From an uncultured Acidobacteriaceae bacterium (GTDB lineage: Bacteria; Acidobacteriota; Terriglobia; Terriglobales; Acidobacteriaceae): DNA of 64,000 nt. The notes under the pieces were generated by a model, which ran no database searches, was not told the DNA's origin, and saw only the letters and a list, made by a program, of their open reading frames with translations. Below are positions 1 to 64,000 of this stretch, in pieces. Every line of letters starts with the position of its first letter. The stretch's first letter is position 1. The stretch lies in NCBI GenBank assembly GCA_963747805.1, contig CAVVGM010000004.1, positions 807,998 to 871,997 of the forward strand. Reading direction: 5' to 3'. Both the position numbers and the translations under genes were made by a program.

Positions 1-1
1 G

Positions 2-1141
2 GCGCCGCTCAGCGCTCCGGACAAAGAGCAACTATCGCTGGAGATCCTGGATGAAATGTTCGGCCTGGGGCCGCTTGAGCCGCTGCTGCAAGATCCGTCG
101 ATCAGCGACATTCTCGTGAACGGCGCGAAATTGGTTTACGTGGAGCGCGCCGGCATTCTGGAAGAGACCAAGATCACGTTCAAGGATGACGCGCACCTGA
201 TGCGGCTCATCCAAAAGATTGTTTCTGCCATCGGACGGCGCGTGGACGAATCGTCTCCCATGGTGGATGCTCGACTGGCCGACGGATCCCGTATCCATGT
301 GATTATTCCGCCGCTGGCGATTGATGGCCCGCATCTTTCGATCCGGCGTTTTGGCCACACTCCGATCACCGAAGATGACCTCTTGGCCAATCAGACGCTA
401 ACTGCGCCGATGCTGGCGTTGTTGAAGGCTGCGGTGGCGGCGCGCCTTAACATCGTGATTTCCGGCGGGACTGGGTCGGGTAAGACCACGTTGCTGAACG
501 TGCTCTCCGGCTACATTTCTTCGAAAGAACGTATTGTCACGATTGAAGACTCGGCGGAACTGCAACTGAAGCAACGCCACGTTGTCCGGCTGGAATGCCG
601 GCCCGCCGACGTGGCAGGGAAGGGCGCAGTGCAGGCGCGGCAACTCGTGATCAACAGTCTGCGCATGCGGCCGAACCGGATCGTGGTCGGCGAGGTGCGC
701 GGTGAGGAAGCTCTCGATATGCTGCAAGCCATGAACACCGGCCATGACGGATCCATGACTACGATTCACGCCAACAGCCCGCGCGACGCGATCGCCCGCA
801 TGGAGACCATGGCCATGATGGCGAACCTGAACCTGCCCGAGAAGGCGATTCGAAAACAGATCGCGTCGGCAGTTTGTTTGGTGCTTCAGATTGCGCGCTT
901 CAGCGACGGAACGCGCCGTCTCACCCAGATTGCCGAAATCACTGGCATGGAAAGTGACGTGGTCAGCATGCAGGATCTCTTCCTATTCGAGAAGCAGGGA
1001 GTCTCCTCCGAAGGCCGCGTACTGGGAACCTTCAACGCCTCGGGCGTGAGGCCCAGGTTCTCCGAGAGACTCAAGGCCGCCGGCTTTGACCTGCCGACAA
1101 ATATGTTCGACCAAACCAGCAAACACTGGAACAGGGGATAA
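2..1141 (+). CDS. cpaF: CpaF/TadA-family secretion ATPase (Tad/type IV pilus type), 5' end lies outside the window
   Basis: The frame is open from nt 2; the ORF-track Met at 56 is internal, because upstream codons read ...LSLEILDE. Motifs: [20 protein letters not shown], Walker [10 protein letters not shown], Walker [10 protein letters not shown], His-box [13 protein letters not shown]. Confidence 0.9.
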
Positions 1142-1251
1142 CGAAGGGTCGGGCTGGATCCTCCCGCGCAAGACGGTCGAACCTGGAATCGACGACATTC
1201 GGTAACCCGATTCGGCTGACCCGAAGACATTCAGGCCCGAAAACGGAAAAA

Positions 1252-1273
1252 GGTCCAATCCCGGAATTGGACC
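1252..1273. terminator. Perfect 8-bp hairpin GGTCCAAT-cccgga-ATTGGACC downstream of cpaF. The A-run on its 5' side gives a U-tract only on the minus strand.
   Basis: Inverted repeat read directly from the sequence. It lies 110 nt after the cpaF stop and has no U-tract on the plus strand, so terminator function is uncertain. Confidence 0.3.
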
Positions 1274-1412
1274 ATAGTTACTTTGACCGCCCCCCGACCC
1301 CTCCTAGGATAGCAACGGAGCAGTATCCCCCCGGGCGTGACCGTCCGCGTAGCTGCGGAATGCGCCTGATCGGCGGCACCGTGTTGTCGTGTTTATCCCG
1401 CAACAGCGATCT

Positions 1413-2009
1413 ATGACCTTGGGAAAAAATCGCGGGTTCAGCATGATGGAATTGGTGATCACGGTCGCCATTGTCTTGACCATGGCGGGCGTGACTTTCA
1501 TGGCGCTGACACCGTTGCTTAGGGCAAGCCATGTGGATGCTGCCTACGACACTACGTTCTCGGTGATCAGCAACTACAGAAGCCTGGCCATCACCCAGAC
1601 GCGGCGCTACATTCTCCTGTTCTCGACTCCAGGAACGATCACCGTCCAGTATTGGTCAGGGACTGCATCGCCGGTTCCCACAACGGTGGCCACGTATACC
1701 CTGCCTACCGACATGCAATTCGCAGTGCAGGCGGGTTTTCCTAATCCCGGGCCGGAGAGCCTGAGCAACGGAACGGAGGCTGTCGCGTTTAACGCGTGCA
1801 CGGCGGTCGAGGCTGGCCAGCCTTGTTTGATTTTCTATCCTGACGGCTCCGCACAGGATGATATGGGCAACTTCAACAGCGGGGTTATTTACCTCACTCG
1901 TCCCAGCGACATGTACAGCTCGCGGGCGATCTCGGTGATTGGACCGAGCGGAAAAATCCGCGGCTGGCGCCTCTATAACCAGAGCGGAAATGTGTGGGTG
2001 CAGCAATGA
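1413..2009 (+). CDS. Prepilin-type N-terminal cleavage/methylation domain protein (pseudopilin/type IV pilin-like)
   Basis: The N-terminus MTLGKNRG|FSMMELVITVAIVLTMAG has a short basic leader ending in Gly, Glu at +5 and a hydrophobic helix. The ORF also allows a GTG start at 1389. Confidence 0.75.
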   Translation: MTLGKNRGFSMMELVITVAIVLTMAGVTFMALTPLLRASHVDAAYDTTFSVISNYRSLAITQTRRYILLFSTPGTITVQYWSGTASPVPTTVATYTLPTDMQFAVQAGFPNPGPESLSNGTEAVAFNACTAVEAGQPCLIFYPDGSAQDDMGNFNSGVIYLTRPSDMYSSRAISVIGPSGKIRGWRLYNQSGNVWVQQ

Positions 2010-2452
2010 GACAAGATATGCTGGGTTGGAATTCGCTTAAGTGGTTGCTGTGGATGGGCTTATACCTGATCCCGGTCGTGTTTTTGCCTTGGGCGATCTC
2101 GCGCACCTGGGTTTATCAGCACGGCAAGGAACTTCATCTCAAGCCGCAGCAGCTTTTCCAGCGCGGAGAGTTAGGTCTTCCCAGCCTGATCCTGGCCTGC
2201 TCGGTGATCTGGAATCTGCTTCAGTCTCAGTTCATGCCTCACACGGTCGCGCTGGGCTCGGTCATTATGGGTTTGAGCGGAATCATGGCGGTCAGCGTGT
2301 GGGTGGAGACCTACTGCCGGCAGGCTAGCGGCGGCGATCAACGTCCCGAGCGGGCCTGGCGGGACTCGCGGAACCTGGCGCTTCTGGTCTTCAGTATGGC
2401 CGCGGTGCTGGAAATTCTGTTGGACCGTTTCGCAAAGGTGGTGGGCCAATGA
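2006..2452 (+). CDS. Hypothetical ~4-TM membrane protein
   Basis: ATG at 2006 overlaps the pilin stop as ATGA. Several hydrophobic segments (WLLWMGLYLIPVVFLPW, LPSLILACSVIW, ALGSVIMGLSGIMAVSVW, LALLVFSMAAVLEILL). I recognise no family. Confidence 0.55.
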   Translation: MRQDMLGWNSLKWLLWMGLYLIPVVFLPWAISRTWVYQHGKELHLKPQQLFQRGELGLPSLILACSVIWNLLQSQFMPHTVALGSVIMGLSGIMAVSVWVETYCRQASGGDQRPERAWRDSRNLALLVFSMAAVLEILLDRFAKVVGQ

Positions 2453-2949
2453 GCGCGACTGCGCCCGCTCCAGCTCTGGCAGCTCCAGCGAAAACGCCGC
2501 GTAAGATTGCAGTGGTGCGCATGGCGGATGCGTCCGGCGCGGTGGCGGTGCTTTCTTTGATATTTGGCCTGCTGCTCATCTTTTCTCCGGAATTTTTTCC
2601 ACGGATGATCGTGCGAAGTTGGCAGCATGCCCAGCTCATGCCGATCATGATGGTGTTCACGTTTCTGCTCGACACCTGTCTCTATCTGCGGGTGGCGTAT
2701 CTGCAATCGGCCAAACCAAGGCCCGCGGCGGCGGTATGCCTGGGGTCGCTTCCCGTCCTCGTGGTTGGGGGACTCAGCATTCTTCTCCGAAGTGCCTTGA
2801 GTCACACGCTCTCGGCGGGCCTGCCGAATCTGCAGGCTCGGCTTGCCGAAGAGATACTGGCCCACACTTATCTGGGGTTGGTTTCCGCCGTGTTTTTGCC
2901 GTTCCTGGTGATCCGGCTTCTGCAACAGCTCAAAGCGGCAAATTCATAA
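2449..2949 (+). CDS. Hypothetical multi-TM membrane protein
   Basis: ATGA start/stop overlap with the preceding gene. Ala/Pro-rich N-terminus followed by about 4 hydrophobic helices. I recognise no family. Confidence 0.55.
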   Translation: MSATAPAPALAAPAKTPRKIAVVRMADASGAVAVLSLIFGLLLIFSPEFFPRMIVRSWQHAQLMPIMMVFTFLLDTCLYLRVAYLQSAKPRPAAAVCLGSLPVLVVGGLSILLRSALSHTLSAGLPNLQARLAEEILAHTYLGLVSAVFLPFLVIRLLQQLKAANS

Positions 2950-2973
2950 GCGGGCGAATGCGATCCGGCGGAA

Positions 2974-4168
2974 TTAGTTCTTGGCCGCGGAAGATCGATA
3001 GCCCTGCCAGAGGTATTCGAGCGCTTCCGGAAGAGTCTGCTGTTTCGTCGCACGGTCAACGTGCCCAGCGTTGCGGGCAAAGACGAACTGATAGTGATAG
3101 CCCTTATCGGCGAGTACTTTCGCCATACGCTCGTTGGCCAGAACCCAATCGTGCATGTTGTCGCGCATCACGTTGGGATTGAAAAGATCGCGGTCGCCAA
3201 CCTCCATCCAGATTCGTAGGGGCTTTGCCGGGACTGTTGGGGATGAGATGCTCATGAAATTCCCAGGCGCCGTGCGGGGTTTGCGGATTGTAAGGCCACT
3301 GCTGGTTGATGAATGTTCCCGAGTAGGTAAGCACGCGGTGATAGAGCTCTGGGTGATACCACGCCATGATCAGGGCGCAGGAGCCTCCTGAGCTGCCGCC
3401 CATGGTTGCCCGGCCGTCAGGGTCCTTCGTGAGCTTCACGTGCGCCTGCGCTTCGACCAGGGGCAAAACTTCTTTTTCCACGAACTCGGCATAGACGCCC
3501 GACATGGTGTCGTATTCAAAGCCGCGCTCACTTCCCTGCGCGTCTCCGCTACCGTTGCCGATAGAAATGGCGATCATCACCGGGACTTTATGTTGGGCGA
3601 TCAAAATGTCCAGAGTTGAGAAGAGCAAGCCGTCGGGTCCGTCGGCTCCGACGATGAAAGGCGCGACGCTGCCGGGGATGTACTGGCTCGGAACATAGAC
3701 GGCCACTTTTCGCGTGTAGGGAGCGGGATGGCTGGTGGTCACGACCAGCTTTGCCGGGTCCGTGGGATCGGCGGTTCCGAAGGTGTTTGCGTCACGCGCA
3801 ATGCCGGGATAGATTTTGCTCGCCGACGAGTTCATCGTGAACTCAATCACCGTTCCTTTGGGCACGCCGCTCGCGGCGGTCATCTCTGGAGTAACAGCCG
3901 GACTAGCAGGATGGCTCGGGCCGATGATGAAATTGCCGTCCGCCGTCGCGGGAGGGACGGAGCCGTCGGGCAATTCCTTCGCGGTGACATAGCCGGGAGT
4001 GTTCGGGTCGCGCGTGGGCGGGGCCGGGCGTTCGGTGTGTTGTGCTGGCGGAGCAGACTGGCCGAATGCGGGATTAATCATGTCCTGCGTGATCATCCCG
4101 GTCACGCCAGCCAGAACTGCGATGCTCAAACAACGCGGGATTGCAACGACGCGGTTACTTTGCGGCAT
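2974..4168 (-). pseudogene. Secreted putative esterase (enterochelin-esterase-like alpha/beta hydrolase) split by a single-nt frameshift near 3215-3235
   Basis: ORFs 3104..4168 (signal peptide, GGSSGG nucleophile-elbow-like motif) and 2974..3255 (PLRIWMEVGDRDLF...NAGH) are the N- and C-terminal parts of one esterase in frames offset by 1. The span is 1195 nt, not a multiple of 3. The junction lies at a G/C run (GGGGC on the plus strand). Confidence 0.7.
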
Positions 4169-4245
4169 TTTGAACTTCCTGAATTGTGTGTGGCCGAGCC
4201 GAGAGGCCGGACAGCATGATAACCGCTATCGGGGCGCCGCGCGAA

Positions 4246-6345
4246 TCACACCGAGAATTTTGGGTCGCCTTCGAGAATCTGGATCTGGAGTTTTGGCGCT
4301 TCGCCATTTTTCCAGAGAGTGGTGCGAGATTTAACGCGATAGCTGAGAGCGCCTCCATCGGGACGGTTGCTGCGTTCGAGCGGGCGCGGAATGCAGACGA
4401 ATTCCGTTTCGATAAATTCGCTGGTAGCGTGAACCACCGAGTAGCCATGACCCCCCATGTCGATGAACGAAACGTGCGGCGACAGGTCGGGATTGGAAAG
4501 CGCTCGGGCCTTCGCGATATCGCCGGACTGCAAGTATTCGAAACACGACCGCACCCCGTGCCGCACGAGCAAATTTAATGTGGGCTGCGGAGTGTGATCC
4601 GCCGGTGCTTGTCCGACATAGAGTGATCGCAGCGGATGGTCTTTCGGCAAAGCATGTTCCAGTGCCTCGACTATTGTCGGTGCGGAGATGGAGCCGGTCA
4701 CAAACGCGATGCCAACCGGAACAAAAGGTTTTGGCGGCAGAGACTTCGCGGCCAGTCCTGCCCAGAAGCTGTGGCGGTCTCCGGCGATCGTGGCAAAGCC
4801 GGTGATGCCGTTGGCCTGGACGAAGTCGTAGATCTCACCGCGCTCCACGTAGGCCGTGCCGTGATCTCCCAGCGGGGAAGTGGCGTAACCGTTCACCGGC
4901 CATGGCTTGCCTTTTCCTTTCGGCAGATTTTGCAGATCGGCGCGCATGTCGAGCGTGGCGGTGGTGTTGCCCCAAATCTTCCAGGTCGCTTTAGAGCTGA
5001 GTAGGCGCTCGAGGAACCAGGTTTTTTGTTCGGCGCCAAGAATTGTTTGCGCGGGCCGGTCTTTCCAAGAGTTCTCGATCTCCACACTACCGAAACGAAT
5101 GGATGCCGGCGGCCGTCCGCCATTGTAGGTGCGGCCGGCATCGAGAATTTCCATGGCGTCTTCCGGCATGAACTCGGGGAAGTCGTCGCTCGAAAGAGGG
5201 TTTGCCTCGGGCTGATCGGTAGGCGTTTCAGAGCGATAGCTGCGCTGGTCGGTGACGATTAGCTCCACGTTCCGTCCCCAGCGCAAGGCGCGGTAACCTT
5301 TGAGGCTGCCGATGGCTGCAAGGTTGTTGGGTTCCTGTCCGAGGCCGTGCTCGTCAAAGCGAGTGATCGGCGCATCGACTACCGGCGGAGGATCGAAACG
5401 ATCGAGCGACGGCCCGCTGGGTTTCGTGATCCGCGCCGGTTGGTATTCGAAGAACGCCTGGTTAGCCGCAACTTTGCGGGTCTGCGCCGGAAGATTTTTC
5501 CCTCCAAACCTTTGCAGGGATTGCCAGCCCAGCCAGCTGAATTCGTGGTTGTCCCACATGTTGACGAAGGGCCAGCGCGCGCGTGCGTCCTGCAGATCGG
5601 GATCGCCCAGATACCCGCGATAGACGGCGCGATAATCTTCCACCGTGGTTGGGATGTGAAAGTCGCGAATCTTTTCGCCATGCGGATAGCGGACAATGTC
5701 GCGCAGGCGGCGATCGTACATTCCCTGGGGACGGTCCTCGGGGTACCAGACAAGTTCGTAGATGAAGTCGCCGAGGTGAAGTACGAAGCCGATCTGCTCC
5801 GGCTCGGGAGCGCGCTCATCTTCGAAAATCATTCTGCGGTAGGCGTTTTGCGCGCCCTGGTTCGCATTCTGGCAACTTACAAACACAAAACGCACCGCTC
5901 TCGCGTCGTCCACGTCGGGCGCGGTGATGGTGCGACCCACGCGGCTGCCAAGGCCGTCGGAATCGGTGAAGCGGTACCAATACACGCGGCTGGGCTTCAG
6001 CCCGCCCACCAGCACCCGGCAGGTCCAGTCGGATGCTGCGGAAACCGGGGCCGCAGCCGTTGCTACAACACGAGTGAACTGCGCGTCTTCGGCAACTTCG
6101 ACGTGCAGTTTTATGACCTTCGATTTCGGCGCCGGTTCTTCAGCGGATCTTTCAGCTGGCGGTCGGCGGGTCCACAGCAGAACGCTGTTGCTGTCGGGGT
6201 CCGCGGATGCGACTCCCTGAGGAAAAAGATCGCGACGTTCGCGCCATGCGAGGCTGGACTTCGATCCAAACGGACTGCCCCAGGCTGCAACCGCGCCCAT
6301 GGCGGCGGCCATCTCCAGGAAAGATCGTCTGGTGATAGTGGACAT
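4246..6345 (-). CDS. phoD: PhoD-family alkaline phosphatase/phosphodiesterase with a Tat signal
   Basis: MSTITRRSFLEMAAAMGAVAAWG twin-arginine leader preceded by a GAGGGA RBS. Metallophosphatase motifs FVSCQN, HLGDFIYE, WDNHEF. The ORF-track start at 6393 is probably too far upstream. Confidence 0.85.
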   Translation of the reverse strand: MSTITRRSFLEMAAAMGAVAAWGSPFGSKSSLAWRERRDLFPQGVASADPDSNSVLLWTRRPPAERSAEEPAPKSKVIKLHVEVAEDAQFTRVVATAAAPVSAASDWTCRVLVGGLKPSRVYWYRFTDSDGLGSRVGRTITAPDVDDARAVRFVFVSCQNANQGAQNAYRRMIFEDERAPEPEQIGFVLHLGDFIYELVWYPEDRPQGMYDRRLRDIVRYPHGEKIRDFHIPTTVEDYRAVYRGYLGDPDLQDARARWPFVNMWDNHEFSWLGWQSLQRFGGKNLPAQTRKVAANQAFFEYQPARITKPSGPSLDRFDPPPVVDAPITRFDEHGLGQEPNNLAAIGSLKGYRALRWGRNVELIVTDQRSYRSETPTDQPEANPLSSDDFPEFMPEDAMEILDAGRTYNGGRPPASIRFGSVEIENSWKDRPAQTILGAEQKTWFLERLLSSKATWKIWGNTTATLDMRADLQNLPKGKGKPWPVNGYATSPLGDHGTAYVERGEIYDFVQANGITGFATIAGDRHSFWAGLAAKSLPPKPFVPVGIAFVTGSISAPTIVEALEHALPKDHPLRSLYVGQAPADHTPQPTLNLLVRHGVRSCFEYLQSGDIAKARALSNPDLSPHVSFIDMGGHGYSVVHATSEFIETEFVCIPRPLERSNRPDGGALSYRVKSRTTLWKNGEAPKLQIQILEGDPKFSV

Positions 6346-6450
6346 CGGTTCATCCCTCTGAGAGAACATTTGAGCAGGGAATTCGATCTGCACAAATGAT
6401 TACCCCATTCGGGGCTTCACCGCAATCCCGAATCACGCGGCATCGTTTTC

Positions 6451-6900
6451 TCAGTCGGAGAACAACGCTCCGGTGCCGAGCCAGAATGCCGCCAGGGATT
6501 TCAGATTCCGCTTGTAAGTGCGGGTGACCGTGTATTCTTTCCCACCTTTCACCCGGAGACCATATTCTCCCGTAGGGTAGGGCCTGATTTCTTCCACGAA
6601 TGACGCGTTTACCAGCACCGAGCGATGAATCCGAATGAACCCGTGAGGCTCCAGCTTTTGAGCCACGACGGAGAGCGACTCACGCAGCAGATGGGAAATC
6701 GATTCCCGCCGCAGCCACACATAGTTGCCTTCCGACTGCACGGCGACCACCTCACCAGGATTGATGAAGAGGATGCGTCCCTTCACCTTGAAGGCGATGC
6801 GGGGCTGCATCGGGCTTGTGAACCGTTGCAACGGTGGGAAGGCTTCTACCAGTGAAGCCGTTTGTTCGGATGCGGGTTTGGCAACAATTGATACTCCCAT
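6451..6900 (-). CDS. Stand-alone LytTR-domain DNA-binding protein (no receiver domain)
   Basis: IAFKVKGRILFINPGEVVAVQSEGNYVWL...HGFIRIHRSVLVNASFVEEI...YTVTRTYKRNLK matches the LytTR fold pattern. Confidence 0.8.
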   Translation of the reverse strand: MGVSIVAKPASEQTASLVEAFPPLQRFTSPMQPRIAFKVKGRILFINPGEVVAVQSEGNYVWLRRESISHLLRESLSVVAQKLEPHGFIRIHRSVLVNASFVEEIRPYPTGEYGLRVKGGKEYTVTRTYKRNLKSLAAFWLGTGALFSD

Positions 6901-6934
6901 AGGGTTCCTGTTCGGCCCTGCACGGGGCAGGGAA

Positions 6935-7016
6935 GATCATTGATCCGAAGGTCATCGATCTCGAAAATCATCGATTTCGAAAAATCATTGATTCCAAAGA
7001 TCACTGATTTCGAAGA
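6935..7016. repeat. Five tandem 16-17-bp direct repeats, consensus TCATYGATYTCGAARA (a sixth degenerate unit runs to 7032)
   Basis: Units: gatcattgatccgaag / gtcatcgatctcgaaaa / tcatcgatttcgaaaaa / tcattgattccaaaga / tcactgatttcgaaga. They lie in the divergent LytTR-MocR intergenic region. Confidence 0.9.
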
Positions 7017-7101
7017 TCGCTGTTGCCATAATGGCCCTCAAAGTGGTCAGAAACAATACCCACTTGACTGGATTTGGACATAGCCATTATGATCCGCCCG
7101 C

Positions 7102-8610
7102 ATGAAGAGAGCAGCCTCCGGAATTGTTCCCGTGATCGCGGTCGACCGCAAAGCTGCCAAAGCCTTGCACACTCAAATCTATGATGCATACCGCACGGCC
7201 ATCGTCACCGGCAGCCTGCGCCCCCGGCAGCGAATTCCCTCAACCCGAGTGCTCGCGACTGAGCTGGGAGTTTCTCGGTTCCCGGTACTGAATGCCTACG
7301 CCCAGCTGCTGGCGGAAGGCTATTTTGAGAGCCGGGTTGGTGCGGGCACGGTGGTCTCGAGCCTTCTTCCAGACCAACTCACCTCGAGTGGACCAACCAG
7401 GAGCGGACCAACGAGGAGCGGGCCAACGAATGCGCGACTCGCGGCAACCCGCTCCGCACCCCGGCAGGTGGCGCGTCATCCGAACGTTCGCCGTGTTCAA
7501 CGGTTCCCCTGGCTGCGCGGCCCGGGAGCGTTTGGCGTGGGGCAAGTCGCCTCCGATCAATTTCCTCTGCACGTGTGGTCGAATCTGGTGGCGCGCCGCT
7601 GTCGAAATATGGACGCGGCGTCGTTTCATTATGGCGACCAGACCGGCTTCAAGCTTCTGCGGGAAACCCTCGCCAGCTATCTGAGAACGGCGCGAGCGCT
7701 GCATTGCGAAGCCGATCAGGTGATGATCGTCGCCGGGTCGCAGCAGGCGCTGGAGATTTCGGCTCGCGTTCTCCTCGATCCGGGGAGTTCCGTGTGGGTG
7801 GAAGAGCCGGGTTATCGGCTGGCACAAGATGCCTTCGCGCTGAATGGCTGCAGTCTGGTACCAGTTCCGGTAGACGGAGAGGGTCTGGATGTTGCCGCGG
7901 GAATCCGCAGATGTCCCAAGGCGCGGGCCGCGTTTGTAACGCCCTCGCATCAATACCCGCTGGGCGTTACCATGAGCGCCTCGCGCCGCTTTCAGCTGCT
8001 GGAGTGGTCCCAGGCCACGGGGAGCTGGATTATTGAAGACGATTACGACAGCGAGTACCGATACGAGAGCCTGCCGATCGCGTCGTTGCAAGGGCTCGAC
8101 GCCAGCGCTCGCGTGATTTATGTAGGGACCTTCAGCAAGGTCTTATTTCCTGCCTTGCGCCTGGGCTATATCGTGATTCCACCGGACCTGGTCGACGCCT
8201 TTCTCACCGTCCGCCGGGCGATGGATCTTGGCCCTCCCAGCTTTTTTCAGGAAGTGCTTGCGGACTTTATTGGCGAAGGCCATTTTGCGCGCCACATCCG
8301 CAGGATGCGGGTTCTCTACCGCGAACGCCGGAGCGCGCTGGTCGATAGCATCCGCGAAGAACTTGGGACCATGGTCGAAGTGCTCGGCGGGGAAGCTGGA
8401 ATGCATCTGACCGTGACCCTGCCGAACAAGATTCACGATGTAGAAATCTCCGAGCGAGCCGCGCGCGAGAATCTGTGGATATGGCCTCTCTCTCCGAACT
8501 ACCTGGGAGAGGCTACGCGGTCGGGCTTCATCCTGGGTTTTGGCAGCACAGATGTTGCGGAGATTCCGCGCGCCGTTCGCAAACTTGGCGGCCTGCTTGC
8601 CCGGACGTGA
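7102..8610 (+). CDS. MocR/PdxR-type regulator (GntR wHTH fused to a PLP-dependent aminotransferase-like domain)
   Basis: N-terminal GntR HTH (IPSTRVLATELGVSRFPVLNAYAQLLAEGY), then a linker with GPTRS repeats, then a fold-type I aminotransferase-like domain (TPSHQYPLG, YVGTFSKVLFPALRLGY). Confidence 0.85.
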   Translation: MKRAASGIVPVIAVDRKAAKALHTQIYDAYRTAIVTGSLRPRQRIPSTRVLATELGVSRFPVLNAYAQLLAEGYFESRVGAGTVVSSLLPDQLTSSGPTRSGPTRSGPTNARLAATRSAPRQVARHPNVRRVQRFPWLRGPGAFGVGQVASDQFPLHVWSNLVARRCRNMDAASFHYGDQTGFKLLRETLASYLRTARALHCEADQVMIVAGSQQALEISARVLLDPGSSVWVEEPGYRLAQDAFALNGCSLVPVPVDGEGLDVAAGIRRCPKARAAFVTPSHQYPLGVTMSASRRFQLLEWSQATGSWIIEDDYDSEYRYESLPIASLQGLDASARVIYVGTFSKVLFPALRLGYIVIPPDLVDAFLTVRRAMDLGPPSFFQEVLADFIGEGHFARHIRRMRVLYRERRSALVDSIREELGTMVEVLGGEAGMHLTVTLPNKIHDVEISERAARENLWIWPLSPNYLGEATRSGFILGFGSTDVAEIPRAVRKLGGLLART

Positions 8611-8995
8611 GCAGTGCTGGGAGAAAAGCGTGACGACTCATTCCTGTTGTCCTTGCCGTGTGGCGGACGAGCTGATCGAGAACCTTGGAACCTCCTGTAG
8701 GCTGCGAAACCGGTCCACGTCATTTTTCTTTGCCGCTCCGGTCGTAAGAGTAGGATAATTTCATCGGACACACTCTCGCTTCCCCCCAAACGCAAGCGAC
8801 GGCGAGAATCGGTATAGTTTTGGAGGCTTTAGTACGGTCTAACGGTGGGCGAGTTTTTTGGGCGCCTACTCTCCATCTTGGCGTCAGGATCCCACAGGAC
8901 TTGCAGTAGTTTTTCAAGCGCTCGCAGGAACGACTGCGGGATGCAATCGCGAGAGCCGCAGCGCGGGCGGCTGCTTTTATAGAGAGGAATCATTT

Positions 8996-9832
8996 ATGGG
9001 CGGCGACTTAATGCTGATGCGGGTCACTCCCACACAAGTACTGCGGGATTGGCTATTGAAGAACACCGACAGCCTGCGGATGCGCCCGGAACGCGACATC
9101 ATTCTGATGGCGCGTCTGGAATTGGGGACCCAAATTTCGGAGATGGATAACGGCGACATCGCCTGGGAAATCCATAAATGGGCCGAGACTCACAGCTTTT
9201 TACCGGTGAACTGGCAAGGCACTCCTGGCTCTGCGGTTCCGGCAAACGCGGGCGCCGCTCCCGTGCGGGCCGGCGACCCCGAGATACTGGACCGCTTAAA
9301 GGCTCTCATGAAAACGCTTGGCTCCGTACCCACAGAACTCAAGTGGGTAGGAGATGGAGCGAGCGCAGGCATCTCATTCACCGGCGCGGCCGTGACCGCG
9401 GGCAAGGGCGATGCAAAGGCACAGGTCACCGCGGGCTGGGATCGCACACTCGAGTTAAAGACCGACATCTCGGGCATGACGTTCGCCGCCAAGATCGATC
9501 CTGTCAACGATAACTGGACCATGACTTTCACCATCGGCCGCCAGTCGCCGAATCTGTCCGACGTCGCGAACGTGTTCCAGCAAGGCGAAAGCGCGGTGCG
9601 TGGAGTTTTGTCCAATGCGAACAAAGTCGACTTCACCAATCCGGTAAAGACGGTGCAGCAGTTCACTCCGTACTTGACCCCGATTAAAGCGGCCATTGAT
9701 GCGGCGGGGAAGATCGCGGCGCAGCGTCCTGGGGACATCAGCTTTGGGGTATCGCTAAAAGGTGGTCTCCCGGGAGCGCCGGCGGGGTCCGGCGGCGTCA
9801 CTGGGATGGCTTTGTTCACGGTCGTCTTTTGA
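8996..9832 (+). CDS. Hypothetical protein (278 aa) with no recognisable domain
   Basis: ATG at 8996 preceded by AGAGAGGA. Balanced amino-acid composition, unlike the overlapping antisense ORF. The upstream part of the track ORF (8858-8995) looks non-coding. Confidence 0.5.
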   Translation: MGGDLMLMRVTPTQVLRDWLLKNTDSLRMRPERDIILMARLELGTQISEMDNGDIAWEIHKWAETHSFLPVNWQGTPGSAVPANAGAAPVRAGDPEILDRLKALMKTLGSVPTELKWVGDGASAGISFTGAAVTAGKGDAKAQVTAGWDRTLELKTDISGMTFAAKIDPVNDNWTMTFTIGRQSPNLSDVANVFQQGESAVRGVLSNANKVDFTNPVKTVQQFTPYLTPIKAAIDAAGKIAAQRPGDISFGVSLKGGLPGAPAGSGGVTGMALFTVVF

Positions 9833-10015
9833 GAAGCAGTCCCAAGCGAGGACGGCCGTTCCGGCCGATCAGCTTCGGCAGTCATCGCATGCATTGGCCC
9901 AGTTGTATGTGAAAAGGCGATTCTCGGCTCGCAACCCCATAGGATCGGGCTACTCAGCACTTTAAGATTCAGGGCGTCAGCATCTTGCTCGGAGCTTTCG
10001 AGCGTTCACGCCTGT

Positions 10016-11525
10016 TTGACAGGTCGCGAGTGCGCGGCCGACAATCGGCGCTCAACTCTCCTTCCAACAGTGTCTACCGCACTCATCCTCGGCTTGGTCG
10101 GCGCGCTGCTGATGTTGGCTTTTCTGGCCAACCGCGTCTTCCGGGTGACTCGCGTGCCCGACGTGCTGGTGCTGATGGCGCTGGGACTGGTGCTGGGTCC
10201 AGTGCTGGGTTTTGTGGATCCGGCGCATCTTTCCTCGACTACGAATGTGCTGGGCACACTGGCCATCATCCTTGTGCTTTTTGAGGGCGGGCTCGACCTG
10301 GACCTGCGCCGCACCTTGCGGCATTTTGCCGGCAGCGTGTTGTTGGCGGTGCTGGCTTACGGCTTCAGCATTGCGTTGGTTGGGCTGATTGTCCACAAGG
10401 GTCTGGGACTGCCGCTCACCACGGCGCTGGCGGTGGGAGCGGTGCTGGGATGCACCAGCAGCACCGTCGTGCTGCCGGTGCTGCAACAACTGGGAGCGCG
10501 TGAGCCGGTGCGGGTCACGCTGATGCTGGAAGCTTCCTGGGGCGACGTGCTCGCAGTGCTGACGGTGGGTCTGCTGCTGGGCGCGGGGAGCCAGGGCGGT
10601 GCGGTGGCCCAGCACGTTCTGCGAAGCCTGGCTGACGCAGGTGGGAGTTGCGGTGGTGTTCGCCACTGCGGCGGGAATTCTGTGGTCGCGCCTGCTGCCC
10701 GTGATGGCGGAGGCCCGCTTCTGGCAGGTGATGACCTTCTCGATTGTGCTGGTGCTGTATGCGGGCACCGAGGCCCTGGGCGCGAGTGGGCTGATCGCGG
10801 TACTGGCTTTCGGCCTGACGCTGTCGAACTTTCCGGGGATGGATCCGCGGTTCCGTGAAGTGGAAGAGGAGTCGGTATCTTTGCAGTCGCAGGAATCGCT
10901 GCTGAGTTTTCACTCCGAACTGGCGTTTCTGGTGCGCTCGTTCTTTTTTGTGCTGATCGGGGCGATTGCGGACGTGCGGAGTTTTCGCGGCCACACGCTG
11001 CTGATCCTGGGCACGCTGGGAGCGTTGTTCGCGGCGCGCTGGCTGGCTCTGCAGGTCAGTCGGCTGGCATTCCGGAACGTTGAACCAAAAGAGCGCGAAC
11101 TGATGTTGTGGATCATGCCGCGCGGTCTGATCACGGTGGTGCTGGCGCTGCAGGTGGCGGCGGCACGCAGCGAAGCCAGCTTCCTTTCCGCGCTGGCCTT
11201 CGCCGTGATCCTGGTGACGAACGTTATGGTCGTGGTGGGAAGTTTGCGAGCCAGCCGCGATGCGGCGGCGAACGCGGCGCCGGTGGAGGCGAGCGCGCCG
11301 GCTGAGATCGCGGAGACGCAGCCCGGCGAGGTGCCCGTTGTTAAGGTGCTTCCGGCTGATCCCGTGGCGGCGGCCGCTTCCAGACGCTGGATATTGGACG
11401 CCACCATGCTTGTTCTATTGGGACTGAGCGCGTGCATCTTGTGGTACGGCAACCAGCCACCGGAGCGGCGACCCCGCACCTTGCAGCACTGGGTGCAACT
11501 GCTGCATTTGCGGCAGTCGCGTTGA
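10016..11525 (+). pseudogene. Cation:proton antiporter (Na+/H+ exchanger family, CPA1/2-like) with a frame disruption near 10563-10640
   Basis: ORFs 10016..10858 and 10599..11525 each carry consecutive TM helices of one exchanger (LFEGGLDLDL, VLGCTSSTVVLPVL, then FHSELAFLVRSFFFVLIG, MPRGLITVVLAL) in frames offset by +1. The true start is uncertain (GTG at 10070 is possible). Confidence 0.7.
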
Positions 11526-11610
11526 TTCGGCCCGATGGCGTCCGAGCCTCTAGAACTCGAGAAAGAGGAACGAGTTAGCGTTGATTACGAGGGTCTTGGT
11601 ACGAGGCCGC

Positions 11611-11988
11611 TCAGCGGTGGGAATCAAATTCAATTTTTACAGTCAGCGTTTCTTCCGATGCCGAGGGAGCGTAGCGCCATTGTTTGATTGCCTTCATGGT
11701 GGACTGACCAAGAATCGGGCTCCCGCCGAGCAGTTTTGTGCTCTTTACCACTCCGCTGGGTTCGACCTCAACCTCGACTCGAACCACTCCGCCGATGTAA
11801 AGCCGTTTCAGAGTTTCGGGGTATTCAGGCTCGACCCGCGTGATCAACTTTCTCTCGCTGGAGCTTTGCTCCTGAACCTGGGCGACGAAAGGCACTGCGC
11901 TGAGGAGCAGGGTAATAAGCAGACTCAGCGTGACGAGAAATCTGCGTCCACTGCTTACCCGACAGCTCTCAACCTCGCTTTTCAACAT
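11611..11988 (-). CDS. TonB C-terminal-domain protein (energy transducer-like, short)
   Basis: N-terminal membrane anchor, then VEPEYPETLKRLYIGGVVRVEVEVEPSGVV...AIKQWRYAP, a typical TonB_C pattern. Confidence 0.7.
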   Translation of the reverse strand: MLKSEVESCRVSSGRRFLVTLSLLITLLLSAVPFVAQVQEQSSSERKLITRVEPEYPETLKRLYIGGVVRVEVEVEPSGVVKSTKLLGGSPILGQSTMKAIKQWRYAPSASEETLTVKIEFDSHR

Positions 11989-12054
11989 GTTCAGTCCTCG
12001 CAACGTTCCGTCCTCGAAATCAAGATCGCGCAATCGGCATCACGATAATCATGG

Positions 12055-13818
12055 TCACGGCAGTTCCACGGTCAATCGGTAAACTTCCTGCGTGCTGCGG
12101 TCGCGCACAAACATCCAGGAGCCGTCGGCAGCGCGGCCGGTCCACAGGCCTAACGGGCCGAGGTAACGGTCGATGCCATCAAGCACGAAAACTCGCTCGG
12201 CCTGACTCTCGCCTACCTTCACTCTTCGAATCGACTCATCGTCCGTGACCAGATCGTCGAAGTAGAGGTAGTGGCTGTCCGCGGACCACACTGGATAGTT
12301 CACCGCACCTGCTGGTTCCGTCAGCCAAGCCGACCATTTCTGGGTTTCAAACTCGAACAGCATCATCGTTGTAAGGTCGGCCGAGAGCGCGGCAATGTAC
12401 CGTCCATCCGGCGACCAGCGGGGACTGAATAGCCCGTCGGACCCCGGAACGGTCACGATCTTGTGGGTTTTCACATCCACAATTCGAATGTTCAGGCCTT
12501 CCGTATCATGCAGGAAATATCCAAACATGATGCGAGTACCATCCGGCGACCAACTGGCATCCACCTGATTGCGGCTCTCTGCCAGAATTTCTTCGGAGGC
12601 TCCGCCGCCCGCGGGGATAACTGCGATTTTCCAGGACTTTCCCGGCTGCATGCTGACGTAGGCGATCCGCTTTCCGTCGGGTGACCAGTGCGGCAAAGCT
12701 GCGCGTTCGGGGGCCGACGTGAGCCGGAACTTCTCTGTGCCGTCGGCGCGGCACTTCCACAGTGTGCCTTCGGGAATTGCTACAAAGGTGATCCACTTGC
12801 CGTCGGACGAGAAGTCCAGGTCAGTTGCTGAAACTCCAGAAGCGACAGGGACGAATTTTTTCTTGTCGAGGTCGAACTCCACGGCCTCAACGGACGGTTG
12901 AACCCCGATTGCCCAGATGTTCTTGTTGTCCGCGGCCGGGGAAACATTCCCGAACGACATGGGACCGCTCGTCAGTGGAACCACGGCGGGCGAACCGGCG
13001 CTAGTATTCCGCCCGGAATCTGGCAACGCCCATAGAGTAGTGATGGTGGTCGGGGAACTCTGAGTCGCTTGAAAAATGTAGTAGCGACCGTCGGGAGTCC
13101 AGCTGCCGCAGCATGCCGCGGAGCCATATTGCCAATCGGCGAGCAAGGCATGAGGATTGGATCCGTCTCGACCAACCTCCCAGAGTGAGGTTTTGTTCTG
13201 CGCGACATCTCCCACGGTGAAGCGAATGCGCTGACCATCGGGAGAGAAACGGGGCGCAAACACCGATCCGTTTGCGGTGAACAGCTCGCGCACTTGCGTT
13301 CCGTTTGCGCTGGACAGGTAGAGAACCGGGCCTTTGCCGAAGGCAAGGTGCTGGCCGTCAGCAGACCACGTGGCATCGCGGCCGGTGAGGGTGCCCACTC
13401 GCTCGGGAGATCCGCTCGTGATCGGCAGCGTCCAGAATTCATGGTCGAGAGATCCACCCTGGATCGGCGACACCAACAGCTTGGTGTGATCGGGTGAGAG
13501 ATCGAGCGCCTGGAGATTGGAAAAAGGGCTGGAAACCAGCGATCGATCCGAGCGTTGCAGCGACACCTTGGCAATCACATGACGCGCGGCCGGCCACTCG
13601 GTGACATAAAGATTGGAATCGTCCGACAATAAGTTCGTTTTGCTGACTCCGTCATGCGTAATCTGCTCAACCGAAGTCACCCTCGGCAACGCCGGCGACG
13701 CTCCGCGCGCGAAGCTCCCGGGGAAAGCGGCGCTGACGGCGATAATTCCGACGAGCGTGACAAGAGCGAGAAGCGAAGAGATTTTGAGTGCCGATACTTT
13801 CCCGTGCTCGGTGGTCAT
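12055..13818 (-). CDS. TolB-like WD40/beta-propeller repeat protein, N-terminally anchored or exported
   Basis: Repeated ...SPDG..IAF/...WSPDGR.. blades (FSPDGQRIRF, WTPDGRYYIF, WSPDGKRIAY, WSPDGTRIMF, WSPDGRYIAA) and an N-terminal hydrophobic segment. Confidence 0.75.
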   Translation of the reverse strand: MTTEHGKVSALKISSLLALVTLVGIIAVSAAFPGSFARGASPALPRVTSVEQITHDGVSKTNLLSDDSNLYVTEWPAARHVIAKVSLQRSDRSLVSSPFSNLQALDLSPDHTKLLVSPIQGGSLDHEFWTLPITSGSPERVGTLTGRDATWSADGQHLAFGKGPVLYLSSANGTQVRELFTANGSVFAPRFSPDGQRIRFTVGDVAQNKTSLWEVGRDGSNPHALLADWQYGSAACCGSWTPDGRYYIFQATQSSPTTITTLWALPDSGRNTSAGSPAVVPLTSGPMSFGNVSPAADNKNIWAIGVQPSVEAVEFDLDKKKFVPVASGVSATDLDFSSDGKWITFVAIPEGTLWKCRADGTEKFRLTSAPERAALPHWSPDGKRIAYVSMQPGKSWKIAVIPAGGGASEEILAESRNQVDASWSPDGTRIMFGYFLHDTEGLNIRIVDVKTHKIVTVPGSDGLFSPRWSPDGRYIAALSADLTTMMLFEFETQKWSAWLTEPAGAVNYPVWSADSHYLYFDDLVTDDESIRRVKVGESQAERVFVLDGIDRYLGPLGLWTGRAADGSWMFVRDRSTQEVYRLTVELP

Positions 13819-14013
13819 GGGCGAATGCTAGCAGGGAGTCGTTCTGGGAAGGTCCCGAAAGTGGCAGTTGTGGATTACGAGCGTAACGCCTCTGGCGAAT
13901 ATTCCAATTCACCGCCAACCCACCCGGCGCAAACGCAAAAAGCGGCGGAGTTGTTACGCTCCGCCGCTTCTGGTCGTTTACTCGGTGCGACGACAAAAGT
14001 CAGCACCTGCTGG

Positions 14014-14490
14014 TTAGCGGTGTTCGCCGCCTCCGTGTTCGCCTCCACCATGGGCTGCTGCGGCATGGGGAGCTGCATGAGACGCGCCACCGTGGGCCGC
14101 TGCTGCATGTGGAGCGGCATGGGAAGCGCCACGGGGCGTGGCACCACGCGCTGCTACTGCATGGCCACCTCCACGATTGCCCGCATAGACACGCCCGTTT
14201 CCACGACCGGCGACATATCTTCCTCCGCCACCGCCGTTGAAGCGATGTTCGCCCCAGCCGTGGCCGTAGCCCCAGTTCGCCCAGGGCCCCACGCCTAAGA
14301 AGACGCCATTATAGAAATAGCCTGGCCCGTAAAAGCCACTGGGCGCGCAGCCGTATGGTGCATAGTCGTAATAGCCGTAGGAACAGACCGGTTGAATGCC
14401 TATGCCGACGCTAATTTGTGCACTGGCGGGTGGCGCCAGGGCCAAAGGGACGAGCAAGGTTGCCGTACCGGCCAGAAGAAGACTGCGCAT
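14014..14490 (-). CDS. Secreted Gly/Tyr/His-rich low-complexity protein
   Basis: Signal peptide MRSLLLAGTATLLVPLALAPPASA, a Tyr/Gly-rich core, and a His/Ala-rich C-terminal tandem repeat (GASHAAPHAAAAHGG twice, GGGEH twice). Confidence 0.55.
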   Translation of the reverse strand: MRSLLLAGTATLLVPLALAPPASAQISVGIGIQPVCSYGYYDYAPYGCAPSGFYGPGYFYNGVFLGVGPWANWGYGHGWGEHRFNGGGGGRYVAGRGNGRVYAGNRGGGHAVAARGATPRGASHAAPHAAAAHGGASHAAPHAAAAHGGGEHGGGEHR

Positions 14491-14783
14491 TGCGAGCTTA
14501 TGAGTCCAGCGCGCCACGCTTTTAACTTGCCACATGTTGTTATCCTCCCGAACTTCTGCTCTCGCTATCCAAGCTTTCGATCCAAACTAGATGGTTCAAG
14601 TATCGGCTTTGGGCGGGCGGATAGATGGTCAATACGGACCGCTGTAGGGAATGGTCGTTCTTGGGCGTTTTCGGCGAACCGAAACGGGAATGGACAGTCG
14701 GCGTCGCGTTTGCCGGCTCTAGGGAAGAAGCCGCCTCGCTGCGCTTGGCGGGACAGCCGAGGCGGCTGTCTCTAGATGAGCAT

Positions 14784-16007
14784 CTAGAGGTACTGGAGCC
14801 ACCAGTCACTCCGCCTAGCCTTAAGCGCGGCGAACCAGCGGCAGGCGAAATAGAGCAAGACGATCGCAATCGCCCAGACCAGATAAAGAAGGGGAAGGCT
14901 CCACACGTAGCCTTGTGGCGGCTCGGGATTGCCCATGGGATGGTTGGTGAAGAGCCAGGGGCTGACGTACCCGAGGCGAATTTTCGAGACGATAAGGGCG
15001 AGCGCATGGATCAAGGGGATGTGAAGCATGTAATAGAAGAAGGGCACGCGTCCGAAAAGAGTGATTCCGCGGGTGACGGCGCCGTTCAGTCCCTCGACCA
15101 GCGGGATCAGCGTGATGATGGGGCCGAGCGTCATCAACAGGAAGTCGAGCGACGCGGGATATTTCGCCGTGTTCAGAAATGAAAAGAGCGCGGGCATGGG
15201 CGGGGCGCCGTTGCGTCCTGCAGTGGAGACGTGCCAGGGGCGCGGGTCGCCGTACAGATTGAATCCGCGCAGAATCAGAAAGAGCGCGATCGCGGAGAGT
15301 CCGATGGTCAGGCACAGGCGTTTTCTGCGCGTGGGCTCAAATGTCAGGATCTTGCCGAAGGCGTAGCCGGCGGCCATAACGCCGATCCACGGCACGATGG
15401 AATAGAGCACGGTAAGGTAGGGTCCGTTGCGGCCAAACTGGACCGGTCCGGCGAAAAAGCCGACGTAGAAAATTTTCCAGAGGCCGGAGAGCGGGTTCTG
15501 GTCGAGGCCATCGAGCAGCTTGCCCAAGTGTGAATCCATCAGGTTATGAGCGCCGATGATGACCACCCCGATCGCACCCACCACAGGCAGCGGGAGTTTC
15601 ACGAACCCGGCCATCAGGATCATGCAGACTCCAATGACCCAGATGACGCCCGCCATCTCGTAATGCCGGAAATCGAAATTGAAGGTCCAGGCGACGCGAA
15701 GGAATGTGAGCTCAAGGAAGACGAGCCAGGCGCCGCGGATCAGCAGATATTTCGACACACCGGAGTGCTTGCGGGCGTAGAGGAAGATGCTGGTCCCGGC
15801 CAGGAAGATGAACGCGGGCGCACAAAAGTGGGTGATCCAGCGGGTGAAGAAGATTCCCGGGGTGGGCCCTCCGGCGGGCAGCCCCGAATAGACGCGCACG
15901 TGGTCGATGGCCATCACAATCATCACCGCGCCGCGAATGAGATCGATGGATGCGATGCGGGAAGGTGGCGTGATGCCGACTGCGAGCGGGGGCGGGGCAG
16001 TGCTCAT
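14784..16007 (-). CDS. DUF1624 / heparan-alpha-glucosaminide N-acetyltransferase-like membrane acyltransferase
   Basis: RIASIDLIRGAVMIVMAIDHVR signature followed by about 10 TM helices. ATG at 16007 chosen over the track start at 16136. Confidence 0.7.
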   Translation of the reverse strand: MSTAPPPLAVGITPPSRIASIDLIRGAVMIVMAIDHVRVYSGLPAGGPTPGIFFTRWITHFCAPAFIFLAGTSIFLYARKHSGVSKYLLIRGAWLVFLELTFLRVAWTFNFDFRHYEMAGVIWVIGVCMILMAGFVKLPLPVVGAIGVVIIGAHNLMDSHLGKLLDGLDQNPLSGLWKIFYVGFFAGPVQFGRNGPYLTVLYSIVPWIGVMAAGYAFGKILTFEPTRRKRLCLTIGLSAIALFLILRGFNLYGDPRPWHVSTAGRNGAPPMPALFSFLNTAKYPASLDFLLMTLGPIITLIPLVEGLNGAVTRGITLFGRVPFFYYMLHIPLIHALALIVSKIRLGYVSPWLFTNHPMGNPEPPQGYVWSLPLLYLVWAIAIVLLYFACRWFAALKARRSDWWLQYL

Positions 16008-16283
16008 GAATTTGCTCCGGGGCGCGGGAACCGTGAAACGATAACACGGGCCGAGAAAATCCCGCCACGTGCAGGTTTCGCGCTCCCCGCGTGGTAATTG
16101 GTCCACGAGTGCACGTTCGTAATTTGAAAGTGGCATGAGAGGTGGTCAGAATCAACCTAACGCCACTTCAAGAGCAGCGATAAAAAGAGCTTCGAATAAA
16201 AAAAGAGCAGCGATGAAAAGCTTCCTGCCTGGGAACACGTCGCTGACATTAACCCCACCCTGGCCAGTTGGAAGTGAGTAGTC

Positions 16284-16712
16284 ATGTCTCGGCTAAAATC
16301 AAAAATTCTCTGTATTGATGATCATTGGAATGGACTTATTGGCCGGAAGATGTTGCTGGAAAAAAACGGCTATGAAGTTCTGGAAGCCAGCGGCGGGGAC
16401 GAAGGTCTGAAGCTGTTCCGCTCGAATCGGGTGGACGCGGTAGTGCTCGACTACCAGATGCCTGGCATGAACGGCGACGTGGTGGCCGCGAAGATGAAGC
16501 GGATCAAATCCAGCGTCCCGATCATGATGCTATCCGCCTACGAGCCCCTGCCGAAAAACAAATTGAAGGCCGTGGACGCCTTCTTGTCCAAGTCGCAACC
16601 GACAGATAAACTCCTGTCGAACCTGCAGCATATGATCGACGGCCGGTCGAAACCATTTTTCCACCGCTGGCTCGATCTCTGGAGAGACCGCAATCAGGGG
16701 GTGAAACATTGA
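16284..16712 (+). CDS. Single-domain response regulator (receiver only)
   Basis: ILCIDDH...VDAVVLDYQMPGMNG...PIMMLSAY matches the CheY-like receiver pattern. Confidence 0.85.
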   Translation: MSRLKSKILCIDDHWNGLIGRKMLLEKNGYEVLEASGGDEGLKLFRSNRVDAVVLDYQMPGMNGDVVAAKMKRIKSSVPIMMLSAYEPLPKNKLKAVDAFLSKSQPTDKLLSNLQHMIDGRSKPFFHRWLDLWRDRNQGVKH

Positions 16713-16915
16713 ACCTCTTGAAGCGCTTTCTCGGGAACTGGTGCATACATCGGTTTGCGTGGCCGCGCATCGACGCCAACGACCGTCACTACCAGATCTG
16801 CCTGCTCTGCGGAACCGCCTACGAATACGACTGGAGAATGATGCAACGGACGAACCGGGTGGTGGTAGACCCGAGTCTGGGTAACGTGCTGATGCGTCCT
16901 GAAATCAGACCTTAA
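16709..16915 (+). CDS. Small Cys/His-containing protein (possible zinc-ribbon), translationally coupled to the response regulator
   Basis: TTG start overlaps the response regulator stop by 4 nt. WCIHRF...YQICLLCGTAYEYDW gives a C-x-H...C-x2-C arrangement. I recognise no family. Confidence 0.4.
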   Translation: MNLLKRFLGNWCIHRFAWPRIDANDRHYQICLLCGTAYEYDWRMMQRTNRVVVDPSLGNVLMRPEIRP

Positions 16916-16999
16916 AGCGGAAGGTGATTTTGGGAAAGCAACTGTTAAGCCGTAGTCGGAACTCGAGCGTCAGTTCCGGGCACCAACTCTTAGCGGTGT

Positions 17000-17398
17000 C
17001 TACTTCCGCGCGGCAGAGGCAGCCAGCTGCTTCTTGATGCTCTCAAGCTTCACCAACAAAGGTTCGGGGCCCTGATCCAAAGAGAGTTCTGATTTTTCCA
17101 GGAAGGCGAACGCTCCGTCCTTCTCCATTTTGGCCGCGTTTTTCTGGGAGAGGCCGCTCATCACCACTACCGGAATCGCTGCCGTCGTGGGATCAAGCTT
17201 CAGCGCCTTCAGCACATCCGGGCCGCTGAGTTTCGGTAGCATCATGTCCAGGAGAATGAGATCAGGGAGCTTTTCTCGCGCCAGGCGCAAGCCTTCTTCG
17301 CCGTCCGCTGCGCTGGTCACCTCGTAACCAGCGCGGACCATCGCGCGCTCCGTAGCCAACCTCAGAAACTTGCTGTCTTCCACCAGGAGAATTTTCAT
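17000..17398 (-). CDS. Single-domain response regulator (receiver only)
   Basis: MKILLVEDSKFLR...PDLILLDMMLPKLSG...PVVVMSGL. ATG at 17398 chosen. Confidence 0.85.
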   Translation of the reverse strand: MKILLVEDSKFLRLATERAMVRAGYEVTSAADGEEGLRLAREKLPDLILLDMMLPKLSGPDVLKALKLDPTTAAIPVVVMSGLSQKNAAKMEKDGAFAFLEKSELSLDQGPEPLLVKLESIKKQLAASAARK

Positions 17399-17761
17399 GT
17401 TGGCTGTTGCACGGGGCCGCACAGCGGGTTCAACAATTCGCGGAATGAACCACACTCTCTTTAGCTTCTATCGTCAGTTCAGTCGGTTTGCATTAGGGTG
17501 AGAATTCACTGCAAGATTTTGCCGAGCATGGACGAACCAGTCTCGCTTCGCTCGACCGGACCCTTCGGCTTCACTCAAGGCAGGCTCCTTCGGCCGTCCC
17601 CAGGGCACACTATCGGGGGTGGTCGTCCCTACCTGGGCACCTTGAGATGGCGAGATTCGACGATTCCCTTATAATGACCAAGCCTTGCTCGGACCGAAGT
17701 TCAAATTTTGTGCGTCGGGATTCCGAGTTGCTGCCTTCGTGGTCCGATGGTGATCCACTGC

Positions 17762-18532
17762 ATGGACGTAAAACCGGGGATGGAAGTGGCGTGTCTAACC
17801 GACGTTGGCCGCCAGAGAGAAAACAATGAGGATTCCTGTCTCTATTGGGAACCGCAGGACGAAGCGGATTTTCGTCGCAAAGGCCGCCTCGCCGTGATCG
17901 CCGACGGCATGGGTGGTTATGAAGGCGGGCAAGAAGCCAGCCGCCTCGCCGTAGAAACCGTTCGAGAGGTCTACGACCAGGCGTTCCAAAAAGATCCCCA
18001 GTCGACGCTGATCAAGGCATTCGCCTCGGCACACGAACGCATTCAGAACTACGCGGAGACTCATCCTGAACTCCGAGGCATGGGAACCACGTGCACCGCT
18101 CTGGTGGTTCGGGGGCATGAACTATATTTTGCGCATGTGGGCGACAGCAGGCTTTATCTGATTCGCGGCTTGGTGCTTTCCCGCCTGACGCGCGACCACT
18201 CTTATGTAGGACGATTAGTGGAGAACGGCATTGTGCGCCCCGAAGATGCGGAATCGCATCCGCAACGGCACATTCTGACGGCTGCTCTGGGATCGGGAAA
18301 CGAAGTGGCGGCCGACCTCTCGCAGCACGCAGTTCCACTGCAGCAAAGCGATGCGCTGGTTCTTTGCACCGACGGTCTTTGGAGCGTGGTGAACGAACGC
18401 GAGATCGTGACCGCGGTGAATGAATTCGATCCGGAAGAGTGCTGCCGGGCACTGGTCAACAAGGCGCTGGAACGAGGCGGTCCCGACAACATTACAGTGC
18501 AGGTAATCCGCGTGGGAGCGGAGACGGACTGA
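17762..18532 (+). CDS. PP2C-family Ser/Thr protein phosphatase
   Basis: TDVGRQRENNEDS, VIADGMGG, GTTCTALV, FAHVGDSRLYL, LCTDGLW and GGPDNITV motifs. Confidence 0.85.
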   Translation: MDVKPGMEVACLTDVGRQRENNEDSCLYWEPQDEADFRRKGRLAVIADGMGGYEGGQEASRLAVETVREVYDQAFQKDPQSTLIKAFASAHERIQNYAETHPELRGMGTTCTALVVRGHELYFAHVGDSRLYLIRGLVLSRLTRDHSYVGRLVENGIVRPEDAESHPQRHILTAALGSGNEVAADLSQHAVPLQQSDALVLCTDGLWSVVNEREIVTAVNEFDPEECCRALVNKALERGGPDNITVQVIRVGAETD

Positions 18533-18747
18533 CCCCAAAATTCTGATTTTGCGCTATTCCGTCCCCCAAAAACTGCAAACTGGTTCACATCGGCGCAATC
18601 GAAACCACCTCCAGCGGCGGACAAGTTATTCAATCTAAAGTGGATGCGAGAATTCCCGAGCCCAGGAATGGGTCGCCGGCGTGCATCGTCTTGCAGGTCG
18701 ATAAAGTCTAGCTAGTTAGTCGTATTTATGGCAAAATCGGGAGCGTT

Positions 18748-19254
18748 ATGAAAATCTCGCAAAAAGGACTGTACGCGCTGCAGGCCATGATGATGCTGGC
18801 CCGTCATCACCACCAGGGCGCCATCAAGATCCGTGACATTGCCTACGAAGAAGACTTGCCCGAGAAATTTCTGGAACTGATTCTGCTGGAGCTGAAGAAC
18901 GCACGGATGGTCGAGAGTGTACGCGGGGCCAAGGGCGGCTACCAGCTGCGGCGCGAGCCGGGCGAGATCCGGTTGAGTGAGATCATCCGCCTGATTGACG
19001 GACCACTAGCGCCCTTCGGCGACGCCGAACAACTGCGCGCGCTGATCGATCGCGACCTGCCGCACCGGGCCCTGTACCAGGTTTTTCTGGACGTTCGCGA
19101 TGCTGCGGCGAAAATCCTGGAGCATACGAGCCTGGCAGATCTGATTGTGGATCCCGGCCCGCGATCGGGCAAAAGCTCCAAGCGGCAGCGTACGCAGAAG
19201 AAGGAAGCGCGCAGTGTTCTGCCCATGGTAGTCGGAGGCGGCAAGGCTGAGTGA
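18748..19254 (+). CDS. Rrf2-family transcriptional regulator
   Basis: MKISQKGLYALQAMMMLA...IRDIAYEEDLPEKFLELILLELKNARMVESVRGAKGGYQL. Confidence 0.85.
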   Translation: MKISQKGLYALQAMMMLARHHHQGAIKIRDIAYEEDLPEKFLELILLELKNARMVESVRGAKGGYQLRREPGEIRLSEIIRLIDGPLAPFGDAEQLRALIDRDLPHRALYQVFLDVRDAAAKILEHTSLADLIVDPGPRSGKSSKRQRTQKKEARSVLPMVVGGGKAE

Positions 19255-19386
19255 GAATTCCTGACTACCGAAACTTCAGCGACTGAGGAACTGCGCCCTT
19301 TGAAGCGGAGCGGAAACCGAGTTTTTCCGACAAGCAGAGAAGTATTCCGCATCATTCTGCGCGTTTGAAACGTGGTTGATGACCTC

Positions 19387-20556
19387 ATGAGTTCGAGACG
19401 CGATTTTCTGAAGCAGATGTCCGGTGCAGCGCTGGCGGCAGGATCGGCGCCGGCAATGCTGGCTTGGGCGCTTCCGTTGCCGCAGGCGCAGGGCGTGGAG
19501 GTTCCCGGCGAAGATGGAATGATTCTCCGGTCGTTCCGTTTCGTGGACCTGGAAACTCCGGTCGAGTATTTCAAAAGTTGGCTCACCCCGGTTCCTCACT
19601 TCTTCGTGCGTAACCATATGCACGAGCCGAGCGAGCTCAACGCCGACGACTGGAGGCTGACGATTGGCGGCGAGGTCGAAAAACCGCTCACCCTGAACCT
19701 GACCGAACTCTCAAAGTTCGAAACGCATGCGGTCGTCAACACGCTGGAATGCGCGGGCAACGGACGAAGCCTGCAGCGGCCGCAGGTTCCCGGCATTCAG
19801 TGGGGTAAGGGCGCGGTGAGCACGGCGCGGTTTTCCGGTCCCCGACTGCGCGAGGTGCTGCAGCGCGCCGGACTGAAGCCCAGCGGCAAGCATGTGATGT
19901 TTCGCGGACTCGATGAAGTCCCGGGAAAAGTTCCACCGTTTATTCGCAGCATCCCGATCGACAAGGCGCTGGATTCCGATACGCTGGTGGCTACTCACAT
20001 GAATGGGGCTGCGCTCACCAAGCATCACGGCTTTCCCGCGCGCGCCCTGGTTCCGGGCTGGATTGGCGCAGCCTCGTGCAAGTGGCTCACCGAGATCAAA
20101 GTGCTGGAAAGCGAATTCGTGGGCAACTTCATGAGTCCAGGCTACCGTTTTCCTAACCAACCCGTGAAACCGGGAGATGCGGTGAAGCCGGAAGATACTC
20201 ACCCGTTGACTGCACTGAGCGTGAAGTCGGTCATCTCGGGCCCTGGCGACGGAGCGAATGTGAAGGCGGGGAAAGTCGCGGTGCACGGAGCCGCGTGGGC
20301 CGGCGAGGCCGACGTCGTCAAGGTGGAAGTCTCCACCGATGGCGGCTCGACCTGGAATTCTGCGAAGCTTGGTCATGAGCAGGCGCACTACGCCTGGCGC
20401 CTGTGGAGTTATGAATGGAAAGCCAAAGGCGGCGACTACACCGTTCTTTCGCGTGCCACCGATTCACAGGGGCGTACTCAACCCGCTGCGCCGCTGTGGA
20501 ATCCCAGCGGCTATCTTTACAACGCAGTCGATCAGGTGAAAGTCCATGTTTCGTAA
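19387..20556 (+). CDS. Sulfite-oxidase-family molybdopterin oxidoreductase (SorA-like) with a Tat signal
   Basis: MSSRRDFLKQMSGAALAAGSAPAMLAWA twin-arginine leader, the Mo-ligand Cys context NTLECAGNGR, and a C-terminal dimerisation/Ig-like part. Confidence 0.8.
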   Translation: MSSRRDFLKQMSGAALAAGSAPAMLAWALPLPQAQGVEVPGEDGMILRSFRFVDLETPVEYFKSWLTPVPHFFVRNHMHEPSELNADDWRLTIGGEVEKPLTLNLTELSKFETHAVVNTLECAGNGRSLQRPQVPGIQWGKGAVSTARFSGPRLREVLQRAGLKPSGKHVMFRGLDEVPGKVPPFIRSIPIDKALDSDTLVATHMNGAALTKHHGFPARALVPGWIGAASCKWLTEIKVLESEFVGNFMSPGYRFPNQPVKPGDAVKPEDTHPLTALSVKSVISGPGDGANVKAGKVAVHGAAWAGEADVVKVEVSTDGGSTWNSAKLGHEQAHYAWRLWSYEWKAKGGDYTVLSRATDSQGRTQPAAPLWNPSGYLYNAVDQVKVHVS

Positions 20557-20998
20557 TCTGAGGGGTCATGCGTCGCCGCATAGTATGTGGGGAAGCGGGA
20601 AGCAGCGAAAATGTTGGCTTGCCCCGGTCGTACTCGCAGAAGCCGTTGTGGTCATAATCACCATGGCGTTACCCCTCTGGCCATTATCGGACAAGCCAAT
20701 ACCAGCGAAGGTAACGGAAGATCTGCCGGCTGGGACGATGCGGGCGAAAGCAACGACCGCGTGTCTGGAGTGTCATGAAGCTCGCATCATCCTGCAGCAA
20801 AGGCTGAGCAAGGGTGCATGGACCAAGGAAGTGGACAAGATGGTGAAGTGGGGAGCGGTAGTCGATGCCAACGATCACGACGCGCTGATCGATTATCTGA
20901 GCACGAACTTCAGCCCCGATCAGCCTGCCTACGAGCCGCCCCGGACTGCCGCTGACAGGAGCACTTCTGAAAAGAGCGCTGGAAAACCCTCAAAGTAG
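20546..20998 (+). CDS. Membrane-anchored mono-haem c-type cytochrome (SorB-like partner)
   Basis: Single CLECH haem motif after an N-terminal hydrophobic anchor. Overlaps the Mo-enzyme gene by 11 nt; ATG at 20585 is an alternative start. Confidence 0.65.
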   Translation: MFRNLRGHASPHSMWGSGKQRKCWLAPVVLAEAVVVIITMALPLWPLSDKPIPAKVTEDLPAGTMRAKATTACLECHEARIILQQRLSKGAWTKEVDKMVKWGAVVDANDHDALIDYLSTNFSPDQPAYEPPRTAADRSTSEKSAGKPSK

Positions 20999-21205
20999 AA
21001 TTGCAAAAAGCAAAGCGCCACCGACCCAGTGTCCAGAGGTTTCACGGACACTACGGCAGCGCTGCCCCTTGATGAACCCAAACTGATGGAAAAAGTATAG
21101 AAATGCCACTGCACCAATCCTAGTGCATAGTGGGGTACCTGGATGTTAATAGAAGGCAGCTTAATACCCGGACGCCCAATACAAGCAATCTTAATTGCAA
21201 ATCAG

Positions 21206-22804
21206 TTAGGGCTTTTCCTGTGGTTCCCCTGGGTCCTCCGTGGTTGAGCCTTTCTCCGGCCGCAACAGCGGAAAAAGAATCACGTCCCGGATGGTGTGCG
21301 AATCGGTCAGAAGCATGCACAGGCGATCAACGCCCACGCCGACTCCTCCAGCCGGCGGCATACCGTAAGAGAGCGCGCGAATGTAGTCTTCATCCATCTG
21401 GTGGGCTTCTTCGTCTCCGCGCTCGCGCTCCTGCAATTGCGCCTCAAAGCGGCGGCGTTGGTCTTCGGGATCGTTGAGTTCGCTGAAGCCGTTGGAAATT
21501 TCCATTTGCCCAGCATAGATCTCCCATCGCTCGGTCCATTCCGGCTCGTCCGGCTTCTGCTTGGAGAGCGGAGAGATGGCGGTAGGGAACTCATAGATGA
21601 TCGTGGGTTGGGTCAGATGCTCCTCGGCGGCAGCCTCAAATAGGTTGGCGATGGTCTTTCCCAGCGGCGCATTGGGATCGTAGGCCACATGCGCGTGTGC
21701 CTGATTGAAGCGCGTCACGAGATTCTTCACGCCTTCGGGAGAAGCGAACTCACTCATTTCGGGCTTCGGGCCTGCGGTTTCGGGCCAGTAAAGAATAATC
21801 GCCTCGCGCATGGTCAATCGCTGCCAGTTCGCCCAGTCAATTTCCTGATTCCCCCATTTCGCTTTCGTGGTGCCGTTCACGTCTTTCGCCGCTTGAGTGA
21901 TGATTTCCTGCGTCAGGTCCATCACACCTTGATAATCGGTATAAGCCTGGTAAAACTCGAGCATGGTGAACTCGGGATTCCAGCGCCAGCCCAGGCCTTC
22001 GTTGCGGAAGTTGCGGTTGATTTCGTACACGCGATCGAATCCGCCGACGACTAGGCGCTTGAGATAAAGTTCGGGCGCGATGCGCAGGTAGAGATCCATG
22101 TCGAGCGTGTTGTGATGCGTAACGAATGGCCGCGCCACGGCGCCGCCTGCGATCGGCTGCATCATCGGCGTTTCAACCTCGATGAATCCGTGCGAGTCGA
22201 GGGTGCGCCGCATCGACTGCACCAGCTTGCTGCGCTTCAGGAAAACTTCGCGCACCTCAGGGTTGACCACTAGGTCGACGTAGCGTTGCCGGTAGCGCAG
22301 CTCTACGTCCGCGAACCCGTGCCATCTCTCGGCGGGGCCGGCGGTAGTGGCATCTCCTTCAATCGCCTTGCCCACAGGCAGCGGCAGCAAGTCTTTGCTC
22401 AGGAATGCGATCTCCTCGACGTGCACAGTGAGTTCGCCCGTGCGGGTGCGGAACAGGTATCCGCTAACGCCAATGTGGTCGCCGAGGTCGAGTAACTTAT
22501 AGAGCTCGAAACCCTTCTCACCGACCGCATCTTTCTTCACGTAGATCTGCAGCTTCTGCCCACCCTGCTGCAGATGGGCGAACCCAGCCTTTCCCATGAG
22601 GCGAATCGCCATGAGGCGTCCGGCGACGCGCACACTCACGCGCGGGTCTTCAAGCTGTTCCGCGGTTTTCGGCAAATAATGAGCCAGAATTTGCGGGATG
22701 GTATGCGTGAACTGGTATTGGCTGCGGTACGTGGGCTGGCCCAGGGCTTCAATCTGTTTCAGTTTCTCGCGCCGCAGTTCGTAGATTTCATCGTCGAGTG
22801 ACAA
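21206..22804 (-). CDS. lysS: Lysine--tRNA ligase (class II)
   Basis: OB-fold N-terminus plus class II motifs (FIEVETPMMQ, YLRIAPELYLKRL, VYEINRNFRNEG, GGVGVGVDRL). The probable start is TTG at 22804, after an AAGGA RBS. The track ORF extends to 22903. Confidence 0.9.
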   Translation of the reverse strand: MSLDDEIYELRREKLKQIEALGQPTYRSQYQFTHTIPQILAHYLPKTAEQLEDPRVSVRVAGRLMAIRLMGKAGFAHLQQGGQKLQIYVKKDAVGEKGFELYKLLDLGDHIGVSGYLFRTRTGELTVHVEEIAFLSKDLLPLPVGKAIEGDATTAGPAERWHGFADVELRYRQRYVDLVVNPEVREVFLKRSKLVQSMRRTLDSHGFIEVETPMMQPIAGGAVARPFVTHHNTLDMDLYLRIAPELYLKRLVVGGFDRVYEINRNFRNEGLGWRWNPEFTMLEFYQAYTDYQGVMDLTQEIITQAAKDVNGTTKAKWGNQEIDWANWQRLTMREAIILYWPETAGPKPEMSEFASPEGVKNLVTRFNQAHAHVAYDPNAPLGKTIANLFEAAAEEHLTQPTIIYEFPTAISPLSKQKPDEPEWTERWEIYAGQMEISNGFSELNDPEDQRRRFEAQLQERERGDEEAHQMDEDYIRALSYGMPPAGGVGVGVDRLCMLLTDSHTIRDVILFPLLRPEKGSTTEDPGEPQEKP

Positions 22805-22971
22805 GAGTGTCCTTTGAGCAGGGAATTGCGCTGCAAGCAGCACAGAGTTCAATGAAAAGAAATCAACGAGAACGTGAAAACAGTGAAACCAGATTATAAA
22901 CAACCCGCGGGCCGGAGAGTGTGCCAGCCTGGTCGCTGTCGCCGGTCCGTGCCGCCTAAACGCGCGATCAC

Positions 22972-23301
22972 TTGCCTCTACCTATGTACTCTGGTACATT
23001 GGTACACATGGTGGACGATCAGAAACTGGTAGTGGAGCGGGTGCAAACCGGAGTTCGCATCGAGAAGCGAATACTCAAAGTGCTCAAGGCGTTCGCCGAG
23101 TACCACGACATGACGCTGGGCGATGTGCTGGAGGGTATTGTGCTGCATGCCTTCGACGGGAAGACACCGTTCAGTCCGGCTTCGCTGGAACGCATCCAGG
23201 CGTTGAAGAAATTCTACGAACTGGATCTCGACTCCAGCGCCAGCCATCGGCTCAAAGAAATTAAGGGCAGAGCAACGCGCAAGCGGGCAGCGGAAAAATA
23301 A
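22972..23301 (+). CDS. Hypothetical small protein
   Basis: ORF with protein-like composition. The start is ambiguous (TTG 22972, ATG 22984 or ATG 23008). I recognise no family. Confidence 0.45.
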   Translation: MPLPMYSGTLVHMVDDQKLVVERVQTGVRIEKRILKVLKAFAEYHDMTLGDVLEGIVLHAFDGKTPFSPASLERIQALKKFYELDLDSSASHRLKEIKGRATRKRAAEK

Positions 23302-23316
23302 AGGGAGCGAGCGAAT

Positions 23317-23670
23317 ATGGCCGACCAACGCACTAAGATTGCCCTCACCGGCTTGCAGTGGACCCTGGGCGTCGTAATTCTGATCGAATCCGTTTTATTT
23401 CTTATGCCCGCTGCCGGGCGCGACTTTGCCCGCACTCACATGCCAAATTTTGTCCGGCTGATTCTGGGCTGCGGAGAAATCTTCGGATCGGTCCTGCTGT
23501 TGATTCCACGAACTGCGATCCGTGGCGGCTGGGTTCTGGTCGCGGTTTTCGTACTGGCGATCGTAATTCACCTGCTGCATGGCACCTACAACGTAGGCAA
23601 TTTGGCGATCTATGCCGCGGCGGCGTGGGCCGTTGCGGTCGGCAAGGCAGCGCCACAGAGGCTAAGTTAG
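23317..23670 (+). CDS. DoxX-like small membrane protein
   Basis: Four hydrophobic helices with a layout typical of DoxX-family proteins (LQWTLGVVILIESVLF, RLILGCGEIFGSVLLLIP). Confidence 0.6.
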   Translation: MADQRTKIALTGLQWTLGVVILIESVLFLMPAAGRDFARTHMPNFVRLILGCGEIFGSVLLLIPRTAIRGGWVLVAVFVLAIVIHLLHGTYNVGNLAIYAAAAWAVAVGKAAPQRLS

Positions 23671-23676
23671 CCCGCA

Positions 23677-24381
23677 ATGGTTCCGTTCAAGGCATTGCTC
23701 GTGGAAGGGACATCGGGCGTTGGGAAGTCGACTCTGATCGACGCTCTGATCCGCCGTCATGTTGCAGCGTCTTTGCCGCGGAAGATCCGAACGTTGGTTC
23801 ATCTCGCACAGTCGCATACCTACGGTCCGCTCGCACAGTCAGAAGATGACGGCACTCTGACGACGGAAGCGAACCTGCAGCATTTAGAGCGCGTTGTCGG
23901 AACCATCGAATGGCTGCATGCCAGCGTGCAGGAGCACGCTCGCCCATGGTGTTTCGTGCTGATCGACACGTTGCATCTGACGCACTGCGTTCGACCCGGA
24001 GCCGTGAAATGGAGCGATGTTGAGCCGTTCGATCATCGGCTCGCACTCGTTGGATGCAAGCTGCTTTTCTTGCGCGCGGCCCCCACTGCGATTCTGCAGC
24101 GAGGAGTCGTGCCTCGAAGAAACGAGCAGTTCATCCAGGAGTACGCCAGGAAGTTCGGGCGGAACGAGGAGGAGATTCACCGGTATTTCGTCGGCGAACA
24201 GGAAACGCTTGCTGGCTTGTTTTCGCATTCGACGATGCCGAAGCTGCTCGCGCAAAATGATCGGACCGTCGACGAGATTACGAATGAAGCGTATCGGTTC
24301 TGGACAGAAGAGGTCGTCGAAAGCCGGTCAACAGAGAATTTGCTCCGTTCAGAAGCCGCAGGCAAAAAGGCTGAAGCATGA
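23677..24381 (+). CDS. P-loop NTPase/kinase-like protein
   Basis: Walker A VEGTSGVGKST near the N-terminus and a size typical of small-molecule or nucleoside kinases. The family is not resolved. Confidence 0.6.
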   Translation: MVPFKALLVEGTSGVGKSTLIDALIRRHVAASLPRKIRTLVHLAQSHTYGPLAQSEDDGTLTTEANLQHLERVVGTIEWLHASVQEHARPWCFVLIDTLHLTHCVRPGAVKWSDVEPFDHRLALVGCKLLFLRAAPTAILQRGVVPRRNEQFIQEYARKFGRNEEEIHRYFVGEQETLAGLFSHSTMPKLLAQNDRTVDEITNEAYRFWTEEVVESRSTENLLRSEAAGKKAEA

Positions 24382-24767
24382 CGACCGAAGAACTCATCGA
24401 TCGATTCGAACGCGGCCTCTCTCCGGACGATTCTTTTCACCACGCCGATCATGTCCACCTGGCGTTTGCGTATCTGTCTCAGTATCCGGTTCTGCAGGCG
24501 CTGGGGAAATTTGCAGCTGCCCTGAAGCGATTCGCCGAGGCTCGCGGCAAGTCGCAGCTTTATCACGAGACGATTACCTATTCCTATTTCTTCCTCATTC
24601 GCGAACGCATGGCGCGCTGCGACGGTGTGGAATGGGAGGACTTTGCCCGCCGGAATCCCGACCTGCTGATATGGAAGGACGGCATACTGACCCGCTACTA
24701 TCACGAAGCGACTCTGAAATCCGACCTTGCGCGAACTGTGTTTGTTTTTCCTGACAAATACCGCTGA
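24378..24767 (+). CDS. Hypothetical protein, translationally coupled to the P-loop gene
   Basis: ATGA start/stop overlap with the P-loop gene. Helical, protein-like composition. Confidence 0.5.
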   Translation: MTTEELIDRFERGLSPDDSFHHADHVHLAFAYLSQYPVLQALGKFAAALKRFAEARGKSQLYHETITYSYFFLIRERMARCDGVEWEDFARRNPDLLIWKDGILTRYYHEATLKSDLARTVFVFPDKYR

Positions 24768-24868
24768 ACTTGCGTAGTCGACAACGCGCCTCCCCATGCA
24801 CCTAGCTTTTCCTTGAAGTGAAACGCCATCGGCGCTACTATGGCCTGCTACTGAACGCAAGGCATTTT

Positions 24869-25225
24869 ATGCCGCAAAACTACGTTCCCATCTTCATCTT
24901 CATTGCATTGGTTGGCGTGATGTTGCCGGTCACGCTCCTGGCTGCGAAGCTAGTGCGCCCGGATAATCCGAGCAAGACCAAGCTTATGCCGTACGAATGC
25001 GGCATCGACCCTATCGACAGCGCTCGCGGCCGCTATACGGTTCGGTATTACATCATCGCGATTCTTTTCGTAGTCTTCGATGTAGAAACGATTTTTCTGT
25101 TTCCCTGGGCGGTCAAGTTCAAGGCTTTTGGACTATTTGGCCTGATCGAGATGCTGATTTTCCTCGTCATCCTGATCGTGGGCTACATCTGGGTGTGGAA
25201 AAAAGGCGCGCTGGAATGGGTGTAA
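24869..25225 (+). CDS. nuoA: NADH-quinone oxidoreductase subunit A
   Basis: PYECGIDP...RYYIIAILFVVFDVETIFLFPWA signature. ATG at 24869 gives a typical ~118-aa NuoA. Confidence 0.9.
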   Translation: MPQNYVPIFIFIALVGVMLPVTLLAAKLVRPDNPSKTKLMPYECGIDPIDSARGRYTVRYYIIAILFVVFDVETIFLFPWAVKFKAFGLFGLIEMLIFLVILIVGYIWVWKKGALEWV

Positions 25226-25551
25226 CGCCGGCCACTCCCGCAGGCGCCGGCCCCACGGACACGTTCAGCGCCAGCCGCTGGACGCATGGCAACTTTCTGT
25301 TTCCCACACGGCTGGTGGTCAGTCCACAACGCGTGAGCCGGGTGAAGTCGCGTTTCTTCGGCAGCAACGAAGAGAGCATCGCCATGTCGAAGGTGGCGTC
25401 GGTGCATATTTCCACCGGCGTGTTCTGGTCGGAGATTCGTATCGAATCCACCGGCGGCACCGACCCCATCACCAGCCACGGCCACCGGAAAGCGGATGCG
25501 CAACGTATCCGCGCGCTAATCGAGGCATACCAGGGGCAGGCTCGCGTCTAG
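25216..25551 (+). CDS. Small bacterial PH-like (bPH) domain protein in the position normally held by nuoB
   Basis: ATG at 25216 overlaps the nuoA stop. WTHGNFLFPTRLVVSPQRVSRVKSRFFGSNEESIAMSKVASVHISTGVFWSEIRIESTGG resembles bPH-type small proteins as I remember them. This is not a NuoB sequence: it has no CCxxE or CPP Fe-S motifs. Confidence 0.5.
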   Translation: MGVTPATPAGAGPTDTFSASRWTHGNFLFPTRLVVSPQRVSRVKSRFFGSNEESIAMSKVASVHISTGVFWSEIRIESTGGTDPITSHGHRKADAQRIRALIEAYQGQARV

Positions 25552-25686
25552 CCGGAGTTCGCCCGCGACGCGCGAAGATTTTACAAACTCTTGCCCTGTG
25601 ATCTCGTTGACACCGTTTCTCCAAGCTGATAAAAGTTAACGTTCTTTGCAACGCAGACTGCGCCGAGGTCTGCGCGTTCGCGAGCC

Positions 25687-26442
25687 ATGCCGGACGAAAC
25701 CAAATCCCCGTCTACACCGCCGCCGGAAGATGCGCCGAAGCCGACGGCGGATCAGCCCGCGACTCCGAGCGGAGTCAAAGCTACTCCGTCGGGATCGGTT
25801 CAATCAGAGACGAAAACCCCTCCCGACAAGCCTGCCCCTGCTGGGGCGGTTCCGCCGAAACCAGCGTCTGGTGCGCCGGCAGCCGCGAAGCCCGCTGCCC
25901 CCGCTGCAGCGCATGCCGCTCCCGCGAAACCTGCCGCCCCCGTGCCCACTCCCTGGGACTCGCCCATGGTCGCGAGGTTCAAGCGCGAATACGGTTCCGG
26001 AGTCGAGCCGCTGACACATCTTGGGCAGAATTACATGGTCGTGGACCGTTCGCTCATCCCCGAAATTTTGCAGATCCTGCGCAACGAAGAACAGTTCGAC
26101 TACTGTGTGGATCTCACCGCAGTGCACTATCCCCAGCGCGAGAAGCAGTTCGATGTGGTTTGGGTGCTTTATTCCTTTCCGCGCAACGAACGCATCCGCG
26201 TAACCACGCGCATCGCCGACGGCGAGACTCTGCCGAGTTCGGTTCCCATCTGGACGACAACGAACTGGCTGGAGCGCGAAGTCTACGACATGTTTGGCAT
26301 CAAGTTTGACGGACATCCTGACATGAAGCGCATCCTGCTTCCCGACGGCTGGAAGGGACATCCCCTGCGCAAAGATTACGGCATCCTGCAGCAGGATAAC
26401 GAGTGGGTGCAGATCAACCTGGGAATTGAGAGCGGACAGTAG
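25687..26442 (+). CDS. nuoC: NADH-quinone oxidoreductase subunit C with a ~90-aa Pro/Ala/Lys-rich N-terminal extension
   Basis: The C-terminal 160 aa carry the NuoC pattern (DLTAVHYP...[30 protein letters not shown]). Confidence 0.9.
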
Positions 26443-26489
26443 ATACGGAGCTAGAGAAACCAACCAACGGAATTAGATCTGCGTATTTA

Positions 26490-27641
26490 ATGACCGACCC
26501 GAACACACTCTCGCCGCTCGATCTCGAAACGCCAGACAAGACGTTTCTCGACGCGAACGAGCTGGTCATCAACATGGGCCCGCAGCATCCTGCGACCCAC
26601 GGCGTGCTGCGCGTAATTTTGCGGCTGGATGGCGAGAAGGTGATGGGCCTGGAGTGCGTGATCGGCTACCTGCATCGCGGCGTCGAAAAAATTGCCGAGA
26701 ACCGCACCTACACAATGTTCAATCCCTACGTCGACCGCATGGATTACGTGGCCGCGGTCTCGAACGGCCTGGGATACTGCGAGACGGTCGAGAAGTTGCT
26801 GGGAGTGGAAGCTCCGCCGCGCGCGCAATATATTCGCGTCATCCTGACTGAGTTGAACCGCATGGCCAGTCACCAGCTTTGGCTGGGGACGCACGCGCTC
26901 GATATCGGCGCCATCACACCGCTGTTCTACACCTTTCGCGACCGCGAAGAGATTCTTAAGATCTTCGAAAAATATTGCGGCGCGCGTCTCACGACGCACG
27001 CCTTTCGCATCGGCGGCTTGCAATACGAGGCTTACGACGGCTTCGAGAAAGATGTGAAGAACTTCATTGCCTTCGTCACGCCGAAGATTGACGAATACGA
27101 AGAACTGCTGACCACGAATCGCATCTGGGTGGAGCGAACCAAAGGTGTCGGCGTCATCTCCGCCAAAGACGCGATCGCCCTGGGCGTTACCGGACCGGTG
27201 CTGCGGGCCAGCGGCGTGAAGTGGGACCTGCGCAAGGCGCAGCCCTACGCCAACTACAAGAATTTCGATTTCGAAATTCCCACCGGACAAAATGGCGACA
27301 CCTATGACCGGTATCTGGTGCGCATGGTCGAAATGCGGCAGTCGTTGCGCATCATCCAGCAGGCCGTGGACGGGTTGCCCGAAGGTCCTGTCATGGCGAA
27401 AGTTCCCAAGGTGATGAAGCCGCCAGTCGGCGAGGTGTATCACTCGATTGAAGCGCCGAAAGGCGAGCTGGGATATTTCATCGTGAGCGACGGCTCCACG
27501 CAGCCTTACCGGGTGCGCGTTCGCCCACCGTCTTTCGTGAACCTGCAGGCTCTGGATGTGATGTGCCGCGGCCAGCTCGTGGCCGATGTGATCGCCGTGA
27601 TCGGCACCCTCGACATTGTTCTCGGTGAGGTGGACCGCTGA
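26490..27641 (+). CDS. nuoD: NADH-quinone oxidoreductase subunit D
   Basis: [23 protein letters not shown], ...[13 protein letters not shown]...DIVLGEVDR. Confidence 0.95.
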
Positions 27642-28987
27642 TGCAACCCGTTATCGACTACATCACGTCCTACCTCAGCAGTTCCCAGACTCCCGGCGCC
27701 GCGGGAAATTTCTTTTGGGCCTTCGTCTACATTCTGCTTGTGTTCGTGGGTCTATCGGTCGCAGTGATCGCGATGAACTGGCTGGAGCGCAAAATTCTCG
27801 CTCACATGCAGGTGCGCCTCGGTCCCATGCGCGTAGGCCCGCACGGCCTGCTGCAGCCCATCGCCGACGCCATCAAGCTGCTGCTCAAGGAAGACATCAT
27901 GCCCGCCGAAGCCGACGGCTTCGTCTTCTGGATCGCGCCGTTCATCGTGGTGCTGGCGGCGTTCACGGTATTCGTGGTGGTTCCCTTCGGTCCGACGCAT
28001 GCCATCACCGATATGAATATCGGCATTCTCTTCATGCTGGGCGTGTCGTCGTTGAGCGTGCTCGGCATTGTGATGGCGGGCTGGGCATCGAATTCGCACT
28101 ATCCTTTGATTGGCGCCTTGCGTTCGAGCGCGCAGATGGTTTCCTACGAAGTGGCGATGGGCCTGGCAGTGGTTTCGGCCATCCTCATGACCAGCCTACA
28201 CGGACTAGGACTTTACGGCGCCGGTATTGCGGGCTCGGGTGACACGGGTACGCTCAGCATGATCGGCATTGTGCAGGCGCAGCAGGAGCAGGGCGTCTGG
28301 TTTGTCTTCAAGTTTTTCCCGCTGGGCTTGATCGCATTCTTCATCTTTGCCATCGCCATGGTCGCCGAGACCAACCGCGCCCCATTCGATCTGCCCGAAG
28401 CCGAGTCAGAGTTGACCGCCGGTTTCCATACGGAATACAGCGGCTTCCGCTGGTCGCTGTTTTTTCTGGCCGAATACTCCGCGATGATCGCGGTTTCGTC
28501 GATCGCAGTCACGTTGTGGCTGGGGGGATGGCTGCGTCCGTTCCCGAACCTGCTGCACGGTTCAACCTGGGATTTGCTCTTCAACCTGTTCCCCGGAATC
28601 ACGTTTCTGTTCCTCGCGGCGCTCTGCTTCTACAGCACGGCGCGCATGCCGAATCATCCCTACTTCAAAATTCAAACTATCGGCCTCGCCGGGTTCGGCG
28701 CGCTGCTTGGTTTGATCGGCGTCGTCCTGTTTATTCCCGCAGTTTTCGTTCGCGTTCAGGATATTTACTGGTTCGCGATCAAAGTTGCCGCGTTCATGTA
28801 CCTCTATATCTGGTATCGTGGCACGTTCCCGCGTTACCGCTTTGACCAGCTGATGAAAGTGGGATGGAAAATTCTGCTGCCCATGGGATTGGGATTGTTA
28901 ATCCTGACTGCGGTCATGGGTATGCGCTCGGAACTGTGGATGGGCGTGGTTGTGCCGCTGTGGCACTGGGTGGCAAGCATTCTATGA
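27641..28987 (+). CDS. nuoH: NADH-quinone oxidoreductase subunit H (enlarged, 448 aa)
   Basis: ERKILAHMQVRLGPMRVGP, ETNRAPFDLPEAESELTAGFHTEYSG, YRFDQLM. The start shares 1 nt with the nuoD stop. Confidence 0.9.
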   Translation: MQPVIDYITSYLSSSQTPGAAGNFFWAFVYILLVFVGLSVAVIAMNWLERKILAHMQVRLGPMRVGPHGLLQPIADAIKLLLKEDIMPAEADGFVFWIAPFIVVLAAFTVFVVVPFGPTHAITDMNIGILFMLGVSSLSVLGIVMAGWASNSHYPLIGALRSSAQMVSYEVAMGLAVVSAILMTSLHGLGLYGAGIAGSGDTGTLSMIGIVQAQQEQGVWFVFKFFPLGLIAFFIFAIAMVAETNRAPFDLPEAESELTAGFHTEYSGFRWSLFFLAEYSAMIAVSSIAVTLWLGGWLRPFPNLLHGSTWDLLFNLFPGITFLFLAALCFYSTARMPNHPYFKIQTIGLAGFGALLGLIGVVLFIPAVFVRVQDIYWFAIKVAAFMYLYIWYRGTFPRYRFDQLMKVGWKILLPMGLGLLILTAVMGMRSELWMGVVVPLWHWVASIL

Positions 28988-29499
28988 ATCCTCCCGTCGC
29001 GACACCGTTTTTCTTCTACCTGCTCTCCGGGACCATGCTGATCGGCGGCATCCTGGTGATCACGCGCAGGAACGCGGTGCACTCGGCGCTGGCCTTGATC
29101 GCCGCCCTGCTGGCGCAGGCCGGGCTCTACCTGATGCTCTACGCACCGTTCGTCGCTGGCGTGCAGATTATTCTCTATGCTGGCGGCATCATGGTGCTGT
29201 TCCTGTTCGTCATCATGCTGGTAAACCTGGAGCGCGCGCAGAAAGAGCGCCAGTTCAACAAGCAATGGCTAGTGGGGATCGCTGCCGCCGGCGCGCTGGG
29301 CGGTTTGTTCATCACGATCTATACGAAAGGGAAGGGAATCTTCCCCGATCACGCAATGCCCTCGGGCCTGGAAGCGGAGAACACCCAAAAAGTTGGCGTG
29401 CTTTTGTACGGCCAGTACATGTTCGCTTTCGAGATTGCATCGCTGCTGTTGCTGGTAGCGATCATCGGAGCGGTCGTGATGGCAAAGAAGAGGATTTGA
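28984..29499 (+). CDS. nuoJ: NADH-quinone oxidoreductase subunit J
   Basis: ATGA overlap with the nuoH stop. ...YAGGIMVLFLFVIML...FAFEIASLLLLVAIIGAVVMA. Confidence 0.85.
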   Translation: MNPPVATPFFFYLLSGTMLIGGILVITRRNAVHSALALIAALLAQAGLYLMLYAPFVAGVQIILYAGGIMVLFLFVIMLVNLERAQKERQFNKQWLVGIAAAGALGGLFITIYTKGKGIFPDHAMPSGLEAENTQKVGVLLYGQYMFAFEIASLLLLVAIIGAVVMAKKRI

Positions 29500-29504
29500 A
29501 AAAA

Positions 29505-29606
29505 GCATTTAGCAATTAGCATTTGGCATTTGGCCAGGCCATGGTTTTGCAGATACCGACAATCGCGGAAGGCTAATTGCCAATTGCGAACGGCTAATTG
29601 CAAAGA
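29505..29606. repeat. Two opposed heptamer arrays, (GCAWTTR)x4 and (GCYAATT-like)x5, separated by ~36 nt in the nuoJ-nuoK spacer
   Basis: gcattta gcaatta gcatttg gcatttg ... gctaatt gccaatt gcgaacg gctaatt gcaaaga. The second array is approximately the reverse complement of the first. Confidence 0.85.
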
Positions 29607-29620
29607 GCTTGCGAGCTGAT

Positions 29621-29956
29621 ATGGAATCCATGCTCCACATCTCGACGCTGCATTACATGGTGCTCAGCGCGGCCCTGTTTCTTTTGGGAGTAATCGGTGT
29701 GCTCACGCGCCGCAACGTGGTGATTGTACTGATGTCGATTGAACTGATCCTGAATGCAGTCAACTTGAACCTGGTCGCCTTCTCGCATTATTGGCAGGGC
29801 ATTCAGGGACCAAACGCCCTGCACGGCCAGGTGTTCGCGATTTTCGTAATCACCGATGCCGCCGCAGAAGCCGCGGTTGGTCTGGGAATCCTGATCGCCT
29901 TCTTCCGTAACAAGGAGACGATCAACGTGGACGAAGTGAATTTACTGAAATGGTAG
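29621..29956 (+). CDS. nuoK: NADH-quinone oxidoreductase subunit K
   Basis: [44 protein letters not shown] at 29621 chosen; 29630 is also possible. Confidence 0.9.
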
Positions 29957-29972
29957 AAGGCCGCTGTTGGCC

Positions 29973-30024
29973 TTTCGCTCTTGGCTTTTAGCTAAGAGCT
30001 AAGAGCCAAGAGCCAAGAGCGAAA
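29973..30024. repeat. Heptamer array (GCTAAGA x2, GCCAAGA x2, GCGAAAA) plus an upstream inverted copy that forms a 13-bp perfect stem ending at the nuoL ATG
   Basis: 29973-29985 tttcgctcttggc pairs with 30012-30024 gccaagagcgaaa. The nuoL ATG is at 30025. Confidence 0.9.
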
Positions 30025-32160
30025 ATGTTCTTATCCCACATCTGGCTCATCCCGCTGCTACCGGCGTTCGGCGCGACCGTCATGTTTTTTTTCGGACGCA
30101 AGCTGCAGAAAACTACGGTAAGCGCGGTGTGCGTGGGAACGATCGTGCTCGCGTTTCTAATGGCGTGCGGCGCGGTCTGGCAGTACTCCGCGTGGTCTTC
30201 GACGCCAGAACATTTTCATCAGCCCTACGAGAAGACGCTTTACACCTGGCTCGGCAGCGATACCGGCCATCTCACCTACAAAACACAATCGGGCGCGCCC
30301 GCCGAATTCCGCGCCGACGCCGGCTTCCTGCTCGACCCGCTCTCCAGCATCTGGCTGCTGTTCGTCACCGGCGTCGGCATGCTGATCCACATTTATTCCA
30401 CCGGCTACATGGCGCATGAAGGCGGCTACTACCGCTTCTTCGGCTATCTCAACCTCTTCATGTTCTCGATGCTGACGCTAATCCTGGCGAACAACTATGT
30501 GCTGCTGTTCGTCGGCTGGGAAGGCGTGGGGCTGTGTTCGTATCTGCTGATCGGTTTCTATTTTCACCGCAAGTCGGCCAGCGACGCGGCGAACAAGGCG
30601 TTCATCGTCAACCGCATCGGCGACGCAGGATTCCTGCTCGGGATGTTCTTCATCGCCTGGATCTTCGGCTCGCTCCAGTTCACCAAGGTTACTGACCTCG
30701 CTCGCGCAGGAAATCTCTCGCCTGAAACGTTAACCTACATCACCGCCGCCACGCTTCTTCTTTTCGTTGGCGCCTGCGGCAAGTCGGCGCAGATTCCACT
30801 CTACATCTGGCTGCCCGACGCCATGGAAGGCCCCACGCCAGTTTCCGCCCTGATCCATGCCGCGACCATGGTGACGGCGGGTGTCTACATGGTGGCGCGT
30901 TCGAATGCGCTGTTCGTGCTGGCGCCCACCTCGATGAAGACCGTGGCCATCGTCGGCGCGCTAACCGCCATCTTTGCCGCTTCCATCGGTTTGGTGCAGA
31001 ACGACATCAAGCGCGTGCTGGCCTACTCCACGGTCTCGCAACTCGGCTACATGTTCCTCGCTCTCGGCGTCGGAGCCTTCGCTGCGGGCGTGTTCCACGT
31101 TTTCACTCACGCGTTCTTCAAAGCGCTGTTGTTCCTCGGCTCCGGTTCGGTGATTCATGCCATGAGCGGCGAGCAGGACATGCGCAACATGGGCGACTTG
31201 CACCGCCGCATCCCCATCACGCACTGGACCATGTTCATCGCGACGCTGGCCATCGCCGGCATTTTCCCGTTTGCTGGCTTCTTCTCGAAGGATGCCATTC
31301 TCTGGGAGACGTGGTCGCGTGAAGGCGGCGCGTACCGCATTCTCTGGGGCGTCGGCTGGTTCACCGCGTTGATGACCGCCTTCTACATGTTCCGGCTGAT
31401 GTACCTGACGTTCCATGGCCGCCCGCGAATGAGCCACGACGTGGAACATCACATCCACGAATCGCCGGCGTCGATGACGGTCCCGCTGGTGACGCTCGCG
31501 CTCTGCGCCATCGTTGCGGGATGGCTGGGCTGGCCACACAGCCTCGGAGGTTCCGACCGCTTCACCAAATTCCTGGAGCCTGTCTTCGCGCCGGAAGCTC
31601 GCGTTCTTCAGCAAGAGGGGCAAACTGGTCAGTTGTACACCGGAGCGAAAGAAGAAGAACACAACACTGGCACGGAGTGGCTGCTGATGGGGCTGTCGCT
31701 GGCCGCAGCCGGCGCGGGATGGGGTGTGGCCTGGAGATGTTATCGCCACGCCGACAAGGGCTACACCGAGCCGATCGCCGCTGTTGCCCCGCCAGTCTAC
31801 AACGTGCTTCTCAACAAGTATTACGTAGACGAAGGCTACGACTATGTTTTCACCGGACGCCGCAAGATCGGAGATGTGCGCCTGGGCGTGATGGGTCTAG
31901 GCGAAGCAAGTTCGTGGTTCGACGCGCACGTCATCGACGGCGCCGTCAACGGCGCGGGATGGACGACACGCCTGTTCGCGACCATCTCCAGTTGGTGGGA
32001 CAAATGGATCATCGACGGCGTCGGCGTCAACGGCCCCGCGATTTTGGCGCGTATGTTGAGTTATCCCGCGCGCCTGCTCGAATGGGGCCAGGTGCAGTGG
32101 TATGCGCTGGTGATGACCGCCGGCCTGGTAGGGTTTGTATTTTATTACGTGTATCACTGA
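30025..32160 (+). CDS. nuoL: NADH-quinone oxidoreductase subunit L
   Basis: Mrp/antiporter-like core (GWEGVGLCSYLLIGF, KSAQIPLYIWLPDAMEGPTPVSALIHAATMVTAGVY) and a long C-terminal lateral-helix region. Confidence 0.95.
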   Translation: MFLSHIWLIPLLPAFGATVMFFFGRKLQKTTVSAVCVGTIVLAFLMACGAVWQYSAWSSTPEHFHQPYEKTLYTWLGSDTGHLTYKTQSGAPAEFRADAGFLLDPLSSIWLLFVTGVGMLIHIYSTGYMAHEGGYYRFFGYLNLFMFSMLTLILANNYVLLFVGWEGVGLCSYLLIGFYFHRKSASDAANKAFIVNRIGDAGFLLGMFFIAWIFGSLQFTKVTDLARAGNLSPETLTYITAATLLLFVGACGKSAQIPLYIWLPDAMEGPTPVSALIHAATMVTAGVYMVARSNALFVLAPTSMKTVAIVGALTAIFAASIGLVQNDIKRVLAYSTVSQLGYMFLALGVGAFAAGVFHVFTHAFFKALLFLGSGSVIHAMSGEQDMRNMGDLHRRIPITHWTMFIATLAIAGIFPFAGFFSKDAILWETWSREGGAYRILWGVGWFTALMTAFYMFRLMYLTFHGRPRMSHDVEHHIHESPASMTVPLVTLALCAIVAGWLGWPHSLGGSDRFTKFLEPVFAPEARVLQQEGQTGQLYTGAKEEEHNTGTEWLLMGLSLAAAGAGWGVAWRCYRHADKGYTEPIAAVAPPVYNVLLNKYYVDEGYDYVFTGRRKIGDVRLGVMGLGEASSWFDAHVIDGAVNGAGWTTRLFATISSWWDKWIIDGVGVNGPAILARMLSYPARLLEWGQVQWYALVMTAGLVGFVFYYVYH

Positions 32161-32175
32161 AGATCGCTCTCGGCC

Positions 32176-32230
32176 CTTGGCTCTTGGCTTTTAGCTAAAG
32201 GCCAAGAGCCAAAAGCCAAGAGCCAAAAGC
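32176..32230. repeat. Inverted plus direct heptamer repeats (GCCAAGA/GCCAAAA) forming a 16-bp perfect stem 5 nt upstream of the nuoM ATG
   Basis: 32177-32192 ttggctcttggctttt pairs with 32211-32226 aaaagccaagagccaa, with an 18-nt loop. The nuoM ATG is at 32232. Confidence 0.9.
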
Positions 32231-32231
32231 A

Positions 32232-33887
32232 ATGTATAACCACATACTCTCGATCATCCTCTTCACGCCGCTCGTCGGCGCGCTTGTGCTCCTGTTCGTT
32301 CCCAAGGAGAACAAGGACGCCATCCGCTGGATCGCCAACATCTTCTCGCTCGCCGGCCTTCTGGTTTCGATTCCACTGGTGCCCTGGTTCTGGGCGCAGC
32401 GCTTCGAGCCCGGGTTCAAGTTCACCGAGGGCGCTCTCAACAACTGGATTCCCTCGATCGGCGCCAGCTACATGCTGGGCATCGACGGCATTTCTTTCCT
32501 GCTGATCATGCTCACCACGCTGCTGGGCTGGATCTCGATTCTCTCTTCCTGGACCGCAATCGAGAATCGAGTGAAGGAATACTACATCTGGTTTCTGGTG
32601 CTGCAGACCGGCATGCTCGGCGTCTTCATGTCGCTCGACTTTTTCCTGTTCTTCGTTTTCTGGGAAGCCATGCTGGTTCCCATGTACCTGCTGATCGGCA
32701 TCTGGGGCGGCCCGCGCAAGCTCTACGCCGCCATCAAGTTTTTCCTCTACACGCTGGCCGGTTCGGTGCTTATGCTGCTCGGCGTCCTTTATCTTTACTT
32801 CAATCACCACAATCTCAAGGGCGTTTACACCTTCAGCATCGAACAGCTCTATACCACCGCGCCGCAGATTCCGTTCCACTTCGCGGTGTGGCTGTTCTTC
32901 GCGTTCTTCGTCGCCTTCGCGATCAAAGTCCCGATGTTCCCGTTCCACACCTGGCTGCCCGACGCCCACGTGGAAGCGCCCACGGCAGGCTCAGTCATCC
33001 TGGCCGGCGTTCTGCTGAAGATGGGGACGTACGGCTTCGTCCGCTTTTCGCTGCCGTTTTTCCCGCAGGTGCTTTCGAATCCGGCAACGTTTCTCAACGT
33101 GACCGTCCGCGGCTGGATGATCGGCCTCTCCATCGTTGCCATCATCTACGGCGCGCTGGTCTCGCTCATGCAGAAGGACATGAAGAAGCTGGTGGCCTAT
33201 TCCTCGGTCAGCCATCTCGGCTTCTGCACCCTAGGAATTTTCGCGCTGAATTCTGCAGGCTTGAGTGGTTCGGTCCTGCAGCAGATCAACCACGGCATCT
33301 CGACCGGAGCGCTCTTCCTGATCGTCGGCATTCTCTACGAACGCCGCCACACCCGCGAAATCTCCGAATACGGCGGCATCTCCAACGTGATGCCCGTCTA
33401 CGCCACCATCACCATGATCATGTTCCTGTCTTCGATGGGACTGCCGCTGCTCAACGGTTTCGTCGGCGAGTTCACCATCCTGCAGGGCACGTTCATGGAG
33501 AACTGGAAGTGGGGCGCGTGGGCCGTACCTGGAGTGGTCCTGGCCGCCGCGTATCTGTTATGGCTCTACCAGCGGGTGTTCTTCGGCACCGTCACGAATC
33601 CAAAAAACGAAAAGCTGCACGATCTGACGCCTCGCGAAGTCCTCACCTTCGCTCCGCTGATCATCGCCGCATTCTGGATCGGCCTGTATCCCAAACCGTT
33701 TTTCCAGATTCTGGAGCAGCCTGTCAATCACCTGGTAGCGACCGTGCATCAGAACGATGTGCAACCGCAGGGCATGATGAATGCCGCCGTCCAGCCTGAA
33801 ACTGTGCCAGCAATGCCGGCGTCAACGCCCGTCCCGGCAGCAGTCAAGAAATCCTCAGCAGCCAAACCTGCGAAAGGGAAGAACTAG
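32232..33887 (+). CDS. nuoM: NADH-quinone oxidoreductase subunit M
   Basis: FFVFWEAMLVPMYLLIGIWGG, KVPMFPFHTWLPDAHVEAPTAGSVILAGVLLKMG. Pro/Ala/Lys-rich C-terminal tail. Confidence 0.95.
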   Translation: MYNHILSIILFTPLVGALVLLFVPKENKDAIRWIANIFSLAGLLVSIPLVPWFWAQRFEPGFKFTEGALNNWIPSIGASYMLGIDGISFLLIMLTTLLGWISILSSWTAIENRVKEYYIWFLVLQTGMLGVFMSLDFFLFFVFWEAMLVPMYLLIGIWGGPRKLYAAIKFFLYTLAGSVLMLLGVLYLYFNHHNLKGVYTFSIEQLYTTAPQIPFHFAVWLFFAFFVAFAIKVPMFPFHTWLPDAHVEAPTAGSVILAGVLLKMGTYGFVRFSLPFFPQVLSNPATFLNVTVRGWMIGLSIVAIIYGALVSLMQKDMKKLVAYSSVSHLGFCTLGIFALNSAGLSGSVLQQINHGISTGALFLIVGILYERRHTREISEYGGISNVMPVYATITMIMFLSSMGLPLLNGFVGEFTILQGTFMENWKWGAWAVPGVVLAAAYLLWLYQRVFFGTVTNPKNEKLHDLTPREVLTFAPLIIAAFWIGLYPKPFFQILEQPVNHLVATVHQNDVQPQGMMNAAVQPETVPAMPASTPVPAAVKKSSAAKPAKGKN

Positions 33888-35431
33888 TGGGCGTGCTCTC
33901 CCAATTTTCCTGGACGGATTACCTGCTGGCGCTGCCCATTACTCTGCTCGCGTTGTTCGCCCTCGGCATCCTGCTCATCGACTTCATGCTCCCCAAAGAG
34001 ATGAAGTGGGCGAATGCCTTTACTGCGTTCATCGGAGTAATGTTCTCGATTGCCGGTGTCATCAAGATTCAGCTCTGGATGCACAGTGTCAACGTCCCGG
34101 GCGCTGCTGGTTTCATGAACACCATGCTGGTCGACCGCTTTGCCATTTATTTTTTCTATCTGTTCCTGGCAGCTACCGCCGTTGCTATTCTGATGTCCAG
34201 CCGCTACATGGAAATTGAGCACGAAAATCACGGCGAGTATTACGCTCTGATGCTGCTCTCAGTCGCCGGCATGATGTGCATGGCCGCCGGCTTCGATATC
34301 GTTCTGATCTTCATCGGCCTCGAACTGATGGCGATTTCCACCTACGTGCTAGTCGGTTTCCTGCGCCGCGACCGCCGCTCCAACGAAGCTGCCTTGAAGT
34401 ATTTGCTGCTGGGCGCGTTCTCCTCCGGCATTTTTGCTTATGGCCTGTCGCTGATCTATGGACTCACGGGCAGCACGAATCTTTACGAAATCGGCCGGCG
34501 CCTTCCGCTCATCATGCAGGGCAACCAGAAGCCCATCGCCATCGTGGCCCTGCTGACTACGATGACCGGCCTCCTGTTTAAGATTGCGGCCGTCCCATTC
34601 CACCAGTGGGCCCCGGACGCCTATGAAGGCGCGCCCACCAGCATCACCGGATTCATGTCGGTCGCGGTCAAGGCTGCGGGCTTTGCCATGCTCTTCCGCA
34701 TACTGATGGGCAGTCCGATCGCTCCAGGCGGACTGATTGCCATGCGTCCGATCTACGTCCCGCTTCTGGTCTTCGTCTCCATCGCGACCATGACCGGAGC
34801 GAACTTCGCCGCGCTCACGCAGACCAACACCAAACGCCTGCTGGCCTACTCCTCGATCGCGCACGTCGGCTACATGCTGCTCGGTTTGATCGCCGGAACC
34901 GCGACCGTCGTCAGCATGGACGGAATCAAGGGCATTCTGATCTATCTGCTGGTCTACACTTTCATGAACCTCGGCGCATTCGGCGTGATCACATCGCTAC
35001 GCCATCGCAAGGTAATCGGCGATGAACTCGACGATCTCAACGGCCTCTACTCGCGTGCTCCCATTGAGGCCGTGCTCATGCTCGTGTTCCTGCTCTCGCT
35101 GGCGGGCATTCCGCCGCTGGCCGGCTTCTATGGCAAGTATTTCATCTTCCTGAGCCTGATCGAGTCGGGACATTATGCCCTGGCCTCGCTAGGCGTTCTG
35201 TATTCCGTCTTCGGCCTCTACTACTACCTGCGGATGGCCAACGCCATGTTCATGGGCAAAGCCGAAGCGGGCGAAGCGCACCTCCCCGTGGGTATCGCGA
35301 TGCGCGCCGGCCTCACCATCACGGCCTTTGCCACGCTCTTCATCGGCATCCTCCCCGACCGCTTCATTCAGGTAGTGAACTGGGCTCTGGGCATCGCACA
35401 GAATCCCGCGATCGCAAAAGTAATCCGCTAG
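33887..35431 (+). CDS. nuoN: NADH-quinone oxidoreductase subunit N
   Basis: The GTG start shares 1 nt with the nuoM stop. LELMAISTYVLVGF, KIAAVPFHQWAPDAYEGAPT. Confidence 0.9.
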   Translation: MGVLSQFSWTDYLLALPITLLALFALGILLIDFMLPKEMKWANAFTAFIGVMFSIAGVIKIQLWMHSVNVPGAAGFMNTMLVDRFAIYFFYLFLAATAVAILMSSRYMEIEHENHGEYYALMLLSVAGMMCMAAGFDIVLIFIGLELMAISTYVLVGFLRRDRRSNEAALKYLLLGAFSSGIFAYGLSLIYGLTGSTNLYEIGRRLPLIMQGNQKPIAIVALLTTMTGLLFKIAAVPFHQWAPDAYEGAPTSITGFMSVAVKAAGFAMLFRILMGSPIAPGGLIAMRPIYVPLLVFVSIATMTGANFAALTQTNTKRLLAYSSIAHVGYMLLGLIAGTATVVSMDGIKGILIYLLVYTFMNLGAFGVITSLRHRKVIGDELDDLNGLYSRAPIEAVLMLVFLLSLAGIPPLAGFYGKYFIFLSLIESGHYALASLGVLYSVFGLYYYLRMANAMFMGKAEAGEAHLPVGIAMRAGLTITAFATLFIGILPDRFIQVVNWALGIAQNPAIAKVIR

Positions 35432-35469
35432 AGAACATTCTGCTCATCCATCGCAACTCCTTAAGCCTT

Positions 35470-35527
35470 GTCATCCTGAGCGAAGCATGATCGTCCAAAG
35501 GACGGTCATGCGCAGTCGAAGGATCCC
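35470..35527. repeat. REP-like intergenic element: GTCATCCTGAGCGAAGC ... GCAGTCGAAGGATCC halves around an 11-bp hairpin (catgatcgtcc-aaa-ggacggtcatg)
   Basis: The hairpin was read directly (35486-35510, one G:U pair). The flanking motif resembles a repeat I recall from intergenic regions of soil bacteria; that recollection is unverified. It lies 40 nt after the nuoN stop. Confidence 0.35.
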
Positions 35528-35668
35528 TTGCACCTCCGCACCACTAGCGGCCCATAACGAAGCTTCCATCCCTTTGCCTTAGCTGTCCCCCCTTTCAAGA
35601 CTTAATGAGAATCTTCCGGGTTCTGACGGCCGTTAGCCTAGGATAGACTCTCACCGTGTAAAAACCCC

Positions 35669-36202
35669 ATGCCAGTTCTCATCCGCCAGGCCGTTCTCGC
35701 TGACGTTCCCGCGCTGCGTGTGCTGATCGACGCATCCGTCCGCCAGCTTCAGGCCGGAGATTACACGCCCAGCCAACTGGAAAGCGCGCTCGAAACCGTC
35801 TACGGCGTGGACAGCCAGCTGATCGCGGACGGCACCTACTACGCCGCCGAGTCCGACGGGACCCTGGTCGGCTGCGGCGGCTGGAGCCAGCGCAAAACGC
35901 TCTTCGGCGGCGACCGCTGGACCGCCCGCCAGGATGACCTGCTCGATCCGCAGCGCGATGCCGCAAAAATTCGCGCCTTCTTCGTCGATCCCGCATGGGC
36001 GCGCCGCGGAATTGGCACCTTGATTCTTGAAGCCTGCGAGTCAGCCGCGAAGGCTGCCGGCTTCACCCGCCTGGAGATGGGAGCAACCCTCACCGGCGTC
36101 CCTTTTTACCGCGTAAAAGGCTACGTTGAACTCGAACATCTCGCCGTCACGCTGGCCAACGGCGATTCGCTGGCCATCGTGCGCATGGCCAAAAATGTAT
36201 AG
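35669..36202 (+). CDS. GNAT-family N-acetyltransferase
   Basis: FFVDPAWARRGIGTLILEACESAAKAAGF matches the acetyl-CoA-binding motif A (Q/RxxGxG/A). Confidence 0.8.
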   Translation: MPVLIRQAVLADVPALRVLIDASVRQLQAGDYTPSQLESALETVYGVDSQLIADGTYYAAESDGTLVGCGGWSQRKTLFGGDRWTARQDDLLDPQRDAAKIRAFFVDPAWARRGIGTLILEACESAAKAAGFTRLEMGATLTGVPFYRVKGYVELEHLAVTLANGDSLAIVRMAKNV

Positions 36203-36257
36203 AGGTCTATACTTGAGATTCGGGCGAAACCAGTGACCTCCACGGCCAAGCCAGAAT

Positions 36258-36512
36258 GTGCCACTTGCGCCTATGCCAAAACCACCCGACAACGACAGCC
36301 CCGAACAACAGAAGCGGAGCTTCTGGCTGCAGTTCGGCCGCTACAGCCAGTTGGCGTTCGCATTGCCCGCCGCAACGATCGCGGGTTGGCTTCTGGGCTC
36401 TCTGCTCGATCGCTGGCTGCACACGTCTTGGATCAGCGTAGTCGGCTTGCTGCTCGGCATTGCCGCAGGCCTGATTGAGCTGCTGCGAACCGTCTCCCGC
36501 GATATGCGCTGA
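36258..36512 (+). CDS. AtpZ/AtpI-family small membrane protein (F-ATPase operon leader gene)
   Basis: Two TM helices (YSQLAFALPAATIAGWLLGSLLD, WISVVGLLLGIAAGLIELL) directly upstream of the atp genes. ATG at 36273 is an alternative start. Confidence 0.7.
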   Translation: MPLAPMPKPPDNDSPEQQKRSFWLQFGRYSQLAFALPAATIAGWLLGSLLDRWLHTSWISVVGLLLGIAAGLIELLRTVSRDMR

Positions 36513-36526
36513 GGACTTTCAACCAG

Positions 36527-37057
36527 ATGGATTCGGCAACACCAGCATCGGACGACCCTGGGCCAACGAATCAAGGGCCAACGAATCAAGGAGCAACGAA
36601 TCAAGAACCAACGAGTCCCGGGGAGACGCACGGACCTGCGAGCCCGGAGGCCGCACCAGCCAATGATTTCTATTCGGGCGCAGTTGGGCGCATCCGCGGT
36701 TTCATGGCCGCCCTGGCGCTGGTACTCTCTGCGGCAGCCTGGTGGAGCTTCGGACGCTGGTCCGCGCTGGGTTTCGCCTTAGGTTGCGCCATCGCCTACC
36801 TCAATTTCCACTGGCTGAAGCGCGGCGTCAGCGGACTAGCCGACCGCGTCACCAACGCCGGCAAACCCCAGTCCGGCAGCGGGATCGTGGCCCGCTTCCT
36901 GCTGCGTTATGTTTTGCTGGGCGCCGCCGCGTATGTTATATTAACCAGTTTTCCCGCGAGCCTCCGGGGCCTCTTTGCGGGTCTGTGTTTACCCGTAGGA
37001 GCAATTGCCTGCGAAGCGATCTATGAGCTGTATGTATCTGTGTTTCGTGCCTCTTAG
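36527..37057 (+). CDS. atpI: ATP synthase subunit I-like membrane protein with an N-terminal GPTNQ repeat
   Basis: Position immediately upstream of atpB. Four hydrophobic helices (FLLRYVLLGAAAYVILT etc.). Confidence 0.6.
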   Translation: MDSATPASDDPGPTNQGPTNQGATNQEPTSPGETHGPASPEAAPANDFYSGAVGRIRGFMAALALVLSAAAWWSFGRWSALGFALGCAIAYLNFHWLKRGVSGLADRVTNAGKPQSGSGIVARFLLRYVLLGAAAYVILTSFPASLRGLFAGLCLPVGAIACEAIYELYVSVFRAS

Positions 37058-37099
37058 CAAAGCCTCCGCACAATGGCGGAGGAAGCTTAGGAATTCGAA

Positions 37100-37141
37100 G
37101 CTCAAAGCCAAGAGCTAAAAGCCGAGAGCTAAAAGCTGTCT
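37100..37141. repeat. Six tandem heptamers (GCTCAAA GCCAAGA GCTAAAA GCCGAGA GCTAAAA GCTGTCT) ending 1 nt before the atpB ATG
   Basis: Read directly. It is preceded by a 7-bp hairpin, cctccgc-acaatg-gcggagg (37064-37083). Confidence 0.9.
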
Positions 37142-37142
37142 T

Positions 37143-37901
37143 ATGCCTGAACAACTCTGGTTCACCGAAATCCTGAACCGCTTTCTGGCCGGCCCGGTCA
37201 CGGCGCTGCTCGGACTGCTGCATATTCCGCCCAAGCATCCGGACGCTCCCATCACCAATGCCTTCGCCATGGAACTGGTAGTTGCGTTTCTCCTGATTGC
37301 CGTGTTTCTGCTGCTGCGCTCGCGCTTGTCGGTGGACTCGCCCGGCGCCCTGCAGCACATTTTCGAAGGCACCGAAGGTTTCGTACTCGGCCAGAGCCGC
37401 GAAATTATCGGCCATCACAGCGAGCCTTACATTGCGTTCTTTGCCATCTTATTTATTTTCATTCTCGCCTGTAACCTGATCGGATTGGTTCCCGGCTTCG
37501 AGTCGCCCACAGGAGTTACGGTGGTGCCGCTCGGTTGCGCGATCTGCTCGTTCTTGTACTACCACATCCAAGGCTTCAAGCACTCGGGACCGAAATACCT
37601 CTTGCATTTCTTCGGACCGCCGATGGAAGGCATGCCGTTGATAGCCCGCATCGGGTTGGCAGCATTGATGTTGCCAATCGAACTGGTCAGCCACACAGCG
37701 CGATTGCTTTCGCTTACAGTTCGTCTCTGGGCTAACATTTTCGCCGGCGACCTGATCACCCTGGTTTTCCTTTCCATGATCCCGATTGGCGTTCCCATCA
37801 TCTTCATGGGTCTCCACATAATGGTCGCTGTTTTGCAAGCATACGTTTTCATGCTGTTGTCGATCATCTACGTCTCCGGCGCAGTCGCCGAAGAACACTG
37901 A
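37143..37901 (+). CDS. atpB: F0F1 ATP synthase subunit a
   Basis: LSLTVRLWANIFAGDL (essential Arg context), with 5-6 TM helices. Confidence 0.9.
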   Translation: MPEQLWFTEILNRFLAGPVTALLGLLHIPPKHPDAPITNAFAMELVVAFLLIAVFLLLRSRLSVDSPGALQHIFEGTEGFVLGQSREIIGHHSEPYIAFFAILFIFILACNLIGLVPGFESPTGVTVVPLGCAICSFLYYHIQGFKHSGPKYLLHFFGPPMEGMPLIARIGLAALMLPIELVSHTARLLSLTVRLWANIFAGDLITLVFLSMIPIGVPIIFMGLHIMVAVLQAYVFMLLSIIYVSGAVAEEH

Positions 37902-37953
37902 AAAGCAGGGGACAGTCAGCGGGCAGTGAGTGCGTTGCAGATACACGATTTTT

Positions 37954-37983
37954 CTGAGAGCTGAGAGCTGAAGGCTGAGAGCC
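37954..37983. repeat. Four tandem heptamers (CTGAGAG x2, CTGAAGG, CTGAGAG) in the atpB-atpE spacer
   Basis: Read directly. In the alternative phase these read GCTGAGA/GCTGAAG, the same family as the other arrays. Confidence 0.9.
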
Positions 37984-38073
37984 ACGACCTTAGAACTGTC
38001 CGCAAGCGTGAGGGCGTCTGCACGGTATGGCGTCAACCACCCACTGGCGGAAATTTAATACGAGGAGAAAACA

Positions 38074-38376
38074 ATGCGTAAGTTAAGTTATATGTTCATG
38101 ACTCTATCTGGTCTTTGCTTCGCCATGCCTGCATTTGCGCAGGGCGGGACGATGACTGACGCCAGTTGGGTCGCCATCACCGCCGGATTCTCCATGGCCA
38201 TCGCTTCCGCGGTCTGCGGCCTCGCCCAAGGCAAGGCCACAGCCGCCGCCACTGAAGCCCTGGCCCGCAACCCTGCCGCACGGCCAGGCATCCAGTTCGC
38301 CCTCCTGCTGGGCCTGGTGCTGATCGAATCACTAGCGCTGTACACGCTCGCGATTATCTTCCTGAAAGTGAAGTAG
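38074..38376 (+). CDS. atpE: F0F1 ATP synthase subunit c with a signal-peptide-like N-terminal extension
   Basis: The hairpin core is ...AVCGLAQGKATAAATEALARNPAARP...LLGLVLIESLALYTLAIIF. AGGAG RBS upstream. The N-terminus is MRKLSYMFMTLSGLCFAMPAFA|QG. Confidence 0.9.
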   Translation: MRKLSYMFMTLSGLCFAMPAFAQGGTMTDASWVAITAGFSMAIASAVCGLAQGKATAAATEALARNPAARPGIQFALLLGLVLIESLALYTLAIIFLKVK

Positions 38377-38392
38377 AAGGAACCGCCACAAA

Positions 38393-38433
38393 ATCAAAAG
38401 CCTCTGCCCATTCGCCGGGCAGAGGCTTTTGAT
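38393..38433. terminator. Bidirectional Rho-independent terminator between atpE (+) and the 921-aa gene (-)
   Basis: 17-bp perfect stem atcaaaagcctctgccc / gggcagaggcttttgat with a 7-nt loop, a GC-rich core and U-rich tails in both orientations. Confidence 0.8.
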
Positions 38434-38438
38434 TTGAA

Positions 38439-38510
38439 GTCTGAGTCTGAGTCTGAAGTCCGAAAGCTAAAAGCTGAAAGCTAAGAGCCAAGAGCCAAGA
38501 GCCAAGAGCC
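38439..38510. repeat. GTCTGA x3 hexamers followed by ~6.5 heptamers (GCTAAAA GCTGAAA GCTAAGA GCCAAGA x3) ending at the stop codon of the minus-strand 921-aa gene
   Basis: Read directly. The stop codon of the 921-aa gene (cta on the plus strand) is at 38511-38513. Confidence 0.9.
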
Positions 38511-41276
38511 CTATCCCTTGCGCTCGCCGCTCCACTCCTGCCCCTTGTTCTGGGCAATCTGGTTCATGGCTTCCACCAGCACTCTACGCAGGCGGTAACG
38601 GCTCTCCAGATCGGTATTCACAATCTCGAATCCCACTTCGTTGACGCGCGCGCGGCGCAGCAACACATGCGCGCGGACCTTAGCCCGCATACCCACAGAA
38701 ATTTCCAGGTCCGCCTCACTGCCGATGCGCAGGTTGTCTTCTTTGGTCCCCATGCCGCCGCCCAGGCTGAGCTCGCGAATCATGATCCGCGATTTTCCCC
38801 ACGAGCTGCCAATGGTCGCGCTCACCGTGCGCGACAGCACCATGCGTTCGTAGCGACGTTGCCGTACCCAGGGGCATGCCGGAGCCATATCCAGCGGCGC
38901 AATCGCCAACTCCGCCGGCTCCAGCCCGCTGTCGGCGAGCACCTGCGGGCCATAGCGTGGGTCCGTCTTGGACAAAGCCTGTGCCGCCGCAATGCGCAGC
39001 TCGCGGTGGTGAACCCAACCAAAAGTTTTCTTGGCCTCAAGAATTTCGCGCAGCGTGGCCACAGCTTCAGGATCCCGCAACCGCCCCAGCGACTCGATCG
39101 CTTTCAACTGGATGAAGGGCGAACGCGAAGCCGACTCTCCCGGGCGTGCCATCGCAATCAGCGGCTGGGCAGCAGTAATGTCGCCGCTCATGCCAATCTC
39201 GTCAACCGCTTCCGGCAACACCAGCGGGTCGAGAATCTCGGCCAACTCCAGCAGCGTGCGGCCGCGGTCGATAGCCGCTCCATAAGCGATCTGCCGAACC
39301 GTAATATCGTGATAGAAGCGATTCCATTCCGGCAACCGCATGGGCAGCAATTCCAGCAGCGTGGCCGTATCCAGCCGGCTCAAAATCCCCACCGCCGCAG
39401 AAGCCTGCCGCAATTGTCCAGTGCGCAGAATCTCGCGCAGCTGGGCCATCACCGGCGCACCGACTTCCTTGACCAGTTCGATCATGCGGTCGCATTCATC
39501 ACGCCGCATGCAGCGGAAGAAGCGATCGGCCAAATGCTCTGCTCCGGCGCTGGCTGTCCGCCGCAAAACTGCAATCAGATCCTTGGGCACGGGGTCGCTG
39601 CGCAGGGCTTCTTCGATAAATTCAGGCAGCCGGTTTTCCACGCCCACGCGTGGCCGCAAGTCATTTCCCATCACCGGGCGTTGCGTGAAAACCGCTTCCA
39701 TGCTGGTGCAAACCTGATTCACCGCAGCGTAGTTCTTCGATGAACTCGCTTCCTGGCTCAACCGCACGAAAGCCGCGCTGATCAAGCTCTGCAGCTCGGA
39801 ATCCTTTTCCGTGATCAGCTGCTCGCTCAACTTGTGGATGGCGTCTCCCATGGCCTCACCGCCGAGCCGGGAGTAAAGATCGGCTAACTGGCTCAACCCA
39901 ATGGCGATCTTGCGGCGCGGCTCGATTTCTCGCGCATTCATGCAGCCGGAGTAGTTCTTCAAAATGTCTTCCGCGGTCTGCTTGTCGTCCCGTTCCAGCA
40001 GCACTTCCACAAACTGGCGCACGTTGCGCGGCGGGACGCAGGCCGCCTCATGCGAGAGCAGCACGCTTTTCTTTCCCGACTCCGGCACTTCCGCCCAGAA
40101 CATGCGGTCAAGAATGTCGGCATGCGAATCAATCAGGATGCCGGCCTTGCTCATTTTGTCTTCTTGCGTGCGCAGGATCTTGCGCAACGAGTCCATCTGC
40201 CGGCTCATGTGCTCCATCATCTGGTGCACGGCATTTACTTTGACTTCGCCCTTCTGGTACCGCTCCAGGGCGAAACGAATCGCCATATGCTCGGCCGCCT
40301 TCATCAGCAGCGGCGCATCCTCCTCCTCCGAGGTTGCCGCTTTCGCGGAAAGGCTGCCCAGCAGTTGTTGCAGGTTCAGCCGCGTATTAGGATCAACCGC
40401 AGCCATGTCTTTCTGCAGATCTTCCGTTCCAATACTGGGATCGTTCTGTGCTTGCCCGAAGCGAGTGAGCAGGCGAATGGCCTGCACCACTTCTTCTTCC
40501 TGTAAAGGCACAATGCCGCCGGTCCACGCCGGAGCAACGCCAGTTCCCGTACCGCCGCCACCACCGCCGCCGAGAGGAACGTTCGGCACGCTGCCCAGCG
40601 GTGCAGTTGGTCCGCCAACCGGCCCTTCGCCCTTGGAGTTCGCTCCCTCCGCGGCCGCAATCAACTGCAACAGCTTCTGCGGATCATTCAGCCATTGCTT
40701 AAACTCAGGACCCAGCGTCTGCGCCGCGATCTGCGCCGCGATGCTCACGTCTCCCGTAAGCGGATCGGCGGCAACAAACTTGACCTCGTTAATCCGAATG
40801 GTGCTGTTATTGTTCCCGAGGCCCAGAGCTTCTTTAATTTGCTTCGAAACATCCTGAGCCTTCGAGCCCCCGATGGTAAACGCCCGCACCAGTCGCGTGA
40901 AATCTTCGATCGTAACGTCTTTGGAAAAATGCAAGCTGGCCAGCCCGGCCGCGTTCAACAGGTTTGCAAAGCTGCGCTCCGCGTTTCCTGTCTCCAGTGG
41001 AATTCCATCGAGCAACAACTTGTTGTCCGACACGCCCAGCAAAAAGCCGCTGTCTCCCGCTGTGGGCAGGCCGTTCTGCAGTTCGTTCCACGTAGTCTCG
41101 AACTGCGCTTCGGTGCGCTTGTGCTCGTAGCCATACATACGCGCGTACTTGATCAGAATGTTCAGGCTATGAACAAACGCACGCGCCGAAGCGGCCCGGT
41201 TCTCTTGAGATGTGCTCTGGGCGGTGATAAGAATCTCCTCTAAACCCGCAGTAGCGCACACCAAGGGTAAGACCAA
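38511..41276 (-). CDS. Large multidomain protein: conserved N-terminal region, Gly-run linker, HEAT/PBS-lyase-like repeats and a C-terminal PilZ (c-di-GMP-binding) domain
   Basis: C-terminus has RQRRYER ... RELSLGGG (PilZ RxxxR and D/N-x-S-x-x-G-like motifs). HEAT-like LKAIESLGRLRDPEAVATLREIL. The start is uncertain (TTG at 41276; no early ATG). Confidence 0.75.
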   Translation of the reverse strand: MVLPLVCATAGLEEILITAQSTSQENRAASARAFVHSLNILIKYARMYGYEHKRTEAQFETTWNELQNGLPTAGDSGFLLGVSDNKLLLDGIPLETGNAERSFANLLNAAGLASLHFSKDVTIEDFTRLVRAFTIGGSKAQDVSKQIKEALGLGNNNSTIRINEVKFVAADPLTGDVSIAAQIAAQTLGPEFKQWLNDPQKLLQLIAAAEGANSKGEGPVGGPTAPLGSVPNVPLGGGGGGGTGTGVAPAWTGGIVPLQEEEVVQAIRLLTRFGQAQNDPSIGTEDLQKDMAAVDPNTRLNLQQLLGSLSAKAATSEEEDAPLLMKAAEHMAIRFALERYQKGEVKVNAVHQMMEHMSRQMDSLRKILRTQEDKMSKAGILIDSHADILDRMFWAEVPESGKKSVLLSHEAACVPPRNVRQFVEVLLERDDKQTAEDILKNYSGCMNAREIEPRRKIAIGLSQLADLYSRLGGEAMGDAIHKLSEQLITEKDSELQSLISAAFVRLSQEASSSKNYAAVNQVCTSMEAVFTQRPVMGNDLRPRVGVENRLPEFIEEALRSDPVPKDLIAVLRRTASAGAEHLADRFFRCMRRDECDRMIELVKEVGAPVMAQLREILRTGQLRQASAAVGILSRLDTATLLELLPMRLPEWNRFYHDITVRQIAYGAAIDRGRTLLELAEILDPLVLPEAVDEIGMSGDITAAQPLIAMARPGESASRSPFIQLKAIESLGRLRDPEAVATLREILEAKKTFGWVHHRELRIAAAQALSKTDPRYGPQVLADSGLEPAELAIAPLDMAPACPWVRQRRYERMVLSRTVSATIGSSWGKSRIMIRELSLGGGMGTKEDNLRIGSEADLEISVGMRAKVRAHVLLRRARVNEVGFEIVNTDLESRYRLRRVLVEAMNQIAQNKGQEWSGERKG

Positions 41277-41408
41277 TCGGTAAGTACTGGCAGATTACCG
41301 AGGTAACGGGGACGTGACCATCAGAACCCGCAAGGGCATGACCTGTAAGCGACTGGGAAGCTTCGTCCGGGCCGCAGGCACACCGTCTCATCAAGGTCGG
41401 CATTGCCG

Positions 41409-41750
41409 TCACTCCGTCAGCCCGACCAGCCAGAACTTCCTGGTTTTCTTGTCAGGGAATAGAAATTCGTAGATTTGCAAGGAATCATAGGCATTCTTGT
41501 GGTCATCTTCCACAAGCTTCGCCTTATAGTCGCCGAGTGCCAATAGCTTGTTGACGGCGACGTCAGATTCCAACTCACACTTCTTTCCATCGATCACGGC
41601 GCTCACCCTCTGCTGATGGGACGTAGAAGCGCCCTCGATGACCATGCGCGACGAGCTGACATGAACGTTGACGGTGTACTGTGCGGGGTCAGGATCCGCA
41701 GCCCAAGCCAGCGCGGAGAACAGCAGAATTACAAATGCCATCTTTTTCAT
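41409..41750 (-). CDS. Small secreted hypothetical protein (113 aa)
   Basis: ATG at 41750 after a GAGGGA RBS. Signal peptide MKKMAFVILLFSALAWA|ADP. The upstream part of the track ORF looks non-coding. Confidence 0.5.
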   Translation of the reverse strand: MKKMAFVILLFSALAWAADPDPAQYTVNVHVSSSRMVIEGASTSHQQRVSAVIDGKKCELESDVAVNKLLALGDYKAKLVEDDHKNAYDSLQIYEFLFPDKKTRKFWLVGLTE

Positions 41751-41911
41751 CGTTCCCTCATTTCCGTCTGCAACGATATTCCGCAGTATAAAGCTGACTC
41801 TTGCGCGGGCGGCAGAACACGAGATGTCCGCGCTCCAGACCTGCCGCGGTGCGAAAATGATACAGTCGATTTGTTCCGAGGAATTTTGTTTTGCCATCTT
41901 CCACCAGCAAT

Positions 41912-43843
41912 ATGAAGCGGGGCGCCGCGACAACAGCCACAGCGAAGATGGTCGCAGCCAAGACCGCCACAGCCAAGATCGCCACAGCCAAGACCGCAGA
42001 GAAGAAGACTGTCAAGAAGACCATCGTAAAAAAGACGACCGGCCTGCGCTACTGGATGCTGCGCGTCCTCGAAGAGTGCGACCATGTCTCCACCGACTTC
42101 AGCGCCGACCCCGTGCACGACCTCCGCGTCTCCTTGCGCCGCTGCCGTTCCATGGCTGACGGCCTGATCGCCGTCGATCCCGATCCCGACTGGAAAGCGA
42201 TGAAAAAAGCCGGCAAGCGCCTATTCCAAAGACTAGGCGACCTCCGCGACCTCCAGGTCATGATGGAATGGATCGAAAAGCTCCACCCCGCAGATGAAGG
42301 TGTGGAATATGTGGTGCGGACACAGTTGCCCGCATCGCCTCCATCGGAACAGAATTCCGCGGCCACGGGTAACGTTTCAACCAAAGAATCCGGGTCAGAA
42401 CCGAAATTCTCAACAGGCCCCCAGCCCAACTCCCCTCGCGACCCCTCCGCCCAAGCGCTCCTCCAAATCCTCACCCGCCGCGAAACCGAACAAAAGCGTG
42501 AGGCCCGCGCCGCCCTCGGAGAATTTGACCGCAAGCAGTGGCGCCAATGGAGCCGCTTACTGCCCCAGCGCGCAGCGCACATCCGCCCCGGCAGCGGAGT
42601 CTTCAAGCACCTCGCTCTCGAGCGCTGGACCGCCGCCCGCGAGCTCCACAACCGCGCTCTGCGCAACCGCTCCAAAGTTGCGTTTCACACCCTGCGCATC
42701 GGCATCAAACGCTTTCGCTACATCGTCGAAAATTTTCTGCCCGCAGAGCACAAAGCCTGGAGCAACGACCTCAAAGCTGTGCAGGACTTGCTTGGCGAAG
42801 TCCACGACCTGGACGTGCTGTGGACGACCGCACTCACCAGCCAGATATTTTCGGCCGAGACCACTCCGAGCGACATTTCCACGGCCGCCAGTTTTCCTGA
42901 CGAGACTGTTTCGAAGCAGCAGACGCCTTCCGGCGCCGAACTCCGAGAGCGCTGGCATTATCAGATTGCCGAAGAACGCGCCAAGCGCATCGAGCGATAT
43001 CACAAAAAGATGGTCGGCCCCGATTCGCTGTGGAATGTATGGCGCGCAGGATTGCCACAAGGCAAGCAGATTCAGTCACTTGCCACCGAACGAATGAAGT
43101 TGTGGGCTAAGGCCCTCGATCCCGACTTCGCGCACTCCGAACACGTCGCCCGCCTGGCCCTCGAACTCTACGACGGCCTCGCCTCCAAACGCTTGCTGGG
43201 CGGAGCGGCAGGTTCCAGTCTCGATCTACCCGCGAATTCAGGCAGGAGTCGAACAGCGAATCCGGCCGATGGCTCGGGCGCGCGCTCGAGCCTGATGATG
43301 GCCGCGCTCCTCCACGATGTCGGCAAATCAAAAGGCAACAAGGGCCATCACAAAGCGTCGCAGGAGTTGATCAAAGCCCACAGCACGCCCCTGGGATGGA
43401 ACCCGCAAGACATGCAACGCGCCGCCATCGTCGCGCGTTTTCACAGCGGCGCATTGCCCACGCGCAACCACAAAGCCCTCCGCGATCTTCTGCCAGACGA
43501 ACAAAAGACGACCATCCGGTTGGCGGCAATCCTCCGCCTGGCCAACGCCTTCGATTCGTCCCACGATGGCCACATCCGCAGGCTGCGAATCGAAAACAGT
43601 CAGAGTGAAAGCAGCAAGATTGGAAACGGAAAGCCCGGCCGCCTAGCGAGCCGCACCCGTCGCACCAACGGATTCCTGCAAAAACCCGCAGCTAGCTTAG
43701 CGAAGAACGAAGCCCTGATAATCGCCGCCGAAGGCTACGCCCCCGGCAGCCCCACAGCCCAAACCATCGCCGCCGAACGCCATCTGCTGGAAACCGTGCT
43801 TCAAAGGCCAGTGATGGTCACGGCGATGAAGAATCCGCGTTAG
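41912..43843 (+). CDS. CHAD domain protein fused to a Ppx/GppA-type C-terminal HD domain, with a Lys/Ala/Thr-rich repeat N-terminus
   Basis: CHAD signature VHDLRVSLRRCRSMADGL / FHTLRIGIKRFRYIVENF. HD part HSEHVARLALELYDGL ... AALLHDVGKS. TTG at 41891 is an alternative start. Confidence 0.8.
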   Translation: MKRGAATTATAKMVAAKTATAKIATAKTAEKKTVKKTIVKKTTGLRYWMLRVLEECDHVSTDFSADPVHDLRVSLRRCRSMADGLIAVDPDPDWKAMKKAGKRLFQRLGDLRDLQVMMEWIEKLHPADEGVEYVVRTQLPASPPSEQNSAATGNVSTKESGSEPKFSTGPQPNSPRDPSAQALLQILTRRETEQKREARAALGEFDRKQWRQWSRLLPQRAAHIRPGSGVFKHLALERWTAARELHNRALRNRSKVAFHTLRIGIKRFRYIVENFLPAEHKAWSNDLKAVQDLLGEVHDLDVLWTTALTSQIFSAETTPSDISTAASFPDETVSKQQTPSGAELRERWHYQIAEERAKRIERYHKKMVGPDSLWNVWRAGLPQGKQIQSLATERMKLWAKALDPDFAHSEHVARLALELYDGLASKRLLGGAAGSSLDLPANSGRSRTANPADGSGARSSLMMAALLHDVGKSKGNKGHHKASQELIKAHSTPLGWNPQDMQRAAIVARFHSGALPTRNHKALRDLLPDEQKTTIRLAAILRLANAFDSSHDGHIRRLRIENSQSESSKIGNGKPGRLASRTRRTNGFLQKPAASLAKNEALIIAAEGYAPGSPTAQTIAAERHLLETVLQRPVMVTAMKNPR

Positions 43844-44002
43844 ATGTCCGCCGCACAGCCGCTTGGACGGAGGCGCTAATGTCGTAGACGTTGCTAGTAG
43901 CTCCCGAGTCACTTCCGCGCTTCGGCGGCACCAGATACAAATGTTGTTGCTTCTCGCGGGCTGCTTGGCCACTCGATCAGCTGAAGCCCGAAGCCCGAAC
44001 CT

Positions 44003-44560
44003 ATGACTCACGCCCAACTCGTCGAAAAAGCCGTCCGCTGGCTGCGACATTATCGCTGTGGCGTGGTGCTCTCCGAACAAGCCTGCGCCAGCGGCGAGAT
44101 GCCGGACGCCATCGGCTGGAAGCGCGCCAGCCACTCCGTGCTGGTGGAATGCAAAGTCACGCGCGCCGATTTTCTGGCCGACCGCGCCAAGCCCTTCCGC
44201 CTCAAGCCCGAGCGCGGAGTCGGCAGCGAGCGCTTTTATCTGACGCCGGCCAGACTCGTGAAGCCGGAAGAATTGCCCGCAGGCTGGGGACTGCTCGAAA
44301 TCCGTGGCCGCGGAGTGGAAATGGTGCATGCTTCCCTCAAGAACCTGCGCAGTCCCACCGGATTCCGCTACGAAATGAATCTTCTGCTCGCCAGCCTGCG
44401 CCGCGTCGAGGTACGCATTGAGCCCCAGAGCATCACCGATTTCCTCAAGTGGAAAAACCGCATGGCCGAATACAACCGCGGCACTCTTCCCGAAGGCCTG
44501 GCCCCCGCCGAAGACGAAGCCAACGTCTTCCTCGATCCGGAGGCCTCTGCGTTGAGCTAA
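44003..44560 (+). CDS. MmcB-like PD-(D/E)xK nuclease-fold protein
   Basis: EMPDAIGW...VLVECKVTRADFLADRAKPFR...ERFYLTP matches the D...ExK core and the xRxDFxxD pattern of MmcB-family proteins as I recall them. Confidence 0.65.
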   Translation: MTHAQLVEKAVRWLRHYRCGVVLSEQACASGEMPDAIGWKRASHSVLVECKVTRADFLADRAKPFRLKPERGVGSERFYLTPARLVKPEELPAGWGLLEIRGRGVEMVHASLKNLRSPTGFRYEMNLLLASLRRVEVRIEPQSITDFLKWKNRMAEYNRGTLPEGLAPAEDEANVFLDPEASALS

Positions 44561-44902
44561 CCGGTTGGTTCGCCGATGCCGCGTCTCGCTTTTACCAGAC
44601 AATGAGCAGCCAGCGATGGGGCCGATCGGTTTTCCACAACCCGCCGGTAACTCTTGTGACGTCCAACCTTGCCTCTGCGATCGGATTGCGCGATTATTCT
44701 CGTACCGGACAGAGCAGCAGTAAGGCGCATTTGCCGCTCTTAAGTCCTTTGTTTTTAAGATTTTTGACCTCTAAGTTCTTTGACGCCAGGATTTTGCGGG
44801 GAATTTTCCGCTAACTCGATGATTCCAGAGATTCAGGGGGAGGGGGAGGGGGGTACCCGAAACTGCCCATCTTCCAAAACTAAATAAGAGTAGAAACGCC
44901 GG

Positions 44903-44938
44903 CCCAAAAAAGAAAGCCGGGCTGGTTCGCCCGGTTTC
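44903..44938 (-). terminator. Rho-independent terminator-like hairpin; the best U-tract is on the minus strand
   Basis: The minus strand reads gaaaccggg-cgaaccag-cccggctttc followed by TTTTTTGG. The plus-strand version is followed by ttcttctt, a weaker tract. Confidence 0.55.
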
Positions 44939-45529
44939 TTCTTGCGTCGAGTTGGATGCGGTTACATCGCAGCGCGGCGCGACTGGCGCTGAGTCTGCCT
45001 CTGGCTGGGTTAGGGCCAGTCCGGTCGCCCGGAAAGTGCTTCCTCAGGCCAATCCTCAAACCATGCGAGGAGCGAGGAAACAGACACTCGGAGAACTGCA
45101 AACCAGCAGCCAACCGCATACTTCAAGTGGCGACTATTGTGTGATGGATAAGTTGCTGATTATGCATTGCTTAAGGGTTTAATGAATGTGCAGATTGGCG
45201 AGCTCAACAGCGAGCCGCCGCAGCGCGTGGGCAAAGTCTTGCACAAGTTGCACTGCGAGCGGTGCATCTCCGCCGTCATCACCCTCGACGCGGCGATCGG
45301 ACGACTTGGTCGTCATCACCATGCATAACGAGCGTAAGGACGTCGAACTCCTCCAAGTCCTCGGTGAAGTCTCATGCAGTCGTAGCCCGCCTTCACTTCT
45401 CCCACCATTCCCTGGAGCCCGCGAAAATTCCCCGAATATTTTTTCCGATTTGCCAGAAATAAACTTGCCAGACTAGGATATTGCCTCTCGGCACCGCCAC
45501 TGCAACGGCTCGAGATTAAGGAGGCTCCC

Positions 45530-46987
45530 TTGAGAATCCCCAGGCGCCGCAGCATTTCCCTGCTCGTTTTCCTGCTCTCCGGGTTCTTGATTTGTGGGGC
45601 AGCAATATCTCTTGCGCAAACCGAGAGCACGCCCGGTCCGGGCAATCCCGGCCAAGCCATTCCCGGCACGGGCGGAGTGAGCCCGTTCGCGGGCAGCGTG
45701 CCGGCTAAACTCGTTCCAGGGGTGATGCCGCTTTCGCTGCAGGACGCCATCAACCGCGGATTGAAGCAGAATCTCGGACTGCTGCTTTCGCACGCGGATG
45801 TCGGCGCGGCTCGGGGACAGCGCTGGGAGCAATTGAGCGCTCTGTTACCGCACGTGACCGCGGCTCCTTACGCGGACGCCTCGAAGATCAATCTCGCTGA
45901 GCTCGGCCTTACGCATTTAGGTGAAATTACTCTGCCGAAATCCGTTGGCCCCTTTTCTTACTTTGACGCGCGCGCGGCAGTGACCGAGAGTCTGTTCGAT
46001 TGGAAGTCGATTAACGCCACTCGCGCAGCCAATCAGAGTCTGAAATCTGCCGCCTATACTTTCAAGGATGCTCGGGATCTCGTCGTACTCGCCGTGGGCT
46101 ATGTTTATTTGCAGGCCATTGCCGACGAAGCCCGCATTGAGACGGCAGAAGCGCAGGTAAAGACGGCGCAAGCGCTCTACGATCAGGCGGCGGACCAGAT
46201 CAATGCCGGTACTTCGCCGGACATCGACGGACTGCGAACGAAGGTCGAGCTCCAGAACCGGCAGCAACAGTTGATCCAGGCGAAGAACAACTTCGCCATC
46301 CAAAAACTGACCGTCGCGCGTGTCATCGGCTTGGCTCCGGGCCAGGAATTTGAATTCACCGACAAGGCGCCTTACCAGGCGATCGAAGCCACGTCCGTGG
46401 ATGAGGTTCTGGGACGAGCTTACGCTTCGCGCTCCGATTACCAGGCGGCCATGACCGAAGTGCGGGCAGCAGAATTCGCCCGCAAGGCCGCCGTGGCGGG
46501 ATATCTGCCGTCGCTTTCTTTTAACGCGGATTACGGGTTAGCGGGATCGCATCCCTCTACGTCAACTTCAGTGGCCGACGTGCGCGGAACGCTCTCGATC
46601 CCGATCTTTCAGGGGGGCACCGTTCATGGGGATGTATTGCAGGCCGACGCGAGACTGGAGCAGAGCCGCGAGCGGCTGGAGAATCTGCGCGCCCAAATCG
46701 ATTCCGATGTGCGCGCGGCGCTACTGAACCTGCAGTCTTCGGCGGATCAGGTGAATGTGACGCGCAGCAACATTGATCTGGCGGAAGAGACGCTGGTTCA
46801 GTCACGTGACCGTTTCAGTGCGGGGGTTACCGATACCGTGGAAGTGGTGCAATCGGAAGAGGCCGTGGCCAGCGCGCACGAACAGTACATATCGAGTCTC
46901 TACAACTATAATTACGCAAAAATTTCGCTGGTTCGCGCTCTCGGCATCGCTGAGCAGGGTGTGAAGGAATTTTTCAAAGGAAAGTGA
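45530..46987 (+). CDS. TolC-family outer-membrane efflux channel
   Basis: AAGGAGG RBS, then a TTG start. Signal peptide, and two OEP repeats with typical coiled-coil segments (LQNRQQQLIQAKNNF, LENLRAQIDSDV). Confidence 0.85.
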   Translation: MRIPRRRSISLLVFLLSGFLICGAAISLAQTESTPGPGNPGQAIPGTGGVSPFAGSVPAKLVPGVMPLSLQDAINRGLKQNLGLLLSHADVGAARGQRWEQLSALLPHVTAAPYADASKINLAELGLTHLGEITLPKSVGPFSYFDARAAVTESLFDWKSINATRAANQSLKSAAYTFKDARDLVVLAVGYVYLQAIADEARIETAEAQVKTAQALYDQAADQINAGTSPDIDGLRTKVELQNRQQQLIQAKNNFAIQKLTVARVIGLAPGQEFEFTDKAPYQAIEATSVDEVLGRAYASRSDYQAAMTEVRAAEFARKAAVAGYLPSLSFNADYGLAGSHPSTSTSVADVRGTLSIPIFQGGTVHGDVLQADARLEQSRERLENLRAQIDSDVRAALLNLQSSADQVNVTRSNIDLAEETLVQSRDRFSAGVTDTVEVVQSEEAVASAHEQYISSLYNYNYAKISLVRALGIAEQGVKEFFKGK

Positions 46988-48285
46988 ATATGGCCGAAGA
47001 AAACCTACCCCATCGAGTACCTGAGTCAGGCGCCGATTCTTCGACCGATCCATCTCAGGTCGACCCAGCTCCGGGCGATCCTTCGCCGTCGACGGACAGG
47101 GGCCGTACCCCACGCGTGCGGCGCGCTTCCGAGCGCCGACGAAACATATTGATTCTGGCCGCCGTGTTGGTGGTGGTGATTGTAGGACTATTCCTGTGGC
47201 GCTACCTGAGCAGCTATGAATCCACCGACGACGCCCAGGTGGATGTTCACCTGTATCCCGTGAGCGCCCGTGTTTCCGGCTATGTGGTGAAGGTGAACGT
47301 AGACGACAACCAATGGGTGGAGAAAGGCACGGTGCTGGTCGAGATCGACCCGAAAGACTACGAGGTTTCGGTAGCGCAGGCGCAAGCGAATCTCGCCAAT
47401 GCTGAAGCGACGGCTCAATCGCTGAACATCACGGTTCCGATCACTTCGGTGAACACTTCAAGCCAACTGAAGTTCGCGGCGTCGGGCATTGAAGACGCGA
47501 ACGCCGGCGTCATTGCCGCCGAGAGACAACTGAGCGCCGCGCATTCTCAGGTGGAGGCGGCGGAGGCGAACGATGTGAAAGCGCAAGACGATCTTCACCG
47601 CTACAAGTTATTGGTCGACAAGCGGGAGGTATCGCAGCAAATCTACGATCAAGCGTTGGCCGCGGCCAAATCCAGCACCGCGAGTGTAGAAGCCGCCCGC
47701 GCCACGGAGTCCGCCGCGCGGCAATTCGTCCAACAGGCCCAAAGCCATTTGGCGCAAGCGAACGCCAACCACCAATATGCGGAGACCGCGCCACAGCAAG
47801 TGTCGTCATCCCAGGCCCGGGCGCGGGCCGCCATTGCCGATGTTGAGCAAAAGCGCGCGCTGCTGGAGCAGGCGCAACTGAATCTGGGATACACGAAAAT
47901 CGTTGCCCCAGTCAGCGGCGAAGTGAATAAGACGGTGGTAGTTGGAATGAACGTCTCGGACGGGCAGCAACTGCTCACCGTGGTGCCGCTGGATCAAGTG
48001 TGGGTTACCGCCAATTTCAAAGAGACTCAGCTCCGCCACATGCGCGTTGGACAGAAAGCGGAAATCCACGTGGACTCGAGCGGGCGGACGTTTAAAGGCC
48101 ATGTGGACAGCATCGCCGGAGCAACCGGCCCGCTGTTTAGTTTACTTCCGCCGGAGAACGCCACCGGAAACTACGTGAAAATTGTGCAGAGGATTCCGGT
48201 GAAGATCGTTCTCGAACCGGGAGAGAACCGGAATCGTCTGCTTCGACCGGGCATGAACGTGGTGCCGGACGTTTCCCTCAAATGA
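46984..48285 (+). CDS. HlyD/EmrA-family periplasmic adaptor
   Basis: Overlaps the tolC-like stop. TM anchor, lipoyl-like segment VSGYVVKVNVDDNQWVEKGTVLVEID, long coiled coil, and YTKIVAPVSGEV. Confidence 0.85.
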   Translation: MNMAEENLPHRVPESGADSSTDPSQVDPAPGDPSPSTDRGRTPRVRRASERRRNILILAAVLVVVIVGLFLWRYLSSYESTDDAQVDVHLYPVSARVSGYVVKVNVDDNQWVEKGTVLVEIDPKDYEVSVAQAQANLANAEATAQSLNITVPITSVNTSSQLKFAASGIEDANAGVIAAERQLSAAHSQVEAAEANDVKAQDDLHRYKLLVDKREVSQQIYDQALAAAKSSTASVEAARATESAARQFVQQAQSHLAQANANHQYAETAPQQVSSSQARARAAIADVEQKRALLEQAQLNLGYTKIVAPVSGEVNKTVVVGMNVSDGQQLLTVVPLDQVWVTANFKETQLRHMRVGQKAEIHVDSSGRTFKGHVDSIAGATGPLFSLLPPENATGNYVKIVQRIPVKIVLEPGENRNRLLRPGMNVVPDVSLK

Positions 48286-49875
48286 GTGCCGCTGCTGTCA
48301 CACTCGACCAGGAAGTTTGGCGGCCTAAGTACAATCCCTGGCTGATTGCTGTTGTCGTGGCGCTCGCGGCATTCATGGAGGTGCTCGACACCAGCATCGC
48401 CAATGTAGCCCTGCCGTATATGGCCGGGAATCTGGGGGCAAGCAACGACCAGAGTACCTGGGTGTTGACTTCGTATCTGGTCTCGAATGCGATTATCCTG
48501 CCGATCAGCGGCTGGCTCGCGGGCGCGTTGGGGCGGAAGCGTTTTTTCATGTCCTGCCTGGCCGTGTTTACTGTGAGTTCTTTACTTTGTGGCGTCGCGC
48601 CGAGTCTGGGGTTTCTTCTTCTTTTCCGGGTGCTGCAGGGCGCGGGCGGTGGCGGGCTGCAGCCAATGGCGCAGGCCATTTTGGCGGATACGTTTCCACC
48701 GCAGCAGCGCGGGCTTGGCATTTGCCCTGTATGGCATTACGGCCATCATGGCGCCCACGATCGGGCCCACGCTGGGCGGCTGGATCACTTTCAACTATTC
48801 CTGGCGGTGGATTTTCTTCATCAATCTTCCGGTCGGCTTGATTACATGGTTTCTGGTACGACGTTTTGTCGAAGACCCTCCGTACTTGGCCAAGATCAAG
48901 GCGGCGGGCGTGAAGTTGGATTACATTGGCATCGCTCTGCTCGCACTCGGCATTGGGGCATTACAGGTGCTGCTCGATAAGGGTCAGGAAGATGACTGGT
49001 TCGGGTCGCACTTCATCACGACTTTAGTAATCGTTGCGACCGTATGCCTGATCTCGCTGGTGATCTGGGAGTGGTATCAGAAAACGCCCATCATCGACGT
49101 CCGCATGTTCAAGAGCTTTAACTTCGCGAGTTCGAGCCTGATGATGTTCACGCTGGGAATCTTGTTGTTCAGCAGCCTGGTGTTGATGCCGCAGTTTCTT
49201 CAGACGCTGCTGGGATACACCTCGCAACTGGCGGGGCTTGCACTTTCGGCTGGAGGACTGGTTTTACTGATTGAGATGCCCATCATGGGGCAGCTGACAA
49301 CGAAGATCCAGGCGCGCTACCTGATCGCATTCGGCTGGCTGGCGCTGTCCATTGCCATGTTCTATTCGACGAAGCGGATTGACTTGCAGATCAGCTTCAG
49401 CGCCGCGACGTGGTTGCGCATCGCGCAGGTGATTGGTTTGGGATTCCTGTTCGTGCCCATTACGCTGGTCGCTTACGTCGGAATTGCGCCGGAAAAGAAC
49501 AACTCGGTCGCCGGAATCGTGAATTTCATGCGCAATATGGGAAGCAGCGTGGGCACGTCTTTGGTCACGACTTTGATTGCTCGACGCTCGCAGTTCCATC
49601 AGGGAAGGCTGGTGGAAACGGTCAGAGTCGATAACCCCAATTTTGTCAATGCGGCAAATGGTCTGGCTCGGCAGTTGGCCACCTCCGGCGTGGGTAAGCA
49701 CGAGGCGCAGATAACTGCCTACGCCAGGATTTATCAATCCCTGCAAGCACAGGCGGCAAGCTTGGCATACATTGATACCTTCATGGTTCTTTGCGTGGGA
49801 TCGGCGATCATGTTCTTTCTGGCTTTCCTTCTGAAGAAGAATGAACCTGGCGGTGGTGGAGTAGTAGTGGAGTAA
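48282..49875 (+). pseudogene. EmrB/QacA-type (DHA2, 14-TM) MFS efflux permease interrupted by a 1-nt frame shift near 48711-48720
   Basis: ORFs 48282..48980 and 48589..49875 join as ...ILADTFPPQQRGL|AFALYGITAIMAPTIGPTLGGWI... if one G of cttGGca is removed. ATGA overlap with the adaptor gene. Confidence 0.8.
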
Positions 49876-49940
49876 GGGTAGGAGAGTGATAATCCGATCG
49901 GATGTGAACGCGCGATCACAAGAGTCAGAGAAGTTCAGTC

Positions 49941-50905
49941 ATGTTGGAAATCAAACTCATACTTTGTCCGGTTGATTTCTCGGAGTTCTCGATCCGGGCA
50001 TATCACTATGCGCTATCGCTGGCGGAACATTATCGAGCCCAAATGGTGGTGCAGAATATCGTCGAACTGTCGCGATATCCTTACGCCGATTATGTTGCGT
50101 CGCAGGGAGACTATGCGGAGTTCTGCCGGGCGCTTCACGAAGGTGGCAAGGAGAACTGCGAGAATTCGTGGAGAAGCACACGCACGATGAAATTCAGCTG
50201 GAGCTCGTGGTGAACGAGGGAGCAGCCGCCAGACTCCATTCTGTCGCTCGCGCTGGCACGGAAAGTAGACCTGATCGTCATGGGAACACACGGGCGGAGA
50301 GGATACGACCGTCTCGTGCTCGGGTCAGTGACCAACCGAGTGATGCGCAAGACTCCTTGCCCGGTGCTGGCAATATCAAAGCCGCCGCACGAGCCTGTGG
50401 CTCACGAGTCTGCGGCTCACGGCGCCATGTCTCACGACTCCGTGCCTCACGATTCCGTGCCTCGCGAACCCGGGGTCAAGGGAAGAGTGGCGCCACGTCC
50501 ACCGTTTGAACCGAATTCTTTTCTGTACGGATTTCTCGAAGAATGCGGAGCGTGCTTTGAGCTATGCGATCTCGGTGACAGAGGAATATGACGCCGAGCT
50601 TACGTTGCTGCACGTGTTGGAGGACGCTCCAAGTCCGGCGAAGACGGAAGAAGCCATGGCGAAAGCCGCGGAGCAACTCGACAAACTGATCCGATCGGAG
50701 GAGCGCAAGAACCTCAAGATTAAGACGGTGGTACGCATCGGAAAACCATATCCAGCAGATCATTCAACTTGCCGAGGAAGCGCAGATTGACACGGTGGCC
50801 ATGGGAGTGCGTGGCCGGGGCGCGCTGGATCTGGCGGTGTTTGGTTCGACGACCTATCGGGTGATGCAGTTGGGACCGTGCCCAGTTCTGGCCGTCCAGT
50901 TTTGA
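49941..50905 (+). pseudogene. Tandem universal stress protein (two UspA domains) carrying 3-4 frame disruptions
   Basis: USP segments occur in successive frames: MLEIKLILCPVDFSEFS..., LREFVEKHTHDEIQLELVVNEG, DSILSLALARKVDLIVMGTHGRRGYDRLVLGSVTNRVMRKTPCPVL, NRILFCTDFSKNAERAL..., QQIIQLAEEAQIDTVAMGVRGRGALDLAVFGSTTYRVMQLGPCPVLAV. Shifts are near 50150, 50222, 50480-50505 and 50751. Confidence 0.75.
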
Positions 50906-50935
50906 ACCGTCAGGCCCAGGGAGATTGCGACGCAG

Positions 50936-51582
50936 ATGATAAAAATCATCACCATCGAACGCGAGTACGGAAGCGGCGGCGGCGAAATCGCTCAACTGCT
51001 TGCCAAACAGCTGGGCTGGAAGCTTTGGGATCAGTTGCTGACCGAGGAGATCGCGCGGCTGGCGGATTGTCCGAAGGCGGTCGTGGAGGGTCGAGAGGAA
51101 CGACCGGATCCTCTGTATTACCGGCTGTTCAAATCGTTCCTGCGAGGGAGCTATGAAGGCAGCATCAATGCGCACAAGCTGAAACTGGTCGACAGCGAAT
51201 GCATTTTGAAGTTTACGGAACAGGTGGTTCAGCATGCGGCGAAAACAGGGAACTCGGTCATCGTCGGAAGAGGCTCGCAGCAGTTTCTCAGGAACCGCAA
51301 GGACACGTTGCGCGTGTTTCTTTACGCTCCGCAGAGAAGATAAAGTTCGGCGCCTGTTGGCTCGAGGCAAGAGCGAGAACGAAGCCGAACAGTTGGTGGA
51401 TACGGTTGATCGGGAACGCGTCGATTTCATCCAGAAATACTTCCACGTCGAATGGCCAGACCGCGCCGATCTACCACACCATGATCAATACTGCGATCGG
51501 CGATGAGGCGGTCGTTCACATGATTCTGGATCTAATGAAAACCCTCGAGGCCAGAATCACCGCCAAAGCACTCGCACAATAA
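50936..51582 (+). pseudogene. Cytidylate-kinase-like family protein with two frame disruptions
   Basis: ITIEREYGSGGGEIAQLLAKQLGW...VIVGRGSQQFL...LRVFLYAPQ | EDKVRRLLARGKSENEAEQLVDTVDRERVDFIQKYFHVEW | IYHTMINTAIGDEAVV... lie in three frames. Shifts are near 51334 and 51460-51472. Confidence 0.7.
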
Positions 51583-51598
51583 GTCCGTGTTCCCCCGA

Positions 51599-54067
51599 CT
51601 ATTCATAGCGCAATGAAACAATGGGGTCGATGCGGGCCGCGCGATGAGCCTGAATGTAGCTGGCCAGCAAAGTCACGAGGGCCAGAAGGAGCGAAATCGC
51701 AACGAAGGTGAGCGGATCGGCGGGGCTCACGCCAAACAACAGACTTCTCATTAGACGGGAAAGCGCGAAGGCACCGGCGAGTCCTACTGCTACTCCCGAT
51801 AGTGCCAATGCCATTCCCTTCCAGACCACTAAACGTACGATGCCCATTTGCGTGGCGCCCAGTGCGATCCGGATTCCAATTTCGCGGGTTCCCTGATTCA
51901 CCAGATAGGCCATGACTCCGTAAGTGCCGATGGTGGCGAGGGCCAGGGCTACGCAGGCGAAAAGTGTCAGCAGCAGCATGGAGAAGCGCCGCCGGGCCAG
52001 GGATTCCTCCATCCGCTGTTCCATGGTTCGAACGTTATACAGCGGCAGATTACTGTCCAGGGCGCGAATCTGCTGTTTCACGGCGGAGGTTAAAGCGGCA
52101 GGATTGGCGCCGGTGCGAAGCACCACGTTCATGGAGCGATCGGGATATTGAGTTTGCGGACGATAGAGAACGATGCGCGAATCGGCGTCGAGCGTGTATT
52201 GCTTGACGCGTCCTACAACTCCGACCACGGTTTCCCAGGGTTCCTTCTCGGCGACGCCTCCATAATGAATTCGCTTGCCGATTGGATCCTGGTCCGGCCA
52301 GAGTTGTCGAGCCATGTATTCGTCGACGATCACTACTTTGGGGCTGGTCGTGGTGTCCTGCTCGTTGAAGAATCTGCCTGAACGCAACGGAATTTCCATC
52401 GCCGAGAAGTAGTGGCCGCCCACGATGTGCTGATCCGCATTGATGAAATTCTCCCCCGGCGGGGGAACGCGGCCTTCCACGGTAATTGGTCCCCATTCAA
52501 ACATTTGGCTCAACGGAAGGGCAGTGACCCCGCCGGAGGCAGTGACTCCGGGCAAGGCATCCAGGCGATTCCAAAGATCGCGGTAGGTGGCTAGAACGGC
52601 TTTTGGATCTTCGTACTTGGGGCTGCTCAGAGTGAGCTCCAGGGTTAGAACATTCCTGGCGTTGAACCCGGGAGACACGCGTTGCAGGCGGCCGAAGCTG
52701 CGGATCAGCAGTCCAGCGCCAATCAACACCATTACGCACAGCGCGAGTTCGGCAACCACCAGCAGTCTGCGAAGATTATTGCCCCGTCCCCAGACCGCGC
52801 TGGTGCCGGCGGAGCCGCGGCTTGCGTCTTGCAAAGTCGCGTTCACGTTAAGCCGGGAAATGCGCAGCGCAGGCGCTAAACCGAAGAGAGCTCCGGAGCC
52901 TAGTGAAAGCAAAAATGTAAATAGCAGGGCCGCGCCGTTGATGGCGATGTCGTGAATTCGTGGAACGCTTTTGGGGCCAAGGATTTGAATCCAATGCAGG
53001 CTCCAGAACGCAAATAGAACGCCCAACGCGCCTCCGCACAGAGAAAGCAAAACGCTTTCCGTGAGCAACTGCTGAACGATTCGCCAGCGGCTTGCTCCCA
53101 TGGCGGTGCGAATGGCGATTTCCTTTTGCCGAGCAACCGCTCGAGCCAACAGAAGATTGGCCACGTTGGCGCAGGCAATGACCAGCACGAACCCCACAGC
53201 GCCCAGCAGAACGAACAGCGCCGGCCGAACATCTCCCACGACTTGCTCGAGCAAAGGCACAATACCGAAAGTTAAGCCGCCGTTCGGCGGATAGGTTTCT
53301 GGATGATCGTGGCGCAACCGGGCCGTGATCGTATCCATCTCAGCCTGGGCTTGTGCCGTCGAAACACCAGGCTTGAGCTTACCTATGATGTTGTAATCTT
53401 CGTGATCGCGGTTTTGCGCGGCGTCGGCGGGAAGCGGCAGAGGCAGAAGAATGTCCGCCTGCTCGGCTCCGCCGAGGGTGGGCAATACTTCACGCGGAAG
53501 AGAGAAACTCGGCGGCATGATGCCGACCACTTCGTAGGGCACTCCGTTGAGCGTGATCGACTGGCCGAGCATCCGGGGATCGGCGCCGTAGTGGCGTACC
53601 CACATGCCATGGCTGAGCACCGCGGTGGCGGGCCTGCCGGTCAAATCTTCGTCCGCCGAGAAGGTGCGCCCCAGAGCCGCCGACTGGCCGAGCATGGGCA
53701 ACAGATTCGACGAAATGCGAATCGTGCCTACACGTTCGGGTTCGCCACGGCTGGTCAGGTTATCGTTGCCGCCGATGGCAATCGCCACCTGCTCAAAGCC
53801 GTGATGCCCAGTCTTGATATCAAAATACTGCGCCGTCGAGAACCAGTCCTGGGTGATGTTCAGGCCCGGAGAGCGATTCCACAAAATCACCAGCCGTTCC
53901 GCATCCTGATACGGCAATGGCCGCAGCAACAATGCGTCGAGAATGCTGAAGATCGATGTGTTCGCGCCAATCCCGATCGCCAGCGACAAAATGGCCGCCA
54001 CGGTAAATCCGGGACTCTTAGCCAACATCCGAACCGCATAGGCAACATCTTTCGCCAGAGTTCTCAT
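51599..54067 (-). CDS. ADOP-family duplicated MacB/FtsX-like permease
   Basis: N-terminus MRTLAKDVAYAVRMLAKSPGFTVAAILSLAIGIGANTSIFS and two MacB_PCD + FtsX halves. The architecture is typical of acidobacterial duplicated orphan permeases. Confidence 0.85.
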   Translation of the reverse strand: MRTLAKDVAYAVRMLAKSPGFTVAAILSLAIGIGANTSIFSILDALLLRPLPYQDAERLVILWNRSPGLNITQDWFSTAQYFDIKTGHHGFEQVAIAIGGNDNLTSRGEPERVGTIRISSNLLPMLGQSAALGRTFSADEDLTGRPATAVLSHGMWVRHYGADPRMLGQSITLNGVPYEVVGIMPPSFSLPREVLPTLGGAEQADILLPLPLPADAAQNRDHEDYNIIGKLKPGVSTAQAQAEMDTITARLRHDHPETYPPNGGLTFGIVPLLEQVVGDVRPALFVLLGAVGFVLVIACANVANLLLARAVARQKEIAIRTAMGASRWRIVQQLLTESVLLSLCGGALGVLFAFWSLHWIQILGPKSVPRIHDIAINGAALLFTFLLSLGSGALFGLAPALRISRLNVNATLQDASRGSAGTSAVWGRGNNLRRLLVVAELALCVMVLIGAGLLIRSFGRLQRVSPGFNARNVLTLELTLSSPKYEDPKAVLATYRDLWNRLDALPGVTASGGVTALPLSQMFEWGPITVEGRVPPPGENFINADQHIVGGHYFSAMEIPLRSGRFFNEQDTTTSPKVVIVDEYMARQLWPDQDPIGKRIHYGGVAEKEPWETVVGVVGRVKQYTLDADSRIVLYRPQTQYPDRSMNVVLRTGANPAALTSAVKQQIRALDSNLPLYNVRTMEQRMEESLARRRFSMLLLTLFACVALALATIGTYGVMAYLVNQGTREIGIRIALGATQMGIVRLVVWKGMALALSGVAVGLAGAFALSRLMRSLLFGVSPADPLTFVAISLLLALVTLLASYIQAHRAARIDPIVSLRYE

Positions 54068-54291
54068 GCGCTGTTATTTCCTTCTGTCGGGAAGAATAGT
54101 TATTGTTGCGACTGCCGCTCGGGACAAATCCTTCGCTGCGTTTTGTTGTTTGACGCTGCCAAAGAATAAATGAAAGCCAACCGGGCATGGGATCTGGCCT
54201 TCGCAATCATAATCCACCGGCTGGTTTCGCTCCGATGTGGTGCGGGACTGTTGCAAAATCGCGAGATCACGGCAGTGGTGAAGCTGAGGGG

Positions 54292-56214
54292 TTATTGAGT
54301 TAACCCGACGCGGCTCAGCAAATCCTGGAAGCGCGGATCGCGGCGCAGAGGGTCGTAGAGGGGATCTACTTTGAGGCCGGTCAGGGCATTGGAATGTTCC
54401 GCGTATGCTTTGTTGAGCCAGAGGAAGGCGTCGTCCTTCTTGTCCATGCCGATGTAGGGCGCAACAAAGAGTATTGGATCCACTGGCTGGCGTCGATTCA
54501 ACTGTTCCAATTTCGCCAGGGCAAGTTCAGCCTGCGCCTGCTGACCGGTTCGCCCATATATATAGGCTAGTTCCGGGCAAGTCCACGAATTGTAAACCGG
54601 GCGCGACTTTTCGAGCTCCGCCAATGCGTCGGCGAACATTCCCTTTTGTTCGTCGGCACGCACGATGAGGCCGGCGGCGCGCGGGAAGCCCGGATCGAGT
54701 TCACGAACCTCGCGCAGCTTTTCGAGAGCCCGGTCGTATTGACGCGAAGTGAACAAAATTGCGCCGTTGTCGGTAGCGATGATCAGGGAAAGTGGATCGA
54801 GCTGGCGCGCTCGTTCGCTCTCGCGCAGCGCCTCATCGAAGTGGCCTCGCCACATCAGATGCTCGGCGTACCAGTGATGGGCCGTCGCGTAGTTGGGATT
54901 CAACTCGATCGCGCGCTGGTATTCTCTCCCCGCGGTTTGCCAGTCATAGTCGTAATTCTGAACGATCAAAGCCATGGCGGTATGGGCCTCTGGCAGATCC
55001 CGATCCAGCTCCAGGGCGCGTAGCGCCGCAGCCCGAGCCTTCGGCATGTATTCGATCGGCGAAGCCACGCCGTAAGGGGCTAAGAGGGCATACGAATCGG
55101 CCAGGCCCGCGTAGGCGCGTGCAAAATTGGGGTCTTTGGCTATGGCTTGCTGATAATAGTCAATCGCCCGCTCGAATCCTTCCGTTGTTCTCTTGTTCCA
55201 GAAGTACTGTCCTTTGAGGTAGAGATCATAAGCCTCGTAGTTCTGAGGGGATGAAGGTTGCTGGGCCGGCTGGGTGATTGGCGTGTGACCCCAGAGGGCG
55301 ATCTGAATCTCGTCAGAGACTTCGTGCGCGATCTCCCCTTGAAGCGCCAGGAGGTGACTCAGTTCGCGGTCGTACTGTCGCGCCCAGAGATGGGTCTGGT
55401 CCTTCAATTGAATGAGCTGGGCTGTGATTCGCACTTTGTCCGAATCGCGCCGGATGCTGCCCTCCAGCACATACTGGACGCCGAGTTCACGACCGATTTG
55501 ATCTAACGGCTCCTGGCTGTGCTTGTAGTGCATGACCGAGGTGCGCGCGATGACACCAAGATGCGGAGCATCGAGGTTTCCTAACTGGGTGATCATCTCC
55601 TCGGTCATACCGTCGCTGAAGTAATCCTGCGCGGCATCTCCAGTGAGATTTTCGAAAGGGAGAACTGCCAGCATTAATCGCCCGCTCGCTGGCGGGACTC
55701 GAGCTGAAAAACGAAAATACCCGGCAGCCGCGACCGCGACAAGAAAAACAGCGGCTCCAAGCACGACGGACCAGCGACGAAGGCCTGAGTTGGAAACCGC
55801 CGGCAGCGGAAGAGATTCCGGCTCATCGCTGGCCGCCTTCAGCGGCAGGCCAGCGGCCGGCTCTGGCGCAGGTGTATCCACCGCAGCGATGAAGCGGTAT
55901 CCACGGCCCATGATGGTCTGAATGAAACGTGGGTTATCAGGATCATCTCGCAGCACGCGCCGAATTTTGCGGATGGCCCCGTTGATACTGTTATCGGTAT
56001 CAACATTGACGTCGTTTCCCCAGATCCGGCCAGCGATCTGTTCCCGGGTAACCAACTGTCCCCTCTGCTCGATCAGGAACAGGAGAATCTCCATGGGAAT
56101 GCGTTCGATCTTAATGACGTGGCCCGAACGACGCAGCTCATAGGCGGCCCTGTCGAGTTCAAAACCCTCGGCAAGCCTGATTGTCTTCTGACCTGCTTCA
56201 GGTTCGGAGGCCAC
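54292..56214 (-). CDS. OmpR/CadC-type winged-helix regulator with a TM segment, periplasmic region and C-terminal TPR repeats
   Basis: wHTH: ...IPMEILLFLIEQRGQLVTREQIAGRIWG...AIRKIRRVLRDD...IQTIMGRGYRF. One TM helix (VVLGAAVFLVAVAAAGYF). TPR-like repeats (AIELNPNYATAHHWYA etc.). Confidence 0.8.
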   Translation of the reverse strand: MASEPEAGQKTIRLAEGFELDRAAYELRRSGHVIKIERIPMEILLFLIEQRGQLVTREQIAGRIWGNDVNVDTDNSINGAIRKIRRVLRDDPDNPRFIQTIMGRGYRFIAAVDTPAPEPAAGLPLKAASDEPESLPLPAVSNSGLRRWSVVLGAAVFLVAVAAAGYFRFSARVPPASGRLMLAVLPFENLTGDAAQDYFSDGMTEEMITQLGNLDAPHLGVIARTSVMHYKHSQEPLDQIGRELGVQYVLEGSIRRDSDKVRITAQLIQLKDQTHLWARQYDRELSHLLALQGEIAHEVSDEIQIALWGHTPITQPAQQPSSPQNYEAYDLYLKGQYFWNKRTTEGFERAIDYYQQAIAKDPNFARAYAGLADSYALLAPYGVASPIEYMPKARAAALRALELDRDLPEAHTAMALIVQNYDYDWQTAGREYQRAIELNPNYATAHHWYAEHLMWRGHFDEALRESERARQLDPLSLIIATDNGAILFTSRQYDRALEKLREVRELDPGFPRAAGLIVRADEQKGMFADALAELEKSRPVYNSWTCPELAYIYGRTGQQAQAELALAKLEQLNRRQPVDPILFVAPYIGMDKKDDAFLWLNKAYAEHSNALTGLKVDPLYDPLRRDPRFQDLLSRVGLTQ

Positions 56215-56387
56215 AGCGATTCTCCATGAGTGGCGTAATTCTAGCGTAGTTTCCCTTCTCGGAACCCATTACCGCCGGAAAGTCTTGTGTTTTCTGGCGA
56301 TTAGCGCGACATGAAAATTAAGACGGCCGACAGGCGTCCTCTATTGATGCCGACGCCGGAATCCGGCACCGTGTGGATCAGGCCACT

Positions 56388-57914
56388 ATGTCTTGCCCCT
56401 TCCACACGACTGCACCAAGTTCTCCTCCCACCACGCCTGTCTCGTTCGCAGGGTACCCCGACGAATCCTGGTTCTTGGGGAGCGCGAGCGCCGTCGCCCG
56501 GAATGGATTGGAATTCTTTGAGCGCTGCGAGCAAACCGCGGGAATTGTTCGGACGCGTTTTCTTGTGAAACGCGTTTATGTGGTAACGGATCCGACCGCG
56601 ATTGCCGATGTACTAGTAAACCATCCGAGGAGCTTCGTTAAGCCGTATCTATTGCGGCGGATGAAGGTGTTGTTCGGCAATGGCTTGCTCACCTCCAGCG
56701 GAGAGCATTGGGCGAACTACCGGCATCTGGTGCAGCCCGCCTTTGGCGCCGAATGCATGACAGGGTTCCTGCGCCTGGTTCGCGAGAGTACTGAGGGGAT
56801 GCTGTCGTCATGGTGCGATGGAGAACGTTGTCCCGGAGAATCGGGCGACGGAGAGGTACGCGACGTTTATCCGGAGATCGTCGATTTGTGTATGAAAAAC
56901 GTGGCGCAGACCATGTTCGGCGTATACGACGAGGAAATGGGAAGCATTGTCCGGGCGCTTGCGGCAACCTGCCACGATCTTACTCATGCGGTACTCAATG
57001 TGGGCCAGCTCCTGCCCTTCCATCTGCCTCGGAGGCTGAAGCGGCGACTTGACGGCGAACTGGGCGCTCTGAATCACTATCTCGGCCGTCTGATCGATCA
57101 ACGCATGGACGATCAGCGGAGGAACGAGCCGCCACGTCGTGACTTCCTCGGACTTCTTCTCTCTGGTGGTGGAGAGCACGGTGAGCCTGTGAACCGGCAG
57201 GCGGTGCTCGACGAGTCAGTCACGATGCTTCTCGCCGGCCACGAAACTACTGCATCGGCGCTGGCATGGAGTTTGTATCTCCTGGCACGCCATCCCAAAC
57301 ACGCCGACGCGCTTGCCGACGATCTCGTGTCGCACTTGCAGGGTGACGCGCCGTCGATCAGTGATCTCGAGGATTTAACTTTGCTGCGCGCGACCCTCGA
57401 TGAGACTCTGCGTCTCTATCCGCCCACCCATCGCATCGGCCGAACGGTGGTATCTCCGGTGGTAGTCGGCGGTCACAAAATTCCGGTGGGCGCCGACGTG
57501 CTGGTTCCGCAGTGGGCGGTGCACCGCTCCGCGCGCTGGTACGATCGGCCGCTGGACTTCCTGCCCGAACGTTGGACGCCCGCTTTTCGGCGCTCGCTTC
57601 CGAAGTTCGCCTACTTTCCATTCAGCGGCGGACCACGTATTTGCGTTGGCACTCAGCTGGCCTATTCCGAGGTTGCGGTCGTCCTCGGCATGTTGGCTCA
57701 GCGCTTCCGGTACTCGCTGTGCGATGAGACGCCCCTTGTGCCCTATGAGGGATTGACCCTGCTCCCCGCGGGAGGCCACCTTCGATTGAAACTCAAACGC
57801 AGACGCTTGATCCCCGCGGTTCTGAACCACGCAGCTCCGAACCATGCGGCTCCGAACCACGCAGCTTCGAACCGTGCGGCTTCGAACGATGCAGCGCAAT
57901 TGGTCTATTCGTGA
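56388..57914 (+). CDS. Cytochrome P450 with a C-terminal NHAAP-type pentapeptide repeat tail
   Basis: Haem-binding loop FPFSGGPRICVGTQLA, the ExxR element ETLRLYPP, and the I-helix MLLAGHETTA. Confidence 0.9.
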   Translation: MSCPFHTTAPSSPPTTPVSFAGYPDESWFLGSASAVARNGLEFFERCEQTAGIVRTRFLVKRVYVVTDPTAIADVLVNHPRSFVKPYLLRRMKVLFGNGLLTSSGEHWANYRHLVQPAFGAECMTGFLRLVRESTEGMLSSWCDGERCPGESGDGEVRDVYPEIVDLCMKNVAQTMFGVYDEEMGSIVRALAATCHDLTHAVLNVGQLLPFHLPRRLKRRLDGELGALNHYLGRLIDQRMDDQRRNEPPRRDFLGLLLSGGGEHGEPVNRQAVLDESVTMLLAGHETTASALAWSLYLLARHPKHADALADDLVSHLQGDAPSISDLEDLTLLRATLDETLRLYPPTHRIGRTVVSPVVVGGHKIPVGADVLVPQWAVHRSARWYDRPLDFLPERWTPAFRRSLPKFAYFPFSGGPRICVGTQLAYSEVAVVLGMLAQRFRYSLCDETPLVPYEGLTLLPAGGHLRLKLKRRRLIPAVLNHAAPNHAAPNHAASNRAASNDAAQLVYS

Positions 57915-57956
57915 GTTTTCGTTCGAAGCATGCACGCCGGGCAAAAGGAGGCGAGG

Positions 57957-58865
57957 ATGAACGGCGCAAACGCGATGGACCAAACGGCGATTGACCAAGC
58001 TGCGAGGGACCAGGACGATTCAATGCAAGGTGTTTCAGCGGAACGCGATCGCATCGACTGGATCACGAACCTTCCGTTCCTTGGCATGCACGCCGCTTGT
58101 CTCGGAGCCTTCTGGGTCGCATTTTCGTGGAAAGCCGTAGCGCTTTGCGCCGCACTTTATGCGATCCGCATGTTCGGTATCACGGGCGGATATCATCGCT
58201 ATTTTTCTCATCGCTCTTACCGCACCAGTCGTGCCTTCCAGTTTGTCCTGGCATGGATCGGCTGCTCCGCGCTGCAGAAGGGACCGCTTTGGTGGGCGGC
58301 TCTTCATCGCCATCATCACAGGCATTCCGACGAGAAAGAAGATGTGCATTCGCCACTGCAAAGCGGCTTCTGGTGGTCGCATGTGGGTTGGATCATGAGC
58401 AACAAGTACGAGGCCACTGATTTCGAGATCGTCAAAGACTTCAGCCAATACCCGGAACTTCGTTGGTTGGACCGTCACTGGGCCGTGCCTGGAGTGCTGT
58501 TGGCTGCCGCCTGCTTTCTCTTCATGGGATGGCCCGGCCTGGTCTGGGGATTTTTTATCAGCACCGTGCTGCTGTATCACGGAACTTTTGCGACGAATTC
58601 TCTTTGCCACATGTTTGGAAGAATTCGCTACAAAACGGCAGATACCAGCCGTAACAGCTTCATCCTGGCCCTGGTCACATTAGGAGAAGGATGGCACAAC
58701 AACCACCACTATTACTCGGCCTCGGCTCGCATGGGATTTTTCTGGTGGGAGGTTGACGTCTCTTTCTACACGCTGAGCTGCTTATCCCTGCTGGGGCTCG
58801 TGTGGGATATGAAGAAGCCAAGGGAGCGAGTCCTGAGAATGGGTGATCCGATGTTACATCAATGA
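57957..58865 (+). CDS. Acyl-CoA (delta-9-type) fatty acid desaturase
   Basis: Three His boxes: HRYFSHRSY, HRHHHRHSD, WHNNHHYY. AAGGAGG RBS 5 nt before the ATG at 57957. Confidence 0.9.
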   Translation: MNGANAMDQTAIDQAARDQDDSMQGVSAERDRIDWITNLPFLGMHAACLGAFWVAFSWKAVALCAALYAIRMFGITGGYHRYFSHRSYRTSRAFQFVLAWIGCSALQKGPLWWAALHRHHHRHSDEKEDVHSPLQSGFWWSHVGWIMSNKYEATDFEIVKDFSQYPELRWLDRHWAVPGVLLAAACFLFMGWPGLVWGFFISTVLLYHGTFATNSLCHMFGRIRYKTADTSRNSFILALVTLGEGWHNNHHYYSASARMGFFWWEVDVSFYTLSCLSLLGLVWDMKKPRERVLRMGDPMLHQ

Positions 58866-59046
58866 ATCAGCACAGGCACCAGTTCGACGCGGCGTGTCGC
58901 GGAACCCTCGAACAGCAGCTGCCATCGAGAGCAAGTCGCCCGAATCTGCAGCCAACTCCCCAAACAAGAAGACCGCCCGTTTCAGGCGACCCTGGTTCTC
59001 ACTTGAACAGTGCCGCGTCGGGCACTTGATGCCGGGGCACGCGGGC

Positions 59047-59655
59047 TCAGCGCTTCTGGTACGGGTGGAAGATGTAGTCCTTCGCCTTCACTGGCGTGTG
59101 GCACGCGAACCCGCAGTCTGAGAAACTTTTGGGATCGGCCGTGAACGTGTCGGATGCGGCTTCGTAGTTGAACACCGCGTATCCCCATCCGCCGCTTTTC
59201 GAAAATCTCTTGCTGTCCTTCTCCATGAGGAAAGCCTGGGAGTAGACGTCTGGCACCTCCACGACGAAAGGGGCCTCCGTGCTCTTCTTCAGCTTCCACT
59301 GCAGCTTCGCGATCTTGGAGCCATCCGGGAAAGTCTGGCCGTTGACCGGAATGCCGGCCTTGAACGCCTGGATCATCTCCGGATTGGCGACGATCACCTT
59401 GAGTATTTCTTCGGTCCGGGCGGAAGAGACAACCGACCAGTCCTCGTATCCCCTGAAGTCGGAGAAGGCGATTCCGCTCGGCGATTTCAGCAAGTACTTA
59501 TCCTTGCTTTGGCTTTGAGCGAAAAGGGCCGCGGCGCCGAGGACGGCGAGCACTGCCACGGCTGTTGCAGCGATGGCAAAACCAGCGTTACGTTTCACGG
59601 TGCCGGGTGTTTCTACCATCCGTTCTTGTTGTTCTTGCGCCGCTGGTTTCCTCAT
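59047..59655 (-). CDS. Cytochrome P460-family-like exported haem protein
   Basis: N-terminal anchor/signal, ...RFSKSGGWGYAVFNY..., and C-terminal SDCGFACHTPVKAKDYIF. The family call comes from my memory of the GGWGY...C..CH...D.VF pattern. Confidence 0.6.
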   Translation of the reverse strand: MRKPAAQEQQERMVETPGTVKRNAGFAIAATAVAVLAVLGAAALFAQSQSKDKYLLKSPSGIAFSDFRGYEDWSVVSSARTEEILKVIVANPEMIQAFKAGIPVNGQTFPDGSKIAKLQWKLKKSTEAPFVVEVPDVYSQAFLMEKDSKRFSKSGGWGYAVFNYEAASDTFTADPKSFSDCGFACHTPVKAKDYIFHPYQKR

Positions 59656-59755
59656 CAGTTCAGACACGGTGTGTTCTCCTCCACAAAAGAATCTTCTAAG
59701 CCCGATCAGCGTACATCTCGGCGGGAGCAATTAAGACAGACGTGAGGGAGTAAAG

Positions 59756-59919
59756 CAATTGGACGATAGTATCGACGATACCTTCGTATCGAGTGTGCGG
59801 GGGAGTCTGCTCCGTGTGATCGATTTTCAGAACTAACGGGGTGGGGAAGACCCGCGTGCCTCACGTATAAAGACACGGTCATTCGATACGGAAGTTTGGG
59901 CAATACCATCGTCCAATTG
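59756..59919. repeat. ~164-bp element bounded by ~37-bp imperfect inverted repeats (perfect termini CAATTGGACGAT / ATCGTCCAATTG). The left arm contains the palindrome GTATCGaCGATAC.
   Basis: Left arm 59756-59792, right arm 59882-59919. It lies in the divergent P460 / four-helix-bundle gene intergenic region. Confidence 0.6.
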
Positions 59920-60093
59920 CGCGGCCCATTTTGTTCTGGCTGAATGGTGGCGGCTTTACGTCCCCGGGGTTTGTGCCACCCGAGCGACGATTTTTGATCG
60001 AAATTCCATTGCCCCGGTGCCGTGATCATTCTCCCTGGCAATGGTCGAGACGCCAGGAATACAACCACAGTTCGATAAAGAATGGAGGATCAA

Positions 60094-60453
60094 ATGACGA
60101 TTTCAAATCAAACAATTGAGCGATGCATCGAAGAGTGTTTGCAGTGCCTGCGCTGGTGCACTCAATGCCGCGCCGAGTCCCTGGACCAGGATCCTCTCAT
60201 GATGAGGGACAGTATCAGGCTTTGTAACGAATGTGTTGAATTGTGCCGAACCTGCGTAGCCCTGCTTGCGGGCAACTCTGGATTCGCTCATCGGGTGTGC
60301 AGTATCTGTTCCGAGCTATGCACAGCCTGCGCGGCAGAGTGCGGGAAATACGAAGGCGAAACGATGAGGAAGTGTGCCCAGGCGTGCCGGCAATGCGCGG
60401 CTACATGCGCTGAGGTCGCACAAGCGGGGCCAATTCGTCAGGCCGCGGCATAA
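60094..60453 (+). CDS. Four-helix-bundle copper-binding protein (DUF326, Cys-rich)
   Basis: Repeated CxxxC/CxxC heptads: CIEECLQCLRWCTQC, CNECVELCRTC, CSICSELCTACAAEC, CAQACRQCAATC. GGAGGA RBS before the ATG at 60094. Confidence 0.8.
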   Translation: MTISNQTIERCIEECLQCLRWCTQCRAESLDQDPLMMRDSIRLCNECVELCRTCVALLAGNSGFAHRVCSICSELCTACAAECGKYEGETMRKCAQACRQCAATCAEVAQAGPIRQAAA

Positions 60454-60575
60454 GATGAATAGTCCGGGCTACGGGTGGGGAGTCGGCACCGGACGAGTTG
60501 ACGGAGTTGCCGTTCGCTGAAAGGTCGAGCAAGCCCGGTTATCACGAGCTGCCGTGGCGGCCCTATCACGGGCAG

Positions 60576-60929
60576 CTAGTTTAGGAGCGATTCCCAGTTA
60601 GCGGGCACCCTGCCTGCGGGGCCGGGTGAGGGTTGACTTTCGGGATGCGCGTGCGGCGGAAGCAATTGCACACCCTTGATCATCCCCTTCTTCTCGTAAT
60701 CGTAGAACCAGTCCTCACCCGGCTCGAAGCTGGCAATGATCGGATGGCCTGTCTCCGCCGCATGCTTGGATGCATGCTGACTCGGAGAAGAGTCACAGCA
60801 CCCGATGTGCCCACACTCTGCACACCGACGCAGGTGAAACCACCAGCCTTTCGGTGACGCCAGGCATTCTACACATCCGTCGCCACTTGGTTTCGAAGCG
60901 AGATTAATCCCGCGGCGATCCTTCTTCAT
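60576..60929 (-). CDS. UBP-type zinc-finger domain protein
   Basis: CVECLASPKGWWFHLRRCAECGHIGCCDSSPSQHASKHAAETGHPII. ATG at 60929 with an AAGGA RBS; the track start at 61079 is probably too long. Confidence 0.75.
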   Translation of the reverse strand: MKKDRRGINLASKPSGDGCVECLASPKGWWFHLRRCAECGHIGCCDSSPSQHASKHAAETGHPIIASFEPGEDWFYDYEKKGMIKGVQLLPPHAHPESQPSPGPAGRVPANWESLLN

Positions 60930-60969
60930 TTTCGATTTTCCTTTCCATGTTGCATGTCTAGCGAAGGAC

Positions 60970-61875
60970 TCAAGCCACCAGCAAGATCTTCCCGCCGCCA
61001 CCTTTTTCTGCCGTGGCTTGAGCCTCGGCCGCTTCCCTGAGCGGCAGTTTCTGGCTGATCGGGATGACCAGCTTGCCATCTCGCACCGCTTCGGCCATGA
61101 ACTCGAGTGTTTTCCTGTCGAACTTCGAGAATACGTGCACCACCTTTACAGATGGGTACTTCGCGGCGTTCTGCGGTGCCTCGACAACCGATGCATACAC
61201 TCCTCCGGGCTTGACCTTGGCGATCAGCTTCTCGGCGGTCCTTCCGCCGACCGTGTCCGCCACCGCATCGAGCGGCGCAAGATTCGCAATCGCGGTGTCG
61301 TCGTCGGTTGCGACGACCTGATCCGCGCCGACAGTCTTCGCCTCATCCACCTGCTTCTTCAAAACCCCCGCGATTACAGTTGCCCCGCGTTCTTTCGCGG
61401 TGAACACCGCCGAACGCCCGACATTTCCTACCGCACCTACGACGAGAACCGTCTGGCCCGCTTTAATTCCGGTAGCTGAAAGAAGCTGGTTGCCGGTCGT
61501 CGTCACCAGCGGCAGCGCCGCTGCCTGGATCAAATCGAGCCCCTTGGGGATCTTCGCCAAGACCGCCGCCTTCACGACACAAAGTTCGGCGTAAGTGTTG
61601 TCCGCCATAGCGAAGACCTGGTCGCCGACAGAAAAGCCGTCCACTCCCGGGCCAATCTTGACTACAGTGCCCGCCACATCCACTCCTATGAGGCCCGGGA
61701 ACTGGAGGGGATAAAAATCCTTCGTTAATCCAGCACGCCGTTTGTAGTCGATCGGGTTCACGCTCGCAGCGGCGACCCGAACCAGCACCTCGCCCGGACC
61801 CGGAACCGGGTCAGGATATTCTTCGAACTTGAGTACTTCAGGACCGCCATATTGGTGGACAACAATTGCTTTCAT
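60970..61875 (-). CDS. NADPH:quinone oxidoreductase / zinc-independent MDR-family oxidoreductase
   Basis: MKAIVVHQYGGPEVLKFEEYPDPVPGPGEVLVRVAAASVNPIDYK, Rossmann motif VVGAVGNVGRSAV, and an AAGGAG RBS. Confidence 0.85.
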   Translation of the reverse strand: MKAIVVHQYGGPEVLKFEEYPDPVPGPGEVLVRVAAASVNPIDYKRRAGLTKDFYPLQFPGLIGVDVAGTVVKIGPGVDGFSVGDQVFAMADNTYAELCVVKAAVLAKIPKGLDLIQAAALPLVTTTGNQLLSATGIKAGQTVLVVGAVGNVGRSAVFTAKERGATVIAGVLKKQVDEAKTVGADQVVATDDDTAIANLAPLDAVADTVGGRTAEKLIAKVKPGGVYASVVEAPQNAAKYPSVKVVHVFSKFDRKTLEFMAEAVRDGKLVIPISQKLPLREAAEAQATAEKGGGGKILLVA

Positions 61876-62004
61876 AGTTCATCTCCTTAGGCACGGTAGG
61901 GAACCTGTCACTGACGAGAGTTAGATGAGCGAAGCTGGAATTTGGTCGCCGACCCGAAGCAGCGCCGAAACTCGAAGCTACCGGGCTAGGCATATCGAAA
62001 TACT

Positions 62005-62544
62005 TTATTGAGAAACGGCGTACCGATTCTGACGCTCAACATGGCTCGTTTTCGCTGAAGTTCGGTATTTGGCCCACCTCAGCACGTCCCAAATCTCGCA
62101 CTGCAGGTAAAAACCTGACGAGATGGAAGGCGCTATCACGCCTTCGCAAACGGCATCGTAGACCAGTTCGTGCACCGCTTCGTAGCCCGGGATCTGCACC
62201 CGCTTGGCAAGTTCAATGAGTTCTTGCGCTGGAAGTGCACGTTCCGAAATCATCGAAAGCAGTAACATAAGACCGTCGGGACCCACGAACCGGTCAAGAG
62301 CTAATCCCTCTACGATGCCATGGTTCTTTCTAAATTCGTCTCGCGGATTGTACTGACATCCGTGTGGCTCAGGCCATCGCGGGCTGGCGCTGCGACGGTG
62401 CACTAATCGCAATCCGTTTACTTTCGGCTTTCCCTTAGCATCCTCTGCCGCAAGCCACTCCACCCATCCTGCCCCGAGATCTGACACAAGCTTGCCGCAA
62501 CTATCACATCGCCAACCTAACCGAATGGATTTATCGCTGGGCAT
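62005..62544 (-). CDS. Hypothetical protein (179 aa) with an N-terminal CxxC
   Basis: ATG at 62544 after a GGAGA RBS. Protein-like composition. I recognise no family. Confidence 0.45.
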   Translation of the reverse strand: MPSDKSIRLGWRCDSCGKLVSDLGAGWVEWLAAEDAKGKPKVNGLRLVHRRSASPRWPEPHGCQYNPRDEFRKNHGIVEGLALDRFVGPDGLMLLLSMISERALPAQELIELAKRVQIPGYEAVHELVYDAVCEGVIAPSISSGFYLQCEIWDVLRWAKYRTSAKTSHVERQNRYAVSQ

Positions 62545-62625
62545 AACCTTCTCCAATGTCGCTCCACTCAAAGCAGCGTGAGGTGAGGTTCCAACAAAGG
62601 AGTTGACCCCCACCTCACCATGCGT

Positions 62626-63168
62626 TTAACGGGTCGCCGCTTGCATAGCAGGTTCCAGAACATGATCAGTCACATTGGCTGGTTTCAATGTGCTCAAAAT
62701 ATTTCTGGCTTCAGTAGCCTCAGCGGAAGTTCCATGAGCAACCACCAGGAACTGACCGGCTTTTATGGCGGTCTCGTAGGTTACGATGCTGTCTTTTGGT
62801 ATGCCCAGGCTGAACAGGCCTGCGCCGATAGCACTCAGACCGCCGACGACCAACGCGTCTTCCAGGCCGGCAATGATCCATGTTACCAATGGGCCGCCAA
62901 CCAGCACCGGGCCTATCGCGGGCACCCAAAAAAATGCCGCGCCAAACAGTAAGCCCCAGAGGCCGCCCCAGAAGGCCCCCCACTTTCCCCAATACTTCAT
63001 GCGGTCGCCCGCGTTGTAATAGCCAACGACGTGCTCATCCGTGTGATAATCCTTTCCCACAACGGACAGCTTCTTCATGTCGAAGCCTGCCTTTTGAAGT
63101 TTCTTCACCGCTTCTTCCGCTGCCGAGTGGTTGTCATACACTGCGATTACTGCGTTTGTATCCGCCAT
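62626..63168 (-). CDS. General-stress-type membrane protein (YflT/DUF1269-like soluble domains flanking a Gly-zipper membrane segment)
   Basis: AVIAVYDNHSAAEEAVKKLQKAGFDMKKLSVVGKDY, the Gly-rich hydrophobic core WGAFWGGLWGLLFGAAFF...GPLVTWIIAGL, and AGGAG RBS. Confidence 0.65.
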   Translation of the reverse strand: MADTNAVIAVYDNHSAAEEAVKKLQKAGFDMKKLSVVGKDYHTDEHVVGYYNAGDRMKYWGKWGAFWGGLWGLLFGAAFFWVPAIGPVLVGGPLVTWIIAGLEDALVVGGLSAIGAGLFSLGIPKDSIVTYETAIKAGQFLVVAHGTSAEATEARNILSTLKPANVTDHVLEPAMQAATR

Positions 63169-63264
63169 ATTTCGTCTCCTCTTCAAGTTTGGTTTTGGTT
63201 GGTTGAGGTTTTACCACTTTGCCAATTAGTTCTTCCGTCGCCCCAAACTCTGACCAGAGGATGC

Positions 63265-63600
63265 TTAGCTCAGCGCCCGGCGCTCGCGTGTCACGGCGCC
63301 TTTGGCGGCAGCCTCTCTTCTGTTCTTTTGAGGATGAGTACCCAGGTCGTGCCATGACGTTTCCGAAAGGTTGACGTCGTAGTAGTCTGCCGCTTTCTCG
63401 ATGTTCGCGAACGCCAAAGCACGGTCTGCATCGGAGACGTCGATGACCTGATCAAACCGCGCCACCGCGTTACGAACATGTTGTGCGTCGGTGAGTGGTT
63501 CTTTACGCTGCTTCGGAAAGGCGTAGACGCTGTCGGGTAAGTCGCTCTGCGTCGACAGCGTTCCGTGTTTCTCGTGAGGTTTCCAGGTTGCTTTCGGCAT
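63265..63600 (-). CDS. DUF6582-like small protein
   Basis: DLPDSVYAFPKQRKEPLTDAQHVRNAVARFDQV matches the LPDSAFA...HVRNAxARFxQ pattern I recall for that family. ATG at 63600 with an AAAGGATGG RBS. Confidence 0.5.
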   Translation of the reverse strand: MPKATWKPHEKHGTLSTQSDLPDSVYAFPKQRKEPLTDAQHVRNAVARFDQVIDVSDADRALAFANIEKAADYYDVNLSETSWHDLGTHPQKNRREAAAKGAVTRERRALS

Positions 63601-63768
63601 GTTTTGCCATCCTTTCTTTAAATATTTGGCTGGAGGGCGAGCGCAGTGTTGGCCCGCGCTGCATTTAGTTTGAGCCCAGATCACGCGGCGGGCTCCTGTC
63701 TTGCAATGTTGCTCGTCCGGCCGAATCGTGTGCGATGGTGCGATTACACTCTAGGTGCTCGGGCGAAT

Positions 63769-63885
63769 CAATTGGACTATGGTATCGGCGATACCTTGGT
63801 ATTGGGCCGGAATAGAGTACGCACCGCACCGTGCCCATGTGACCAAATTCATACCTTGGCGGTGATCGATACGTTCGTCCAATAG
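63769..63885. repeat. Second copy of the inverted-repeat element. The left arm CAATTGGACTATGGTATCGGCGATACCTTGGTAT contains the perfect palindrome GGTATCGgCGATACC.
   Basis: The left arm is ~85% identical by eye to 59756-59792. The right arm at 63846-63885 ends GATCGATACGTTCGTCCAATAG. It lies in the divergent DUF6582-like / VOC-like intergenic region. Confidence 0.55.
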
Positions 63886-63926
63886 ATTCGTTATTGTGAT
63901 TCTGGCTTAATGGGGTCGGAGGACCT

Positions 63927-64000
63927 ATGAGCTCTGCAATCACCGCCCCTCACATCCAGAGCGGCGCCAGCGCTGCGAAAGTGGATATGAAGTTCGAGGT
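63927..64000 (+). CDS. 5' end of a probable VOC/glyoxalase-family gene (truncated by the window end)
   Basis: GGAGGA RBS, then ATG. MSSAITAPHIQSGASAAKVDMKFEV resembles N-termini of VOC-family proteins (…VDMKLEVVV…), recalled from memory. Only 24 codons are visible. Confidence 0.35.
   Translation, partial: MSSAITAPHIQSGASAAKVDMKFE

Follow-up and report, generated by a model that had tools for sequence, protein, structure and literature searches.

A complex I gene cluster of Terriglobales without nuoB, nuoI, and nuoEFG and with a predicted PH-domain gene between nuoA and nuoC

The nuo gene cluster analyzed here is very probably the 11-subunit complex I operon in its Terriglobales / Ca. Sulfotelmatobacter form, in which nuoB and nuoI would have been relocated and their products would be supplied from unlinked genes. 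Contrary to the novelty implied by an earlier note on this DNA, the layout is already known and largely ordinary, having been recorded for the genus in 2018 (Hausmann et al., 2018). The new elements are the predicted PH fold and the 10-nt overlap of the gene following nuoA (herein referred to as X), a conserved disordered extension of NuoC, and a promoter-like element of nuoC's own.

The cluster is located on the plus strand at positions 24869-35431 of a 64-kb stretch of DNA, herein referred to as the window, which originates from a soil acidobacterium of the Terriglobales, near Ca. Sulfotelmatobacter. Pfam and NCBIfam searches identified nine Nuo proteins, comprising the whole membrane arm (NuoA, H, J, K, L, M, and N) together with NuoC and NuoD, as well as one non-Nuo ORF. 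The genes and the single regulatory candidate are arranged as follows:

24869..25225, + strand: nuoA, 118 aa; Pfam Oxidored_q4, E = 4.9e-40; NCBIfam NuoA models, best 5.8e-40
25216..25551, + strand: X, 111 aa; basic, cysteine-free; in the putative former nuoB slot
25607..25644, + strand: promoter-like element 5' of nuoC; TTGACA-N14-TGn-TAAAAG, then TTAACGTTC
25687..26442, + strand: nuoC, 251 aa; Pfam Complex1_30kDa, E = 1.7e-42, residues 118-232
26490..27641, + strand: nuoD, 383 aa; NCBIfam NF008974 NuoD equivalog, 529 bits (cutoff 522); TIGR01962, 517 bits
27641..28987, + strand: nuoH, 448 aa; Pfam NADHdh, E = 7e-113
28984..29499, + strand: nuoJ, 171 aa; Pfam Oxidored_q3, E = 3.6e-40
29621..29956, + strand: nuoK, 111 aa, start from independent gene calls; Pfam Oxidored_q2, E = 6e-31; NCBIfam NF004322, 132.6 bits (cutoff 128)
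30025..32160, + strand: nuoL, 711 aa; NCBIfam NF005141 NuoL, 702 bits
32232..33887, + strand: nuoM, 551 aa, single copy; TIGR01972 NDH_I_M, 600 bits
33887..35431, + strand: nuoN, 514 aa; TIGR01770 NDH_I_N, 408 bits

All seven membrane-arm subunits matched Pfam families at E <= 1e-30, and NuoK, L, M, and N exceeded the NCBIfam cutoffs. As read from the sequence, the nuoH stop and the nuoJ start overlap as ATGA (28984-28987), and the first 10 nt of X are shared with the end of nuoA (ATGGGTGTAA). No frameshifts were found in the window's copy of the cluster.

A tblastn search of the 64-kb window in all six frames, with the Escherichia coli NuoB, I, E, F, and G proteins as queries, returned only noise. 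The best E-values were 0.49 for NuoB and 1.5 for NuoI, and one match to NuoF covered 53 aa at 30% identity (E = 0.004). In a motif scan, none of the operon proteins showed a cysteine motif of the NuoB or 2x[4Fe-4S] type; elsewhere in the window such motifs matched a few times, either outside called frames or in genes with no relation to nuo. The A-(X)-C-D-H-J-K-L-M-N order was kept in all 80 related loci, which come from species-level Terriglobales / Ca. Sulfotelmatobacter genomes with NuoD 84-97% identical and include megabase-scale MAG contigs. No NuoB or NuoI was found within 10 kb on either side of the cluster in these 80 genomes, and no homologues of nuoE, nuoF, or nuoG (the N-module) were found in the window or the related loci. 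The same layout was found in 120 further metagenome contigs (743 kb in total), again with no NuoB, I, E, F, or G, giving at least 200 loci altogether. Because the order recurs and these five subunits are missing from the metagenome loci as well, the absence of NuoB and NuoI from the locus far exceeds chance or assembly error. All acidobacterial NuoB genes reached in the searches are in canonical operons of other lineages, and none came from a genome with this operon.

The earlier note had described the same gene order, and the Pfam and NCBIfam assignments confirm it. Its nuoH/nuoJ overlap is real, with no NuoI-like gene between H and J in any related locus. The absence of nuoB and nuoI, which it had described as no annotation gap, and that of nuoEFG are borne out by the tblastn results for the whole 64 kb and by the recurrence of the order in 80/80 related genome loci. 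It was also right that the ORF after nuoA is unrelated to Nuo and that NuoC has a low-complexity extension, which is in frame with both ends conserved in most related loci.

Other Acidobacteriota (L086-L095) carry canonical A-B-C-D-H-I-J-K(-L-M-N) operons. Identity to the L086 operon is 63% for NuoA, 62% for NuoD, 58% for NuoK, 46% for NuoJ, 45% for NuoH, and 39% for NuoC, and in L087 ATPase_gene1 comes after the canonical operon, the same neighbor as in the window. Thus, orthology and synteny with the EFG-less nuoABCDHIJKLMN operons were found, but the full 11-gene content was not, B and I being missing. The cluster resembles these operons in having no N-module genes, in its position beside ATP-synthase genes, and in its long NuoL; it differs in the missing nuoB and nuoI and in the PH-domain gene and separate promoter-like element in the A-C gap. 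Operons of the 11-subunit type were surveyed in the Bacillus cereus group, Bacteroidetes, Chlorobi, and others (Moparthi and Hagerhall, 2011). The 2M-type complex I is another EFG-less variant present in Acidobacteria (A. capsulatum, SbA5), but it has two nuoM genes, keeps nuoB and nuoI, and shows the order D-I-H, in contrast to the window with its one nuoM and no B or I (Chadwick et al., 2018).

In Ca. Sulfotelmatobacter, "nuoACDHJKLMN operons" were reported for the MAGs SbA1 and SbA7, with nuoB and nuoI on scaffolds other than those of the operons (Hausmann et al., 2018, ISME J; PMC6018796, Suppl. Table S2b). Additionally, SbA7 has a CDS of unknown function between nuoA and nuoC (PMC6018796), the equivalent of X in the window. 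The window and these operons belong to the same genus-level lineage, have the same gene order, and show no essential difference; the 2018 study is silent on the absence of B and I, on how the product of the inserted gene folds, and on the NuoC extension and the spread of the layout (PMC6018796). A similar operon is known in A. capsulatum, where the NDH-I operon ACP_0296-0284 has blank cells for nuoB and nuoI (PMC11636273, Table S3). A. capsulatum belongs to the same taxonomic order as the window's lineage, and its operon is tabulated as nuoA, C, D ... H, J ... N with B and I likewise missing, but unlike the window's cluster it includes nuoEFG (12 genes). In a genome survey, most Acidobacteriota had a complete set of complex I subunits.

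Since the orthologous 11-gene operon is intact in other Acidobacteriota, the Terriglobales form would have arisen by moving nuoB and nuoI out of it. An ancestral EFG-less nuoABCDHIJKLMN operon would have been retained by the other lineages; in Terriglobales, both genes would have left, with nuoH now abutting nuoJ. The nuoB slot would have turned into a variable boundary, usually occupied by X, with its start overlapping the nuoA end, followed by the promoter-like element, which probably drives nuoC-N as a separate unit. A working quinone reductase would require NuoB (cluster N2 and half of the quinone cavity) and NuoI (N6a/N6b) from unlinked genes, and candidate electron donors are ferredoxin, another carrier, or the NuoEFG module of the second operon in these genomes. 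For the genome analyzed here, supply of NuoB and NuoI in trans is inferred by analogy with the annotation published for the same genus. Of the two options left by the earlier note, Fe-S subunits from elsewhere or a non-canonical assembly, the evidence favors the first, because in the genus the listed nuoB and nuoI are on scaffolds other than those of the operons, the cluster is conserved and under selection, and the quinone-site residues of NuoD are kept.

Precedent for core complex I subunits encoded over several transcription units is provided by cyanobacteria and chloroplasts. Their ndh genes are scattered in this way, including those for NdhK and NdhI, the homologues of NuoB and NuoI. The lineage and the groupings differ: ndhK stays with ndhC and ndhJ, and ndhI with ndhA, ndhG, and ndhE.

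Two or three NuoCD/membrane-arm sets, both EFG-less and EFG-containing, could also draw on one or a few common nuoB and nuoI genes outside the operons, in which case the isoforms would have a common Fe-S core and differ in other subunits. Consistent with such sharing, B and I are missing from both Sulfotelmatobacter operon types, the second of which contains nuoEFG (PMC6018796), and from the A. capsulatum NDH-I operon; moreover, the only nuoB and nuoI listed for A. capsulatum are those of the 2M operon (PMC11636273, Table S3). However, dedicated paralogues fit at least as well the lists for SbA1 (three nuoB, two nuoI, and three A-C-D... clusters) and SbA7 (three nuoI), which were derived from draft MAGs and leave the pairing of nuoB/nuoI paralogues with operons unstated (PMC6018796). 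The NuoB-NuoD interface is also tight and co-evolving, and considerable divergence would be expected among the NuoD paralogues from operons of different types. Sharing between operons is thus a tentative possibility.

Most related loci have X in the nuoA-nuoC interval, and it adjoins nuoA in about 20 of them. The Pfam family bPH_2 (PF03703) matched X of the window with 19.7 bits (E = 1e-3), below the gathering cutoff of 22 bits, and 35 of 36 members of the X family at E <= 0.01 (best 2.2e-5). An AlphaFold2 model of X (pLDDT 89.8, pTM 0.78) has seven strands and a C-terminal helix (92-110). Nearly all of its top Foldseek matches in PDB are PH or PH-like domains (TM ~0.55-0.63), including bacterial DUF1696 and Shewanella PH proteins. 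By this model, X has a PH-domain fold. Homologues of X number 3949, with the NCBI name "PH domain-containing protein [Ca. Sulfotelmatobacter]". The nuoA-nuoC slot holds some kind of bPH_2 gene in most genomes; in genomes without X, a zinc-ribbon/membrane-anchored PH protein sits in the same slot.

The relative of complex I in cyanobacteria and chloroplasts uses small lineage-specific accessory subunits. A combined reading, in which X is such an accessory subunit or an assembly factor of the EFG-less complex and the unlinked nuoB/nuoI provide a common Fe-S core that two or three isoforms exchange, is doubtful. It is compatible with the data because X overlaps or adjoins nuoA, is under purifying selection, basic, and cysteine-free, and occupies a slot that usually holds bPH_2. 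X may then be a basic docking module for an electron donor, by analogy with cyanobacterial NdhS, and the zinc-ribbon/membrane-anchored PH protein may fill this role where X is absent. Physical association of X with the complex is hypothetical here.

In alignment with E. coli NuoCD, the quinone-site His (HPATHGVLR) and Tyr (DRMDYV) and the C-terminal LGEVDR of NuoD are conserved. NuoC and NuoD are Q-module subunits that lack NiFe-ligand cysteines, and hydrogenase large-subunit models gave NuoD only 14-26 bits, with cutoffs of at least 390. The D subunit is of NuoD type, with neither group 4 [NiFe]-hydrogenase-type large or small subunits nor an MrpA-G set, and NuoL, M, and N score far higher on Nuo models than on Mrp or Hyf models. 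Only one NDH_I_M-type gene is present, and the L-M-N order was found in the window and the related loci, with fragmented matches in a few. In alignment, nuoH keeps the AETNRAPFDLPEAESEL motif and intact acidic motifs, and has two lineage-specific insertions at approximately residues 196-213 and 310-385.

A non-canonical assembly would either dispense with both NuoB and NuoI, acting for example as an ion translocator of the Mrp kind, or borrow NuoB-like and NuoI-like subunits from a group 4 [NiFe]-hydrogenase. This is very improbable, even with no B or I in or near approximately 200 loci and with a HyfC-like, HycF-like, and HycG-like trio 6 kb upstream in one relative (L072). NuoD scores above its equivalog cutoff, its quinone-site His and Tyr make sense only beside NuoB and N2, and genomes of the genus carry nuoB and nuoI annotations outside the operon (PMC6018796). 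The trio was found in only 1 of 80 loci, and its small subunit has the hydrogenase-type motif GGCNGCDIE, not the CCxxE of NuoB.

Compared with eight orthologous loci, dN/dS is 0.02-0.17 for all ten genes (0.02-0.07 for nuoA and 0.02-0.16 for X); judged by these ratios, all ten are under purifying selection. The lineage has more than one nuo cluster per genome, as a silent or decaying paralogue of a complete operon would imply, but these ratios, the intact frames, and a layout kept in at least 200 loci make this extremely unlikely, and the analogous A. capsulatum operon without B and I is highly expressed (~500-1700 TPM at 10 uM O2; PMC11636273, Table S3). The earlier note's alternative of a silent copy next to a complete 14-gene operon does not apply, as the NuoEFG-containing operon of the lineage also has no nuoB or nuoI and there is therefore no complete operon as a fallback. 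Loss of nuoB and nuoI through assembly or binning is a negligible prospect in spite of the metagenomic source, since independent assemblies from many projects, megabase-scale contigs included, show identical junctions, and the nuoH/nuoJ and nuoA/X overlaps leave no space for a lost gene. Thus, the cluster is neither an artefact nor a decaying paralogue.

The element upstream of nuoC is predicted from its sequence and placement to act as the nuoC promoter. TTGACA-N14-TGn-TAAAAG has one exact site in the window, with 0 expected from shuffles, and the regular expression TTGACW-N14-TGnTAnAAR was matched in 52 of 76 orthologous upstream regions. The columns of the element are at least 90% conserved and the flanks are variable. 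Each locus has a single copy of the element, in every case 5' of nuoC, and the 120 metagenome occurrences of its 23-mer are all either 5' of nuoC or at the edge of a contig, next to nuoA-X. In the related and metagenome loci searched, the motif precedes no other gene, and therefore gives no sign of co-regulation with unlinked partners. In A. capsulatum, the regulation of nuoA and nuoC differs from that of the genes further downstream in the operon (PMC11636273).

Residues 1-93 of NuoC (25687-25965) form a Pro/Ala/Lys-rich disordered extension. Among the 75 other loci in which both nuoA and nuoC are present, most conserve its frame, start, and end, and in these its length varies from 35 to 120 aa in whole codons, a pattern that marks it as a genuine coding feature. 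In ENA assemblies, NuoC is called from an internal Met and comes out at 158 aa, which is probably too short. A low-complexity N-terminal extension of NuoC, as in the window, was described for Bacillaceae (Moparthi and Hagerhall, 2011), and the NuoC N-terminus of L086 is also Lys/Pro-rich. NuoL is approximately 100 aa longer than its E. coli counterpart, with insertions partly common to the canonical acidobacterial NuoL of L087 (684 aa).

Ten consecutive genes were found on the plus strand of the window at positions 24869-35431. Nine of them are unambiguous nuo genes by both Pfam and NCBIfam:

24869-25225, plus strand: nuoA
25216-25551, plus strand: X, a 111-aa ORF between nuoA and nuoC
25687-26442, plus strand: nuoC
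26490-27641, plus strand: nuoD
27641-28987, plus strand: nuoH
28984-29499, plus strand: nuoJ
29621-29956, plus strand: nuoK
30025-32160, plus strand: nuoL
32232-33887, plus strand: nuoM
33887-35431, plus strand: nuoN

The last codons of nuoA are overlapped by the ATG of X (ATGGGTGTAA). Searches with Escherichia coli NuoB, NuoI, NuoE, NuoF, and NuoG against the whole 64-kb window (tblastn) returned only noise, and no NuoB-type or ferredoxin-type cysteine motif was found in any of the ten cluster proteins. The earlier note, which described a complex I cluster without nuoB, nuoI, and nuoEFG, is therefore correct in every detail. The ATGA overlap of nuoH and nuoJ that it reported can be read in the sequence at 28984-28987, and the ORF that it placed in the nuoA-nuoC slot is X, which contains no cysteines.

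Genes for NuoB were retrieved using a consensus NuoB probe and the acidobacterial NuoB P0152 as queries, with 120 matches listed for each. P0152, reached with the consensus probe, is encoded in a canonical nuoA-B-C-D-H-I-J-K operon of another acidobacterium (L086), whose proteins are 63% (NuoA), 62% (NuoD), 58% (NuoK), and 45% (NuoH) identical to those of the window. Seven further NuoB relatives from distinct sequence clusters are all found in the same kind of operon. Among the listed matches, all eight that could be placed on contigs belong to canonical nuoA-B-C operons of other Acidobacteriota, and none of these eight is a Terriglobales NuoB. Additionally, no acidobacterial NuoB was found on PLSDB plasmids by tblastn, the matches being to rhizobial, Bacillus, and similar replicons. 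In a second canonical locus (L087), the complete A-B-C-D-H-I-J-K-L-M-N order is followed directly by ATPase_gene1 (atpZ-like); in the window, a GNAT gene separates nuoN from atpZ, atpI, atpB, and atpE. The identity to L086, together with the order and the ATPase_gene1 neighbor in L087, identifies the window cluster as the orthologue of the 11-subunit, NuoEFG-less acidobacterial operon from which nuoB and nuoI were removed. The cluster also resembles the Bacillus-type 11-subunit enzyme (Moparthi and Hagerhall, 2011), since its NuoD passes the NF008974 equivalog and the operon likewise adjoins ATP synthase genes.

The atpZ (ATPase_gene1), atpI, atpB, and atpE genes lie at 36258-38376, and the run is interrupted by a convergent gene for a 921-aa protein (38511-41276, minus strand). 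No genes for the b, delta, alpha, gamma, beta, or epsilon subunits follow atpE on the same strand within the window, so in this genome the atp genes, too, appear to be divided.

Unlinked nuoB and nuoI genes have been listed for close relatives. All acidobacterial MAGs of Hausmann et al. (2018; PMC6018796) have at least one nuoACDHJKLMN operon, and one operon per MAG additionally carries nuoEFG. For two Candidatus Sulfotelmatobacter MAGs, SbA1 and SbA7, Table S2b of that study places nuoB (SBA1_120039, SBA1_270046, SBA1_1080008; SBA7_520049) and nuoI (SBA1_820058, SBA1_1030003; SBA7_20007, SBA7_90010, SBA7_1830002) under 'other' scaffolds, and notes a CDS of unknown function between nuoA and nuoC in SbA7. 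In Acidobacterium capsulatum, the NDH-I operon comprises ACP_0296 (nuoA), 0295 (nuoC), 0294 (nuoD), 0292-0290 (nuoEFG), 0289 (nuoH), and 0288-0284 (nuoJ-N); the nuoB and nuoI cells of the expression table are blank, transcripts reach 500-1700 TPM at 10 uM O2, and the 2M-type operon contains B and I (2024 study; PMC11636273). At the genome level, a 2025 survey found the full set of complex I subunits in most Acidobacteriota.

In the most likely reading, in which we have considerable confidence, the window cluster encodes part of an ordinary L-shaped enzyme. This locus would supply the membrane arm and NuoC/D, and NuoB and NuoI would come from unlinked genes. A variant of this reading, in which one NuoB/NuoI core is shared between isoforms, is possible but rather unlikely. 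SbA1 and SbA7 have between one and three paralogues each of nuoB and nuoI, roughly as many as their A-C-D clusters, which fits dedicated unlinked partners but is compatible with sharing. A complex that truly lacks NuoB and NuoI, or one that borrows hydrogenase subunits, is very improbable.

To follow the layout in relatives, a scan with NuoD as the query was carried out on one genome per species and yielded 80 loci. All of these belong to Terriglobales, many of them named Candidatus Sulfotelmatobacter, with NuoD identities of 84-97%. The order A-(X)-C-D-H-J-K-L-M-N was found in every locus spanning the region, which leaves an assembly artefact with a negligible probability. A nuoI gene between nuoH and nuoJ was never present in the related loci, where larger apparent gaps are split alignments. 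No NuoB or NuoI homologue was found within 10 kb on either side in the 80 loci, apart from one tail of a hydrogenase-like cluster (in L072). The possibility raised in the earlier note that the cluster is a silent paralogue is equally negligible, decay being excluded by dN/dS values of 0.02-0.17 for all ten genes including X (pairwise, against eight orthologous loci), by the retained quinone head group-binding His and Tyr and C-terminal LGEVDR of NuoD, and by the retained acidic loop motifs of NuoH.

The L072 tail (positions 112-2136, 6 kb upstream of the nuo cluster) consists of HyfC/NuoH-like, HycF/NuoI-like, and HycG/NuoB-like genes, the last with the small-subunit motif GGCNGCDIE. This trio is followed by genes for a polysulfide-reductase-like membrane protein and a 4Fe-4S protein on the opposite strand. 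The trio was rejected as a source of the missing subunits, since it belongs to the end of a cluster of the group 4 [NiFe]-hydrogenase or formate-hydrogenlyase type and was found in only 1 of the 80 loci.

Two membrane subunits contain insertions. NuoH (448 aa; 27641-28987) has two lineage-specific ones, at approximately residues 196-213 and 310-385. NuoL (711 aa; 30025-32160) has about 100 extra residues, among them an insertion in the C-terminal third that separates the conserved antiporter-like core from the last transmembrane helix and also occurs in the canonical acidobacterial NuoL of L087 (684 aa).

The X family has about 3900 members when clustered at 90% and forms 546 clusters at 50%, and its members are named 'PH domain-containing protein' by NCBI. 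The window protein falls just under the threshold for Pfam bPH_2, and 35 of 36 relatives match this family at E <= 0.01. An AlphaFold2 model built from a diverse alignment (pLDDT 89.8; an earlier run on a shallow alignment, with pLDDT 55, was discarded) has seven strands and a C-terminal helix, and nearly all of its top PDB matches are PH or PH-like domains, bacterial ones included. Thus, X is predicted to have a PH fold. The protein is basic, with 13 Arg+Lys versus 8 Asp+Glu. No NuoA-X fusions were found among the longer family members, which have only miscellaneous domain combinations.

X was not detected in 13 related loci. In five of the nine X-less nuoA-nuoC gaps inspected, a protein of about 200 aa, in which an N-terminal zinc ribbon is combined with a hydrophobic stretch and bPH_2, is encoded on one strand or the other:

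L035, 8343-8945, minus strand
L036, 8265-8897, minus strand
L023, 8368-8994, minus strand
L029, 1704-2303, minus strand
L073, 8219-8818, plus strand

No relationship between this protein and the X family was detectable by hhalign; each matches bPH_2 separately. Other inserts, located between X and nuoC, are a DUF1761 gene (L010, L017) and a phosphodiesterase gene (L021). The nuoB slot is therefore a variable boundary rather than a fixed operon position, usually occupied by some PH-domain gene.

The low-complexity NuoC extension described in the earlier note also held up. It comprises 93 Pro/Ala/Lys-rich residues before the conserved domain (25687-25965). In most of 75 other loci its frame is open and its start and end segments are conserved; among Terriglobales loci its length varies from about 35 to 120 residues in whole codons. 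Judged by this pattern, the extension is coding, and it is probably disordered. Public automated gene calls, which begin NuoC at an internal Met (158 aa), are probably too short. A shorter Lys/Pro-rich extension is present in NuoC of L086, and the low-complexity N-terminus has a parallel in the Bacillaceae 11-subunit complex I, for whose NuoC such an extension was described (Moparthi and Hagerhall, 2011).

A conserved 38-nt element, TTGACA-N14-TGnTAAAAG-TTAACGTTC (also written TTGACA-N14-TGnTAAAAGTTAACGTTC), was found at 25607-25644, some 50-80 nt ahead of the nuoC start codon. It occurs once per locus in relatives and is kept in most orthologous loci, with variable flanks. All 120 sites of its 23-mer core in JGI metagenomes either precede nuoC or lie at a contig end next to nuoA-X, and gave no lead to co-regulated nuoB or nuoI. 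The element reads as a putative extended -10 sigma-70 promoter, and its conservation past the -35 and -10 hexamers (CAAGCTGA...GTTAACGTTC) may point to the binding site of a regulator. Taken with the genes that some genomes carry on the opposite strand as insertions, the element suggests separate transcription of nuoA(-X) and nuoC-N, in agreement with A. capsulatum, in which nuoA and nuoC differ in regulation from the genes downstream of them (PMC11636273). A simple scan found no promoters or terminators inside the operon above shuffle expectation. A 5'-UTR hairpin upstream of nuoC was rejected, as 44 sequences gave no consensus structure.

The gene order, the unlinked nuoB and nuoI, and the inserted gene are already on record for the genus, in supplementary material without discussion. 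The additions made here are incremental. They comprise the breadth of the layout (about 200 loci), its origin in the canonical acidobacterial operon of 11 genes, the PH fold assigned to X, confirmation that the disordered NuoC extension is real, and the conserved element upstream of nuoC. Since split sets of complex I genes have precedents in other lineages, the layout is unusual rather than startling to a specialist. Unless something more is behind it, the layout amounts to operon fragmentation, in which even subunits as tightly interlocked as NuoB and NuoI can be encoded apart from the proteins they join, and clustering-based mining of complex I would mislabel abundant soil Acidobacteria as 'partial'. 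Of modest interest are the dedicated or shared use of NuoB/NuoI paralogues by each nuo cluster and a possible role of X in assembly or electron input of the 11-subunit complex, for which, to our knowledge, the electron donor is still not known outside cyanobacteria.

Elsewhere in the window, a 650-aa protein with CHAD, HD, and Ppx/GppA domain III is encoded at 41891-43843. It begins with a Lys/Thr/Ala-rich repeat region (KTATAKIATAKTAEKKT) in its N-terminal part and is probably connected with polyphosphate metabolism. Genes at 51599-54067 and 54292-56214, both on the minus strand, encode an 'ADOP'-type MacB/FtsX duplicated permease and an adjoining winged-helix (Trans_reg_C) and TPR regulator; this gene pair is typical of Acidobacteria and fits the taxonomic assignment.

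Follow-up and report, generated by a model that had tools for sequence, protein, structure and literature searches.

Heptanucleotide repeat arrays and predicted spacer-long hairpins at nuo and atp operon junctions of a soil acidobacterium

The DNA analysed here, a 64-kb stretch referred to as the window, comes from a soil acidobacterium and carries nuo and atp genes, whose names were confirmed by Pfam. In both operons, the short spacers that separate membrane-subunit genes are filled with heptamer arrays, and two inverted arrays within one spacer often form one long predicted hairpin (Table 1). A search for GCYRARR x3 (at most one mismatch) returned 20 matches in the window versus 0 in 100 dinucleotide shuffles, verifying the arrays as real. 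All 20 were confined to five nuo/atp spacers, as expected from the preliminary description of this DNA, which had seen no array of the family elsewhere in the window. Period 7 was the sole enriched tandem period, with six arrays of at least about 4 copies and none at periods 5, 6 or 8-11. Plus-strand arrays do occupy the six gaps originally listed, but they are not all of one family, since the nuoJ/K unit AGCATTT, already set apart there as a variant, is a different heptamer. The wording "nearly every" spacer was too strong: 6 of the 10 gaps from nuoC to the convergent gene hold arrays, and nuoC/D, nuoN/GNAT, GNAT/atpZ and atpZ/atpI have none. The gene pairs without a spacer do overlap (nuoD/H by 1 nt, TGATG; nuoM/N by 1 nt, TAGTG; and also nuoH/J), and three arrays indeed end 1-8 nt from the next ATG. 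The list of arrays had missed the GAAGCCC mini-array; the ortholog of the gene that follows it has (GCTAAGA)5 located 8 nt upstream of its start in L044, a related locus.

Table 1. Repeat arrays, hairpin arms and neighbouring elements in the window
Feature	Position	Strand	Evidence and context
nuoJ/K spacer 5' arm, AGCATTT-type heptamers, about 4 units	29504-29536	+	AGCATTT x4 at 29504-29531; TRF period 7, 4.0 copies; arm of inverted repeat I4
nuoJ/K spacer 3' arm, GCTAATTGC/CAATTGC repeats pairing with 5' arm	29560-29601	+	TRF 21-nt x2; I4 75% complementary
nuoK/L inverted pyrimidine-rich arm, begins 6 nt past nuoK stop	29962-29990	-	minus-strand GCYRARR match 29972-29992; I1, I3, I6
nuoK/L sense array GCTAAGA x2, GCCAAGA x2, GCGAAA (4 units and a degenerate one)	29991-30024	+	GCYRARR-family units 29991-30020; abuts nuoL ATG 30025
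nuoL/M inverted arm GCTCTCG GCCCTTG GCTCTTG GCTTTTA, begins 6 nt past nuoL stop	32166-32193	-	TRF period 7 at 32166-32189; minus-strand matches; I2, I7
nuoL/M sense array GCTAAAG GCCAAGA GCCAAAA GCCAAGA GCCAAAA GC (5 units)	32194-32230	+	ends 1 nt before nuoM ATG 32232
Small stem-loop CCTCCGC/GCGGAGG directly 3' of atpI stop, without U tail	37063-37082	+	predicted fold
atpI/B sense array GCTCAAA GCCAAGA GCTAAAA GCCGAGA GCTAAAA GCT (4-5 units)	37100-37137	+	TRF; GCYRARR match; ends 5 nt before atpB ATG 37143
atpB/E sense array (T)CTGAGA GCTGAGA GCTGAAG GCTGAGA GCC (3-4 units)	37953-37982	+	about 90 nt upstream of atpE
Conserved structured atpE leader and SD motif GAGGAG (38062-38067)	38003-38067	+	alignment A1
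Intrinsic-terminator-like hairpin 3' of atpE, 19-bp perfect arms, then TTTTGATTT	38391-38435	+	inverted repeat I8, 100% complementary; predicted fold
Post-atpE array (TCCGAAA) GCTAAAA GCTGAAA GCTAAGA GCCAAGA x3 GCC (6-7 units)	38459-38510	+	between atpE terminator and convergent-gene stop codon 38511-38513
Mini-array GAAGCCC x3, abuts ATG 44003	43981-44001	+	TRF; outside 29505-38510

The arrays had also been described as all lying in the same orientation. Inverted units at nuoJ/K, nuoK/L and nuoL/M contradict this, with 3 of the 20 matches falling on the minus strand, and the hairpin architecture that was overlooked in this way alters the mechanistic picture. The inverted repeats of these three spacers are the longest local ones of the 64 kb, and the spacer-spanning hairpins have an RNA MFE of about -40 kcal/mol. 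Folding of the entire nuoJ/K spacer gave -41.7 kcal/mol (z -2.6). At nuoK/L and nuoL/M, inverted arms of 2-4 units each lie 5' of the sense arrays. The two nuoK/L arms form a 17-bp perfect helix (spacer MFE -41.1 kcal/mol, z -6.3), and the three inverted repeats there allow pairing in several 7-nt registers; the nuoL/M hairpin has 24 pairs (MFE -40.0 kcal/mol, z -6.4). The nuoJ/K hairpin is missing in both 88%-identical relatives, L053 and L121. L053 has the nuoK/L hairpin as well, with substitutions and with a unit count equal to that of the window.

Turning to the atp genes, the atpI/B array is without an inverted partner in its spacer; at this site L121 has GCTAGAA/GCTAGGA units and a further relative (L011) has none. 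The atpB/E site is occupied in relatives by hairpins of other heptamers, e.g. TTTCAGT/GGAAACT, CCTGAGA and CTGACAA. The atpE leader is a feature apart from the heptamer repeats: its alignment over 24 Acidobacteriota sequences contains 12 pairs, of which 6 show compensatory changes, and a search of Rfam gave no match. A hairpin with a T-run similar to that behind atpE is found in relatives' spacers between atpE and the convergent gene. The last array directly adjoins (0 nt) the convergent gene (921 aa) at its stop codon. Since it lies 3' of the terminator hairpin and adjoins that stop codon, its sense transcription is not a given, contrary to the earlier view that every array would be transcribed in sense; on the mRNA of the convergent gene it would be pyrimidine-rich and immediately 3' of the stop. 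L121 has GCTGAAA/GCTAGAA units at this site.

Comparison with 80 related metagenome loci revealed a Terriglobales clade that retains heptamer arrays or hairpins at the same nuo/atp junctions. With genes called by a simple ORF heuristic and kinship ignored in the statistics, arrays occupied 39 of 100 co-directional nuo/atp gaps versus 5 of 71 other co-directional gaps in the neighbourhood (Fisher p = 1e-6), bearing out the enrichment in intra-operon spacers that had been proposed as a check. Occupancy was 3/36 for convergent and 2/37 for divergent gaps, and 4/70 in outgroup Acidobacteriota. Altogether, 457 kb of clade DNA held 43 period-7 arrays (at least 4 copies) versus 0-3 for each of the other periods between 4 and 12. 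The nuoL/M junction has a heptamer-periodic hairpin in 18 clade loci, the window counted, with the stem a median of 4 nt from the preceding stop codon and 6 nt from the following start codon; over all spacers, 35 of 41 such hairpins have at least 20 predicted pairs. Sense-strand content was purine-rich only in 28 nu​o/atp spacers with arrays and pyrimidine-rich only in 7. Starts downstream of arrays have no GGAG/GAGG-type SD, in contrast to outgroup nuoM starts. In outgroup Acidobacteriota the spacers are short, and at nuoL/M they hold an SD-like GAGG motif.

NuoM identity within the array-keeping clade ranges from 73% to 100%, and units vary at retained positions (GCCAAGA, GCTAGAA, GCTAAAG, AACTGAG, CGACGAC, GCTAAGT). 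Unit sequence, copy number and presence of the arrays turn over fast among relatives. As anticipated, close relatives differ in copy number by whole units, with such indels seen at 98% and 93% identity; in one 98.4%-identical genome pair, 1 of 6 indels falls within an array. In three lineages (L127, L132 and L133) the nuoL/M spacer holds a GC-rich REP-type palindrome, suggesting that retention or tolerance concerns the presence of a hairpin at this site. This is a likeness to the REP/BIME elements of enterobacteria, dispersed intergenic hairpin repeats that are often intercistronic and able to stabilise the mRNA upstream of them. REPs, however, comprise one conserved palindrome per genome, mobilised by RAYT transposases, whereas the stems here consist of tandem heptamers with a sequence that varies from spacer to spacer.

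The arrays are not specific to these operons. In other Acidobacteriota, GCYRARR-type units precede pth, a release-factor gene, atpA and a PHP-domain (dnaE-like) gene, and arrays of this type are spread over whole genomes and many other phyla and over all intergenic contexts, antisense, convergent and divergent gaps included. The proposed strand bias holds in part: sense purine-rich arrays predominate in the nuo/atp spacers, but GCYAAGA arrays across Acidobacteriota genomes show a weak sense-strand bias (18 vs 13). Among 40 arrays of other Acidobacteriota genomes, 22 have the 3' end of their purine-rich strand at most 12 nt from a gene boundary and 5 have its 5' end so placed, and in co-directional gaps arrays sit off-centre near the start codon (median 9 nt downstream vs 38 nt upstream).

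Several known repeats resemble these arrays. Geobacter metallireducens has multicopy inter- and intragenic elements of four tandem heptanucleotides (GGACCGG; MTYCTGA) with a proposed regulatory role, which differ in a fixed number of 4-5 units and a GC-rich unit, and for which no operon-junction pattern is described (PMC2700814). The GGGAATC heptamers of Xanthomonas and GGGGAYT heptamers of Nostoc (Rehm et al. 2015, PMC4692102) are likewise chiefly intergenic between co-directional ORFs, form 70-75 convergent inverted pairs capable of stem-loops and keep their sites across species with variable length and sequence, and one Nostoc array lies within the pec operon. Unlike the present arrays, their units are G-rich and G-quadruplex-forming, the two strands carry them without bias (30-35% each), the ORF they lie close to is the upstream one (28 nt) and not the one whose start follows, and enrichment in particular operons is not described (PMC4692102). 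The TAACTGA direct repeats of marine Beggiatoaceae, some Cyanobacteria and Bacteroidetes (MacGregor 2015, PMC4679880) share with the arrays forward heptamers that lie a few nt 5' of start codons, where a ribosome-binding site would be expected, with SD absent; they occur in ribosomal-protein operons, and their unit, too, is scattered over distant phyla. They differ in the unit, with copy number 2-6, and since just one indirect repeat is reported they lack the hairpin architecture seen here (PMC4679880); a TAACTGA-like pair lies immediately upstream of nuoM in one relative (L025).

Of the same general class are the STRR heptamers of Calothrix PCC 7601, as cited in PMC4692102, and long SSRs (Mrazek 2007, via PMC4679880), tandem 7-nt repeats that are also longer than chance, intergenic and functionally unexplained; in many genomes, according to that summary, no long-SSR class is more abundant than heptanucleotides. 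Their units and phylum are different, and hairpin pairing, junction persistence and polarity are absent from the descriptions as relayed by these two papers. The closest studied case, and the sole one with an experimentally shown mechanism, is H. influenzae hmw1A/hmw2A, where the transcribed (ATCTTTC)n supplies the left, pyrimidine-rich arm to a long hairpin in the 5'-UTR and RNase III cleavage raises expression (PMC12721329). Common to both are tandem heptamers upstream of a start codon (transcription shown at hmw and presumed here), a long imperfect stem with a pyrimidine-rich left and a purine-rich right arm, and copy number varying by whole units; RNase III cleavage of the nuo/atp hairpins is presumed. 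The right arm is a unique G-rich stretch at hmw and an inverted repeat copy here, and hmw is a single virulence locus with at least 11 repeats and phase variation, whereas the present arrays have 2-7 units per arm and lie at many junctions of core respiratory operons.

On this basis, the nuo/atp arrays are very probably slippage-remodelled heptanucleotide simple-sequence repeats of the STRR or long-SSR class, and their retention as cis-acting elements of polycistronic mRNA is the favoured reading, with chances about even. Slipped-strand mispairing would lengthen and shorten the arrays by whole units, and intrastrand template switching probably maintains the complementarity of an array and its inverted copy, the arrays having been long retained at membrane-subunit junctions of nuo and atp in this Terriglobales lineage. 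In one form, a purine- or A-rich array running up to an SD-less start codon would act as a leader. In the other, a pyrimidine-rich arm after the upstream stop and a purine-rich arm before the downstream start would pair into a spacer-long imperfect stem of roughly 20-50 predicted pairs, of the type of long double-stranded RNA cut by RNase III. Since such a stem would draw stop and start codons near each other and present an RNase III-type substrate, it could set expression and stability for each cistron, by analogy with the hmw hairpin. Building on the observed repeats, predicted hairpins, enrichment, polarity, persistence and turnover, we infer that the arrays may be transcribed with the operon mRNA, cleaved by RNase III and influence translation or stability. 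The roles initially suggested (a standby site or tuning of translation, processing by RNases or stabilisation, and switching by copy number) are reasonable candidates; overall, the preliminary observation is partly confirmed and its interpretation partly supported.

Tolerated neutral repeats are a serious rival to the cis-acting role, possible though on the doubtful side. Here, 7-nt-biased slippage (Mrazek's polymerase-footprint idea) would seed and remodel arrays wherever they do little harm; inverted arrays would persist at tight operon junctions because they are folded away, and orientation and position would reflect nothing but the purging of harmful versions, with no function behind them. 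Consistent with this are the fast gain, loss and unit turnover with whole-unit indels, the spread of GCYRARR-type and other heptamers over many phyla and all intergenic contexts, and the report that heptanucleotides outnumber the other long-SSR classes in most genomes (Mrazek 2007, via PMC4679880). The unit itself is nothing special: in viral contigs permuted heptamers of the same base composition gave 6, 30 and 9 array stretches versus 21 for the unit, which forms arrays about as often. Sense and antisense folds of the spacers are near-equal in stability (29 vs 22 spacers, Wilcoxon p = 0.07; G-U pairs 171 vs 150), giving no hint that the sense strand is selected as RNA, and the start regions are not unusually closed, with opening energies of 20.0 (nuoL), 15.6 (nuoM) and 12.2 kcal/mol (atpB) against a background median of 13.6. 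However, neutral arrays should fill the least constrained gaps, yet convergent gaps are occupied at 8% and nuo/atp junctions at 39%. Even when one ancestral event per junction is counted, a 7% baseline would be unlikely to yield 4-5 occupied junctions among about 6, persistence over the whole range of NuoM identity speaks against simple decay, and co-directional arrays hug the start codon instead of filling the gap.

Action at the DNA level, through 7-bp-period protein binding arrays (three units equal two helical turns), cruciforms, or marks of replication, recombination or nucleoid domains, seems improbable. It would accommodate hairpins that are equally good on either strand; a hairpin with a pyrimidine-rich 5' arm looks identical from the opposite strand, so the arm polarity of 34:5 is uninformative on transcription direction. 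Purine-rich 3' ends abut same-strand start codons (13/23) and opposite-strand stop codons (9/17) to a similar extent across Acidobacteriota, which fits a DNA rule as well as an RNA rule, and the purine-rich strand is the G-rich strand in 75 loci versus 44. This GC-skew link, however, is inseparable from gene orientation, no candidate protein is known, a sequence-specific binder is ill-suited to units that differ widely among spacers of one genome, and array purity, constant from end to end, gives no sign of one-directional growth. That the arrays are contingency switches, in which copy number turns the downstream gene on and off or grades it within a population, as at the phase-variable hmw, uspA2 and opa loci of pathogens, is very unlikely, even though close relatives differ by whole units and heptamer copy number grades Haemophilus hmw expression (PMC12721329): the neighbours are core respiratory subunits needed in fixed ratios and not surface or antigen genes, untranslated spacers preclude a reading-frame shift, and neither the single array indel among six at 98.4% identity nor the unit count shared with L053 at nuoK/L points to an extreme rate. 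We give hardly any credence to the hairpins being intrinsic terminators or attenuators that divide the operons into separate transcription units. The stems are strong and several relatives have a U-rich tail after the nuoL/M 3' arm (e.g. GAGCTTTTC before ATG), but A-rich sequence and no U tract follows the hairpins of the window. In a terminator scan, the sole hit among these hairpins was a weak 6-pair stem (29522-29538) in the nuoJ/K element, with none at nuoK/L or at nuoL/M, and the scan's 10 sites in total matched the shuffle expectation of 9.7; the true atpE terminator is a separate hairpin, and stopping within the complex I operon would unbalance equimolar subunits.

The comparison with STRR-like tandem heptanucleotide repeats made at the outset stands, and our search of the accessible literature likewise found no paper tying such repeats to Acidobacteria. 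The arrays represent a new example, in a new phylum, of known yet unexplained bacterial heptanucleotide repeats.

The heptamer arrays that the preliminary description had placed in the nuo and atp spacers were recovered by Tandem Repeats Finder, by regular expressions and by a mismatch-tolerant pattern scan. Searching the window for three units of the GCYRARR family (tandem 7-nt units such as GCTAAGA and GCCAAGA) with at most one mismatch gave 20 matches, compared with 0 in 100 dinucleotide-preserving shuffles, and all 20 are confined to five nuo/atp spacers. A period-independent detector found six arrays of about four or more copies with period 7, all within 29503-38514, and none with periods 5, 6 or 8-11. 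Pfam confirmed nuoC, D, H, J, K, L, M and N, the GNAT gene, and atpZ, atpI, atpB and atpE; nuoD/H and nuoM/N each overlap by one base. Since only six of the ten gaps between nuoC and the convergent gene beyond atpE are occupied, the earlier statement that arrays fill nearly every spacer was too strong. The nuo cluster itself (25687-35431) has the order nuoC-D-H-J-K-L-M-N, with nuoI not between nuoH and nuoJ and with nuoE, nuoF and nuoG missing, and its NuoH is long (448 aa).

Heptamer arrays of the nuo and atp operons (window coordinates)
Feature	Location	Coordinates	Strand	Detected by
GCYRARR array	nuoK/L spacer	29991-30020	+	Tandem Repeats Finder, regex, pattern scan
GCYRARR array	nuoL/M spacer	32194-32230	+	Tandem Repeats Finder, regex, pattern scan
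GCYRARR array	atpI/B spacer	37100-37137	+	Tandem Repeats Finder, regex, pattern scan
GCYRARR array	atpB/E spacer	37953-37982	+	Tandem Repeats Finder, regex, pattern scan
GCYRARR array	3' of atpE	38459-38510	+	Tandem Repeats Finder, regex, pattern scan
AGCATTT x4 (different heptamer)	nuoJ/K spacer	29504-29531	+	Tandem Repeats Finder

The arrays had been described as sharing a single orientation, which does not hold: the minus strand accounts for 3 of the 20 matches, and at nuoK/L and nuoL/M two to four inverted units (GCTCTTG-like), overlooked at first reading, lie directly 5' of the sense array, so that each of these spacers is predicted to fold as one long hairpin. The predicted RNA minimum free energies are -41.1 kcal/mol (z -6.3) for nuoK/L and -40.0 kcal/mol (z -6.4) for nuoL/M. 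The nuoJ/K spacer, built of the other heptamer, is predicted to form a longer, imperfect hairpin (z -2.6), and the three nuo elements are the longest local inverted repeats of the window, with pairing possible in several 7-nt registers. All three atp arrays lack an inverted partner. The array 3' of atpE sits beyond a perfect 19-bp terminator-like hairpin (38391-38435), a feature separate from the heptamer hairpins, and terminates exactly at the stop codon of the convergent 921-aa gene, so it is antisense to the gene that it touches.

Relatives were located by a pattern scan and a protein scan. A genome scan for three GCYAAGA units, with one genome per species, gave at least 120 stretches; among the matches listed, Acidobacteriota, mostly Terriglobales MAGs, account for 47 of 120, and the remainder include Planctomycetota, Bacteroidota, Cyanobacteria, Gammaproteobacteria and others. 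The closest relative among the matches listed, a Candidatus Sulfotelmatobacter MAG (L053), has 88% nucleotide identity to the window across nuo. Searching metagenomes with NuoM yielded 80 loci (59-97% protein identity), and the relatives keep the gene order from nuoH to nuoN and then atpZ-I-B-E and the convergent gene. The 39 loci whose NuoM is at least 73% identical were taken as the clade (457 kb), and the outgroup sample of other Acidobacteriota comprised 468 kb.

Comparison of these loci revealed that the position of the arrays is kept while the unit changes. Period-7 arrays of at least four copies number 43 in the clade, compared with 0-3 for each other period in the range 4-12, and 16 in the outgroup sample. 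Heptamer-periodic hairpins occupy nuoL/M in 18 clade loci, the window among them; most are predicted to be much more stable than shuffled sequence (z about -4.5 to -9.5), and at the median 4 nt separate the stop codon from the stem and 6 nt the stem from the start codon. The outgroup nuoL/M spacer is ~20 nt long and has a GAGG motif. Units vary by lineage (GCCAAGA, GCTAGAA, GCTAAAG/GCTAAGA, AACTGAG, CGACGAC, GCTAAGT), and nuoJ/K, nuoK/L and atpB/E behave in the same way in the clade. L121, likewise of 88% nucleotide identity, has arrays at five of the six window places, mostly of GCTAGAA; its nuoJ/K has none, and the nuoJ/K element is missing from L053 too. Unit copy number, a comparison that the preliminary description had proposed, does differ between relatives by whole units: an extra CCTGAGA unit distinguishes L146 from L139 (98.4% identical) and an extra GCTAACA unit L130 from L131 (93% identical). 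Within a genome, stem sequences vary between spacers, so that the one palindromic genome-wide consensus of REP/BIME elements is lacking. Top units agree with at most one mismatch in 30% of same-genome spacer pairs, and a genome-specific unit "flavour" was rejected as a weak effect (30% vs 13%, n=23).

Further repeats were seen at these junctions. L127, L132 and L133 carry a REP-type GC-rich palindrome (GTAGCGCCGCC...GGCGGCGCTAC) at nuoL/M, where sister lineages have the heptamer hairpin. Directly before the nuoM ATG of L025, the nuoL/M sequence GGATAACTGACAACTGG includes TAACTGA, the unit reported for Beggiatoaceae, Cyanobacteria and Bacteroidetes, and several Terriglobales loci have the related AACTGAG/AACCGAG units in atpB/E spacers and ahead of nuoM. 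A second dispersed repeat, GTCATCCTGAGCGAAGC..., lies at window positions 35470-35486 in the nuoN/GNAT spacer and recurs in nuo spacers of relatives (L121:13224, L138:1152, L139:7706, L146:7621, L200:4862, L073 and, as an inverted pair, L014); it is found in the loop of the L138 nuoL/M heptamer hairpin, forms palindromic pairs in L014 and L200, and may be a MITE- or REP-like element. For the arrays themselves a mobile-element (MITE) origin was rejected: the nuoJ/K insertion has no visible target-site duplication when compared with L053, and similarity from hairpin to hairpin lends no support, because low-complexity repeats would yield it anyway.

The enrichment at intra-operon spacers that had been surmised was borne out by a census of clade gaps of at least 20 nt, each scored for presence or absence of a period-7 array. 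Arrays occupy 39 of 100 co-directional nuo/atp gaps and 5 of 71 other co-directional gaps (Fisher p = 1e-6, on counts that take no account of shared ancestry), 3 of 36 convergent and 2 of 37 divergent other gaps, and, in the outgroup, 4 of 70 co-directional nuo/atp gaps. With each junction counted as a single ancestral event, an excess above the 7% baseline is still present. On the sense strand, 28 nuo/atp spacers carry purine-rich arrays only and 7 pyrimidine-rich arrays only, and a purine-rich array followed by a pyrimidine-rich one occurs in no nuo/atp spacer surveyed. The proposed tie to operons and to the transcribed strand is supported within the nuo/atp gaps. In other Acidobacteriota, GCYAAGA arrays in co-directional gaps are sense in 18 cases and antisense in 13 (among the matches listed), and arrays also occur in convergent gaps and in divergent gaps. 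As to the clade hairpins, 35 of 41 heptamer-periodic ones have at least 20 predicted pairs, and the more purine-rich arm is 3' in 34 and 5' in 5. This polarity was dropped as a sign of transcription-strand bias: it is a property of the palindrome, and since a 5'-pyrimidine hairpin looks identical on both strands it is uninformative on transcription direction.

The arrays also have a preferred relation to gene ends. In other Acidobacteriota, GCYAAGA arrays end 1-8 nt upstream of the starts of pth, a release-factor gene, atpA, a PHP-domain (dnaE-like) gene and a DHH-family gene, and all five starts are devoid of an SD motif. Among the genome-scan matches listed, the purine-rich strand has its 3' end at most 12 nt from a gene boundary in 22 of 40 Acidobacteriota cases and its 5' end in 5 of 40, the boundary adjoining the 3' end being a same-strand start codon about as often as an opposite-strand stop codon. 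Other phyla among the matches listed obey the opposite rule, the 5' end following a stop codon (29/65 vs 10/65). In viral contigs GCYAAGA is no special unit, because three permuted heptamers gave 6, 30 and 9 stretches vs 21 for GCYAAGA. A link to the replication strand through GC skew was set aside: the purine-rich strand is the G-rich one at 75 vs 44 loci among the matches listed, a tendency inseparable from gene orientation.

Several nearby features were characterized alongside the arrays. The atpB/atpE spacer holds a conserved structured leader directly upstream of atpE (38003-38067), composed of a CAG/CTG helix, an invariant GUG/CAC helix and a 5-bp stem with GC-to-CG compensatory swaps, and followed by a strong SD; 6 of its 12 pairs covary in 24 Acidobacteriota sequences, and it had no Rfam match. 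Its place between the a- and c-subunit genes is also that of the cyanobacterial ATPC motif. Of the start regions whose opening energy was computed, that of atpE opens most easily (4.2 kcal/mol). A GAAGCCC x3 mini-array (43981-44001) adjoins the ATG of a functionally uncharacterized 185-aa gene (MTHAQLVEKAVRWLRHYRCG...), whose orthologs have (GCTAAGA)5 8 nt upstream of the start in L044 (486-520) and a downstream GCTGAAA array in L123 (20859-20890); this is another junction with recurrent arrays of differing units. The "related direct repeat" first noted at 16170-16224 turned out not to be heptameric: in the intergenic gap between divergent genes, a 17-18-nt unit (AAGAGCAGCGATAAAA) occurs three times, which has only an AAGAGC core in common with the heptamer family; an operator-like direct repeat is one possible reading. 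A 15-nt coding repeat (GCCACAGCCAAGACC x4, 41936-41997), outside the heptamer family, encodes the TAK-rich N-terminus of a 650-aa ORF (41891-43843).

With tandem 7-nt units, occurrence beyond chance for composition and copy-number change by whole units, the arrays have the properties of heptanucleotide LSSRs and are securely identified as heptanucleotide simple-sequence repeats remodelled by whole-unit slippage. Unidirectional growth was rejected, no gradient of unit purity or degeneracy being found along the arrays. The STRR units of cyanobacteria are CCCCAGT, TTGGTCA and CAACAGT, whereas the units here are GCYRARR and AGCATTT and the host belongs to Terriglobales, not to the (heterocystous) cyanobacteria, which places the arrays outside STRRs in the strict sense. 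Of all long simple-sequence repeats, those of heptanucleotides have been described as the most abundant class in most genomes, with polymerase slippage proposed as their source (Mrazek 2007, as cited in PMC4679880). Xanthomonas GGGAATC repeats include 70-75 inverted pairs capable of forming stem-loops and lie mostly between co-directional genes (PMC4692102), and Beggiatoaceae TAACTGA repeats, forward-oriented, cover the ribosome-binding region in genes without SD (PMC4679880); the window arrays unite the inverted-pair feature of the former with the start-adjacent feature of the latter. In Haemophilus influenzae, the transcribed (ATCTTTC)n upstream of hmw1A, which is pyrimidine-rich, serves as left arm of a long hairpin with a purine-rich right arm; cleavage of this hairpin by RNase III raises expression, and the hairpin is required for repeat copy-number change (PMC12721329). 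At nuoK/L and nuoL/M too, one arm of a long hairpin preceding a start codon is predicted to consist of a heptamer array. In the searchable literature we found no paper linking Acidobacteria with heptamer repeats; the phylum and the unit family are new, the preference for operon junctions is clear, and the class is already known.

We argue that something is retained at these junctions, either a spacer-spanning hairpin or a purine-rich leader, because the arrays are enriched at operon junctions and persist at family level despite sequence turnover, and because they lie close to start codons and are replaced by other hairpin-forming repeats in some lineages. By analogy, cis action on the polycistronic mRNA is the best-supported mechanism, with perhaps an even chance of being correct. 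Long stems would draw the stop codon close to the next start codon and would make probable substrates for RNase III, and purine-rich arrays could serve as leaders for starts without SD. A crude estimate of SD usage, with start calls too noisy to rely on, puts it at 14.5% for the clade, 23% for the outgroup and 27% for the window. Sense and antisense did not differ in fold energy or G-U counts, so there is no evidence of structure selected on the sense RNA, and the start regions of nuoL, nuoM and atpB are no outliers in opening energy, which leaves the version of translational coupling in which the hairpin blocks the ribosome-binding site unsupported. That the arrays are neutral repeats, simply tolerated where they arise, is less likely but a serious rival.

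DNA-level roles, phase variation and termination jointly share the remaining probability. The arrays do not qualify as phase-variable contingency loci: an SSR that switches expression on and off or grades it would be expected at a promoter or ORF of genes for surface, virulence or restriction functions, and these arrays lie in untranslated gaps between core nuo/atp genes. Nor are the nuoK/L and nuoL/M hairpins intrinsic terminators, their tails being A-rich without U tails; a terminator scan of the window flagged neither, hitting among the heptamer elements only one weak 6-pair stem inside nuoJ/K, and its total equalled the shuffle expectation. Rfam returned no family above the gathering threshold, the sub-threshold hits being generic long hairpins only (miRNA precursors, 27-37 bits vs 80-95).

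A bolder form of the mRNA reading, which we consider improbable as a joint claim, is that the Terriglobales clade replaced overlapping or SD-led respiratory junctions with a sequence-independent module (stop codon, pyrimidine-rich heptamer arm, loop, purine-rich heptamer arm, start codon) whose shape is selected and which is read by a shared factor. Slippage and template switching would rewrite the sequence and selection would keep the shape, the reader being RNase III, ribosomal protein S1 or a protein sensing the 7-nt period. If this were true, the same logic could explain the heptamer repeats of Cyanobacteria, Bacteroidota, Planctomycetota and Beggiatoaceae, and STRR-type repeats would gain a function after more than 30 years. 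In many bacterial genomes no class of long simple repeat is commoner than the heptamers, which to our knowledge have a known role only at one Haemophilus locus.

For annotation, such spacers are to be regarded as repeat-built hairpins and not as small genes, terminators or known RNA families. Together with the 80 related loci, the window offers a natural series for comparison: the same six junctions occur with or without arrays and with varied units and copy numbers, and these junctions flank genes whose products are required in fixed ratios. Whether the repeats act on mRNA is therefore directly testable in cultivable Terriglobales.
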